From Mesotaenium endlicherianum (Eukaryota), in contig WELA01001939.1 of the NCBI GenBank assembly GCA_009602735.1, forward strand, positions 422,846 to 486,845: 64,000 bases of DNA, in the 5' to 3' direction. This document shows, piece after piece, positions 1-64,000 of the stretch (position 1 is its first letter; each line of letters begins with the position of its first letter). The notes below the pieces were generated by a model. That model worked only from the letters and a program-made list of their open reading frames with translations, was not told the origin of the DNA and searched no databases. The position numbers were made by a program, and so were the translations under genes.

Positions 1-243
1 GGGGGGGAGGAGAAGGAGGAGGAGGGGGGCCGAGGTCTGACTCTTGAATCACATGCGCCTCCGAGCCTCCTGAGGCGCCAGCTGGCGGGGTGCTGCCGTC
101 CCCACGTGTCGTGGCGGAGGCGCCTGCGCGTGTGAAGAAGCCCCTCTCTTGCAAACGCCTTGCCCCTCTGAACCACAAGCCCCCCCTCTCCCCCCCTTTT
201 TCTCCCCCCTTCTGCCCTCCGCCCGTCTCCGTTCTCGCCGTAG

Positions 244-627
244 CTCTCGGAAAGAGCGGCTGAGGTACTGACGCGTGGCGCCATGTGGCGCATTGCGATG
301 CAATGTGAGCAGGCGCTCGAAGATGAGGCGAAAGCCGCGTCAGCCAATCAGGGCTCCGGGGCCAACGTCACCTCAGCGGATGGCTGCATCGCCTTGCTGG
401 TGTGCTTTGACCCGTCGACCGGCAGGGTGCTGGGTGGGGGGCCATTTGACGCCCTGCCTGTCTCCATCAGGGCAGTGATGGACCAAGCGCTGCATCTACA
501 GAGGCCCCTGCTGGCGGTCCCCGTCGAGTCCTCCCCTGGCGGTGACGCACAGAAGGCGATCGCCGACGTGGCGGCCGCCCTGCGCCTCGTCCCTGGGCAG
601 GTGGGCGCTGTGTGTGTGTGTGCGCGC

Positions 628-671
<44 letters not shown>

Positions 672-2126
672 ACGCGTGCGTGAGTGCCTGCCCTTCTTCC
701 TAGGCATGCCATTGCATGACATGTCGTTGCGCATGTAGTTTCGTCCCCCCTATCACCCACATGCGTGAGCTCGCGTCTTCTCAGCTCAGCCATGGTGGTG
801 AGTCGAACGACTCGCGGCAGAATTTGCATCAAGCAAGAGAGGGAGAGGGAGACATGAGCGGCCCTGAGGGAAGAGGCTCTGAGGGGGAGGCCCCGATAAG
901 CTTTCTAAGCAAGAGCTATAGCGGAAGTCAGAGGGAGGTGTCCAGCAGGTGCTTGCTTTGCTTGGTTGGTACAGCTGACGAGAAATTGTAGGTTGTAGCC
1001 ACCTGGCTTTGGGGCTTCATGCCTAACTAGGCCCCGGTTGTCTCCAGCACGAGGTTCCAGGAGCCGTCCGCTGAGCGTGTGCGGGGGGAGGGGCTGGAGA
1101 GGCGCTGGCTGGACAGGTGGCAGAGCTGGTGGATGCGCAGGCCGGCAACGGGGAGTCCTACTGGCAGCAGCAGGGCAGCTTGCTGAGTCAGCAGGGAGTT
1201 GCTGTGAGGCCGCTGCCTGTCATGGAGGGGAGCTGGGCCAAGGAGAGGTCGCGCCACCTGGACTCTCTGTGGGCCCGAAGCCTGGCGGGAGAGGTGAGTT
1301 GCGAGCGTGTGTGTTTGGGGGNNNNNNNNNNNNNNNNNNNNNNNNNNNNNNNNNNNNNNNNNNNNNNNNNNNNNNNNNNNNNNNNNNNNNNNNNNNNNNN
1401 NNNNNNNNNNNNNNNNNNNNNNNNNNNNNNNNNNNNNNNNNNNNNNNNNNNNNNNNNNNNNNNNNNNNNNNNNNNNNNNNNNNNNNNNNNNNNNNNNNNN
1501 NNNNNNNNNNNNNNNNNNNNNNNNNNNNNNNNNNNNNNNNNNNNNNNNNNNNNNNNNNNNNNNNNNNNNNNNNNNNNNNNNNNNNNNNNNNGGGGGGGGG
1601 AGGGGGTGAGGGGTGTTCATGTGTGTGTGCTTGGTGGTGGCATGTGGGTGGCAATGCGTTCTTGGTAGCTAGATGTAGAAGTTGAGGAAAGGTTTACTTT
1701 CTCTTTTTGCAAGTGGAGTGTCAATGATGTTCTAGAACTTGGCTTCTTCCGCCTGATGCTTGTGTCCTGGAGCGCATCTCCCAGTACTTAATGGGCGTGA
1801 ATGGCGTGCCCAATGTATGGGTGCGTGATTGGTTCTAAAGAGCTTAGATGGACGCTTCCTGCGTGTGTGTGTGTGGCGACTTGGATCTCCATCTCAGCGG
1901 TCCCAAGACGCATTTGGGTTGCAGCAGCTGCATGCATCTCCTCTGTGCGCCTGCTCCGTTGCTCGTGCGAATGAAGAATAATTTGGTTTTGTTGTCTTAA
2001 CAGGTTCAACTGAGAGTGAGAGTGGAGGCAGAAGAGGAGCAGAGCAAGCGCGCTTTCTGGAGAAGTCCAAAGCAAATAGGAGATATCCAGCTTGCTTATA
2101 CATACATCTCATTTGTCCCTCGCTGA
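244..2126 (+). CDS. 3' part of a spliced protein-coding gene of unknown function (exons 244-600, 1117-1293, 2004-2126; 5' exons lie before the window)
   Basis: AG/GT-bounded exons join in phase 0: LSERAAEV...LVPGQ | VAELVD...SLAGE | VQLRVR...SFVPR*. Donors GTGGGC (601) and GTGAGT (1294); stop TGA 2124-2126. The gap at 1322-1591 could hide another exon. Product not recognised. Confidence 0.55.
609..670. repeat. (GT)n microsatellite just inside an intron
   Basis: Direct reading. Confidence 0.95.
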
Positions 2127-2633
2127 TGATTGGTCATGGTCAGCAGATGCTCAATCGTGTTGCAAGAAGTCAATCGCTTGGCTTGCTGGCACTCGCGGAG
2201 GATCTTAGAAGGTATTGCCAGATGTTGTCAACGTAAATACAATGTGCCTTATGCCCCAAAAAAAAAAAAAAAGAGAGAAGGGGGACAATAGGCTTGAATA
2301 TCATTTATGTTTGGAGCTGACTTGCAATGTGCAGTATTTAGCAATTGTGGCATATGCTTGCTCCTCTGCGTACTGGTTAAAAAAATATTTTGCATTGCTG
2401 TTGTTGTCCTCAAATTTAATGGCCTTTACCTACGATAAACACAAGATGGTACAACCAAGAGTATTAAGCATGCATGTATTCGATCAGCAATGGTACACTC
2501 CATGCACACAGACGTTATTGTAAATAATTGAGCCTTAGGTTGTCACCTAATATTTTCAATAGTTTTTGTTAAATTTTAGGAGCTATAAAGAGCCAGAAAT
2601 TGTACATGTCAATCCAATCAATAACTAACTCCC

Positions 2634-4000
2634 ATCTACTTTTAAGCCTGCAACTTTCATTGAGGACATTCAAGTTGATTTGCAAAAATGTCCTGTGATT
2701 GAGGAGGGACCATTGATATTGTATATTTGATGACTTCGACTCGACCTGTCTTGCTCCCAGTTTCAACTTTCAAACCCTAAACTCTTGATGCTAGCAATTG
2801 AGAGTTGCACAGTCATGACAGACATGTTAAGTATGGCGGTGTCTATTCTTTCTCCCTCGCACTTTTAAAGGGTTATGCAATATTAGTTTAATTGTTTGTG
2901 TAGACCTTGTGTTGCTACTGTTCACTTGGTTTTACTTCCCTTCTTAAGTGACGTCATAAAATAAGCTCTGCTGACCACCTCTGGGGATAGTTGTATATAG
3001 ACAGAAGGATTACTTATGTACATTAACTTAATTAGAAGCAATATACATTTGAACCTTGGTCACTCGAGGCCCCCTCGACAAGTGGACGTCGAAATACGAA
3101 GTACGAGGATGAAGTACGAGATAATTTGCAAGAGCACGTTAATTGGTTACGATGTTCTATGATTTTTACTCGTAATCCTTTCAATTCGCGAAAGCGCACT
3201 CACGCTTAAACCTTCGCTCATTTATTTTTAAAAAGTCTTGCCGACGAGCCAGCTCAAGCCCCAGCTCTGCTCGTAAACTCGAAGATGTGGTCAGCCCGTA
3301 CCACGCCTCTGGCTTGCTCGACCTGGCTGCGCTGGGCTGCTCTATAGCTAGATTGTTTGTTCAGTAAAGCTTTTGATTCTGGTGGTGCCTTTGCGTAGGG
3401 AGAATTAAATGAGGTTGTAAGTCGGAAATCAAGGGTTCCTTGGAGTAACATCTCTTAATTTATCCGTCAGGGTTTGTTGAAGGAATTCTAGACATCATGC
3501 AGAACGCTCCAGGGCAAGAAGGGGCATGGGGTGGAGCAGCAACAGCAGGGACAGCAGGGCTCAGAGGAATGAAGACCTCGTGGAGAGGTGAGTAGTTGTT
3601 CATGTAGCTTAATTCATGATTGCTACACACCTGGCGAGATATTTGCTAGGTCCTGACGTTGTAAGGAAGGGACTTGAACGGGGGTCTGTTTCTTACTTCT
3701 TGCAGTCCAGCTCGCTTGTAAAACCGTTAAATTTATTCTAATTCAGTTTGATTATGAAGCATTTGATCTCTTACTTGCAAGGAATGGGTTGCTTTTGTTC
3801 CGTCTGTGTATGTGATTTCAAAAGAAGCCAGCCTGATGTTGCCCAAGTTTTGCTTGTTTTCTTATGCAAGTCAGTTGTAACAGCTCAAAGTGACTCTTCT
3901 GGTTGAAGTAAGAGCTGGAGTCATATATGTGTAAATTGCAACTTTGTTGTTTCATGTTGGGTCACAATGAGCGATGTTCCTCCTCAAGGGTTATTCATCT
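2634..4000 (+). pseudogene. Degenerate duplicate of the RBP45/47 promoter, exon 1 and start of intron 1
   Basis: Colinear with ~46421-48220. ATG 3497 reads MQNAPGQEGAWGG like 47676, followed by indels and a 62-bp deletion between TGGA microhomologies (47760/47822) that removes most of RRM1 exon-1 coding. Donor retained at 3588 (GTGAGT). Confidence 0.9.
2772..2780 (+). promoter_or_regulatory. Telo-box AAACCCTAA, present only in the duplicated promoter copy
   Basis: 2761-2790 TTTCAACTTTCAAACCCTAAACTCTTGATG versus 46741 TTTTCAACTTTCAAACTTTTGATG. Telo-boxes are typical of plant snoRNA and ribosome-biogenesis promoters; function here untested. Confidence 0.35.
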
Positions 4001-4025
4001 GAGTAAGTCCCTGTAGTATACAGTT

Positions 4026-4159
4026 TAGCTGTGGACGAATGTGCCTCTGGGCTCTTAATTTTGTTCTTGGCTTCTCTGGCGGGGCAGAATGCCACAGGCT
4101 ACGATACAGAGATGGTATGCTTGCTAGTGTGAACCACCTTTGATATGCCTGCCACATTT
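4026..4159 (+). ncRNA. H/ACA-like snoRNA candidate
   Basis: Hairpin TAGCTGTGG...CCACAGGCTA, then a second hairpin TGGTA...TGCCA ending at ACA+3 nt. H box is degenerate. Confidence 0.4.
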
Positions 4160-4510
4160 GAGTGACGGTTTTCACCTTGGCCATCCTTCTTTTCTCATCA
4201 ATGACTAAGGTAGAGAATATATCTGTCTGTCGTCTGCAGGTTGGTTGGTTCGATGGAAGGCCAGACTACTCTAATGAAATTTGAAGGCCTCTTGTGGTGA
4301 TGTTGAAGGTTGGCATTCTCCTCAGGTATGTTGTTGATAGAAACTCGTTATTTCTAGGCTTACTGGATTTTTGTGGTTCTCTTTTGAGTCACAAAGCAGT
4401 GTACTCAGCCTCCCTGAACTAGCCTTTAAGATGTGATGATGATGTAATTGCTGTGGTTCCTCTCTTGTGTAATATTAGCAAGTGGTACCGGTTGCATACG
4501 CCACAATATC

Positions 4511-4642
4511 TCCCAAGTTTTTGTTCACTGTAAGTGGACCTGTGGATTTGGGATCCCCATATGGCGGAAATTCAAAGCAGTTGCAGTTGAGTCGTTACTG
4601 TGACATCGTGATCAGAACAACGAATTTTCAACTGCGACATTC
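4511..4642 (+). ncRNA. H/ACA-like snoRNA candidate
   Basis: Hairpin TCCCAA(4511)...TTGGGA(4553), then hairpin GCAGTTGA(4583)...TCAACTGC(4635) with an internal loop, followed by ACA at 4637. Confidence 0.45.
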
Positions 4643-5125
4643 CGGTGGTTAACCTGTTCAGAATCCGGGCCCTTGGCTAAGCTATGTGGGTTTGACTGGC
4701 TACTTAGCAATCTTTTATCTCATGGTTGTTTTACAGGCTGCCGGGCGTGGTAAGCTCTGTCGAGACCCTGCATAGCTGCGGCGACGAGCAGTGATCACAG
4801 GTGTGCTATTTTCCACTTGGGACTTCGTTCTGTTTGTCTTTGCGGGTCTTCCCACTTGGATCTGGTTTACACAGCGTTGCAAAGTGTTTCTTGTCAGACG
4901 CAGTCAGAGGTTGGTTCTTTGTTTTGGCATGGGTAGTCTTCTATTGTGAGAAGCTAGCAGTCCTATTGCCGTGTCCTGCATTGGTGAGCAATACTGATTC
5001 CTACAATGACATCCTAAATAATGTCTTCAAAGTTTTCAGATCGCCGCCAGCTTTGCCTTCAATGTAGGTTGTTTTTGCAGTGTTGCTGTTGTGCTTGAAA
5101 CGAACAGGTATAAGATTTTGGTGCC

Positions 5126-5193
5126 TTGCCAGTGATGAATATTTATATACTGACCTACATGATGTCTACTATTTAACTCTCTTGCTGAGGCAA
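5126..5193 (+). ncRNA. Box C/D snoRNA, probable LSU rRNA guide
   Basis: Terminal stem TTGCC/GGCAA, box C GTGATGA 5132-5138, D' CTGA 5150, C' ATGATGT 5159, D CTGA 5185. The D guide TTTAACTCTCTT is complementary to the conserved LSU rRNA segment AAGAGAGUUAAA (rRNA sequence from memory). Confidence 0.8.
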
Positions 5194-5199
5194 TTGGCA

Positions 5200-5847
5200 G
5201 TCATGAACTTCACTTTGAACTCTTTTTTTTGTGCGATTTTTGTGAGAGAAGTTTTACCAGGATAGTTTTAGTTCTATTCTGGCCAGCATACTTTCGCTTC
5301 TATTAAGTTGGTTTGTGGGTTTACCTAATGTCCGCAAGCCCGTTCCCAGAAGCTATAGCAATGCGGTTGTGGGGATTGAAGCCCCTCATGGCTATTATGC
5401 TGTCACTGCTCGCTATCCCAGCCCTGCGTCACTTGCTTGTTTCTGGGACGTAAGCGGTGGTATATTCCAATTGTTGGATCGATCCAGTGATATCCATTCT
5501 GATAGGCTTTTTTATTATTGCTCACTGGGCAGATGGTCACCCGCCGACGACGTTTCACATGACGGACAAATTTTGGAGGATTCTGGAGCAACCTTGTTTG
5601 GTGTTTGTCTGCAGCAACTTCCAGGTAGTTTTATAATCACTTGTCCTGGACACCTGAATTTATACTTACGGTCTTAGTACGGGGCAGCATTTCAGGCAGC
5701 CAGCCATGGTGTCAATGCGTGAGCAAGGCGTTCTGCTGCCCCAAGAGCACGTGTAATAACTCTGCCTGTATTTCTGACTAGCTGACAGCCTTGGATTTAC
5801 TACCCTCGGCTGCTTGAAGCTTGTCTCGGGAAAGCAGGGGGACAAAT
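5200..5847 (+). ncRNA. Cluster of several H/ACA-like hairpin pairs in one intron
   Basis: Consecutive stems, e.g. CCAGGATAG/CTATTCTGG, TCCCAG/CTGGGA, CTGGA/TCCAG, GGCAGC(5695)/GCTGCC(5740) followed by H box AGAGCA (5744), and a final hairpin followed by ACA at 5842. Individual boundaries are uncertain. Confidence 0.4.
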
Positions 5848-6121
5848 TACACCCTTCTATAATTAGTGTATGGAAATCATGACTGTTCTGGATGCCGACG
5901 CCTTTCTAGTTGCTGATGGCAGCTGAGCGTGTGACTGAGTATTTCTGGTAGAGCTTTTCGGCTGCACTTTTTGGCTGCAGGTTCTCTTACTGGTTGGAGT
6001 CACGCCGCCACCACCAGTCATGGATGCACACGGATTCTGGATGAAGCAACGGTGAGCATTTCTAAGCCGTGGCTTTTGTGGCAAGCAAAATTCATGTACT
6101 TACATTGAAGGCTGGCTGCCT

Positions 6122-6201
6122 TTTGCGGTGATGATGCTTATAGATCACAATCCTTATCATCTGAGCGCAATCTGATGGCGGAATCTAAGGGTCTGAGCAA
6201 A
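6122..6201 (+). ncRNA. Box C/D snoRNA with two guides (18S and probably LSU rRNA)
   Basis: Stem TTTGC/GCAAA, box C 6128-6134, D' 6161, C' TGATGG 6173, D 6193. The D guide ATCTAAGGGT pairs with 18S GCCCUUAGAU; the +5 rule gives the U equivalent to plant Um1445. The D' guide CAATCCTTATC pairs with LSU GAUAAGGAUUG. Confidence 0.82.
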
Positions 6202-6630
6202 TTGCAGCCATCCCGATATGATCTTGAATATTGCTCAACTTGCAGCTATAAATATCAGCTATAATATTCTATCACGGTCGTTCTTATTGCACCAGGCTGC
6301 TAATGCTGTGCTATCGGTATCCCTGGCAGGTGGTTCCTGAGGTTGGAAGAATATGTGGGACTTGAAGGAGTTGTTGGTTAGCCAAGCCCAGCCAAGCTCT
6401 TGCCTTGTTAGAGGGTTGACAGTGGTGTAGAACTGTGCCTCTAGTTGGGAAGCAATTCAGTTATGCACAGATGACATCATTTTTGTATTTACTTGTGAGA
6501 CCAATTGATTGTGTTTCACATGCTTAAACGTGATTGAAAGTACAGATTTTGTTGTGGGCGTGTACATTCTTCTCCATCACTTTTAGCTGCCTCTCTCGGT
6601 CGCATTTTGATTTGACTAAATATTGCATTA

Positions 6631-6696
6631 GTTGTTAGAGTGATGACCAAGGATTTAAGCGCGCGACACATAACATTCATTCCAGATGAGGGCAAT
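6631..6696 (+). ncRNA. Weak box C/D snoRNA candidate
   Basis: GTGATGA 6640, variant D box ATGA 6686, weak G-U-rich terminal stem. ATTCATTCCAG could pair with 18S UUGGAAUGAGU. Confidence 0.3.
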
Positions 6697-8162
6697 CATG
6701 TTCACTTCACCCACACTCTTGGGCTAGAACTACCAATATCTCGCACATTAACCAACCAGATTCATTGAAAATTATTTGGATAAAAAGTAATACAATCTAA
6801 CTGGCTCCGGTTGTACCCTACAATTTTGCCCTTGCACTAGACCATGAATGGAAAGTGTGTCCATCCTGCCCTTTTATAAAGCGAGCATAATTTGAAAGTG
6901 CCCAGCTTTGACATGCATAGATATAAACTTTATTCAATGCTAATTACACCACAGTGTGTGGTTCCTTCCCCGCACAATCATGGTAATTTAAATAGGGGTC
7001 TTTTCGAACAAAATTGTATCTTTAGGAGCTAGTGCACAATCCTTCCACTTGGGGCGAAGCCTATAACACTAGGTGAGTTGGTCCTTGATGTAGGCAGCCA
7101 CCGCTTGAAAGAACCTGATTCAAATTGTAGGTGCTTGTATACTCTGATATCACATTTCTTGGAGCTTTCTTTTAACTCTACTTAGTAGTCAACTATCAAT
7201 TTCACGTGCAACGAGCAGGTTGGTGTCTTGCGTTAAGAGCTTGGTTGTGCATTAATGGCGTAAGCAATACAAGGCAAGTGAGCAGGCTTTGTTGCAATGA
7301 AGTGTATAATATATATGGCTTCATAACCAAAGAAAGAGGCAAATATGAAATATTCCTATTAAGGAGTTTTAGTTGCTCCTTTGTAATATTGTTGATAGTT
7401 GCCACTACGAGTAGGCATGCGGTAGGTCTTAGATGCTTGCAAGCAAAGAGTGATCTTTGGAAATAAGAAATTTGTACTACTCAAAGTGAGCACCTCAATA
7501 CTGAATATTGGTAAGAGAAGAACTAATGAGGTAAGGCCCAAAAGATCAGCGATAGCACACTGAAAGCATCTTCTTAGAGTAGTCCTTGCAAGGGCTAAAG
7601 CTGTGACTTCTTTCACCACTTGTGAACTTCTTCAAGTGATTGGAAACCAATCGAGGAGAGGCCGGATTGCTCGTCACAAGAGAGACACGTGGCCTTGAAA
7701 ACACGAGCGATAAAAGTGTCAACTTTTATTGATGACTCTGTCCCTCACAATTTTCCATTAAGGACATCCAAAATGCCTCACAAGGGGCATCTCCAAAGCT
7801 TTAAACTCCTGAGAAACCTGCAAGTTTGGCGCGGATTCAATGCATGAAATTACACTTGGAGAGCTTAATTACTTCTACGAATGTGTTTAGTTGATGAACT
7901 AACATTCCTTTAGCCTAGACACAACTTATACCAATCAAAATTAGGTGCAAGAATATGCCTAGAGCTCCTCATTGGCCGAGCTTACCTTGACCACTGTGTA
8001 CTAGATAGTGTCTAAGGAGTGAATATGTACCTGAGGAAGCTTCCCAAAGTTGTAGGTGATGCACTGACCAGATTATAGCTAATTTGAAGCAGTGGTAAGA
8101 TGGAAATGTGAGGTATATGTGCTATGAAGAGCTCACGAACTTAGGTGCGCACAGTAGGCTTC

Positions 8163-8453
8163 TATAATGAATCAGTATATTGGATAGATATATCATGCAT
8201 TTAAATATAATAGTTAAATAAGTTCAACCTGCTGAACTTTACTTAATATTAAGTTTGCTGGATATTTAAGACTTAATTAAATGACTCAGCCGAGAGCAGC
8301 AGGCTGAAGTCAATTAGGTCAGCCTGTTGACTACGTCAGCTTGCTAACACATTCTTTTGACAGTCAGCTGACTGCCGTACTCGGTAGCAGCGAACTGCCT
8401 AGTTATGTATCTAAGTGTGGTGTGCTAGATGAGTGGCCAAATGACACCCTTGA
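8163..8453 (+). mobile_element. 5' fragment of a family B' LTR, interrupted by element A
   Basis: Starts TATAATGAATCAGTAT (TGTAATGAATC in B). Near-identical to 45137-45343. Confidence 0.85.
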
Positions 8454-8992
8454 TGTAGTGATTTGAGTTATTATATGTTAGTTTGCAAATATTTTAATGT
8501 TTCCGAATATATTTGGAGTAGTATTGTGTGGATTCAAGTATGAATAGGTACTCTAGTGACTTGGTTCATGTCCTTTGAACCTTCTAAGGCATTTTCAAAG
8601 TTAGAGGAAAGACCTAGAAGAACTCCACGTGGCAAAAGTCAAATGTGCCATTTTAGGTCAAAAGGACATGTGCACATTATTCTAGAAAGAGGTGGCAAGT
8701 TTTGGGATGTGTTGGGTGCCAACACATCAACACACACCTTCCTATAAATTACTTATGTAGCAAGTACATAAACAAGAGCTAGAACATAGAAAGACATTCC
8801 AGAGCCACTCTTGTACTTGCCAAAATCCAGAAATATATTAACTTTCAAGAAGCCATCTCTCTTTCAAGAAGCTACCACTTGTGTTCAAAGATCCTTGTCT
8901 TGAATAGATAAAGTATTATATTTCACTAAGTACTTTATCTATCTGTTTCACTACAGTGGTATCGGAGCTAGGCACTTTGGTAGCACAAGAAG

Positions 8993-10273
8993 ATGGCCGA
9001 TCCTCAAGACCAACAGCAAGCTTTCGAAGGAGGCCCTTCCTCTCCAAGAGAACCTCCTCCAGCGCCGTTGGGAGAGCCCACTCAAGAAAATTTGCAACAA
9101 CAAGAAGCACAACAAGGAGGAGCACACCCTCCTCTAGCGGCGATGGGAGAGCCCACTCAAGAAAATCTGCAACAACAAGAAGCACCACAAGGAGGAGCAC
9201 CGTCAAATCCCGTGGCAGCCGCTATAGCAAAGTTAACCCCACCACAAGGAGTTCCCGCAAATGAGTGGGCAGCCTTCCTAATGACCGTCCACAACCAAGT
9301 GGGCTTGGCCACCTATGAAGCAACCGTGCAAGCGTCAAGAGAAGCTATGGTTGCCATGGTTGCCCCTATTGCAAGCAATGCTCAAAATCCAGCCCCGGCT
9401 CAAGCGCCTCCACAAGAGCCAACCAGAGCAAGGAAACTCATCAAGCCCGGCAAACCCGACACTTTCAACCCCGGGAAAGGTGCCAGCCTCAATTTATGGC
9501 TCTACCAAGTGGAGACGTACATCGCATTTCTTGAAGTACCCGAGGAGGACTACGTTCTCTTTGCCGCTATCTTACTTAGAGGAGCAGCAACATCATGGTG
9601 GCGTAACTATCAAGCGGCTATATATCAAGCTATGGCGCACCCCATGCTCGGCCAAGAGCCCCCACCATCATATGCAAGATGGGTAGATTTTTGTGAGGCC
9701 CTCAAGAAGCAATTCATGCCCATCAATGCGGAGAAGATTGCCCGAAAAAAGCTCCACCATCTCAAGCAAACGACGTCCGTTCAAGAGTATACATCCAGAT
9801 TTCACGCCCTCACTCTTGAGAACCCCAACATGTCTCTTGAGGAGAAGATTGACCGCTACATCTTTGGCCTCAAGCCCAAGGTGGCAAAGGAAGTGGAATT
9901 ACGCGACTTGACGGACTTCTCAAGGATCATTGAAGTGGCCCAAAAGGTGGATACCTTGGATTTCAAGCACTCCGTGCCTTCATCTTCACGGGTACCGGCG
10001 AGACGGGTGTACGCAACCCCTTCCACATCCGAATCTGGACCCACACCCATGGAAATCGGAGTTATTAAAAGGGACCCCGCGGCTGCTCGGAAGAGTGGAA
10101 GACCCTCCAATGACACTTATGATGCAAGAAACCAGCAAGGAGTGAAAGCAAGACTCTCCCCGGCTGAAAAAGAAGCTCTCATGACGGCTGGACTATGCTT
10201 CTATTGCAAGGAAAAGGGCCATCGTGCACTTTCATGCCCCAAAAAGTTGTCAAAAAACGGACAGCGCCGGTAG
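8993..10273 (+). CDS. gag: Gag of element A
   Basis: 426 aa; retrotransposon gag core, GPTPMEIG motif, zinc knuckle CFYCKEKGHRALSC; in-frame 75-bp tandem duplication 9053-9202. Confidence 0.92.
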   Translation: MADPQDQQQAFEGGPSSPREPPPAPLGEPTQENLQQQEAQQGGAHPPLAAMGEPTQENLQQQEAPQGGAPSNPVAAAIAKLTPPQGVPANEWAAFLMTVHNQVGLATYEATVQASREAMVAMVAPIASNAQNPAPAQAPPQEPTRARKLIKPGKPDTFNPGKGASLNLWLYQVETYIAFLEVPEEDYVLFAAILLRGAATSWWRNYQAAIYQAMAHPMLGQEPPPSYARWVDFCEALKKQFMPINAEKIARKKLHHLKQTTSVQEYTSRFHALTLENPNMSLEEKIDRYIFGLKPKVAKEVELRDLTDFSRIIEVAQKVDTLDFKHSVPSSSRVPARRVYATPSTSESGPTPMEIGVIKRDPAAARKSGRPSNDTYDARNQQGVKARLSPAEKEALMTAGLCFYCKEKGHRALSCPKKLSKNGQRR

Positions 10274-13200
10274 GCCAGGAGCCTACCACCCCAAGACCCA
10301 CTTCACGAGAAGGCAACACGCCAAGTGAGGTGGAGACCCCCGTTGAAGACGACGTTCCAGCCCCAATGAGTTTGAGAGGTAACCTTGGAGGAGAGAAGGT
10401 CCACATCTTGGTGGATAGCGGAGCTCAAGGCAACTTCATCGCTGCAGATTTTGCCACCAAGCACGGAATTACTATGCGAACTCTTGACCACGACGAGGAG
10501 ATTATGATGCCCGCCAAATTCTCTTATACTACCGCTTCCAAGAAGACGTACTCCTTGTTATACTCTATCAAGTTCTTCAAGGATAGAGTGGTGTTCTCCC
10601 CCATGCAATTGGGCAAGTACGACGTCATCCTAGGGACGCCTTGGTTGACCAAGCACAACACCCAAGTTGATTAGAGAGACGGTACTATCAAGATCAAGAA
10701 TGACATCACTTCAAGAATCTGTATTTTGCGCGCAATCCAGAATATTCAGACCCAAGACATCAAGAAGCCAGCACACGAGATACTATTGTCCACCCTCCAA
10801 CTCAAGAGACTTGTGAGGAAGGGACACGAGCTTCTTTTGACCTCGATCACGCCAAAAGACATCAAGAAAGACATTGAGAGTCAAGAAGGCAGCCCCATTC
10901 CCATGGAGATACAAGAAGTCTTAGAGGACTACAAAGAAGTATTCTCCCCGGAATTGCCCAAGGGCTTACCCCCCAAGAGATTCGTAGACCACAAGATAGA
11001 GTTGGAGCCCGGAAGCAAGCCCATCTCTCGACCTACGTTCAAAATGTCATACACGGAGCTAGACGAAGTCAAGAAGCAAATCAAGGAGCTACTGGAGCAT
11101 GGTTTCATTCGACCTAGCCAGTCGCCATTTGGAGCCCCGGTGCTATTTGTCAAGAAGAAAGATGGTACCTTGAGGATGTGTGTGGACTATCGCGCCCTCA
11201 ACAAGATCACCATCAAAACTCGATACCCACTGCCGCGCATGGATGAGCTTATGGACCGGCTGGTTGGAGCCAAGTACTTCACGAAGGTGGACTTGAGAAG
11301 CAGCTACCACCAGATTCGCATCGCTGAACCTGACATAGAGAAGACGGCGTTCAGGACAAGATATGGACATTTTGAGTTCATGGTCCTGCCATTTGGACTC
11401 ACCAACGCGCCAGCAACTTTCATGACTATGATGAACACCATATTTTAGCGCATTATGGACAAATGTGTGGTGGTATTCATCGATGACATCCTTATCTACA
11501 GCAAGACCCTTGAAGAGCATGCGAGACACTTGAAAGAAGTCCTTGAAGTATTGAAGCAAAACAAGCTATTTGCGAAGGAGTCAAAGTGCGAGTTTGCCAA
11601 ACAAGAAGTGGAGTTCCTAGGTCTCCACGTGACTGCTGATGGCATCAAGATAGACCCCAAGAAGACCACGGTGGTGGAGGAATGGCCAACCCCCACGACC
11701 AAGAAAGAACTCCAGTCATTCTTGGGATTTGCCAATTGGTACAGAAAATTCATCCAAGGCTTCTCGCACATAGCAGCCCCCCTGACAGATCTACTCAAGA
11801 AGGACAGGCTATATACATGGACCGAGAAAGAGGAAGAGGCATTTCAAGAGTTAAAGCGAAGATTGACCACATCCCCGGTGCTCACACTCCCAAGTCCAAA
11901 CCCAGATTGGCCCTTCCACGTCATCACCGATGCATCTTCCTATGCAATAGGAGCAATCCTGCTTCAAGACCAAGGCAAGGGACTGCAGCCCATTGCCTAC
12001 GAGTCTAAGAAGCTAAATCCAGCCGAGCAAAACTATACAACCACGGAGCGAGAGGCATTGGCGATTATTCATGCCTTGAAGGTTTGGCGCTGCTACGTTG
12101 AAGGACGCAAAATGCTGGTCACTACGGACCACGAAGCGTTGAAGCACCTCCAGACGCAGCCGTATCTCTCAAGGAGACAAGCAAGATGGAGCGGATACTT
12201 GCAACAATACAACATCACGATTCAGTACCAGCCCGGCAAGACAAACCCGGCTGACCCCCTCTCAAGACTGCAATTAAATGCAGTGATGGTATCCCTGAAG
12301 ACAGATCTGGAAGCTCGATTTTCAGCCGCCTATGAAAGAGACCCTTACTACAAGAACGGAGAAGCAGCCTTGGACCCATGCAAGAAGCAAGAAGGCAATT
12401 ATTGGGTGAGGCAAGATACGGGCCAGAGATGTGTTCCTAATGACTTAGACCTCCGGCTCTTGCTTCTACGAGAAGCACACGACAACCCTCTTGGAGGACA
12501 CTTTGGAATCCTAAGGACCACGGGCGTTCTAGCCAGGACTTATTGCTGGCCAGGCATGTCTAAGCAAGTCAAGGAGTACTGCAGGAGCTGTGACACATGC
12601 CAAAGAATCAAGCCATCATCGCAAAAGGCGGGAGGACTCCTCCAACCACTACCAATCCTCGAAAGACAATGGACGGACATCTCAATGGACCTTGTCGTGG
12701 ACTTGCCCGTGACACTTCGAGGCCGTAATGCAATACTCACGGTGGTGGATAGACTTACCAAGATGGCTCAATTTATTCCCACGACGACTAAGGCCACAGC
12801 ACCTGTAGTGATTTGAGTTATTATATATTACTTTGCATATATTTTAATGTTTTCAAATATATTTGGAGAAGTATTGTGTGGAGTTAAGTGTGAATAGGTA
12901 CTCTAGTAACTTGGTTCATGTCCTTTGAACCTTCCAAGGCATTTTCGAAGTTAGAGGAAGGACCTAGAAGAACTCCATGTGGCAAAAGTCANNNNNNNNN
13001 NNNNNNNNNNNNNNNNNNNNNNNNNNNNNNNNNNNNNNNNNNNNNNNNNNNNNNNNNNNNNNNNNNNNNNNNNNNNNNNNNNNNNNNNNNNNNNNNNNNN
13101 NNNNNNNNNNNNNNNNNNNNNNNNNNNNNNNNNNNNNNNNNNNNNNNNNNNNNNNNNNNNNNNNNNNNNNNNNNNNNNNNNNNNNNNNNNNNNNNNNNNN

Positions 13201-14266
13201 NNNNNNNNNNNNNNNNCAGAGCCACTCTTGTACTTGCCAAAATCCAGAAATATATTAACTTTCAAGAAGCCATCTCTCTTTCAAGAAGCTACCACTTGTG
13301 TTCAAAGATCCTTGTCTTGAATAAAGTATTCTATTTCACTAAGTACTTTATCTATCTGTTTCACTACAGCACCACAACTTGCAAGACTCATCCTTGACAA
13401 CATCTTCCGACTCCATGGACTACCATCAAGAATTGTGTCGGATAGAGATCCAAGATTCACAAGCCATTTTTGGAAAAATCTTTTCAAGAACTTGGGTATA
13501 TCGCTGGATATGTCCACTGCCTACCACCCGCAATCAGATGGGCAAACCAAGAGTATGAATCGTACCTTGAAGACCTCTCTAAAGGCCTACGTGCCTACTC
13601 TGGAGCAAGATTAGGACATGTACTTGACCTTCCTGGAGTTTGCCTACAACAACACGACGCAGGCCTCTACCCAAGAGTCCCATTCATCCTCAACTATGGC
13701 TTCCATCCAACCACGCCGCTGTGCTTCACGGCTGGCCATGATGAAGTACTTGCAGCCACAAATTTTGTGGAGACATTAGAACAGCCCTTGCAGCAGCCAA
13801 GAAAGCTCTACAACACGCGCAAGATGCTCAAGCAAGAGTGGCAAACAGGTCCAGGAGAGAAATTACGTATAGAGTGGGTGACAACGTGTTATTATCATCC
13901 AAGAATATTTCCTTGAACAACACGCCTGCCGGCAGCAAGTTCTCTCCCAAGTATTTGGGACCCTTCAAGACTATCCAGCAAGTCAACCCCGTTGCTTTCA
14001 AGCTAGAACTTCCCCAAACTATGCACATTGACCCCATATTCCACGCTTCCCTCTTCAAGCCATATGTGCAACCCAACAACAAGTTCCCAGGACGTGTGAC
14101 AACTCCACTAGCCCCAACAATAGTGGATGGTCATTTGGAGTACAAAGTGGAAGACATAGTGGCTATCAAAAATTTCAGGAGACAGCAGCAATACTTGATC
14201 AAGTGGAAAGGATATCCAGATTCTAAGAATAGTTGGGTGGCGGCGCACTACCTTGACAAAGTTTAG
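10252..14266 (+). pseudogene. pol: Disrupted pol of element A (PR-RT-RH-IN-chromodomain)
   Basis: LVDSGA protease, FIDD RT, TDAS RNase H, HHCC integrase, chromodomain EYKVEDI...YLIKWKGY. TAG stops at 10672 and 11446, LTR insertion at 12804, and further lesions downstream. Confidence 0.92.
12804..13368 (+). mobile_element. Family A LTR (probably solo) inserted in the integrase of element A
   Basis: TGTAGTG...CACTACA, TSD GCACC (12799-12803 / 13369-13373). An internal N gap means a collapsed full element cannot be excluded. Confidence 0.88.
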
Positions 14267-15179
14267 AGAAAGTTGAAGCGCTTCCATGCCGCCAATCCCC
14301 ATCTTGGACCAGCCCCAAGTCTGTATATTAGAAGCCTAAAAACTTTGGGGAGGCAGCCTGCCACCATCAAGAAGCAGCAGTAGACCCCTTGGAGGCAGCC
14401 TGTAATGAATCAGTATATTAGTAGATATAATATTCATTTAAATATAATAGTTAATTTAGTTCAGCCTGCTAAACTTTAGTTAGTAGTCAGTCTGCTGAAC
14501 TTTAGTTAATAATCAGTCTGCTGGACTTTACATAATTATCAGTTTAATGACTCGACCAAAAGCAGCAGGCTGAAGTCAACTTAAGTCAGCTTGCTGACAC
14601 ATTCTTTGACAGCCAGCTGACTTCCGTGCTCGGCAGCAGCGAACTGCCTTGATATGCATCTAAGTACCACCTGCTAGATGAATGGCCAGATGACATCCCC
14701 ATGATGGATGGCTATTCGGGATGATGGGAGATGGCGGTGGATTTGGTTAACCGAGGTCCTACCAACGTGGTTAACTCCCGGGTAGGCGGTGCCATCGCAC
14801 TGACCGTTGAACAGTAAACTCATTCCATGTACATATGCTAGGCATTGCTCTCGAGTTCGGCATTCGGAAACGAGGCCAACTCTCTTGTACAGCTTACTGA
14901 GAGAACTCTGAATCCAAGGCGAGAAGCCATTGATACGCACTGTCTTCTAACCTTGCTTATGTATGAGTTTACTGATTTGCATCATTGATGCTAGTTTACT
15001 CGCATTTGACTTACGAGTATTATTCCCTGCTAGTGTATTGTCCTTTGCCGTTTAACTAGTTAACGGAAATACCATAAAGATTACTTGCTGATATAAAGAT
15101 CTTTATTAATTGTTAATCGCCTATTTGGTAAGTCGATTCATTTCAGTGGTATCGGAGCAGTTATCACAGTCTTCTTTGT

Positions 15180-16658
15180 ATGGTAAGGACAAGGTCTCAA
15201 ACTAGCAACTCCCGAGACATGGAGAACCAGGATAACGAGAATGTCGAAAACCAGGCGGAAAGCCATGTAGCGGGAAACCGTACCTATTCGGAAGCAGTAG
15301 CGGATACTGCAGCTAGGGAGGCTGCAGATGAGGCAGCTGCTATTGCCTCAGTCGCAGCTCAGCAAGCTGAGGAGGAGATAGCCAGACTAGAAGCTGAACA
15401 AGTAGCAAAGGCCGCTGAAGATATACAAAGGAGGGAAGGACAGCCAGCTGACGAGCGCACTGTTGAAGAACTTATGGCATCAAGGGCCAATGTTCTGAAC
15501 CCACCTCCTGCCGTACAACTCAATGTACCCCTAGGTCAAATACGTGACCGGCTGAATGCGGCAGGAATTGCTGCTGCAGGAGCAAGAGGGATTGTTGAGG
15601 ACACTACTCAGCGAGTAGATGCCAATGCTGCTGCTGCATTTGCTAATCTACCACCCCAAAATGTAGACTTGGGAGCATTGTTCGTTCAGATGCAGTCGCA
15701 AATGGCGACCATGTATCAGTCCCAGCAGGAGGACAAAAGAATCATAATGTCCCTACTCCGGGACAGAGACCAACTGGGGTCTCACACCACTAGTGGTGGT
15801 GGCCGAGGGCCTAGTAAGCCCAAGCCGAAACCTCCCCAGGACTATGATCCTGAGGGAAACAGAAAATATTACCTGATCAAGTTTCTCGCGGATGTTGAGC
15901 AGTGGCTGGAGAACTACCCAGAACTGCAAGATTACGAGAAGGTCAGGCACACCGGTGCGCTACTGAAAGGCAGTGCCGCAGACTGGTGGCTTTACTGGAA
16001 GGAAGAGCGTAAGGCTCGGCAACTCGGTGACCCTACGTGGGTAGAGTTTGTCGAGAAGTTGCATGAGAAGTTTGATGTCATCAACCAGCAGGAGAAAGCT
16101 ATCTATGCGATGATCTCCCTGACACTGAAGCAGACCACTTCAGTTGCTGAGTTTGCTCAAAAGTTCCAAGAGAACATGATGAAGCAGCCTGATTTGCCAG
16201 AACGGTATAGGATAGCATACTTCAGGTATGGCTTGAAATCCGAGGTCTCTGGTCATTTTGCTGAGAAAAAGTATGAGAAACTGGCTGACTTGATCCAGGA
16301 TGCTGACGCCTGGGATCAGCAGCAGTTCAATCACAAGCGCCAGAGTAACGCTTTGGTGTCTAAGATTGTCAAAAAGCCCCACGGTTCCTACAATGCAGTT
16401 GAAGGAGACCAGGCTGAGGATAATCAGGGTGATGAATATGAGTATGAGTACAATGCTATTCAGTCTAGAGGTAGAGGTGGTCCCTCTCGAGGTGGCTATG
16501 GAAGGGGTGGTGGTAGGACTAAGCCGAGACCAGCCTCAGCAAAATCTACTTGCTACCATTGTCAGCAGAAAGGCCACTACAGAGAACAGTGTCCGGTCAA
16601 GCACCTGCCTAAGGTCGAGAGAAAAGACCAGCCTTTAAAAGACAGCAACAGTCAGTAA
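15180..16658 (+). CDS. gag: Gag of element B
   Basis: 492 aa; gag core ([17 protein letters not shown]), RGG tract, zinc knuckle [14 protein letters not shown]. Confidence 0.95.
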
Positions 16659-16681
16659 TCCAGTCTACTGACTGTGAGGAT
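16634..16681 (+). promoter_or_regulatory. -1 ribosomal frameshift signal of element B
   Basis: Slippery heptamer T TTA AAA 16634-16640, 7-nt spacer, perfect 10-bp stem ACAGTCAGTA/TACTGACTGT; loop ATCC can pair with GGAT 16678-16681. The -1 frame is open into pol. Confidence 0.85.
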
Positions 16682-16726
16682 GCTAGAGATAGTGAGTCGT
16701 CACTAGCTGCCCTCGTAGCAGGTATT

Positions 16727-19700
16727 ATGGGTCCTGCTGAACTGGATTCACTATGCATGCCTGACAACCAGATAAAGGAGACCATCAGCAATATAGACGT
16801 CCAGAGAGTGCACACTCTGGATGCTCTTGTTCCACCTGATGTCCAACATTTCTTTGCTACGTCAGGAGAACAATGCGAAAGTCAGGAAAAGACAGTCCCC
16901 CCTATCCTACTGCATTGCATGATTGCAGGTAGGAAGGTGAGGGCATTTGTTGACGGAGGGGCGTCACATACTTTTATCCACAAGGACTTAGTTAAGCGGC
17001 TAAGGCTGCCTACTGTCACCCAAGGGAATAGAAAAATATTCCTTGGAGATGCCTCAAGTATCCCGGGAGGAGTTATAACCAAGCCTATTGAGGTCCAGTT
17101 AGGTTCTGGCATTGCAGTTCTAACTGAAACGCTTACATTTGAGGTACTCAACACTGGCTTTTATGATCTCGTGCTAGGCAGGTCCTGGCTTAATAGACAT
17201 CAAGCTGAAGTGTGTTGGAGCAGAGGTACAGTTAAAGTGAGAGGAGCCAGTGATGGGCAGACTGACTTGGCACCCACCAGTGCTCTTCCTCTTGTCCTGT
17301 GTGGATGGCAAATGAAGGAAAAGAAGAGGCTTCCAGAAGGATGCAAGTTGCTGAATGCAATGGAGTTCGTCAAAAGCTGGAACCAGAAGGAAGACAGAAT
17401 GTTCTGTCTGCTGCTAAGAGAGGTACCTCCTCAACCTGAAGAAGTGGTTGAGAAAAAGGTACACCCTCCGGAACACCCTACTGCTGCAAACATTGTTGCT
17501 CAGTACACGGATGTGTTTAATATGCCTCCAGGACTACCCCCTAAGCGGGAAGTAGATCATAGGATTGATTTATTACCTGGTAGCCAGCCACCCTGGCAAC
17601 GCACGTATGGCTTGTCTTATTTGGAGAGTGAGGAGTTGAAAACACAGATTGCAGAGCTGGAGGAAAATGGTTACATTTCTCCCAGTAAATCACCGTACGG
17701 CGCACCTATCCTATTTGTTAAGAAAAAGGATGGCAGTATGCGGATGTGTGTGGATTACAGAGCCCTGAACAGAATTACAGTAAAGAACAAGTATGCTTTA
17801 CCCAGAATCGAGGACTTGCTTGATACCCTGTCTGGCGCTAAGGTGTTCAGTAAGATAGATCTCAAGAGTGGTTATCATCAAATCAGAATTGCTGAGGGGG
17901 ATGAACACAAGACTGCTTTCCGCACACGTTATGGACACTATGAGTTCAACGTGATGCCATTTGGACTGACTAATGCTCCTGCTACCTTTATGGGTGCTAT
18001 GAATGACATTTTCAGACCTTATTTGGATAAGTTTGTGCAAGTTTTCCTGGATGATATTTTAATTTTCTCTAAAGATGAAGCTCAGCACACTGAACACTTA
18101 AAGAAAGTGCTGGACACTCTGCGGAAAAATCACTTGTATGCTAAAATGAGCAAGTGTGATTTCTTTAAGGAAAGTATTGAATTCTTAGGCCACGTTGTCA
18201 GTAAAGAGGGCATCAGTGTGGATCCTAAGAAAGTCCAGACCATAAGGGACTGGCCAGTACCACAGTCTGTCTCTGAAGTTAGATCCTTCCTCGGGTTGGC
18301 TAACTACTATAGGAGATTTATTGAGAATTATTCCACAAAGGCCAGTAAACTGACTGACCTTACTAAGAAAGACATCGGGTATGTGTGGGGGGAAGAGCAG
18401 CAGGCTGCCTTCCAGACCCTTAAAGATGCCCTTTGTTCTGCCCCAGTGCTAGCCGTGTATGACCCCAGCAAACCGGTGCAGGTGGTTACTGATGCCTCTG
18501 ATTTTGCCATGGGTGCTATTTTGTTGCAGCCTGCTGACAAAACCACAAAGGATGGTAAGGTACGGCAGGAGTGGCATCCTGTGTTGTATGAGTCTATGAA
18601 ATTTAATCCAGCGGAGATTAATTACTCAGTGCATGATAAAGAGCTGCTAGCTATCATTCATGTACTCAAACAGTGGAGAGCATACTTACATGGTAAAGCT
18701 TTTAAGGTGATTACAGATCATCTAGCTCTGACCCACTTTCAGAAGAAGTCCAAGCTGTCGAGGAGGGAGAACCGCTGGAGCCAGATGCTGGAGCAGTTCC
18801 AAGTCCAGATCGACTACAAACCAGGGAAGTTGAATCCTGCTGATGCACTCTCTAGAAGACCTGACTTGCAAGAAAGGAACTTTAGTCAGCATGCTGTAGA
18901 TAAAGTCCTGTGTGCACTCACTTCACTAAAGGTGAAAAAGTCCTTCCTTGAACAACTTAGGAAAGCCTACCTTTCTGACCCAACATTTGAGCCCAGCCCC
19001 ACTACTGGTATGTGTCGTGCTACCGCACTCGGGTATAAGCTCAAGGGAGGGGTCTGGGTGACTGAAACCACTTCAGGCAGGCTGAAGCTGGTCATTCCTA
19101 ATAATTTGGAAATAAGGTCTCTCTTACTGAGTCAAGCTCATGACAGTCTCCTGGGTGGACATTTGGGGCAGGCCAAAACTGTTGGCAAACTGGCAAAACA
19201 TTATCATTGGGAGGGGTTACCCCGGGAGGTCTTGAAATATGTCAAGTCCTGTGACCAGTGTCAGAGAAATAAGTCTCGGCACACACCACCCGGAGGTCTC
19301 TTGCAACCGCTACCCATCCCAGCGGGACGCTGGGAAACTATATCCATGGACTGGGTGGTCTCACTACCAAGAACTGCCAACGGGCATGATTCAATACTGG
19401 TAGTCGTGGATAAACTGACAAAAATGGTCATTTTTATCCCCACAACTGTCAAAGTGACTGCACTCGAAACAGCGAGACAGTTTTACAACCATGTAGTATG
19501 CCAACATGGGCTCCCTTCTAATATCATCTCAGACAGAGACTCAAAATTCACCTCTAAGTTCTGGAGAGCTTTAATGGGGTTAATGGGAGTCAAACAGCTG
19601 CTCAGCACAGCAAACCACCCTCAGACTGATGGGCAGACTGAAAGAACTAACCGAGTTCTGCAGGAGGTGCTGAGAGCATATATTAACCAAAAACAAGATA

Positions 19701-20443
19701 ATTGGGATGACCTGTTGCCTCAAATTCAGTTTGCGGTCAACAGTGCGGTGCACGCGTCAACGGGCAAAACTCCTTTTGAACTCAGCCTGGGTAGAGTCCC
19801 TAAGTCTCCTCTAGATGTGCTAGGGGAATCTTTAACTCACCCTGAAGGGATTGACAACCCGGTCTCCCTCCAGTTAACTCAGGAGTTTGCTGACACCCTG
19901 TCAGAAGTCCAACGAAACTTGCACACGGCCCAAGAAAACCAACAAAAATACGCTAATCAACACCGTCGGGAACTGACATTTTCCAAGGGGGATTTAGTCA
20001 AACTGCATTCTCAGCACCTGTACCTCCCTGGTGTGGTCAAGAAAAAGCTTGGCCCTGTCTGGGTCGGTCCATATTCGGTGGTCCGTCGTGTCGGTCAGAA
20101 TGCTTACAAACTGAACATGTCAGCTGAATACAAGGGGCACCCGGTCTTTAATGTCTCCTTCCTGGAACCGTACATCAAAGGTGATACACTGTTCACAGGT
20201 CGGTTCCCTGTCCAACCGGGACCGGTCCCCGCTGTCCGGGACGGCGACCCTGAGGAATATGAGGTCGATGAGATTTTAGACGCTCGCTCGGTCCGTCGAT
20301 CGTCTAAATATGTCATGAAATACCTCATTCGATGGAAGGGTTACGATGCCTCTGGGGACACTTGGGAGTTTAAGGACCACTTGACCAATGCCAAAGGGGC
20401 GTTGACACGGTTCCACCTTCGGGCCGCTGGAGTCCCTCCATAA
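16727..20443 (+). CDS. pol: Pol of element B (PR-RT-RH-IN-chromodomain); probably translated as a Gag-Pol fusion from 16634
   Basis: 1238 aa uninterrupted; FVDGGA, FLDD, TDAS, HHCC and DDE integrase, GPY motif, chromodomain EYEVDEIL...YLIRWKGY...DTWE. Confidence 0.97.
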
Positions 20444-20710
20444 CTGTCATTTCAGTTGACACGGGAAGGTGACAGGCGGTCCTGTCTCCATTTAAGTTGG
20501 AGGGGAAAATATATGACAGTTAGTGAGCGAGAGCGATAAAAACACACTCATACGTTTATGTGTAGCGCATCGCAACTACGTCAACTTTTAGCAATCATCC
20601 TGTAAGGTAAACAGCAGCGAAGCCACTATACTAAATACTAACATACTTCCTGCAATCCCTATGACAAAGGTCCATATCCTACTAACTTGTGCCCTGGTTA
20701 CATGTGCAGG

Positions 20711-22387
20711 ATGGCGCCCACCACACAAAAGGAGGACAGAAAGCGCAAGGCAGAAGAAGCCAGGAGGACAATGGAGCAATACCAGAAGGAGCTGGCGGCG
20801 ACGTCCCTCACCAGGAGAGAACAAGAAAGGGTCCGCAAACAACAAGAGGCGGCAGAAGAGGCACAGAGGAAGAAGGATCAGGAAGCGGAAAACCTCAGGA
20901 AGGCTGAGGAGGAGAGACAGAAGAAACAGCAAGAAGAAGCGGCAGCGGCAGAAGAGGAGAAAAGAAAAAAGATTGAAGCGGACAGACAGAAGAGCTTGGC
21001 CACTTACAGGTATACTGTGGTGGGTGGCCAAAACTTCGATAACCTGAAGGAAGCATTGCTGGCAGCCCAGGAGATCAACAGGCTGGAACAGACAACACTG
21101 CTACAGAAGGAAGGAGCTACAGCACTGGACAGGTACATCGAGACACACACCGGCGTGGTCCTTTACGAAGATTATGCTAAGATGGTGGGCTATACAGCAG
21201 AGCAGGCCCGGTATCTCGCAGATGATTCAGAGGACAAGCCGGTCCCCATACCGGGAATAGTGGGAGATCAGAGACTCATCCGGATGGTGAGCATGCGGCC
21301 CGATAGCTTTAAGGATACGGTATTCTACCTCACACTCCTGCCAGCTTACAATGAAGTTGAGAGAAGGAGCTGGGAGTACTTGGCCAGGGAAGCAGGACAG
21401 CAGATGTTCTCTCCCCACTGGTTCCCGTGTAAACTGAGGAAGGCTGAGCACGGACCCCAGTACTACCAGCAGCCAACAGACTGGAGGTGGATGACCGTCA
21501 CAAATAAGAAGCAGGAGTGTGACCGAGCCCAACCGGATGACTTCCACTATGGCCTAGACGGCTATCTCATCCTACCACCTCACATTGCCCCTTGGGACCC
21601 CAGGCTGAATGGATGCCTGAGCAATATGAATGCAGAGACCAAGGAACATAGGAGGAGGGGAAGAGACTACTTCTCTAAGGGAAAGCATGCCTTTGTCAAA
21701 TGGGCAAAGAATGCAGGCCGGATAGATATCAGTAGGCTGAAGGCCAAGCAACCTCCAGCGCGCCCTAAGAAAGGGAGGTCGGTAGACTACTCCATGTCTA
21801 CTAGGGAGCAGGACGACTTAGTGGACGAGACCCCTACTCTCTCCGAGGAGGAGGATGAGGAGGATGAGGAAGAAGAACAAGGCAGAGGAGAAGCATCAGC
21901 AGCAGGTACTCAGGATACCCAGGGACAGGCAGTGGCACTTCCTAAAGAACCACGATCAGGTGTGTGGAATGTGATCCCCGTTATGGCGACAACTGGACCC
22001 CGCGCTCGCTCCCCCAGCCCACCTGCCCAAGCAGGGGAAGAAGCTGATCTGACTGTACTGGGCAGCAGACACAGACAGAAATCCCCAGAGGACAGGGGTG
22101 CCAGAAGAGGGACACGCGGGTGGGCCAGAGGTATGCCAGCCTCCCCCTCCGCTCAGGGGCATGTACCTCTAGCCAATGTATTTCAGCATCCTACTGGAAT
22201 GCCTGTCTATGTGGGAATCAACACCCAAGTGGTTGAAGAGCAGGCCACCATCCTCCGTTCTCCTCGAGGGCCAACTTTAGAGCAAACAGGGTTCTTTAGA
22301 AGGCCAGCTGACAGACCTAGAGGGCTGTCCAGATCTAGGTCCAGATCTCCGTCTCCTGACCCTGAAGCCCCAGGAACAACCCCTTAA
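20711..22387 (+). CDS. Extra ORF3 of element B, unknown function (558 aa from ATG 20711)
   Basis: Long intact ORF between pol and the PPT, preceded by TACTAAC (20680) and a TGCAG acceptor (20709). Coiled-coil-like N terminus, aromatic-rich core, acidic tract, RS-rich tail; no obvious signal or transmembrane segment. Confidence 0.85.
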   Translation: MAPTTQKEDRKRKAEEARRTMEQYQKELAATSLTRREQERVRKQQEAAEEAQRKKDQEAENLRKAEEERQKKQQEEAAAAEEEKRKKIEADRQKSLATYRYTVVGGQNFDNLKEALLAAQEINRLEQTTLLQKEGATALDRYIETHTGVVLYEDYAKMVGYTAEQARYLADDSEDKPVPIPGIVGDQRLIRMVSMRPDSFKDTVFYLTLLPAYNEVERRSWEYLAREAGQQMFSPHWFPCKLRKAEHGPQYYQQPTDWRWMTVTNKKQECDRAQPDDFHYGLDGYLILPPHIAPWDPRLNGCLSNMNAETKEHRRRGRDYFSKGKHAFVKWAKNAGRIDISRLKAKQPPARPKKGRSVDYSMSTREQDDLVDETPTLSEEEDEEDEEEEQGRGEASAAGTQDTQGQAVALPKEPRSGVWNVIPVMATTGPRARSPSPPAQAGEEADLTVLGSRHRQKSPEDRGARRGTRGWARGMPASPSAQGHVPLANVFQHPTGMPVYVGINTQVVEEQATILRSPRGPTLEQTGFFRRPADRPRGLSRSRSRSPSPDPEAPGTTP

Positions 22388-23862
22388 GGTGACACGCTGA
22401 AGAGGCAGTCAGTAAGGGAGGCTGGTCAGGTTCAGTTCCCTTATTTAAAATTTCTGCAGTTTAATGTTGTCGAGGCGACAACAAGTTAAGTTGGAGGGAT
22501 TGTAATGAATCAGTATATTAGTGGATATAATATTCATTTAAATATAATAGTTAATTAAGTTCAGCCTGCTGAACTTTAGTTAATAGTCAGTCTGCTGGAC
22601 TTTACATAATTATCAGTTTGCTGACTCAGTCGAAAGCAGCAGGCTGAAAGTCCATATAAGTCAGCTTGCTGACACATTCTTTGACAGCAAGCTGACTTCC
22701 GTACTCGGTAGCAGCGAACTGCCTTGATATGCATCTAAGTGCGATATGCTAGATGAATGGCCAGATGACATCCCTATGATGGATGGCTATTCGGGATGAT
22801 GGGAGATGGCGGTGGATTTGGTTAACCGAGGTCCTACCAACGTGGTTAACTCCCGGGTAGGCGGTGCCATCGCACTGACCGTTGAACAGTAAACTCATTC
22901 CATGTACATATGCTAGGCATTGCTCTCGAGTTCGGCATTCGGAAACGAGGCCAACTCTCTTGTACAGCTTACTGAGAGAGATCTGAATCCAAGGCGAGAA
23001 GCCATTGATACGCACTGTCTTCTAACCTTGCTTATGTATGAGTTTACTGATTTGCATTATTAATGCTAGTTTACTCTCATTTGACTGACGAGTAGTATTC
23101 CCTGCTAGTGTATTGTCCTTTGCCGTTTAACGAGTTAACGGAAATACCATAAAGATTACTTGCTGATATAAAGATCTTTATTAATTGTTAATCGCCTATT
23201 TGGTAAGTCGATTCATTTCACAGCCTGCAAGAACAAGAAAGAGGAAAAAATGACATTAGACACTCGTCTCTTCTCGCAGTTTCTGAACAGAAAACTAAAA
23301 CTGCTACTGGTGATAGGTCTCTGTATAATAAATTCTGAAAATTTACCTGGCTGTAGTCCATGAGTAGCCGGTCATCATTTAGAGTCCAAGTTTGCTCAAT
23401 TTGGAGCACTGGTGAGAGAGATATGATGCTCTAAGTAGAAGGGGGTCAGGCTGCTGGCATTATTAGGACAGAATATGCCTTTTGACATTGTGCCCTCCCC
23501 TGAACTTGGAATGCTCTGAAACTCAAGACACTGGTAGAACATCTTACAACGCCCATTTTGAAACTTACTTTGCAGAATTTGGACAAGTATAGAAGAACTT
23601 ATGATTTTCAGAAGTTTCTGCACAGATTTGGAAGAGTGCCTACTCTCTCAGCTCTCAACGACACTCCAGAAATTAGAATGCTCTCAAATTTGGTGACCCG
23701 GTAAAGTTCTCCGACGCGGTCTGTCTGGCACTAGAATTTTAGATTTGAAGCAGTTTTGTGGACGCTATGAAGTTTTGAATTTGTGGCAGATTCTAGGCCA
23801 AGTTGTACAATTTTCTTTATCATCAAGGAGTAGGCTAGCCAATAAGGTCACACCACCCAATA

Positions 23863-24150
23863 ATGTGCACATTATTCTAGAAAGAGGTGGCAAGTTTTGG
23901 GATGTGTTGGGTGCCAACACATCAATATACACCTTCCTAGAAATTACTTATTTAGCAAAAATATAAATAAGAGCTAGAACATAGAAAGACATTCCAGAAT
24001 CACTCTTATACATACCAAATTCCAGAAATACATTAACTTTCAAGAAGTCATCTTTCTTTCAAGAAGCTACCACTTGTGTACAAAGATCCTTGTTTTGAAT
24101 AGATAAAGTATTCTATTTTACTAAGTACTTTATCTATCTGTTTCACTACA
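23863..24150 (+). mobile_element. 5'-truncated family A LTR
   Basis: Matches 8668-8955 and ends CACTACA. Not followed by the CTTGA TSD of element A. Confidence 0.85.
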
Positions 24151-24257
24151 CCCATGAAATAAATCTTGCTTAGTCAATATAAATATATTTCATTTAAATA
24201 CATAAGATCAGAGATAAGTGGAAGCATTTAAAATCCGGGCGCAATCTTTGCCCTTAT

Positions 24258-26394
24258 CACTAGATAGCCCAAGCTAATACACACTTTTTGGTGCAAATAT
24301 AGCATAAGCTTGCTATTTTTTTGAACTCTTAATAGTACTCCAATGATGTCTTGAGACATAGATTTGGAAAGGTATAAGTCTCACCATTCTGGTCATATAA
24401 CTTTTTTTTTTAAATAAATTTGATGAATTATTAATTGAATGTAAAGACAAGTGAACACGATCGCCTATTTTTTGTCAATTTTCAAGAACCTCTTGGGGCT
24501 AGCTCTTACAACTCCAAGCATTTGGATTTTGGCCAGAGGTGGCTACACATGTTCTTAGAGGATGTACCAAATTTCAGACATCTAGTCAAAGTATCTTATG
24601 AGATACAATTTTTATCGAAGTTGCTCTCTAATATGCGACGCTTTTTTTTTTGGGTGCATTTAGAAGCCAAAAGTGTGAAATGGCTAAATGAATTGTTGTG
24701 AAATCAAAGTAGGAGTTCATAAATCCATAATTTGACCACATCTTATTCATTGCATAAGGATATTAATTTATTTATTTTTTTAATTTTAAAATATTAAGAA
24801 ATGAATGAATGCAATTAATATTTCACTTTTACCTATAAACTACACAAATCACATGTTTATAGAAAGTACAAAATTCAAAATGTCAACTAAGCATAAGGCA
24901 TCTAACACACTCTTGGACACAAACACATGGCATCATACATCTTACTTCATAAGAGAATTGCACCATTTGAAGTCATGCTAAAAAGTCGTCGATATGCTAT
25001 TCCTTTGCCCTCACCTCTCGTGTAGGACCTACATCCAAGTGGTCTATAGCTAGGCAAAGTTATAGGCCCCTTCTGAAGCTTTTTCCAAAAGTGCTTTAGA
25101 CTGGGAAGAGCATGCAGGCCCATAGCTATGCACAAACCATGAAACACAACAATTTCAGTGGTCGTGCAAGGAATCCAGCCCCTAACATTATGCTCAGCTG
25201 CATATGCATTAGTCTCTCTAGCTAGCTGGTCAAAGAGCCACATGGGCATGAATAAGCACAACACGCTAAAGGGGGACAGACCTCTAAAATTCTTGGCCGA
25301 GATGCCTTGAAGCCCATGGTGATGGTCACTAGAGGGCTTCAATAACATGTCCTCATATGTCTCTCCAGGGGCAGCCTCCCTCCAGCTCCATTCTTCAAGG
25401 AGCTCCTCAGCAACTCCATTGTCTTCTTGCATGCTTAGGGGTAGCACCTGTGCATCCTCCTCGTCCGAATCAGATTCTGAACTTTCGGCCTCAATGGCAG
25501 TGCCTGCATCACTTTCAGAGTCCAGAACTTTGGACTTTCTTTTTTCTTTCCTATCTGCTGCTGTCTGTGCTTGTTTGAACTTGCTCCTTTGTGCAGGAGT
25601 TGTTATCCTACTCACACCTAAAGGCCTCCCCCTCTTTCTCTTCTCGGCCACAGACGAAAGTTCCTCACTCTCATCAAGTTCCTCATCAGGCAAGGATAAC
25701 TCTAGTCTAAGAGGAACAAGCGGGCCTGCCGAATCAGGCTGTGAGGGCTGGCTGTCAGGCACACATGATACTTTCTTCTTATACGCACCCGCGGCTAAAC
25801 ATTGCTCAAACCCGTTGTCGGCGTTAAGATGACCCTCTACAAACTCAGCAGTAAACTTTACCTTTGTCCCATCATACTCAAACAAGACTTGAAAGAGAGT
25901 GTCATCCTTCTTCCCCTTCATTTCTTTCTTTACCTCTCCTCTCAAAAACACTTGTTCACATTCATCACCGAATTGCTCATATGCCCATACTCGTTCGAAA
26001 TAAACTGAACTCACAAATATGTACAACCCTAGCATAGGACTCCTAGAACTCTCTCCTACAGCCATGGCGGACGAATTCAAGAAGAGCGACAAAGAAGAAG
26101 GAAGAAGCAGTTGCTGTCAGTCGTGGAAAACTGCAATTCGAACAGACATTGAACAGGCGAAATTGATTTCAATCCAGATTTTGGATCGTACGTTTTCACC
26201 TGTACCTTTGTCTGTACTCGTCGATTTTGTTTGCGAATTTAATCGCAGAATCCTTGCGATGTTCCCAATCGTTTGAACCTAATTCTGTAAAAAATGATTA
26301 AATATACGTAAAATGCTAGCCTAAACCAGGGAGCTCTCGAAATGCACCAAAATATGTGTGTTGCACCAAATGTGGTTCAATGGGCTATCTAGTG
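24258..26394 (-). mobile_element. piggyBac-like DNA transposon 1, internally deleted
   Basis: Perfect 14-bp TIR CACTAGATAGCCCA / TGGGCTATCTAGTG, 4-bp TSD TTAT, subterminal TGCACCAAA repeats. The host LTR sequence resumes on both sides. Confidence 0.92.
24947..26065 (-). pseudogene. Truncated piggyBac transposase (N-terminal half; catalytic DDD region deleted)
   Basis: PFSVLCLFMP...LARETNAYA...W...TTTEIVVFHGLCIAMGL..LPSLKHFW is the start of the piggyBac DDE_Tnp_1_7 domain; similarity ends after GPITLP. Confidence 0.85.
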
Positions 26395-29300
26395 TTATGA
26401 ATTTCGTTTACTCATCTTTACGTCTTGACTCATTTACCGTAGTGTACTATAATTGCACACTAACTCAAAGTACAAGAAAGAGGAGAACTTGAGGACTAGA
26501 GCTTCTCCTTTCAAAACTCAAGGCCTCTTGCCTACCAGGCTTACAAGCATGTATAAGCATATACACAACATTAGAGGGCTGAATAGCAAAGGCGCTCTCA
26601 TTCAGATGACCATAATATAGCTAAAACACATCCCATTGACTTAGGTGCAAAACCATGGAATTTGTCTACTATGTGACCCCGAAATATCAGAGGGCATGAC
26701 TCTGTCAATGCTACTCCAAATTGAGCAAACTTAACGACAACAAATGCATCTTGACAAGACTTTTCCAAAAAGTCCTACTTTGTTTTATTTGGAGCACAGA
26801 CGAGGGAGCCATGTCAATTTCCGTGAAAGCTGGTCATATAACGAACCCAAAAGTGCACACATCACTTGCAAGTAGAAATCCGACTCTAAACCCTACTGTC
26901 CAGAATAAGGGACCACAAGATTCCAACCTGCTATGTACCTAGTGACCACCTGGTTGACCACGGCGCAAGGTGCGCCGTTTTGTGGGAAACTCGTTAAGTT
27001 GGGACCAACGGATTTAGGTATAACGATCATATTAATTGGTCGGTTGACTGAAGTCCTAACTGTTCAGCTAAATGACCACGGTTCCGCCTACCCAGGATTT
27101 AACCACACTGGTAGGACATCAGTTCACAGAATCCAAGTCAACCTCCCGACTTTCAGTGCATTACAAATCGGTCACATGTGCCAACATACAAATAATTATC
27201 TAAATAAATATGTCTATTCTCAGCGTACTGAGTCTAAGTATACTAACTATCATTATGGAGCTTACTATATATCAACCTACTGATGTTGTGTTTTACATAT
27301 ATATCTTGATAATTTCAACAAAGTACAATATGATACAAAAGTCATCCTGTTGACCTTTTCGACAAAGTCAGCAACTACACTATAATATAAAAGTCATCCT
27401 GCTGACCTTTTCAACAAAGCAAGTGTACTCGAATTATCTCAACATATTCATTTCGATGAACTCGCACATGTGAATATATTGACATGTTACAAATTTAGTG
27501 TTGTATTTATACATGCATTTACTTAGATGAATAATAAACTGATTCATTACAGTCTCCCCAACTTAAATTATTGTCGCCTCGACAACACTCAGCATACGAT
27601 TCATTTATTTAATAGTAGACTTCAGTCAATCAGGTGAAGCAAAGCAAGTAAACAAAATATAAGCATGATATTTTCACTTACTCAATGCAAGTAAAAATTA
27701 CTCACAGCAAACTGTCATGCAAGCAACCATCTGACTTCACAATGATAACTGAAGACATGCATGGACTTATCCCTACTCTCAATAGTCCTTTCAAGTGAAC
27801 AACACAATAGGGCACATCACCCATGCAAACACCACACCCCAATCAAACAGCCTTTTCTTGAGGTCAAAGAGTGAAAGAATGTTATTAAAGCTCAGCCTAC
27901 TGAAGTAAGCTTTTTCTCCTTCTCCTGGTCTTCAAATCCGTGCCGTGCTCAATCCTTGAAAGCTCCTCACAAGCAATTTCTTGTGAATTAGGTACCTGCT
28001 CAATATTTAGCGTACTGAAGACAAAGGGAGACCAACAATTTTGATAGCCTTGAATGCCCTTACAAGATAGCATCTGGTTATTAAGTCCAAGAAATTTTTT
28101 AATTTTAACCACATTTCCAGAGCACACAAAATTCAAAGAAACATATGGTTGTAAGCAATATACTGGTCACCTCAAGCAGTTCCCTGATGTGTCCTGCATC
28201 ATGGCTATCCAATCCAACTCATGGCAATATACTTACTCAGTTAGTACGTATACTTGCTCCAATAGTAAACTGCAACCCACAGTTTACACCAGTCAATCAC
28301 TGATGCTCCTGATATTAATGCAGTCCATATATAGGATGTGGCAGTGTATGACTCAATTAGTAAATACACTTGCTGTTGGGTATGCAGGTAAGCACAGCTT
28401 ACTGAATACTCCTAATACACATCCCATCTCCCTCTTTCCAACTTAAAGAGTTGTCGACCCGACAGCTCTAACCACATATACACACCAAGAAGTGCCTACA
28501 ACACCTCATTATAAGAACACACACAGAGTGACTGTAACAGAGGATTGCAGAGGCACGAGTGGGTGGAGGAGAATCAACAAAGGAAAACGAAGAGAGGACA
28601 CAGATTGCAAATTCTCAAGTAAGCAAGAAAGAAACTCCCCCCCCCAAAAAATTAGTCCATTTTCAAAACTAAAGAAATGCCTAAAGTGGCATAGTGAAGA
28701 GTTTATTGCCATTCAGACCCTCTCACCATAAAGTTTTATCTCTGAATATCCCAAACGCAAACCAGCATATCGCACTCCTTCATTTGAGAGTGTAGATAGC
28801 TTGCTATGAGATAAAGACAACCGACCCCATTGCAGGTTTTATCCAAATACCAAAGAGTAGCTCAGTTAGCTGACTCTCCCAACGCATACATACGATGACT
28901 CATACTAGTCATACATAGCAAGACATACACCAAAATGACAACCACCCAATAGGGAGAGTCAACAATCCAAGCGAAAAGGGAACAGAAACAACCAATTGTA
29001 TCATAGTTCTGATGTTTCAGGATACTTCCTCCTTCAGGCCTTATTGCTTGAAGTTGCCTAGAGGACAGGTGGGGAAGCGTCACGTGGCAGCGTCTAGCAT
29101 GCCAACTTCTCGGCCTCTCTCGACCTGTATGCCACTATTGCTTCACACGCTGCTTGCTGGTCTCAGTCTGTTGAACAAACAACAAACAAGTGTGTGGATT
29201 ACCTTCAATGAGCTAAGCTACGCGTGGTAAACACCACATTCTAGCTGCATCACTCTACTCAAGATCTGATGACTCCATTACATAATTCCCAGGAGGGCAA

Positions 29301-31366
29301 GGCAAACATTGGGATCACATAGACTCAACCGATGACAATGGGCAAATTCAATATAGCTCAAAAGTAAGTTCCTCTCTAGGGGCACATACATGGCACCTAT
29401 TCCATTGCAGCAAGCACTTAGCAAGCCAATAACAACAGAGTGCATAAATCATGGGTAAGACTTTCGCACTGTAACCCCAAGCTAGCAAGAAGAATGTTTG
29501 TGCATCAGACTGAACAAGATCATTCAAGCCATGCATTGCGAGAACGTCCATAATGTCGATGGTCTCTTCTGTCTTTACTTGGGTGTGCATAATCAATCTA
29601 TTACAGCAGGGCCCATTTTACACCTGCTCTATGGTATGCTAACGGCTATCCACTACCTCTAGCACCCGGGATGCAAATTCCATACTCGCGACGCATATAC
29701 GATGCATCTTGCATGCTACCTAGCATGCGTCTCTAGCGAGCTCAATTAGCTGCAAGGCCGGCAAAAACTTAGCACATTGCTAATATGCCCACATCGTCCC
29801 TATGACAAAGACGCAACCTTCCTTACACTTGACCAAGTGTACAGGTGGCATCCAAAATATACAGCCAACTGGACCTAAGACAAGTAGTCAAACTCCCTCT
29901 AGTATCCACGTTGACTTCACATACAACAGTCAACATACCGTACAGAGCCAAGTCTCGATATGCTGATTTATCTGAATCTTGCGCTGGCTCCAACAAGCCA
30001 CAATCCCATAGTAAGACATGCCAAACACCAAGCATGGCAACACCCAAAGCTCATTCAACTTCGGCACTCAAAGTACTCATGAACCGCGGCTGCTCTCGAA
30101 CACTTAACCCTTTATAAGCCATGAAAAATAAAAGAGTGTCAAAGGAAAACCCTTGCGTCCATAAACCCAAGCCCTTAACACTAGGTGTACCACAATCCAT
30201 ATATGGATCTAGATCCATTTATGGTTTCATATTGGCCTCTTTTTCTATGGCCATTTTTTACTAGAATTGATAACTTTTTCAAAAAAAAAAATGCAGCGGA
30301 CGGTCGGCTATAAGGTCAAGATAGTGGGCAAAATCAACCATCCTTGATTCGCCCAAGTATAGCACCTCTTATCGCAAAAAATTGAGAAGTACAAGTCAGT
30401 TTTTTTGATATTTATCCTTTTTTTTGTTCATTTCTTGCAAAATTTTTAGCCATGGCTGACACTCCGGACACCGTAGTGCTCGAAAATGTTAGCGAAGGCA
30501 CCCAAATTTTGGTATTTTGCCAGTTCTGGGGTCCTAAGTGGGCCAGAACAGCTTTTGGGGAGGGTTACAATGAAATTTACTTGTTGGGAAGGTTAAATCA
30601 AGAGGTGAAGGGGAAAGATAAGAAGTTTGCATAGAAAGTCTTTTTCGAGTTTGACAAGGACAACAAAATATAGGACCCAGTTGTTGTCAGATTGTATTTG
30701 CCTAAAATACCAGAGATTTGGTGGGTTACTCTCAAACCAAGAGTTATTAGGATCAGCAAGACCACTGCAAATCCACCTTGAAGTCTTGCAAACAAAGTGG
30801 ATGAGTTAGACTTACCTTTGGAGATTTTGGCTGCAAATCACAGGGCACAAATGAAGAAGCAAAAAAGGTTAGAAGCTCAAAGGCTAACAGCACAACAAGC
30901 AAGAGCAAGCACATCAAGAGGCAAGAAGGATCATTATGTTCAGCAGCAGCAGCAGGAAGAGGGAGAGGAGGATGAGGAGGAGGAGGAGGAGGATGAAGAC
31001 TCTGAAGAGGAGGAGCAAGAGGAGGAGGAGGTGCTAAGGAAAAGGGGCAGGCCCTCTAAGCAGAGGGTAATAGACATGAGTGTCCCAGAGTTTAGGAAGG
31101 AGAAGAAAGCCAGAAAGACAAAGCTAAGATTAGAAGCAGGGAAGGCAGCCAGGAAGTCTTACAGGAGGAAGGTAGCTGTGGACTTTGATGCGTCGGAACA
31201 TGAGTCAGATACTGACTTGGAGCTGGAGAACAATCCTCTGGATGAAGCTGATGAGCCTGAGAGTGTGCTGCATGACTTGGATGACACACCTTCCGACAGG
31301 TTTGCCCCGGTGAGCAGTTTGACTGGTTGAAGAAGCCAGTGCCTCCTCCATCTACAAGTCTGCAGA

Positions 31367-34300
31367 TGTAATGAATCAATTCATTATTTATTTAATTAAT
31401 TACATATATAAACATAACACTTAATTAATTGCATATATAAACATAACACTAAATAAGTATTATGTCTATATACTCACATGTGCGAGTTCATCTAAATGAA
31501 TGTATGTCGATGTAATGCGAGTTTACTTACTTTGTCAAAAAGGTCAGCAGGATGACTTTTGTACCATAGTGTAGTTTGCTGACTTTGTTGAAAAGGTCAG
31601 CAGGATGACTTTTGTATCATAGTATAGTTTGCTGAGATTTATATATCAGTTATATATAGGATATAATATCAGTAGGTTGACATATAGTAAGCTCGCTTGA
31701 TATTAGTCAATATACTTAGCTTCAGTACGCTGAGGATAGACATATTCATTTAGATTGTTATTTGTAGATTGGCACATGTGACCGTAGTATACTGAAAGTC
31801 GGGAGGTCGACTGAGATTCGGTAAACCGATGTCCTACCAGTGTGGTTAACTCCTGGGTAGGCGGAGCCGTCGTCAGTCAACCGACCAATTAATATGGTCG
31901 TTATACCTAGATCCGTGGGTCCCAACTTAACGGGTTTCCCACGAAACGGCGCACCTTGCGCCGTGGTCAACCAGGTGGTCACTAGGTACATAGCAGGCTG
32001 GGATCTCGTGGTCCCTCATTCTGGACAGTAGGCTTTACAGTGGGATTTCTACTTGCAAGTGATGTGTGCACTTTTTGGGTTCGTTCTAATTACCAGCCTT
32101 CACGGAAATTGACATGGCTGCTTCGTTTGCGCTCCAAATGGAGCGAACTAGGACTTTTCGGAAAGGTCTCGTCAAGATGCATCCGTTGTTGTTGAGTTTG
32201 CGCAATTTAAAGTAGTATTGACAGAGTTATGCCCTCTGACATTTTGGGGCCACGCAGCGGACAGATTCCATGGTTTTTGCACCCAAGTCAGTGGGATGTG
32301 TTTGAGCTACTTTATGGTCATCTGAATGAGAGCGCCTTTGCTATTCATTCCCCTGATGTTGTGTATGTGCTTACACATGCTTGGATGCCTGGTAGGCAAG
32401 AGGTCATGAGTTTCTAAAGGAGAAGCTCTAGTCCTCACATTCGCCTCTTTCTTGTGCCTTGTATTCGCGTGCAACTATGGCACACTACGATAAGTGAGTC
32501 AAGGGTTATAGATGAGTAAACGGAATTCATTATAAGGGCGAAGATTGCTCCCTGATTTCACACGCTTCCACCTATCTCTGGTCTTTTATATTTAAATGAA
32601 ATATATTAATCTTGAAATAGCAAGATTCATTTCAGTGGTATCGGAGCTGAAGTCCTTCTTGAATGTCCGTGCTCGTCTTCTTTGTCTCAGGAGGAAAGTG
32701 TGTGACGCTTACTTGTGTGGTATGATGAGTCTAGGTGGAGCTTGGGGAAGTGTACGATGTAGAGCATTGTACATCCTGTCCAGGATCCTTCCACTTGCTC
32801 ACCTAGAGTGTCTCCGGGCTCAATGTACTATGCGGCATACTAACTTGACTTTCCTAGCCTCTTGTGTACGGATCCACGCATGGAGAAGCCTAAAGTGGAG
32901 GCTTGATGGACGAGGTGTCTGCAAGCATCAAGGGCAGCCTCAAGGGAGTTGCATCATAGCAAGCTGGATATGACTCATTTACCTCCCTTGATCATGTCGT
33001 TGTGTGTTGTTCTATGCAATCCACGGCGAGCATAGAGAGGGGTGTGCACTCCAGCGGTGCTAGAGGACTTGTTAGTCTGTTGTGCTAACCCTTCGGGTTT
33101 AAGCTTGTTGCTTTGCAAGAGACGTACCTCTCTCATTATGTGTGTGGTAGCTAGGTTGAGGGAGCTTGGATATGGCTGCATGTGTTGAGCAATTGAGACA
33201 GTGCGTGCACACATGATTTACTAACTTAAGTTTTCAAGTATGGATTACGACAAGTTTTCGTCGCCACGGTCCAAGTGCACTACGTCGTCCACAAGCTTCA
33301 GCATGCTGCAACTTCTATGAGAAGAGGCTTCCATAGCAACAATGGCATCCTACAGATACCCTCTATTCCCAACCATGGCTGTGACATTGTGTGCTCCTCT
33401 CGTTTGCCACATTGACGTGGGCTGGAAGGTTTAGGGTATGTGCCTTGTGCTTGAATGCTATGTGTGAGACGGTGCTTTGGTGGTACTTGATGGGATCGTA
33501 GGAGCTTGGGGTTTAAGCTTAAGATAAGTCTAGTCAGTGTGCAGAGGCTTTTGGATGCGGATCTTATGTGATTGCCTAAGTTGGTCTGCTGGATTATTTG
33601 ACCCAATGTGGTTAAAAGGGTTTAAGAGCTTGGGTGTATGGACGCAAGGACTTTCCTTTAACTCTCTTTAGTTTGCATGACCTATTAAAGGTTAAGTGTC
33701 CGAGAGCAGCCGCGATCAATGAGTACTTTGAGTGGTTGAGCTGAACGAGCTCTTGGTGTCGCCATGCTTGGTGCGTGACATGTCTTACTGTGGGATTGTG
33801 GCTCGCCGGAGCTAGCGAGATAATCAGATAAGATGAGCATATCGAGACTTGGGTCTGTACGGTGTGTTGACTGACGTATGGAAAGTCAACGTGGATACTA
33901 GAGGGGGTTTGACTACTTGTAGTGAAACGGATAGATAAAGTACTTAGTAAAACAGAATACTTTATCTATTCAAGACAAGGATCTTTGAACACAAGTGGTA
34001 GCTTCTTGAAAGAGAGATGGCTTCTTGAAAGTTAATATATTTCTGGATTTTGGCAAATACAAGAGTGATTCTCGAATGTCTTTCTATGTTCTAGCTCTTG
34101 TTTATATACTTGCTACATAAGTAATTTCTAGGAAGGTGTATGTTGATGTGTTGGCACCCAACACATCCCAAAACTTGCCACCTCTTTCTAGAATAATGTA
34201 CACATGTCCTTTTGACCTAAAAATGGCACATCTGACTTTTGCCACATGGAGTTCTTCTAGGTCTTTCCTCTAACTTCGAAAATGCCTTGGAAGGTTCAAA

Positions 34301-37300
34301 GGACATGAACCAAGTTACTAGAGTACCTATTCACACTTGACTCCACACAATACTACTCCAAATATATTTAAAAACATTAAAATATATGCGAACAAATATA
34401 TAATAACTCAAATCACTACACTACTTGCCTTAGGTCCAGTTGGCTATCTGTTTTTGGATGCCACCTGTACACTTGGTCAAGTGTAAGGAGGTTTGTGTCT
34501 TCGTCATAGGGACAATCTGGGCATATTTGCAGTGTGCTAAGTTTCTGCCGGCCTCGCAGCTAACTGAGCTCGCTAGAGGCGCATGCTAGGTAGCATGCAA
34601 GATGCGTTTGTATATGCGTCAGGTGCATGGAATTTGCATCTCGGGTGCTAGAGGTAGTGGATCGCCGTTAGCACACCGTAGAGCAGGTGTAAAATGGGCC
34701 CTGCTGTAATAGATTCACTATGCATACCTAAATAAAGACGGAAGAGACCATCGACATTATAGACGTTCTCGCAATGCATGGCTTGAATGATCTTGTTCAG
34801 TCCAATGCACAAACATTCTTCTTGCTAGCTTGGGGTTATAGTGCGAAAGTCTTACCAGGGATCTATGCACGTTGTTGTCATTGGCTTGCTAGGTGCTTGC
34901 TGCAATTACAATAGGTGCTATGTATGTGCCTTTAGAGAGGAACTCGGTTTTGAGCTATACTGCGTTTGCCCACTGTCATTGGTTGAGTCTTTGTGATCCC
35001 AATGTTTGCCTTACCCTCCCGGGAACTATGTAAGATGGAGTCATCAGATCTTGAGTAGACTGATGCAGCTAGGGTGTGGTGTTTGCCACGCGTAGCTTAA
35101 GCTCATTGAAGGCAACTTACACACTTGTTTGTTGTCTGTTCAACAAACTAAGACCAGCAAGCAGAGTGTGAAGCGATGGTGCATACAGGTCGAGAGAGGC
35201 CGAGGAGTTGGCATGTTGGATGCTGCCACGTGACGCTTCCCCACCTGTCCTCTGGGCAACTTCAGGCAGTAAGACCTGAAGGAGGGAGTATCTTGAAACA
35301 TCAGAATTATGATACAGTTGGTTGTTTCTGGTCCCTCTTCTCTTTGATTGTTGACTCTCACCATTGAGTGGTTGTCATTTTGGTGTATGTCTTGCTAGGA
35401 ATGACCAGTATGAGTCATTGTATGTAAGCATTGGTAGAGTCAGCTAACTGAGCTACTTCTTGGTATGGATAAACTTGCTAATAGGGCCGGTTGTCTTCAT
35501 CTCATAGCAAGCTATCTACACTCTCGAATGGAGGGATGTAATACGCTGGCTTGAGTTTGGGTTATTCAAGAATAGAGCCTTGTGGTGAGAGGGTCTGAAT
35601 GGCAGTACACTCTTCCCTATGCCACTCCGGTCATTGATCTAATTTTGAAAAATTGACTATATTTTTTTGGGAGGGAGGGACTATCTTTCTTTTTTTTGCT
35701 TACTTGGGTGTTTACACTTTGTGTCCTCTCTCGGTATTCCTTTGTTGATTCTCCTCCACCCACTCGTACCTCCGCAATTCTCTGTGCCTGTCACTCTGTG
35801 TGGTTCCTATGATGCGGAGTTGTAGGCACTCTTTGGTGTGCTTATGTGGTTAAAGCTGTCGGGTCGACAACTATTTAAGTTGAGGAGAGGAAGATGGGAT
35901 GTGTATTAGGAGTATTCAGTAAGCTGTGCTTACCTGCATACTCAGCAGCAAGTGTATGTACTAACTGAGTCATACACTGCCACGTCCTATGTATGTACTG
36001 CATTAATATCAGGAGCATCAGTAACTGACTGTTGCAATCTGTGAGTTGCAGTACACTGTTGGAGCAAGTGTACGTACTAATTGGGTAAGTACATTGCCAT
36101 ACATTGCATTAAGTTGGATTGGGTAGCAATGATGCATGGCACATCAGGGAACTGCTTGAGGTGACCAGCATATTGCTCAAAACCATATGTTTCTTTGAAC
36201 TTAGAGTGTTCTGAAAATGTGGTTAAACTTTAAAATTTTCATTGGCTCATTAACCTGATGTTACTCATCTTGTGAGAGCATTCAATGCCATCAAACCAGT
36301 TGGTCTCCCTTTTCCTTCAGTACGCTGAATTTTGAGCAGGTACCTAAGTCACAAAAAAATTGCTTGTGAGGAGCTTTCAAGGTGTGAGCACGGCAGGAGT
36401 TAAAGATCAAGAGAAGGAGAAAAGGCTTAGTTCAATACGCTGAGCTTTAATAACATTCTTTCATTGTTGGACCTCAAAAGGAGGCTGTTCGATTTGGGTG
36501 TGGTTTGGATGGTGTGAGGTGCTCTATTATGTCTTTTAATCGAAAGGACTATTGTGAGTAGGGATAAGTCCATGCATGTCTTCAGTTAATGATTGTGAAG
36601 TCAGATGGTTGCTTGCATGACAATTTGTTGTGATTGATTTTTACTTGCACTGGATAAGTGAATATATCACGCTCATGTTTTGTTTGCTTGCTTTGCTTCA
36701 CCTAGTTGACTGAGTGTATTATTAAATAAAGGTATCATATGCTGAGTGTTGTCGAGGCGACAACGATTTAAGTTGGGGAGATTGTAATGAATCGAATTAT
36801 TATTTATTTAATTAATTGCATATATAAACATAACACTTAATTAATTGCATATATAAACATAACACTAAATAAGTATTATGTCTATATACTCACATGTGCG
36901 AGTTTATCTAAATGAATGTATGTCGATGTAATACGAGTTTACTTACTTTGTCAAAAAGGTCAGCAGGATGACTTTTGTACCATAGTGTAGTTTGCTGACT
37001 TTGTTGAAAAGGTCAACAGGATGACTTTTGTATCATAGTGTAGTTTGCTGAGATTTACATATCAGTTATATATAGGATGTAATATCAGTAGGTTGATATA
37101 TAGTAAGCTCGCTTGATATTAGTCAATATACTTAGCTTCAGTACGTTGAGGATAGACATATTCATTTAGATTGTTATTTGTAAATTGGCACATGTGACCG
37201 TAGTATACTGAAAGTTGGGAGGTCGACTGAGATTCGGTAAACCGATGTCCTACCAGTGTGGTTAACTCCTGGGTAGGCGGAGCCGTCGTCAGTCACCTGA

Positions 37301-38074
37301 ACAGTTAGGACTTCAGTCAACCGACCAATTAAAATGGTCGTTATGCCTAGATCCGTGGGTCCCAACTTCACGGGTTTCCCACGAAACGGCGCACCTTGCG
37401 CCGTGGTCAACCAGGTGGTCACTAGGTACATAGCAGGCTGGGATCTCGTGGTCCCTCATTCTGGACAGTAGGCTTTACAGTGGGATTTCTACTTGCAAGT
37501 GATGTGTGCACTTTTTGGGTTCGTTCCAATGACCAGCCTTCACGGAAATTGACATGGCTGCTTCGTTTGCGCTCCAAATGGAGCGAACTAGGACTTTTCG
37601 GAAAGGTCTCATCAAGATGCATCCGTTGCTGTTAAGTTTGCGCAATTTAAAGTAGTATTGACAGAGTTATGCCCTCTGACATTTTGGGGTCACGCAGCGG
37701 ACAGATTCCATGGTTTTTGCACCTAAGTCAGTGGGATGTGTTTGAGCTACTTTATGGTCATCTGAATGAGAGCGCCTTTGCTATTCATTCCCCTGATGTT
37801 GTGTATGTGCTTACACATGCTTGTATGCCTGGTAGGCAAGAGGTCATTAGTTTCTAAAGGAGAAGCTCTAGTCCTCACGCTCGCCTCTTTCTTGTGCCTT
37901 GTATTCGCGTGCAACTTTGGCACACTACGATAAGTGAGTCAAGGGTTATAGATGAGTAAACGGAATTCATTATAAGGGCGAAGATTGCTCCCTGATTTCA
38001 CACGCTTCCACCTATCTCTGATCTTTTATATTTAAATGAAATATATTAACCTTGAAATAGCAAGATTCATTTCA
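31367..38074 (+). mobile_element. Non-autonomous LTR element family C, copy 2 (LARD-like)
   Basis: LTRs 31367-32634 and 36783-38074 (differ by a 24-bp indel plus substitutions), TSD GCAGA/GTAGA, PBS TGGTATCGGAGC 32636, PPT 36770-36781, non-coding interior. Confidence 0.93.
33918..34420 (-). mobile_element. Family A solo LTR
   Basis: Reverse complement of 8454-8955, TSD CTACT. Confidence 0.95.
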
Positions 38075-38810
38075 GTAGAACATGAGTGGCAGAGCTTTCA
38101 AACAGCTCTCTTGTTTTGCTGTTGTTACTATGTTTGTCACAATGGATTGGTTCCATAAAGTTGTTGATTAAACAAATGCATATGCACATGCAAACAAGGC
38201 CAAGGAGTGGAAGCCAGTCACTGTCTCCGACATTGTTATGTGGCATGGCCTGTGTCTCGCTATGGCCTTATGGCCTCGGCCTATGATCACTCAATACTGG
38301 GGAAATGAGACGAAAATGAGACAGCTGGTCCTGTTCAGTTTCCTGCATTTGGTCAGTTTATGTCAAGGAACAGGTGACAGGAAATCAAGAGATACTTTCA
38401 CTTGAGAGATAATAGTGGCAGAGTTATACATGCTAGGAATATAGGTCAGTTCAAGCTTTGGCAGCGTTCTCCTTTCAATGATCTCTTGAAGAATAAGTTT
38501 CAGTTTTGGTACAATCCTCAAGTCAACCTCACAGTTAATGACAGGACTATTTTAACAAGGAACAAACAGTGTCCCGTCAGAGTCTATAATGCAAGCAAGT
38601 CTTATAAGTTTGGGATGGAGGTCTGGGCTATTTGTGACAGCACCTCCTACTATTGCTATAATTTCAATGTCTATAACAAAGTCAAACAGTTTGGTCTGCA
38701 TACCACCTGTGTTTTGGAGTTGCTAAAGAACCTGCCTAAAGGTGTGAGATACAGCCTTATTTTGGACAAAGGCTTCACTTCTCCTATTCTTTTGGAGAAG
38801 CTTGCTGAGC

Positions 38811-39744
38811 TGTAACGATCCGAGCTATTTTAGGCGTATTTGGGACGTTTTCCCAATTACCTAAAGTACATTATACTATTTATCATATTATTTGATAAAT
38901 GATTGCATCATATTCAATTATTCGCCACACGTGTGTGCCGATTAATTCCTAGTCGATTGGCGAAACAACCGAGATACTATTGCAAAAAGCGTCGTAACGT
39001 AACTCGACTACTTCGCAAAAGTACGACATAATTATTCATCAAGTTACTTTGATTAATTATGAGATGATAACTTATTAAATCATTGATTAATTAAGTTGAT
39101 TTGATTGTCATTATTTTGACAATGCACAATCACAGATTTCGAATTTACGACCAGTCGTTAATACGAACAAACCGTCGTATCAAGATACGAACAAACCGTC
39201 GTAAAGACAAACGAAACGAAATATGCAAAGTCGCTTTGCATCAACGCGGATTCAAACCCGCGACTTGTCGTTTGAAACGTTCACACCTAAACCAATTGGC
39301 CAAGTAGTTATTCGTAACTCCTGGTTCATGACGTAATTATTTGAACGCGACTCCGCGAACAGTCGCGACTTTTCGAAAAGTCGCGAGAACGTGAAAACGC
39401 CCGTTTGGCGCGAACCGGTTTTCTGAAAACCATTGAAAAGTCTCCAAACCGCCAAACGGCGCGTTTCGAGCATTCGGCCGAATGGGACACGTCCCTTCGA
39501 CCGTTTTCGTTGAACATGAACCAGTGCCCTAGGTGGTGACTCGAAGCACTCAAGTGCCTCATGTTGTGCAGGTATAAATACCTGTAGAGTCATTGTGAGT
39601 GCAACTCTCACAAGCACACATTCTTCGTTAGTTTACATTTCGAGCATTCGTCGATTTGCACAATTATACAGATTTTCCTTCCACTTGAATTAAATATTCC
39701 TTGAATACCGAGGAAAGATCCTCTCGAAAAGCAGAAACGTAACA
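38811..39744 (+). mobile_element. Solo LTR, family D
   Basis: TGTAAC...GTAACA, TSD TGAGC, TATAAATA near 39573. The transposase frame resumes (KLAEL|GHGATGT). Confidence 0.85.
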
Positions 39745-40445
39745 TGAGCTGGGCCATGGAGCTACAGGGACTTGTCAACAAGGAAGAATGAATTTTCCTA
39801 AGGAGCTGCTGCAACTCAAACCAGAGCTTGATGAGAAAGAAGTGCAGCAAGGTACTTTCATTGTAGTAGTTTGTGAGCAGCCGCATCAGCTTGGAGTAGT
39901 TTGGCAGGATAAGAAGGTTGTGCATTTCATGTCTACTGCTGTAGGGGTGGATGAGAGGGAGGTTAACAGGAGGCAGAAGGATGGCACTATTACCTGAGTG
40001 AAGTGCCCGGAGATAGTGCTGCACTACAACCTGCACAAGGACGCTGTGGACCAGTTTGATAAGTTGTGTTTGCGTGACAACTATTCTGTCGAGACGGAGC
40101 ATGTCAGCTTCAAGTGGTGGCACAGGTTACATCGGGGTCTGTTTGATGGGACTCTTGCAAATGCATTCATACTGTATGACATGGCACATCCTAACGCCAA
40201 CAGGTACAACTTTATATTGGAAGTTGTGAGAGGCATGACAAACTACGAGTTCACGAGGAACTGGCAGCATCGGTCGAGCCATGGAGGAAGGGCAGGTGAG
40301 GAAAGGTGGACAGCTAGGCACTTCCTGACTGGGTGCCACATCGAACAAGGCCTATCTGTGTGGTGTGCAAGTCCAGGAAGTGGCCTGAAGGCGCTGCTCG
40401 TCGGAAGGTCAGGCCCTCTTACTACTGCTCGTCTTGCAGCGTAGC

Positions 40446-41189
40446 TGAAAGGGGCAGAGTGCCCTAGTGGAAGCGTAGTGACTCACGAGGAACAAAGCTA
40501 GTTGCAATGATACTCAAGAGTGCAGCGGCATATTGCTAAGAAAGCTTAGGAAAATTACTTGACATTTTGAGTGGCAAGAACGTGCTCAAAAATGATGTAG
40601 GATGAAAGGCCTTGTCATTACAAACCCGTAGAAATTTACAGAAGTGAAAACTGATAAGAAACAAAGAAGTTATGCCTATTTATAATTTTCTGCCTAAGTG
40701 CTCCTCCCTAGGAGGAAGCTACGGATTTTCCTAAGTGTTCGTCAAATCGTCCCTTCCAGAATATTCGTGAGAAGGCCAGATCAGTCTAATCTGACGTGTC
40801 GGGCATAATTGACGTCCACATACATGCATCGACATTACTAGAATATTCTATCTTAGACGCGCTAGGCTAAACCGAAACTTCTAGGTAAATCGACCTAGTC
40901 GGCACTCCGCGTCAGCCGAACTTACGTGAAGGTTCGAGTTCATTCTAACGGGCCAGATCGCTCGACGCTGTCGGTCAATCCGACGGTCGCGCTCACCGCG
41001 AATTAAGGACAGTCGTCAACCGACCTCAAAATTAATAAAATTTCGGAAATCCATAACTCTCTCAATACTTAACCAAATTCGATGAACTTTATATCAAAAT
41101 GACCACAAAAATGCACTCTACACTACTATACAATCAAAACATACTTTTATGAAACTCAAAGATGCACTTTATAAACCTATGACCTTACA
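40446..41189. mobile_element. Solo LTR, family E
   Basis: TGAAAGG...CCTTACA, TSD GTAGC; interrupts the transposase Cys-rich domain. Confidence 0.85.
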
Positions 41190-44100
41190 GTAGCGCTCTG
41201 TGCTGTGCCCTGCTTTGGGATGTTTCATAATAATAGGAAGTTCCCCCATGTGGATGAGGGAACTTACAGGATGTCTAATAAGATGAGCAAGACATAAGTA
41301 GCTTCAGTTAAGTCCATACAGGCAGCAACAAGACAATTTTGGAGCACAAAGTGCTCAAGTTTGCGACAGTTTGATATTTTTCCATTTAAATATCTCGTCA
41401 TAATTGTGTGTGTATATACAAATTATTTTTTTTCCATTTTTATATTTATGTAGCCTTTTGTGACTCACATGCATCTTGTTTGATAGTATTTGCATGAGTA
41501 AGCAGAGAAATATGATACTTTGTTCTGATTTCAATTTTGGGCGAGAAGTTATTTTTTTAGAGAATTTTACTATGGGTGCACTCTCTCACTTCAACTTCCA
41601 TAACTTCCTGTCTAAACCTTCAATGGGCTTCATTCTTAATTCAGAGTGTTCATGTTAGTTATGCAAAGACTGTGAATGAATTACTTGCATGTTATACACA
41701 TTCTATTGGACCTATGGTAGTAGCAGAAGCATTGTGCATCGACAGACTACAGCATTTAAATATATATTTAAATGAATTAATCATTAAAAAACGATTGTCT
41801 TCTATGGTGAGTTCTGACTTTGGAATGACTTGTCTCTTAGTAATTTGTCAAGTAATGAGGGAGATATGGGAGAACAAGTGGAAGTCTGCAAAAAGTAAAG
41901 TTATATGATTTGTAAGTTTCTCACATTAGCATTGTCTATGGTGAAAGGAGGGTACGAAGGTGGATACTCAATAAATTTATTTGTTTCCACTTACAAGAGG
42001 TCTATACTATGTTATGGGTTACACTCAAGTACCGATATCTATAAAAACACGCAAGGTAAGGTCACCTACAATACTAAATGTGGAGCTTGTCGCAATCGAC
42101 TACCAGTAGAGCATTTAATTACTAATATTAAAATTAATTATGATCATTCCATCACTTTTTCTTCTCATCAATATATAGCTTGCACTTTACTTTAACACAA
42201 ACCAAGCAAAATACAGTGTGTTGTACTCATTTGAAGCAATTTGGTTATTTGTGGAAGATGGAATTTTATAACATGTACAAACAATGAAAGATTATGACGT
42301 TGTTGAGTACTCAGATGGCTAGATTTGTAAGAGTAGTAGGACAAATGACTCGTTATAAAGTCTTATGGATTTTGAATACATAGGAGTATGCTACAAAAAT
42401 TCAAGAACACTATGCTAAAAGTGGAAGACATGCTTGTATAGACTTGAAAAAGTCAGTTATTTTTTGCCTCGCTTTTTCACACGTGTGGGAGGTACACAAG
42501 TACACTCTGGACTGCCAATTTTTTTGAGAAACCTAGCCTATCCTAAACTAGAGAGAGTAAGCTACAAGGTCAAACATCTCATTTAGCCACACCTATCCTG
42601 CTGATTTTTGAATAAGGATTCCAAGATTATGCAACTTGAAATAATATATGGTTCTTTTGCTGGTACACCTAGAGTTAATTCTTTTAACCACATGAGGTCA
42701 AATAGTCCAAGAGACTGACTTAACCTAAGTCAGCGATCACATAAGACCTGCATCCATAAATCTCAGCACACTGACTAAACTCATCTTGAGTTTAAACCCC
42801 AAGCTCCCACGATTCCATCAAGTATGACAAAAGTACCATCTCACACATAGCACTCAAGCACAAGGCACATACCCTAAACCCTCCAAGCACAAATCAATGT
42901 GGCAAACGGGAGAAGCACCCAATGTCACAGCCAAGGTTGGGAATGGGGGGTATCTGTAGGATGCCATTGTTGCTGCCGAAGCCTCTTTACATAGAAGTTG
43001 CAGCATGCTGAAGTTTGTGGACAACGTAGTGCACATGGACCATGGCGAGGATAACCTGTCGTCAATCCATAATTGGAAACTTAAGTTAATAAACCATGTG
43101 TGCACGCACTGTCTCAATTTCTCAACACATGCAGCCATACCCAAACTCCCTCAACCTAACTACCACAAATATAATGAGATAGGAACGCCTCTTGCAACGT
43201 AACAAGCTTAAACCCTAAGGGATAGCACAACCGACTAGGAAGTCCTCTAGCACAGTTGGAGTGCACACCCCTCTCTATACTAGCTGTGGATTGCATATAA
43301 CAACACACAACGACTATGATCAAGTGAGGTAATGAGTCATATCCATCTTGCTAGGATGCAACTCCCTTGCGGCTACCTTTGATGCTTGCAAACACCTCTT
43401 CCATCAAGCCTCCACTTTAGGCTTCTCATTGCGTGAATCTGTACACAAGAGGCTAGGAAAGTCAAGTTAGTATGCCGCATAATACGTTGAGCCAAGAGAC
43501 ACACTAGGTGAGCAAGTGGAAGGATCCTGGACAGAATGTGCAATGCTCTTCGTCATACACTTTCCAAGCTCCACCTAGACTCAGCATACCACACAAGTAA
43601 GCCTCACACAATTACCTCACGAGACAAAGAAGACAAGCACGGACATTCAAGAAAGGACTTAGCTCCAATACCACTGAAGTAAATTTTGCTTATTCAAGAT
43701 AAATATATTTCATATAAATATATAAGATCAAAGATAGGTGGAAGTGTGTAAAACCAGGGAGCGATCTTCGCCCTTAGAATGAACTCTGTTTACTCATCTT
43801 TACCCCTTGACTCACTTACCGTAATGTGCCATAGTTGCACACTAACTCAAGGTCCAAGAAATAGGCAAACTTGGGGACTAGAGCTTCTCCTTTAGAAACT
43901 CATGGCCTCTTGCCTACTAGGCATACAAGCATGTATAAGCACATACACAACATCAGAGGGTTGAATAGCAAAGGCGCTCTCATCCAGATGACTATAATAT
44001 AGCTAAAATACATCTCACTGACTTAGGTGCAAAACCATGGAATCTGTCCGCTATGTGACCCCGAAATGTTCAGAGGGCATGACTTTGTCAATATTGCTCC

Positions 44101-44935
44101 AAAGTGAGCAAACTTAACGGCAACACACGCATCTTGACAAGACCTTTCCGAAAAGTCTTAGTTCGTTCCATTTGGAGCACAGACGAGGAAGCCCTGTCAA
44201 TTTTTGTGAAAGTTGGTCATAGTAACGAACCCAAAAGTGCACACATCACTTGCAAGTAGAAATCTGACTCTAAAGCCCACTGTCCAAATGAGGGACCACG
44301 AGATCCCAACCTGCTATGTACTCAGTGAGCACTTGGTTGACCACGGTGCAAGGTGCGCCGTTTCGTGGGAAACCCGTCAAGTTGGGACCCATGGATCTAG
44401 GTATAACGACCATATTATTTGGTCGGTTGACTGAAGTCCTAACTGTTCAGCTAACTGACCACGGCTCCGCCTACCCACGATTTAACCACACCGGTAGGAC
44501 ATCAATTTACCAAATCCCAGTCAATCTCCCGACTTTCAGTATACTACAAATCGATCACATGTGCCAATATACAAATAATTATCTAAATGAATATGTCTAT
44601 CATCAGCGTACGGAGTTTAAGTATACTAACTATCATTATGCGAGCTTACTATATATCAACCTACTGATGTTATGTCCTACATATATATCTTGATAATCTC
44701 AGCAAAGTACAATATGATACAAAAGTCATTCTGCTGACATTTTCGACAAAGTCAGCAAACTACACTGTAATATAAAAGTCATCATGCTGACCTTTTCGAC
44801 AAAGCAAGTATACTCGTATTATCTCGACATATTCATTTTGATGAACTCGCAAATATGAGTATATTGACATGTTACTTATTTAGTGTTGTATTTATACATG
44901 CAATTACTTAAGTAAAAATGAACTGATTCATTACA

Positions 44936-45784
44936 CCCCAGGTATCAGGAGGCCATCAGACAGGAAAAGGAGATCCAGTTCCAAGTCTCGTTCTCTAGAA
45001 GATAGAGTCCCTAATACTTAGTTTGCTGTTCTTTTTGTTTAGAATCAGTTGGTTGTGTTGCATGTGTGTTACCTTGTTGTAGGTAATAGTAAGAAGTGTT
45101 GTCAAGTCGACAACAAATTAAGTTGGAGGGTTTGGAATATTAAGTCTGCTGGATATTTAACACTTAGTAAATGACTTAGCCGAGAGCAGCAGGCTGAAGT
45201 CAATTAGGTCAGCCTATTGACTAAGGTCAGCTTGCTGACACATTCTTTGACAGTCAGCTGACTGCCGTACTCGGTAGCAGCGAACTGCCTAGTTATGTAT
45301 CTAAGTGTGGTGTGCTAGATGAGTGGCCAGATGACACCCTTGAGGTGGATGGCGATTCGGGATGATGGGAGATGGCTGTGGATTTGGTTAGCCGAGGTCC
45401 TACCAACGTGGTGAACTCCCGGGTAGGCGGTGCCATCGCACTTGCCGTTGAACAGTAAACTTATTCCATGTACATATGCTAGGTATTGCCCTCGAGTTGG
45501 CATCCAAAAACGAGGCCAACTCTCTTGTATTGCTTACTGAGAGATATCTGAATCCAAGGCGAGAAGTCATTGATACGCACTGTTTTCTAGCCTTGCTTAT
45601 GTATGAGTTTATTGATTGCATTATTGATGCTAGTTTACTTGCATTTGACTTGCGAGTATTGTTCACTGCTAGTGGGTTGTCTTTTTCAGTTTAATCAGTT
45701 AACAGAAAATACCATAAAGATCACTCGCTGATATAAAGATGTTCATTAATTATTAATCGCCTATTGGTAAGTCGATTCATTTCA
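44936..45784 (+). mobile_element. 3' end of a family B' element: ORF3 tail remnant, hairpin-PPT and 3' LTR (45133-45784, internal deletion near its 5' end)
   Basis: RRPSDRKRRSSSKSRS resembles the ORF3 tail RRPADRPRGLSRSRSRS; TGTTGTC..GACAACA hairpin plus TTAAGTTGGAGGG; LTR ends ATTCATTTCA. Confidence 0.85.
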
Positions 45785-47675
45785 AGTTCCTTTGGGATCG
45801 CAAAGAATCCCAATGCGTGCTGTTTGGTCCGTTAAATTGCAAATTGACTCTTGAAGCCTTTCCACTAGGCCGCGCTAGGGGTCGATAGGTGGAGTCCATT
45901 ATAAAGTGAATATCTCCTTTGATCTGTCTAAATGACATAAACTCAGTTGCATTCGAAATATGAATCAACGCATTACACTTTTATGACTGGGAAAGGTTGA
46001 AAAGGTCATCATATGGATGGGTAAAGTCAAATGCAAAATGATAATCCTAGATTGCTCTTCATACACGTCTAGCTCGTTCTTGATAATCAACCTCGACTCA
46101 ACATGACAGTTTGTATATAGCAATTGCGGCATATCTTTATTTCTTTGCATAATTTGCAAAAAATTACTTAAAAGTTGTAATTGTGCATTGTTATATCATT
46201 GAGCATCGTTGCTAGTGTTGTCCTTGAATTCAATGGTCTTCACTCAAGATAGTAACAAAAAGATGGTAGCCACCAAGAATTATAAGCATGCATGTAATGT
46301 GAAATGAAACAGAGACACCTCATACACAAAGACCTTGTTAATAAAGGAAATTGGCACTGACGTAGTCACCTTATATCTTCATTATCATTTGTATATGTGA
46401 TTGATATTAACTAGCTCTTATCTACTTTGAAGCCTGCAACTTTCATCAATTGAGGACATGCAAGTCAATTTGCAAACATATGCCATGATGGAGAAAAGAC
46501 CATCAATTCTCTATGCATTTATCTCACTCTATCGACATGTATTTGCGACTCGGGCTTCAATCATATGTTTGAGACTCAGGCTTCAATTGTTTTCATATGT
46601 AGAATATCGTAATATTAGCTGGATTTCAACGTTAAATAGTCAACACCATATACTGGAATATTGCAAGAATATGATTGCTATTCTATTGCCACGTCGTCGT
46701 CGTGTATTTGGTAACTGCAACTCAGTATGTCTTGCTCTCATTTTCAACTTTCAAACTTTTGATGCCGGTAGACATGTTATGTAAGGCGGTGTCTATTTTT
46801 GTTCCCTTGCCCTTCACGATTTAGCATATCTTCTCTATTGATTCTTTTAGCAAATGCTCAAGCATGTTATTGCTCTTTCATGCTCTCTTGCATTTTTCAA
46901 GGGTCATGCAATGTGTTAACAATCAATGATTCCAATCTTGTTAATATATATAATCTAGAATTTATTAGGTCTTATTAGTCTTATTTAATCACATTTTGCA
47001 TACATCTTGGCTGTTTCTTTCTTGCTCCCCTGTACTTTACAAGGGTCATGTGATATTCTTTATTTGTTTATGTAGACCTTCTGTGTTCCTAAAGTTTACT
47101 TAATTTTACTTGCCTTTTATAAGTGACGTAATAAAACAAGCATTGTTGACTACCCCTGGGGATAGCTGTATTCAGACAGTGCTGGACAGAACGATTACCA
47201 CCAATTACTACTGTACATATTAACGTGATTAGAAGTAATACATTTGACCTGGTCACTCGAGGCCCGCTCGGCGAGAGGTGTTGTTTCGGAGGTGCTCTAG
47301 GTTGATAAGGATTACGTACGAGATACTTTCCAAGAGTATTTGATATGGTTACGACTTTTACTCGTATAATTTATGATTCGCGATAGCATTCACTTCCGCA
47401 CTCACGCTTAAACCTTTGCTCATTTATTTACAAAAAGTCTCGCAGACGAGCCAGCTCAAGCCAGCTCTGCTCGTAAATTCGAAGATTTGGTCAGCCCGTA
47501 CCACGCCTCTAGCTTGCTCTGGCTGCGCTAGCTAGATTTTTTTTCGCTTAAGCTTCTAATTCTGCTGGTGCCTTGGAGAGGAAGAAGTGAGGTTTGTAAG
47601 TTGGAATTTAAAGGTTCTCTGGAAGAACGTCTTTTTATTTGTCTCTGAGGGTTGGTTGAAGGGCTTCCAAACATC

Positions 47676-50600
47676 ATGCAGAACGCTCCAGGGCAAGAAG
47701 GGGCATGGGGTGGACAGCAGCAGCAGGGTCAGCAGGGTTCAGAGGAAATGAAGACCTTGTGGATTGGTGACTTGCAATATTGGATGGATGAGAACTACTT
47801 GTGGACTGCTTTCTCTCAAACTGGAGAGGTGATTAGTCGTTCATGTAGCTCAATTCAATATTTGCCATACCATGTGAGATATGTGCTAGGTGCTGACGTT
47901 GTAAGGAGACGACTTGCAGGGGTTTGCTGTTTCTTACTTGTTTCGTTCCTTTGTTTTGTCCACTCAGTTTGAATATTAAGCATTTTATTCCACTTGCAAG
48001 GAATTGGTTGTTGTCGGGTCCGTCTGTGTATGTGATTTCGAAAAAGGCCAGCCGGATGTTGCCCAAATTTCGCTTTAACCTTATGCAAGTCGCTTGTAGC
48101 AGCTCAAATTGATTCTTCTTGTTGATGTAATGAACCTGAGTCCTTTTTGTGCAAATTGCACCTTTTTATTTCATGTTGGGTCACGACGAGCCATGTTTCT
48201 CCGCAAGAGTATTCAATCCTGTGTCCCTCATATCGTATCCAGGCAAGTACGTTGTCAAATTCAATGTGAACAAGTGACATTGGCTCGTGTATGCTCGACG
48301 ACAACATAATTCATTTTTGCATACTTTGGTTTTTGAGTGTGATACTTCTGTTCTTTTGTAACTATGGATAGTAAGTGCGCAGATATCCTCTTGCCTCCTG
48401 TTTTGATCTTCTTCCCCGTTCACTTAGTTGACGTCTATTGGGTTCCATTTTCTACCTCAGACTCCGCTCTGTTGTTGGTGAAAAGAGGGTATGGTGCTGC
48501 TACCTGGGTCACGAGAAGGGGACTCACATGTCATTTAAAACTCAGTTGACGCAGTCAAAAAGTGTCACATGCTGGACTAGTTGTGGTGCAATAGCGATGG
48601 GTAGGGCTTTTCCAGAAGGCACCTAACCTGGGGAACTTCTCCATGTGCTTTTCACAATCGAAGGATTAAAACTAGAGTGAAATAAGAAGATGGAAAGGCA
48701 AGTGCCAGAGTCAGTTCTCACCTGCCTGAGTGCGAGCCTGAGTGCGAGGACTTTTTGTGTGCATGGTACGTGTACTTATATATATGTATATTCATGTGTG
48801 TGTATATACGTGTGGGAGCAGGTGCAATCTGCAAAGGTCATCCGGAACAAGACGACAGGTCAGTCCGAAGGCTATGGCTTCCTCGAGTTTGCCAACCACG
48901 CGGCTGCCGAGCGAGTGCTGCAGACCTACAACGGCCACCCGATGCCGCAGACTGAGCAGCCCTTCCGCCTCAATTGGGCTTCCTTCGGAATCGGGGAGCG
49001 CAGGTGCTCATCGCGTCCCTTGTCTTGTGCCATGTTGCTCGTGTTAAAGAGTGTAGCCTTGAGACCGTAGACACTCTAAGGGAGTGTCGCAGGAGAGAAC
49101 GGAAGTAACCGACATGCTTGTGCTCTTGGATGATGACGATGTTTTTTCTTGAAGGAAGGGCTACTTTCTGCAGAGTGTGCCGGAGGGGCAGCATTGGGAG
49201 GGATGGATGCGTGATTGCAGTCGCTTTGTGCTCTCTCACGGCCTGTCTTATTCTCAGGAGTATTGTATTCTGCTAAAGCCCCATGCCTCGAGGCGATGTC
49301 ACAAGTCTGTAAGCACTCCGTATGAAACGATATAAAGCGTTGCGTATGCTCACCTCTGCTGTGTCAGTCTGCTGTGCCATACATGCTTCATCCATTTGAG
49401 GAGCACACTTGCTGGCCGCAGGCTGACCGCGTCATGAGACTGTGGGGCTGTAGAGGTACACAGTAGGATGGGGGCTGCGCTGTGAGAGAGTGGTTAACTG
49501 GCTTGACTCCTGAGACGTGGAGCGTGCAGTAATAACACGGTTGTGTAAAGGCGACAGGACGGTGCGATAGTGGGGATAACGCAGCGAGAGCATGCGATAG
49601 AGCGGCCTGAAGAGAACGCAATAGTGTGGCGCAATTTGGCACAGAGGATTAAAATCCCCTGGCCTGCGAGTGCAGTAGTATGGCACAAAGGATGCCACAG
49701 AGTGGCATGGCAAGCACTGTGATATGGCTTATCGCGCCCAAATAATGTCGCTGCAGAGAATGCAGTGGCGTGCTGAAATCACACTGGAAGCAACGGTGCT
49801 GTGGCCCTGCAGTTGAGTGTCTGGTGCTTGGGCTGTACATGGCCGGATGCTTTGTTGGAGGGCCAGTTCAGTGGACGCTGTGATGAAGGTTCACTTAGAC
49901 GCTCCAAGCATCTAACCTCATTGTCGTCGATGTTTCAGTTCATTCGAGGTCCTATTAGCTGCTTCAACCACGTGAGTGGTGCTGATAACTCATGCCAGCT
50001 CTCTCTGCCTGCGACCCGTGCGACTCATACCCAGACTGCCAGCTATGCCTGGTTCCGAAGCGAGCAGGCCAGAAGCAGAATTAAGGTCACCAGAAGGATC
50101 CCTACTCTCACAGCTCCCTCGCAGCCTTGGCTGCTCCTGCTCGCAAGTGCCCTAGTTGTTCCCCCCCCTCCCTCCCCTTAAAGTCCTAGAAGCCCTATAC
50201 TCTGCCCCCGTCATGGGGCGAGCGTGCACGCAACTGCGTAAGCTGTTACATAATCAATCCCAGACATCATGTACGCTGCCCCTCCGCGGCGCGTGTGTGT
50301 GGCGACCGCCCAAGCTGTTGCCCTCTAAGTTTTAGAAGCCCTGCGTGCTGTCTTTGGTGCTGTTCTCCATGGCTTTGTGTGTGCTTGAAGCTGCCCAATC
50401 TGTTCCGCCCTACGTCCCCGAAACCCCCTGTGCTGTCTCATGAGCTGTTCCTCCATGGTTGCGTTCCTGAGGGAGGTGACGAGCACTCCAGTGCACTTTT
50501 TCTTAGCCGTTCCTGCTCGTAGTCGCCCAGGGCTGTCGCGTGATTCCTTTGCGCTGTCCTGTGTGCTGACCCTCAATGGCCTCCATGGTTCTGTGCGTGC

Positions 50601-53360
50601 GTGCGTGCGTGCGTGCGCGCGTGCAGGCCTGAGGGCGGCAACGAGCACTCCATCTTCGTGGGGGACCTGGCCAATGACGTGACGGACTACGTGCTGACGG
50701 AGACCTTCCGCAACCAGTTCCCCTCTGTCAAGGGCGCCAAGGTGGGTGTGGCCCTCTGAAAGGCTCCGCCACCAGAGGCTTCTGTTTTGTGACTCCATTT
50801 ACGTAGTTCTCCCCCTGCCCTTCCGCCTACTGTCTGGCTGGCGATACGGTCTGCTTTCCTTGTGCGATGAGGACCAGCTGCTCTTTCTCCTGCTGCTGCT
50901 GCTGCTGCTGGGCCAGGAGTGCAAAACGCGCATGCTGCAGGCATACATGCATTGCGTGCTTGCATTCACGTCTGCTAGAGGTGCATGCTTTTGAGACGCT
51001 ACTGGTATGTTCCAAGATGGTCTAACTTATACACTTGAAGGCCCCATCTGTATACGGTTTCTGACCTTTGCTTCTCTCCCCCCCCCCCCCNNNNNNNNNN
51101 NNNNNNNNNNNNNNNNNNNNNNNNCCCCCCCCCCCCTCCCTCCAAACAAAACAAACAAAAACCAAGGAGCTCCTGCTGCTGCTTCTTCTCCTGGTTCCTG
51201 CTCCTGCTCCTTCTCCCCATGCTCCAGACAAGTCAAACGTCATTTGTTTTTGCGCTAAGGTTATTCCTCCAAGCCGGCCGGGAGGCTGCCCCCCCCCCCC
51301 TTGCCGACAAGCGCCTGCGCTGGCCTTGCGTGCTTGTGCATGTGTGAGTGTGTTCATGGTGTGCAGGTCGTGACGGACAGCGTCACGGGGCGGTCCAAGG
51401 GCTACGGGTTTGTGCGCTTCGGGTCGGAGGAGGAGCGCGACCGCGCGCTCAGCGAGATGAACGGCCAGTACTGCTCCAACCGCCCCATGCGCATCAGCGT
51501 CGCCACGCCCAAGAAGCCCATGCCAGGTGGCGGCGGCAGAGGTACTTCCCCTCCTCCTCCTCCCTGCCGCCTGCGGCCTGCCCCCTCTTTCATACCCTCC
51601 CTCCTTGGGCGTCTACCTGCCAGCCTTTCGCCTACTTTATCTGCCTGCCAGCCTGCCTGCCTTTTGCTCCTGGCCAAGGGCGCTGCCTGCATGCCTGCCT
51701 GCCTGCCTGCCTGCCTGCTTACACTTTGATCCGTTCTGGGAATGCTTCCCCTATCACTGAGTAACTCAACAGATGCCCCCCTCTTGCGCCTGCCTGTGCG
51801 CTGGGGAAGATGAGGATGGGAGTGGGCGTGGGCACCAGTAGAGCCGGCAGCTCCATCTATAGCAACGTCCTCGTACACGCTTGTGGGCACGTCGCATGCA
51901 GGGCAAAGGCCTGGATAGTTGGGGGCAGATATCTGGGTTCTTGTTTCCACGCAGGGCCGGCACGGGGTCGGCATAGGGCTGGTAGCGCTGGTATAGCCCT
52001 CACGGGTTTGTGTGCGCACACGTGTCGTCTCGAGGTTGTCTCGAGGTAGAGTGCTTCTCCGGAGCCTTGGAGAGCAGTGAGGGCGTGTCACCACGACGAT
52101 GCCTGTGGCAAGCGGGCGCTGTCAGGGGCTTCTCTCTTCTCGATGCTCTTCAAGGGGCTGGGCTGGGCTGGGCTGGGCTGGGCTTGCGCGGGTGGGTTCC
52201 ATTGCCGGAGTGTGTGAAAGTGACGACCTCGAGAAGCAACTTGGGAGCACTAGTGCTTGGGGAGGCCTTGTATAAGAGCCCCCTCCAGCACTCCCCCCTC
52301 CCTATAGCAGCCTTGTTCACGGCTGGAATGCGGGTGTGTGTCAGTGGCAACAGCCGGTGCATTCCATGCGGGAGGCCTTGCTTGCACAGAAGAGCCCCCC
52401 TCCCCCCCCCAGCGCCCCCTCTGTACATAGCAGCCTCCCATGGCTGGAGTGCATGTGGCGTAACATCCGGAAGCGCTCTGGGCGCAAGGCCTTGCTTACG
52501 GCTCTTCCCCATTTAAGTCCGTCTACGATACGGGCCTCTGACAGAGCCCCATATGGCTCTGCCTCGTTATCAAGACTTCGCTTTGCGTAAGGGCAAAAGG
52601 GCGCCGTATGACTCTGACTTGTATAAGGGCGGCGAGTGTGGGGAGTTCGTGTCAGAGGCTTGGGCGAGCGAGACGTCCTAGGTTGAGGGGCAGGCATCCT
52701 CATTAGTCTGAGGATGCTGTTGCTGGGGAAATACTGGTGGTCAAATTTGTTGGCTGCCTTGACACAGTTTGCCTTATTCCTCAACGCCTGCCTGCCTGTC
52801 CATCTGCGCGCCTGCTTGCATGCCTGCAGGGGTGTGCAGAAAGCAAATCATTCGTGTGTGTCCTGTACCGCAGAGAAGCCCCAGCACTATTCCTGGTGGC
52901 GTGATTGCGACAGCGGGGGTGTGTTGTGCGAGCGCAGGAGTCTCTGCGGAGGCAAGGCCCGTCATGGGTGCCGTGCATGCTGTCAGCACTCGTTGGTACC
53001 CTACCATACGCGTGCGGCAGAGGAAGGCGACGAGAGACTGACGTGTGTCGAGGCATACGTGTACGCTCGTGTCTCTATTCTTGTTGACCTCGTCTTTTGC
53101 AGGCCCCCCTTCTCAGCAGCAATACGGCTCGCCCAACGCCGGCGACTCGGACCCGTCCAACACCACCGTATGTGACACTCTCGTCTTCTCTCAATCTTTC
53201 TCTCTCTCTGTCCATCCCTTCTCCAATGCCTGGCCTCCCTTCCTCTGCACACCAGCTCTGCGGGCTCCTAATTGCACATGTGTATGTTATGGGGGTGGGG
53301 CTTTTCCCCGTAGTTAAGCCCTCGGGCCCTCTGAAGGAGAAGGCTTCTGCAGCTGGGCCC

Positions 53361-53435
<75 letters not shown>

Positions 53436-56400
53436 AGGGGGAGCGCATGCGTGTGCCAGGATGCTATGGCCCCTGTGTGTTTGTGGGCACTCGTGAGGCT
53501 TTCTCACGCCTGGGAGGAGGTTGCTCTGGATGCTGCCGTGGTCCTCACCTCCTCCTTGTGGCACGGTTTGCTCTGTGCCTGGATATGTCCTTTAGGGGAA
53601 GATTGCGTATGTCTGACATCTTCCAACCCCCCCCTGGCTTAGCCCGCCGCATGTCACTCAACTGAGAGGGGATGGCGGTAACGTCACGGGTCAGCAGCAT
53701 GCGCCGGCGCGTCCGTGCGTTAGACGTGCATGCGCTGAGTGCACGTGCTGGCCCTTGGCTGGTTCCTCCTGACTGGCATGGGGGCACTTGGGCGGGGTGT
53801 TGTTGGGGGNNNNNNNNNNNNNNNNNNNNNNNNNNNNNNNNNNNNNGGGGGGGGGGGGGGGGGACGCGAAATGGGGCAGGTCTTTGTGGGAGGGCTGGAC
53901 CCAGCCATAGGAGAGGACCAGCTGCGCCAGGTGTTCTCCGCGTACGGGGAGACCATCTACGTGAAGATCCCCTACGGCAAGGGCTGCGGCTTTGTGCAGT
54001 TCGGCAACAGGTACCACCCCCAGCTTGTTGTCATTGCTCTCCTGCTGCTCCCTCCTGCTGCTGCTGCTCACTCGTGCTCCTGCTCCCTCTTTCCCTCCTC
54101 TCTCTCTCTCTCTGGTTTATGGGGACGGGAGCGGGCGGAGGGCCGGGACCCTGGATTGCCCTTCAAAGTAGCAAAGGGTGTAAGAGGAGAGGCAGGTACG
54201 CGTGGTGCCGCAAGAGGAGCTGCATTCAGCGGCCGCCATCAGCACTTGGCGCGTGGCACTTTTGGGCCAGGCAGAACGCGTCGCCGCTCAGACCTGGCAG
54301 TGCAATGGCAGCAGCGCCGCCGTGTTTGGTGCTCACCCTGGCCTGCACACGAGCAGGCCTGGGGGACCTGTATTAGGGAGCCCAGATAGTATTGCGCTGT
54401 GGTTTCTGTTCACACTAGATTGCTTAATATGCCCTCAAGGTACCCTTTTGGGGGGGGGGGGGAGGAAGCTGGGAGCGACGGCCTCGCGAGGCCGGGAAGG
54501 GCCGGAGCCAGGTGGCAGCAGGATAGCCACTGCGAGGCTCTTCTCTGCTGGGCACCCGTCTCTGGCACCATGCAATACATGTCGCATCATGCTCCCTTCC
54601 TTTTTCCTGACAGCGTACGTGCTGCTGTGCGGATGGGTGCGGGGGTGCGTGGGCCTCGGGGGACAGGGCTAGTGCAGAGGCGGCGCTGCAGGGAGTGCAC
54701 GGCACAGTCATTGGCACGCAGTCTGTGCGCCTCTCGTGGGGCCGCAACCCCTCCAGCAAGCAGGTGTGTATGTGTGCCTGCCCATCTGTCTGTCTGTGGG
54801 TCTATCGGCTGTTCGGCCTGTCTGTCTGGCGGTCTGTTTGTGGGTCTATCTGTGTGTCTTGGTCGGTCTGCCTCGGCTTCCTTCACGACATTCCGTCAGC
54901 CTGTCTGTCCGCTGTCTGCCTCATTTCACGGCAGTATGTGAGCCTATCAACCCCTTCTTGCTCCTCTCAAACACCCCTCCCTCCTCATCCCCCCTTCTAC
55001 GCCACCCCCCCCCCCTTTATAGCAACAGCGCCGCGCAGCCCGTGCTCGACTATGCGCGCGTTTGTCATTTCCATCTCGATTGCTGTGCAGTTGCGTCTGA
55101 TCAGGCCTGTTCCCTTGCCCCCTCACTTAATTCAGTCTACCATCGCCCCATACCCCCTCCACACCGCACTCGGCCCTGGAGGGCAACGCCCCATCACAGA
55201 CCCTGTTCACACACGCAACGCTGCTCCTCAACTAGCTGGACCTGCCGAGGCTGGACTGGCAGCACCTCCTGTCCGCTGGCATGCTCTGCTGCTGCTGGCT
55301 TACGTGCACGCTGCCACGGGGGCTCGTGGGGGTCCTTTGATTTTTTTGGGGCCCGGGGGGGGGGGGGNNNNNNNNNNNNNNNNNNNNNNNNNNNNNNNGG
55401 GGGGGGGGGGGGAGTGGTCATGGGTCTCAGCAGAGGGGCCCACCTGGCGGCGGCGGAGGGTACCACCAGCAGCAGCAGCACCAGATGCCTGACCCCAACG
55501 CCTACCACCAGCAGGCGCAGGGCTACTACGGCTACGGCCAGGGCTACGACCAGTACGGGCAGCAGCAGCCAGTGTACAACTACGGCATGCCCCCGCCCGA
55601 GCAGGCGTATGCAGGGTATGGGCAGTACGCGCCTCCCCAGCATGCAGCTCCCCAGGGTGCGCCCCATGGGGGCTACCCCCAGCAGCAGCAGCAGCAGCAG
55701 ACGCCTGCCCAGCAGCAGCAGCAGCCGGTGAGACATGCGCCTCTGCCTGCCAGCCTCTCGCTGTGTGTCATATGGGCGCGCGCGCGTGTGTCGTGCAGCT
55801 TTCTCTTCTGGTGTCCTTTCTCGCTGTTAGCCCCTGGGGCTCCTCACTCCTAAAGAGCCCCCTCTTCTCCTCTCCTCAAGAGCCCCCTCTTCCGTTCCTT
55901 CCTCTTTAGGTTACTATGATAGGGGGGCATAGAATATTATGAAAGCTGGGCGGCTGGAGAAGATAGCGGCTATCTCCGTACGTTTGCGCTCCTGAACTGC
56001 AGGAACCGTCAGTGGGTTGGGCAAAGAGCAAGGTAGGGGGCGCGAGCGAGGAAGAGGGAGAGTGCTGTATATAGGGGAAGGCAGCGGAGCAAGGCAACAC
56101 ACTCGGCTATGGGACGAGCGGCAATGTGGAAAGCTTTGAGGATTTAAGGGAGGGGCATGCGGTGTGAACTCAGCGCTGCTGCGCGGAGAAGGGCCTGGAC
56201 CTGCCTGCCTGCCTGCCTGGGCGCTCTGTGTCGTGTTACGTGCCAACCTGCATGTGGCCAAAGTTTCGCGGGCGTGGGCAGACGCAATATGCTCGGGTAG
56301 CCGGGTGGGGTGGGCAGGCTTGGAGCGGTCCCAATGGGTTGCAGGCCCGCTGTTATGTCAGTAGTATTACTTCGTCCGTGTTGGTGTCAGTAGCATTGCT

Positions 56401-57153
56401 TTGCTTGGTTTGACGGAGGTCGGGTGGTGGGACGTAGTGCCTAAGTTTGTGAATATGCGCATGATTAGGAAGCGCTGGAAGAGCGGGAGGAGGATACGGA
56501 GGGCTTTTGTGTTGGAAAGGGGGTCCCCGGGGGGCCCCCGGGGGAAGAGAGGGGGNNNNNNNNNNNNNNNNNNNNNNNNNNNNNNNNNNNNNNNNNNNNN
56601 NNNNNNNNNGGGGTGTTTCTACGCGTGAAGGGGGAAGGAGGGTTTTGTGTGTCTCGGGGCGGGCTCGAAGAGTGTGGGAGGGAGAGAGGGAGGCATGGGG
56701 TGGCGAGCGCGCAAGGAGGGGGGGGAGGGTTGCCAATGAGTCTCTGTTGGAGTGCTCGAAGAGGAGAAAGAGGGCGTGTCTCGAGGAAGAGCGGCTCGTG
56801 GGGTTGAAGTCGGAGGGTTCACCCTTGGAGAAGAGGCGTTTGAGGGCTATCTGGTGGTAGTGCGGCGCATGTCTCTCCTCCTCTCATCTAAACTGGCGGG
56901 CCATTGCAGTAGAAATAAGACCTGGCGCAGGATACGTAGCATGCGACTTGCTGCTGACGAGTGCCTGGCTGCCCTCCTCCGATAGCAGTGCGGGCTGGCC
57001 TCTTACTTCTGAGTGCCTGTGGCCGAGTTAGGGAGGTGGGCAGTCGAGGAGCTCTTTGGCTTACTGCCCTCCTCCCTCCCTCCTCCACCACCTTCTCCTC
57101 CTCCTCCTCTGCCTCCTCATTTGCCTCCTCCGCCTCTCCGCCCGGGAGGCTGA

Positions 57154-57205
<52 letters not shown>

Positions 57206-57230
57206 TTCTCAGGCGAAGGAGACAAGATGA
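47676..57230 (+). CDS. RBP47: Polyadenylate/U-rich RNA-binding protein RBP45/RBP47 family (3 RRM). Exons 47676-47828, 48822-49003, 50627-50741, 51367-51541, 53103-53167, 53880-54010, 54667-54763, 55431-55727; last exon uncertain (57213-57230 proposed)
   Basis: KTLWIGDLQYWMDENYL, VIRNKTTGQSEGYGFLEF, FRLNWASF, SIFVGDLA, TGRSKGYGFVRF, RPMRISVATPKK, DPSNTTVFVGGLD, GKGCGFVQF, VRLSWGR. All exon phases join correctly; Q/Y/G-rich tail. Confidence 0.93.
53363..53431. repeat. (GA)n microsatellite in intron 5
   Basis: Direct reading. Confidence 0.95.
57157..57203. repeat. (CT)n microsatellite preceding a candidate acceptor
   Basis: Direct reading. Confidence 0.95.
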
Positions 57231-59988
57231 ACGGTGGTCTGTGCATTACAAGGAAAACCATTGCTTATCTTTGCGCTGCTTGGAGCCGCTGCTTGGAGCC
57301 TGAGGTCGGGTTGGGCGNCTCTGGTGCTCCGCTGCTTGCTGTGTGCTTTATGCTCCACCTGATGATTGATGCATGTCTTTCCCCCCAACCCTTCTGCTCT
57401 TTTGCGTGTCTCCCTACATGCTGCGTATGTTTTTGGCCACCCTCTATAGTTCCTCGTAGTCATTCTCTCGCCTCTGTTGCCTTTCGCAGCAGGCGCCGCC
57501 TACCTTCTGCCGAATGCTTCCGTTCATGTCACTTGCGAGTGATAGTATGTCGCATTAGTGGTCTTCCGCCAAGCGCAGCCAGCGGTGCTGGCTGGCCCCT
57601 TAGGTCCAAAGCAGCAGACAGAGAGAGCTTGAGATACGGAAGCTCTTTTAGCTCTCCTCTGTGACTGAGAGATAGTGGGCTGGTGTGTGTGTGTGTGGGG
57701 CGGGGGCGGGGGGGAACGGGGGGGTCTGGGGTGGTTGTCGCATCGTCAGCAGAGCGATGGCTCGCACTACCAGGGGGCAGATGGCAGTGGGAGAGAGCAG
57801 CATAGAGCCGAGCCCGTGTTTGACCCTCGGGCCCCCCCCGATGTCAACCGGTAAGAGCTTCCTCTGTGTGGGCGCAATCACGTTCACCCCCCAACTGTGC
57901 CTCCTTCCGTGCAGCGCCGTTGGCACGCATGCACGCACTCGCAGATTCGCACATTCGCACATCCGCACTCTTTTCGTCGAGATAGACGCACGCTGTCCCT
58001 TCTGTCTTCGTCTTTTCGTGTTTCTGCAACAGCATTCTTCCGCTCCTCTCTCTGCCAGGTAGTGTTTCAGTGCCCCCGCGTGCTGCACTAGGACAAGTGG
58101 CATCTCCTCAGCTTCTGACTCTTTCAGGAGCCTACTCTGCCTTTTTCGCCCGTATACTTTTCGCTTGCTTGAGGCAGAGCTTTGCGCTTAATGGGGAAGG
58201 GCTTTGTGTGGGCCTCCGCTGCCCGCAGCTCGCCGTGAGTTCCTCTGCATGCGCTTGTGTGACCCTCTCCGTTCTTAGCATCGCCGAAAGCATCTCCGCG
58301 CTCTCTACGGTGCTGATTGCTCCCAAGGGCTGGTGCCCTCTCCTTTTTAGCTGTTAGCGGAATAGAGCATTGCGACTGATGAGTGCTGCAACTGGTGTGC
58401 TCTGTGTTGTCTCTCCCGTGTGTGTGGGCGAGTGTGGGTGGGTGTGTGGGGGGGTGCAGTATGAACACGGCGTATATGGCAGCACATGAGCCGGGCATGC
58501 AGGCGCAACACGTGTGGGTTAGCCCCAGCAGCAAAGTGCCCACCTAGGCTGGCACTGCACGCGCCGATTGCCGATGCGATGACTACGCGAGTAGCGGCGA
58601 TGTGTGAGCTAGCCCTGCTTGTACCAGGTCTACCAGGTCCAGCTGTTGGCAGTAGTTGTATGTTTCCTTCGCGTCGGGACAAGCCTTGACAGTACCTACA
58701 CCCACACTTGAAAGGCTGCGGCTCAAGAGTGAGGGGGAAGTGGAGAAGTGGTATTTAGTGAGAGGGGGGGAGGGGGCGGGGGCGGGGAGAAGTATCGTAA
58801 CCAGTCGTGACTAGCTGCTTCCTTTTGCACAGGATGCTAGGGAGATGTTTTTTTTCTCTCCAGGAGTGTGTGTATCAGTTGATCATGTCCGGTGCCGTTG
58901 TAGGGTAGTGAGACTGTTGTTAGGGTCGGCAAAGAGATAGAGTGTGGGCACTTGCAAGGTATGTAGACCCGCTGCACCTGTTGCATACATTGAGCATAAG
59001 ATGACGCTGCCAGGAGAAAGAAGTAAGGTGGTCGTTTCTTGCACATGTAGGCAGTAATAACGCAGTTCCAGGTTGGTGTTACTGTGTAGGCTAGGCCTCA
59101 TAGGTGGGCGGCATATTCTGTCTTTTGCAAGCCAGGCAGCAGCAGCAGCAGTGTGGCAGGCAACTGGCTGGCTGCAGCTGTAGGTCCTCCCATAGCAGAT
59201 TGCGGACTCCGGTGAGCGAGGGGCCAGTTGCACACCGCCCTTGGTGGGAAGTTTCTGCAGATGTAGAAGTTGGTTAGGTTGCTTAGGGACATGTGGTCAG
59301 AAACTGGAAGTTCACACACGAACTTCCATTCTTGGAACCTACTTTGGGACTCCGACCAATTCACATCGTTTTCCAAACAATAATTATGTGCAATTTGTCT
59401 TCTGTTGGTTGTCATGTTTGAATGGAGCTGCAATTTCAAGTGTATCACACACAACTCTATGCTAGAACACACAATGTGGACTGCACAGCAAGAAAGCACT
59501 TGTGTTACGACATGGCAACTAGTACTTGGCAAAGAGCAAAATGGTATGCACTCAAGCGGTCATTGCTCTTACTCATGTTGACTATTGTCAAATGAATGTA
59601 TTGCACTTGATATGGCGATACAGAATGCGAACTGCTTGTCAAGACAATTGGGTATCTTCCAGCCAAGTATCGTAGGCACAGTGTTTACTGAGTCTTTCGA
59701 CAATTTTACTGCTTCCAATTTAGCCTGGCAAGAAGATATTATTAGTCAACTACTTAGAAGACGAGCTATCACCCAAAACAAAAGATCAGTCAAATTTCTT
59801 CTTCCACCTCTTTTTCTCTGAATGGGGTCAGCCCATTATATGCATACAGAAGATATGAGTACAAGAGGTGGAAGAAGAAGTCTGCGCTGAATTATGCTAA
59901 GTACCTTACAACTGCTCTACATCTGCTATGACCTTAGATTTACGCCTAACTAAGAAAACAGCATCCTAGTAAAAGAACTGTGGAAGCC

Positions 59989-61161
59989 TCAGTCGTCGGA
60001 CTGAAGTACACACTTCTGAGTGCGTCTGTTGAAGTTCAGCTGCACCATGAACTTCCTACCATTAACTCCTTCAAGATTGTAAGCCCGAAATGCATTTGTC
60101 TTTGGAAAAGCCACCTCACCATACTCCCACTCACACAGATCTGCATTCTCAATCTCAGAATTGGCTACGACATACCCGGGGATGTCCCGGGGTCCATGCC
60201 AGGGGTTTGTCGCAATTTCCGCCAGTTCGTGACCAATCTTGTCAATGACTCCATCAACACCCACGTCCCCATTGCTGCCCTGCCACGTCGCATCAAAGTA
60301 CCTGTAGGTGCATGTCCCGGGGCACTGCGTCCTGGCATTGCCAACAAAGGCAAAGGCCAGCTTGTGAACTCCCTTGAACATGGCAGATGTGTGATACGCG
60401 CACATGCCATTGCAGAAATCTACCATGTGCACATCTTCACTAGTCAGAACCATGTATGCACCCTTCGGGTCCAGAGGCAGGCGCCTAGGACCAGGGGTGA
60501 CAGCTCTGGCCACTATTCTTCTGATGTCATCTTGAGTGAGCGGGTTGAGAGCTGTTCCCTTCGCTCCACGGGAGTACTTATCGACAAATACTCCTCCCAG
60601 CCTCACTTTGGACGTCACTTTCGTCCTGGCATGATTCGCGTAGTACCGAACATTGATTCCCCACCAGTTCTTCACGGTATTGGCTCCAGCTTTGCCGTAC
60701 TTCACCTGAGAACCTAGAGACTTCACAAAATCTTCGATGATTACCCTGTTCTTTGGAAGCCAAGTCCCATAGTAGATGAGGTAGACACTGAACGGCTCGG
60801 TAAAAAGACCACCTCGCCAGTACTGCAGGTAAGGGTACAGACTAGCAGCGGCTGCCTGCTGGACAGCACCGAATGTAGTCTCGACGGAAGACAACTGAGA
60901 GACGGCAAATGCAGCTGTCTCGTTGCCTGCAGCCCTCAGTCCCGCTGCTGCTGAGGCTAAATGTGCACCCTTCTTGTGAACAGTTGCTTGGATGTGGACA
61001 TACCCATTCTCAGGATTCAAAACATCTGTGTTGCCACCAGAATTCTTACTGCCAGTATCAACTTCTGTCAGATTCACACCGCCTCCCGGCAACTGAATCT
61101 GTCCATAGGCAGAGAGAGAAACAAGCTGAAGAAGACCAACCAGAGAGAGAAGCCTATACAT
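59989..61161 (-). CDS. EXO: EXORDIUM / phosphate-induced protein 1 (PHI-1) family secreted protein
   Basis: 390 aa single-exon ORF with a signal peptide; motifs VYLIYYGTW, LTSEDV..DFC..MCAYH, AFVGNA..QCPGTC, NGDVGVDG....GHELAE.ATNP, ENADLC, G.NGRKFMVQ. Confidence 0.93.
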   Translation of the reverse strand: MYRLLSLVGLLQLVSLSAYGQIQLPGGGVNLTEVDTGSKNSGGNTDVLNPENGYVHIQATVHKKGAHLASAAAGLRAAGNETAAFAVSQLSSVETTFGAVQQAAAASLYPYLQYWRGGLFTEPFSVYLIYYGTWLPKNRVIIEDFVKSLGSQVKYGKAGANTVKNWWGINVRYYANHARTKVTSKVRLGGVFVDKYSRGAKGTALNPLTQDDIRRIVARAVTPGPRRLPLDPKGAYMVLTSEDVHMVDFCNGMCAYHTSAMFKGVHKLAFAFVGNARTQCPGTCTYRYFDATWQGSNGDVGVDGVIDKIGHELAEIATNPWHGPRDIPGYVVANSEIENADLCEWEYGEVAFPKTNAFRAYNLEGVNGRKFMVQLNFNRRTQKCVLQSDD

Positions 61162-63069
61162 CTTTGAAGCGGTCTATGTCGTGCACCCTGCGGAAAATTC
61201 GACTTTCGGTGAGCGCCTCAACTTCTCCGCATCAGGGAGAGAGAACCTGGAAGACAGATGAATGATTGAACTAGCTGACTACAATGCTTCTGCTCGAGGT
61301 TGCGTCTAAATGGCTCTGTTGATGGGCCAACTCGAGGCTACCTCAAAATTCCCTCTTGGGCAAGGGCTGGTGAGTGCTGGCTGAGGGCGCACTGTTGCGT
61401 TTCAGCTGCCGACTGGTTCTCTGGGCAGTGCAACCGGTCAAAGCCTCAACGCGCCAAGCCTCGCGGTTTCTTCGGTGTCATCCGTGATTCTTGATGGCTG
61501 TCGATTTTGAGATCTGGCGATTTCTGTACGAACAGATCGAAGTCCTCGTATCAAGAAGCGATTATTTGAATTTATGCCGGCTCCGAGTAGCCGTAACCTC
61601 CAAAATGGCGCCTTTGTTTGCGACCACTCACGCAATCCCACGCAAGGTACACACTCTTTACGCACGGAAGCACACGGAAGCACACGGAAGCATCCCAGCC
61701 ACTCCCACCACCTCCAACAATAATAGCCACTCTCAGCCCGACAATTTTGGAAGATGTACGATATGGTACCATGCAAGCTAGGTGCCAAGCAGGTGCCAAT
61801 CAACTTGCCAAGAACTGTCAAGAAGTTCTAATCGGAGGAAGATACAACAAAAAACCTTTCCCGATCAGCTAGCTGCACCATGGTCTGCTGAGCTGCACCA
61901 AACGAGGGCTTGTGACTGCTTGTGACGAGTGGCCTAGTATACGACTCGGCATGAGCGGGTGAGATTCAGCCGCTTTTGCTCGCTCTCGATCGTTTATGGT
62001 TTTTGTCAGTCGCAAGAGAGTCGCAGTTGATCGCCTTTAGTTTTGAAGGGAACGACTTCGACATAAGTTGGCGGAGATCGCCGGCGACCAACGGAAATCC
62101 CGTATCCAACTCTCCTAAAGTTGGAGGCATGATCTCTGGCACAAGATGCGCTATTGCCGATTTTCCAATGCCCAAACACCAACTGGCTTCAACGGCTCCA
62201 AACGGCTCGATGCCGGCCTTATACTTTTGCCAGCTGTTACGCACCACGTACACGACGGGCGAGGTATAGAAGGCATCCAATTTTATAAAGAACCGCACTT
62301 TAGATGGGCCCTAAAGCAGATCTGAAGCGGACTAAAAAGAACGTCGTAGAGAGAACCTCACGAGATTACCTATCTCACTTGATAGCGAGCTAGGTATACA
62401 TGCCCTCATTTCTAGTACACTACACGTAGGCACTTTCTCTTTGAAATGGAAATCAACTCTAGTGTATGAGTCCAATTTGGCATTGAGCATTTAAAGCACT
62501 TATGTATTCAATATTGCAAGATCGTGCATTGCAATCGAGTTTTTGAAACAATCAACAAATGAATTCTTGTGTATGTAATTAGCATATGTATGGTCCTCTA
62601 AACTATACTCTCAAACTGGACCACCTTCATAGCACGAACCTTCATGAGAAGTCGAGCATATCAATATTGATCGACTTGGATTTGGCCTTATGGAATTGCA
62701 AATGCGGCATTCCCACTTTCTAATTGCTACGTATACGCTACTTGCCCGTCGTTATCGCAAAAGTCATCAAACATTTGTGGAGGTTGTCATCAACTTTCAA
62801 GATATGTCACATACCTATGATGCTCTACCACAATGCTACATGAAACGTTTTTGAAACAACAGGATGCTCTGACGCACACAGCGCAGATTTTGAAAATTGA
62901 AACAATGAGCGGCTTTTATCACTCGAACTGCATACAAGACTCCATACAATACTTGTGCCACACAAAACAAACTTAATATAGTTTTGGTGGAAGTGAAGTT
63001 TATGTAAAAATTCCTTAACAATGTCAAGGCAATCTTAAAATTGTTGTGCGTTGAGTGTTGGGCCATCAT

Positions 63070-63212
63070 TGTAGTGAAATAGATAGATAAAGTACTTAGC
63101 AAAATAGAATACTTTATTTTGACAAGAATCTTCGAACACAAGTGGTAGCTTCTTGAACGTTCCTATTATTATGGAATTTGGCAAGTACAAGAGTGATTCT
63201 AGAATGCCTCTC
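63070..63212 (-). mobile_element. Family A LTR fragment interrupted by another family A element
   Basis: Reverse complement of the A LTR 3' end, starting TGTAGTGAAA. Confidence 0.85.
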
Positions 63213-64000
63213 TGTAGTGATTTGAGTTATAATATAATAGTTTCTCTTTATTATAATAGTATTGATTATATTTGGAGTAATATTTTGTGGATTCAAGTGT
63301 GAATAGATATTCTAGTGACTTGGTTCATGTCCTTTGAACCTTTTAAGGCATTTTTGAAGTTAGAGAAAATCCTAAAAGAACTCCATGTGGCAAAAGTCAA
63401 ATGTGATATTTTGAGGTCAAAAAGACATGTGTACATTATTCTAGAAAGAAGTGGCAAGTTTTACGATGTGTTGGGTGCCAACACATTTACATGCACCTTC
63501 CTAGAAATTACTTATGTAGCAAGTATATAAACAAGAGCTAGAACATAGAAAGGCATTAGAGAATCACTCTTGTACTTGCCAAATTCCAAAATCATATTAA
63601 CTTTCAAGAAGCTATCTCTCTTTTAAGAAGCTACCACTTGTGTTCAAAGATCCTTGTCTTAAGTACTTTACCTATCTGCTTCACTACAGTGGTATCCGAG
63701 CTAGGCCCCTTGGTAGCACAAGAAGATGGCCGATCCTCGAGACCAACAGCAAGCTTTCGAAGGAAGCCCTTCCTCTCCAAGAGACCCTCCTCCAGCGCCG
63801 ATGGGAGAGCCCACGCAAGAAAATCTGCAACAACAAGAAGCACCACAAGGAGGAGCACCGTCAACTCCCGTGGCAGCCGCTATAGCAAAGTTGACTCCAC
63901 CACAAGGAGTTCCCGCAAATGAGTGGGCAGCCTTCCTAATGACCGTCCACAACCAAGTGGGCTTGGCCACCTATGAAGAAACCGTGCNAAACCGTGCAAG
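63213..64000 (+). mobile_element. 5' end of another family A chromovirus (LTR 63213-63688, PBS 63690, gag from 63726, runs off the window)
   Basis: TGTAGTG...CACTACA, PBS TGGTATCCGAGC, gag MADPRDQQQAFEG lacking the 75-bp duplication. Confidence 0.92.

What the first reader, a model, noticed from the sequence alone, without database searches (positions are those of the whole stretch)
20636..22387. Chromovirus with a large non-Env third ORF behind a perfect branch point and splice acceptor
Seen: an intact 558-aa ORF in the env position. TACTAAC at 20680 (another at 20636), TGCAG at 20709 and ATG two bases later. Candidate donors are G|GTAAGT in the LTR U5 (15128; also present in the B' LTR) and AAG|GTAAAC (20607). 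The protein has a basic NLS-like start (RKRK), coiled coil, W/Y-rich core, acidic tract and RS tail, with no transmembrane segment. A diverged tail remnant in B' (44936-45017) shows it is a family feature. Known: chromoviruses normally carry only gag-pol. Inference: a spliced subgenomic mRNA makes a nuclear accessory protein, e.g. an RNA-processing/export factor or silencing suppressor.
Basis: partly seen in the sequence, partly recalled or inferred. Interest (0 to 1): 0.85.

Follow-up and report, generated by a model that had tools for sequence, protein, structure and literature searches.

The report
Orphan third gene in algal retrotransposon
An intact jumping gene, likely from a green alga, carries a large third reading frame with no known relatives that is likely made from a spliced RNA and is predicted to be a nuclear helper protein, in a branch of these elements where a published survey lists no such extra gene.

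Summary
Observation confirmed. Window 14401-23220 is a complete Ty3/gypsy chromovirus (LTRs, 5-bp target duplication, gag, overlapping pol ending in a chromodomain). Between pol and the 3' LTR lies a sense 558-codon ORF (20711-22387), with TACTAAC 24 nt before a TGCAG acceptor placed one base before the ATG (7 of 20,000 simulations). The ORF looks like a real, family-wide gene: codon-position bias above all 66 non-coding control windows, CpG depletion like gag and pol, near-identical contigs in the one contig set laid, and a frame-preserving tail relic in a sister element with 85%-alike LTRs. It has no transmembrane segment and no homolog in any search; folding failed. Splicing is not shown: four runs gave no joint at the acceptor, but barely covered it. 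A second polypurine tract before the ORF hints at capture by recombination and possibly an internal promoter. Best guess: a nuclear accessory protein working like CERV or Rev (about 0.3); real gene about 0.8; acceptor used about 0.55.

The parts
14396..14400 (+). 5-bp target-site duplication, left copy (same five letters at 23221-23225)
14401..15145 (+). 5' LTR (TG...CA); donor-like GTAAGT at 15128; TATA-like word at 15092
15147..15164 (+). primer-binding site starting TGGTATC (tRNA-Met type; label recalled, not from a call)
15180..16658 (+). gag, 492 aa (Ty3_capsid, Retrotrans_gag, zinc knuckle)
16613..20443 (+). pol frame, open from 16613, overlapping the gag end in the -1 frame; TTTAAAA slippery-like word at about 16635 and a stem-loop behind it; protease, RT, RNase H, integrase, SH3, chromodomain
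20470..20505 (+). internal hairpin plus polypurine tract, same 11-letter core as the terminal tract
20607..20612 (+). candidate local splice donor (would give a 103-nt intron)
   Evidence: use not shown
20636..20642 (+). first TACTAAC
20680..20709 (+). second TACTAAC, AG-free spacer and TGCAG candidate acceptor
20711..22387 (+). ORF3, 558 aa, no homolog found, no transmembrane segment
22466..22500 (+). terminal hairpin plus polypurine tract
22501..23220 (+). 3' LTR
44938..45021 (+). 27-codon relic of an ORF3-like tail in a sister element (cut off on its left by another LTR), followed by tract and an LTR 85% like this one (45136-45784)

Best explanation
A complete chromovirus retrotransposon carries a third, same-strand 558-codon reading frame with no known relatives, which is likely translated from a spliced RNA and is predicted to give a nuclear accessory protein that would help the element's own unspliced RNA leave the nucleus. 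Shown: the element, the frame, the acceptor-like signal, the lack of a membrane segment. Inferred: (1) the frame is a maintained gene (about 0.8); (2) splicing to 20710 removes the upstream ATGs at 20661 (other frame) and 20702 and puts the ATG at 20711 first (about 0.55; donor either in the LTR at 15128 or local at 20607); (3) the basic N-terminus, coiled stretch and RS tail make an oligomeric nuclear RNA factor; (4) because a strong acceptor marks the genome-length RNA as unfinished, the protein would license its export or set the spliced-to-unspliced ratio, as CERV does for Cer1 and Rev for lentiviruses. Steps 3 and 4 rest on composition and analogy only.
For: Frame far beyond chance. Base-by-codon-position chi-square 30.1 for the core against 64.9 (gag), 42.4 (pol) and at most 13.8 in 66 overlapping non-coding windows. 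CpG observed/expected 0.39, like gag 0.48 and pol 0.42, unlike 0.75 in hand-picked host exons. Run X1's contigs cover 20447-21922 with 2 other letters and one gap (at 20633, before the ORF) and 21965-22215 with none, at word depth 29 and 19 against 32-49 on gag-pol; none of the 6 indels listed for the four runs lies in the ORF. Sister relic: 24 aligned codons, 13 same residue (6 by a silent change), differences 5/8/14 by codon position, a 3-codon gap, stop 113 versus 114 nt from the LTR. Branch point plus YAG at the ORF start: 7 of 20,000 simulations. Precedent: CERV, 517 aa, spliced mRNA, KRKK signal, leucine zipper, needed for genomic RNA export (PMC10309623, abstract and one results section).
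Against: No spliced read: the only joint listed in four runs is 19917-20207, and RNA depth over 20623-21164 was 0 in X10 and X13 and under 2 in X16, with 6-24% of each run read. The same branch-point-plus-YAG pattern occurs at two other places of the window, both copies of one non-coding site, and the pattern was chosen after seeing it. None of 4 readable host acceptors picked by eye has TACTAAC in the 45 nt before it. No RNA-binding or other domain found; both folds failed (pLDDT 34 and 36). The RS run is short. This copy's internal part is within about 1% of X1's contigs, so its intact frame alone says little about selection, and X1 may stem from the window's own source. The relic alignment was driven by the protein, which favours silent changes.
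Confidence: 0.3

Rival explanations
1. ORF3 is a real nuclear accessory protein but acts on chromatin or silencing: a sequence-specific anti-silencing factor or transactivator of the element's LTR, in the manner proposed for Tekay and Grande extra ORFs and shown for VANDAL DNA transposons.
For: Same evidence for a real gene; basic N-terminus plus an acidic tract suit a DNA- or histone-engaging protein. The element is CpG-depleted, so it likely faces methylation. Tekay 5' extra ORFs have nuclear signals, coils and long disorder and were proposed to modulate silencing (PMC11728184, passages); Grande GENE23 is nuclear (PMC7264820, main text).
Against: No DNA-binding or dsRNA-binding family hit; gives no role to the RS tail.
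Confidence: 0.25
2. ORF3 is expressed from its own promoter just behind the internal polypurine tract (a relic LTR start), with at most a short 103-nt leader intron (20607-20709); no LTR-driven subgenomic RNA exists. This concerns expression and is compatible with either function.
For: Second hairpin-plus-tract at 20470-20505. Reads of X16 (7) and one X1 contig leave the window at 20505 into a repeat-like sequence that shares a 12-letter word with 20514-20525, as a sister element with its LTR directly behind pol would. TATA-like words at 20510 and 20536; the local donor keeps A at -3 before the ATG, the LTR donor gives T. X16 depth on one strand rises from 0.3 to 1.9 at 20623. Grande's extra gene has its own promoter (PMC7264820).
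Against: Only 30 letters of the loose end are seen, so it may be a variant spacer, not an LTR. The depth step is a handful of reads. A 15-codon upstream frame from 20558 would remain in the leader (read).
Confidence: 0.3
3. ORF3 is a passenger: a captured stretch of host or other mobile DNA, with its old acceptor, copied along by a young family and of no use to it.
For: The internal tract suggests the block was added behind a former element end. An acceptor before the first codon is what a captured exon would carry. Its GC (0.55) and fourfold-site make-up differ from gag and pol of this element. Almost no RNA seen. No host genome was at hand to look for a source gene.
Against: No homolog among 1.84 billion representatives, unusual for a host gene core; 1.7 kb without an intron while the host gene at 47677-55730 has short exons (by eye); CpG depletion; frame-preserving relic in a sister with 85%-alike LTRs.
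Confidence: 0.18
4. ORF3 is a particle or movement partner (cytoplasmic scaffold for Gag, inclusion-body or cell-to-cell helper), the role usually guessed for plant env-like frames.
For: Env position and an env-like splice arrangement, as in barley Bagy2 (PMC7264820); long coiled stretch.
Against: No transmembrane segment or signal-like hydrophobic start; basic nuclear-signal-like motif.
Confidence: 0.12

Closest known systems
Plant LTR-retrotransposon extra ORFs, sense and 3' of pol (eORF-3'F of Neumann et al. 2019, PMC6317226), including those of Tekay chromoviruses
   Same: Position, orientation, size over 250 codons, mostly no known domain (only 21.4% of such proteins had one). Found in 18% of 782 Tekay elements.
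   Different: None listed for Chlamyvir (44), Tcn1 (1,500), Galadriel (270), Reina (708) or CRM (736) in that table; this element's RT falls outside the flowering-plant cluster and its chromodomain seems to keep the aromatic cage. No sequence link to any of them found; their sequences (Additional files 1 and 3) were too large to read here.
CERV of Cer1 (C. elegans Ty3/gypsy), PMC10309623
   Same: Large lineage-restricted protein from a spliced mRNA, basic nuclear signal, coiled region, no recognised RNA-binding motif.
   Different: CERV shares exons with gag and has predicted H, M and G-like domains; ORF3 is a single frame behind pol. No homology tested or expected; likeness is functional and hypothetical.
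Env-like genes of Athila, Bagy2, SIRE and insect errantiviruses
   Same: Same place in the genome; a splice acceptor just before the frame (shown for Bagy2 per PMC7264820).
   Different: No transmembrane helix; chromovirus, not Athila/Tat or copia.
REM1 of Chlamydomonas and Boty of Botrytis
   Same: Algal or fungal gypsy elements with a further frame near the 3' end.
   Different: REM1's is a truncated integrase and chromodomain in reverse frame (PMC2774666, passage); Boty's is antisense (PMC7264820).

Membership tests
Ty3/gypsy chromovirus | LTRs with TG...CA ends, target duplication, primer site and polypurine tract | tested here: met
Ty3/gypsy chromovirus | order gag, protease, RT, RNase H, integrase | tested here: met
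Ty3/gypsy chromovirus | chromodomain at the integrase end | tested here: met
   PF00385, E 2e-08, above its cut-off
Chlamyvir or Tcn1 clade | RT-RNase H falls in the clade with named reference elements | tested here: inconclusive
   Quick tree of 82 rows (81 of 120 hits kept for length): groups (support 90, open fork, long branch) with Closterium, Nannochloris and unnamed metagenome proteins, apart from the flowering-plant cluster; no named clade references in the tree
Chlamyvir or Tcn1 clade | aromatic cage in the chromodomain; priming type | tested here: inconclusive
   Y, W and W/Y positions seen by eye (positions recalled); tRNA-type primer site fits Chlamyvir better, overlapping gag/pol fits Tcn1 better
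eORF-3'F (Neumann definition) | at least 250 codons, sense, downstream of the polyprotein, not made of tandem repeats over 150 bp | tested here: met
   (only a 23-bp repeat inside the ORF)
Env-like protein | transmembrane helix or signal peptide | tested here: not met
   highest hydropathy window 0.73
Env-like protein | expression from a spliced subgenomic RNA | tested here: inconclusive
   no joint listed, coverage near zero
Rev/CERV-like export factor | nuclear location, binding to genomic RNA, needed for its export | not testable with these tools
   needs bench work
Rev/CERV-like export factor | sequence or fold likeness to a known export factor | tested here: inconclusive
   no sequence hit; models too poor for a fold search

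The most novel reading that the evidence does not exclude
A green-lineage chromovirus has independently become a 'complex' retroelement: it splices out gag-pol to make a new-fold nuclear regulator that controls export of its own genome-length RNA, a plant-side counterpart of Rev and CERV, and coding-dead relatives in the same window may borrow it in trans.
Probability: 0.2. Interest if true: 0.85.

Novelty: new variant of a known kind. Interest (0 to 1): 0.52.

Why it matters
Thousands of extra ORFs are catalogued in plant LTR retrotransposons and their function is an open question (PMC6317226, PMC7264820). This one is large, globular in part, without relatives, in a young intact element with a testable splice signal, and in a chromovirus branch where the survey lists none. 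If it proves to be an export or anti-silencing factor it would show retroviral-style regulation arising in an algal chromovirus and supply a new protein family. If it is a passenger, it is one more captured frame.

Tried and rejected
Homologs of ORF3: none at E 0.01 among 3,491 candidates of 306-977 aa, none at E 1 among 1,398 candidates of 138-440 aa, none at E 0.001 among 1.84 billion representatives, none in metagenome contigs (81 and 588 pattern matches) or viral contigs (5). Pfam: only sub-threshold hits, Borrelia_P83 on the coiled part and Obc1_C (E 0.0006 on an 86-aa piece, 19.2 bits against a cut-off of 27; no such structure hit), rejected. PDB: one hit at E 1. PHROGs and NCBIfam: nothing under E 0.2. 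ESM Atlas: best 0.85 and 0.90, unnamed fungal-rich clusters and unrelated families, leads only. AlphaFold without alignment failed twice, so no fold search was run. Rfam: 0 matches. Sequencing runs: no RNA holder listed. No whole genome held, so copy number, host source gene and dN/dS stay open; the 40 differences shown (414 more not shown) include none in ORF3. A third donor-like site at 15183, right behind the gag ATG, would join out of frame with ORF3 and was set aside. Likeness of the spacer to the same place in the coding-dead family was not significant (62 of 300 shuffles). LTR divergence as a clock was rejected: 28 clustered substitutions in about 720 letters would leave all three frames open with a joint chance near 0.003, and X1's contigs carry the 3' LTR letter at seven of these places. 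An 18-read loose end at 22133 in X13 resembles a diverged ORF3 tail, but its frame could not be settled from 30 letters. The bacterial promoter scan does not apply. Earlier findings: none by place or sequence, one unrelated by words. Paper searches for a described case; none describes a sense third ORF in an algal chromovirus, but the library lacks most subscription papers, among them Steinbauerova et al. 2011, seen only as cited.

Full report
The element. The finding lies in a complete LTR retrotransposon at 14401-23220. Its LTRs (14401-15145, 22501-23220) start TG and end CA, and the same five letters flank both ends. A primer site follows the 5' LTR. Gag (492 aa) and pol carry the Ty3/gypsy domains in the gypsy order, with a chromodomain at the end. 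The pol frame is open from 16613 and overlaps the gag end in the -1 frame, with a slippery-like heptamer and a stem-loop behind it, so gag-pol is likely made by frameshifting. The best RT-RNase H relatives are about 60% identical and mostly unnamed. In a quick tree of 82 rows the element sits on a long branch in a weakly supported group with Closterium, Nannochloris and metagenome proteins, apart from flowering-plant elements. With the Phi_1 gene and an intron-rich RRM-like gene nearby (by eye) this points to a green alga or early plant as host; that is inference.

The observation. The frame is 581 codons stop to stop against at most 365 in 1,000 simulations and is not made of tandem repeats. 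TACTAAC at 20680 has its branch A 24 nt before the AG at 20709, with no AG between, and the ATG follows after one base. Such a pair at the end of the spacer arose in 7 of 20,000 simulations, two TACTAAC in 26. Against this, the pattern was picked after the fact, it also occurs at two places of a non-coding family in the window, and 0 of 4 readable host acceptors have TACTAAC, although they share the GCAG|G end. Two ATGs lie between the local donor and the acceptor (20661, out of frame and overlapping; 20702, in frame); splicing would remove them, which gives the signal a purpose.

Is ORF3 a gene? Its core shows codon-position bias above all 66 non-coding control windows, and its CpG depletion matches gag and pol, not the host exons. 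Nine of 19 listed runs, from four studies and three organism labels, hold 72-87% of the sampled words of 20440-22500; one may be the window's source. Only one of them (X1, contigs) was laid: its long pieces match ORF3 almost letter for letter at a depth a little below gag-pol, and no listed indel falls in the frame. X1's even depth looks like DNA, so this says the family majority carries ORF3, not that it is transcribed. The sister relic at 44938-45021 keeps frame, stop position and a bias to third-position change over 24 codons. Together about 0.8 for a maintained gene. A proper dN/dS was not obtained.

Is it spliced? Three raw RNA runs (6, 13 and 24% read) and X1 gave one listed joint, inside pol, and none at 20710 (46 loose ends not shown). 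Reads over the first 450 nt of ORF3 were absent in two runs and a handful in the third. Most reads on the element were 90-99% alike, so they come from other copies. The test had little power; splicing stays at about 0.55 on sequence grounds.

An unreported feature. The 11-letter polypurine core that precedes the 3' LTR also stands at 20494, behind a hairpin, right after pol. Seven X16 reads and one X1 contig leave the window at 20505 into a sequence that shares a 12-letter word with 20514-20525. The simplest reading is that sister elements end there with their own LTR, and that this lineage gained ORF3 and its present LTR behind the old end, leaving a decayed LTR start that could act as a promoter. 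Only 30 letters were seen, so this is a lead. Two coding-dead elements of a related family (31367-38075 and a minus-strand one) also have two such tracts about 890 nt apart and keep the gag-pol junction (72% over 125 nt), so the internal tract could instead be a second plus-strand primer.

The protein. Residues 1-95 are charged and helix-like with RKRK at 10-13; 96-345 have the make-up of a folded domain; then come an acidic tract, a disordered part and a short RS run; nothing crosses a membrane. No search found a relative and both single-sequence folds failed. Function therefore rests on analogy. A retroelement with a strong acceptor must still export unspliced RNA; CERV solves that for Cer1 and has a similar outline (PMC10309623; abstract, outline and one results section read). 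I give this about 0.3, an anti-silencing or transactivating role 0.25, a passenger 0.18, a particle or movement role 0.12; the rest is unassigned. The internal-promoter rival concerns expression and overlaps these.

What is known. Neumann et al. (PMC6317226; passages and Additional files 4 and 5 read, files 1 and 3 too large to read and possibly holding rare cases) found extra ORFs in 3,372 gypsy elements, in 314 unrelated groups. Among chromoviruses only Tekay has entries (18% sense 3', 33% sense 5'); Chlamyvir and Tcn1 have none. Vicient and Casacuberta (PMC7264820; main text read) review sense and antisense frames and suggest accessory roles. Sunflower Tekay frames are 5' and predicted nuclear (PMC11728184, passages). 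PMC9289625, PMC4408406 and PMC2774666 were seen as passages. Nine paper searches found no description of a sense third gene in an algal chromovirus.

Verdict. A real feature and a new variant of a known kind: extra ORFs are common in plant gypsy elements and occur in one chromovirus clade, but this is an orphan, non-Env protein in another branch with a clean, testable expression signal. Interest 0.52; it would be about 0.85 if a Rev-like role were shown.

Noticed in passing
window 20470-20525: Second hairpin plus polypurine tract right after pol; reads of related elements leave here into a repeat-like sequence resembling the next window letters.
   Followed up: partly
window 16613-16720: Likely -1 frameshift site: slippery-like heptamer and a 12-pair stem-loop; this junction is the only coding piece kept by the coding-dead family.
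   Followed up: partly
window 31367-38075 and 24155-44935 (minus strand): Non-autonomous LTR family with about 1.27-kb LTRs, no long frame, two polypurine tracts, the same LTR ends and a shared 77-nt LTR block with the main element; the minus-strand copy cut the sister element's ORF3 tail.
   Followed up: partly
window 14401-15145 against 22501-23220: The two LTRs differ by 28 clustered substitutions although all frames are intact; suggests recombination or conversion, not age.
   Followed up: partly
window 8456-14400 and 23226-24150: Older, broken chromovirus of another family (44% pol identity) into whose 3' region the main element inserted; no third frame seen.
   Followed up: partly
window 24947-26065 (minus), 30851-31330 and about 38080-40500: piggyBac-like transposase pieces interrupted by LTR insertions; PF13843 hit on the first, the others by eye.
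   Followed up: no
window 3415-3590 and 47594-55730: RRM-type RNA-binding gene with short GC-rich exons at 47677-55730, and a decayed duplicate of its first exons near 3500.
   Followed up: no
window 19917-20207: Eight X13 reads skip 289 nt of integrase with non-canonical ends; probably a deleted copy.
   Followed up: no
window 59989-61161 (minus): Intronless Phi_1/EXORDIUM-like host gene, 390 aa.
   Followed up: no
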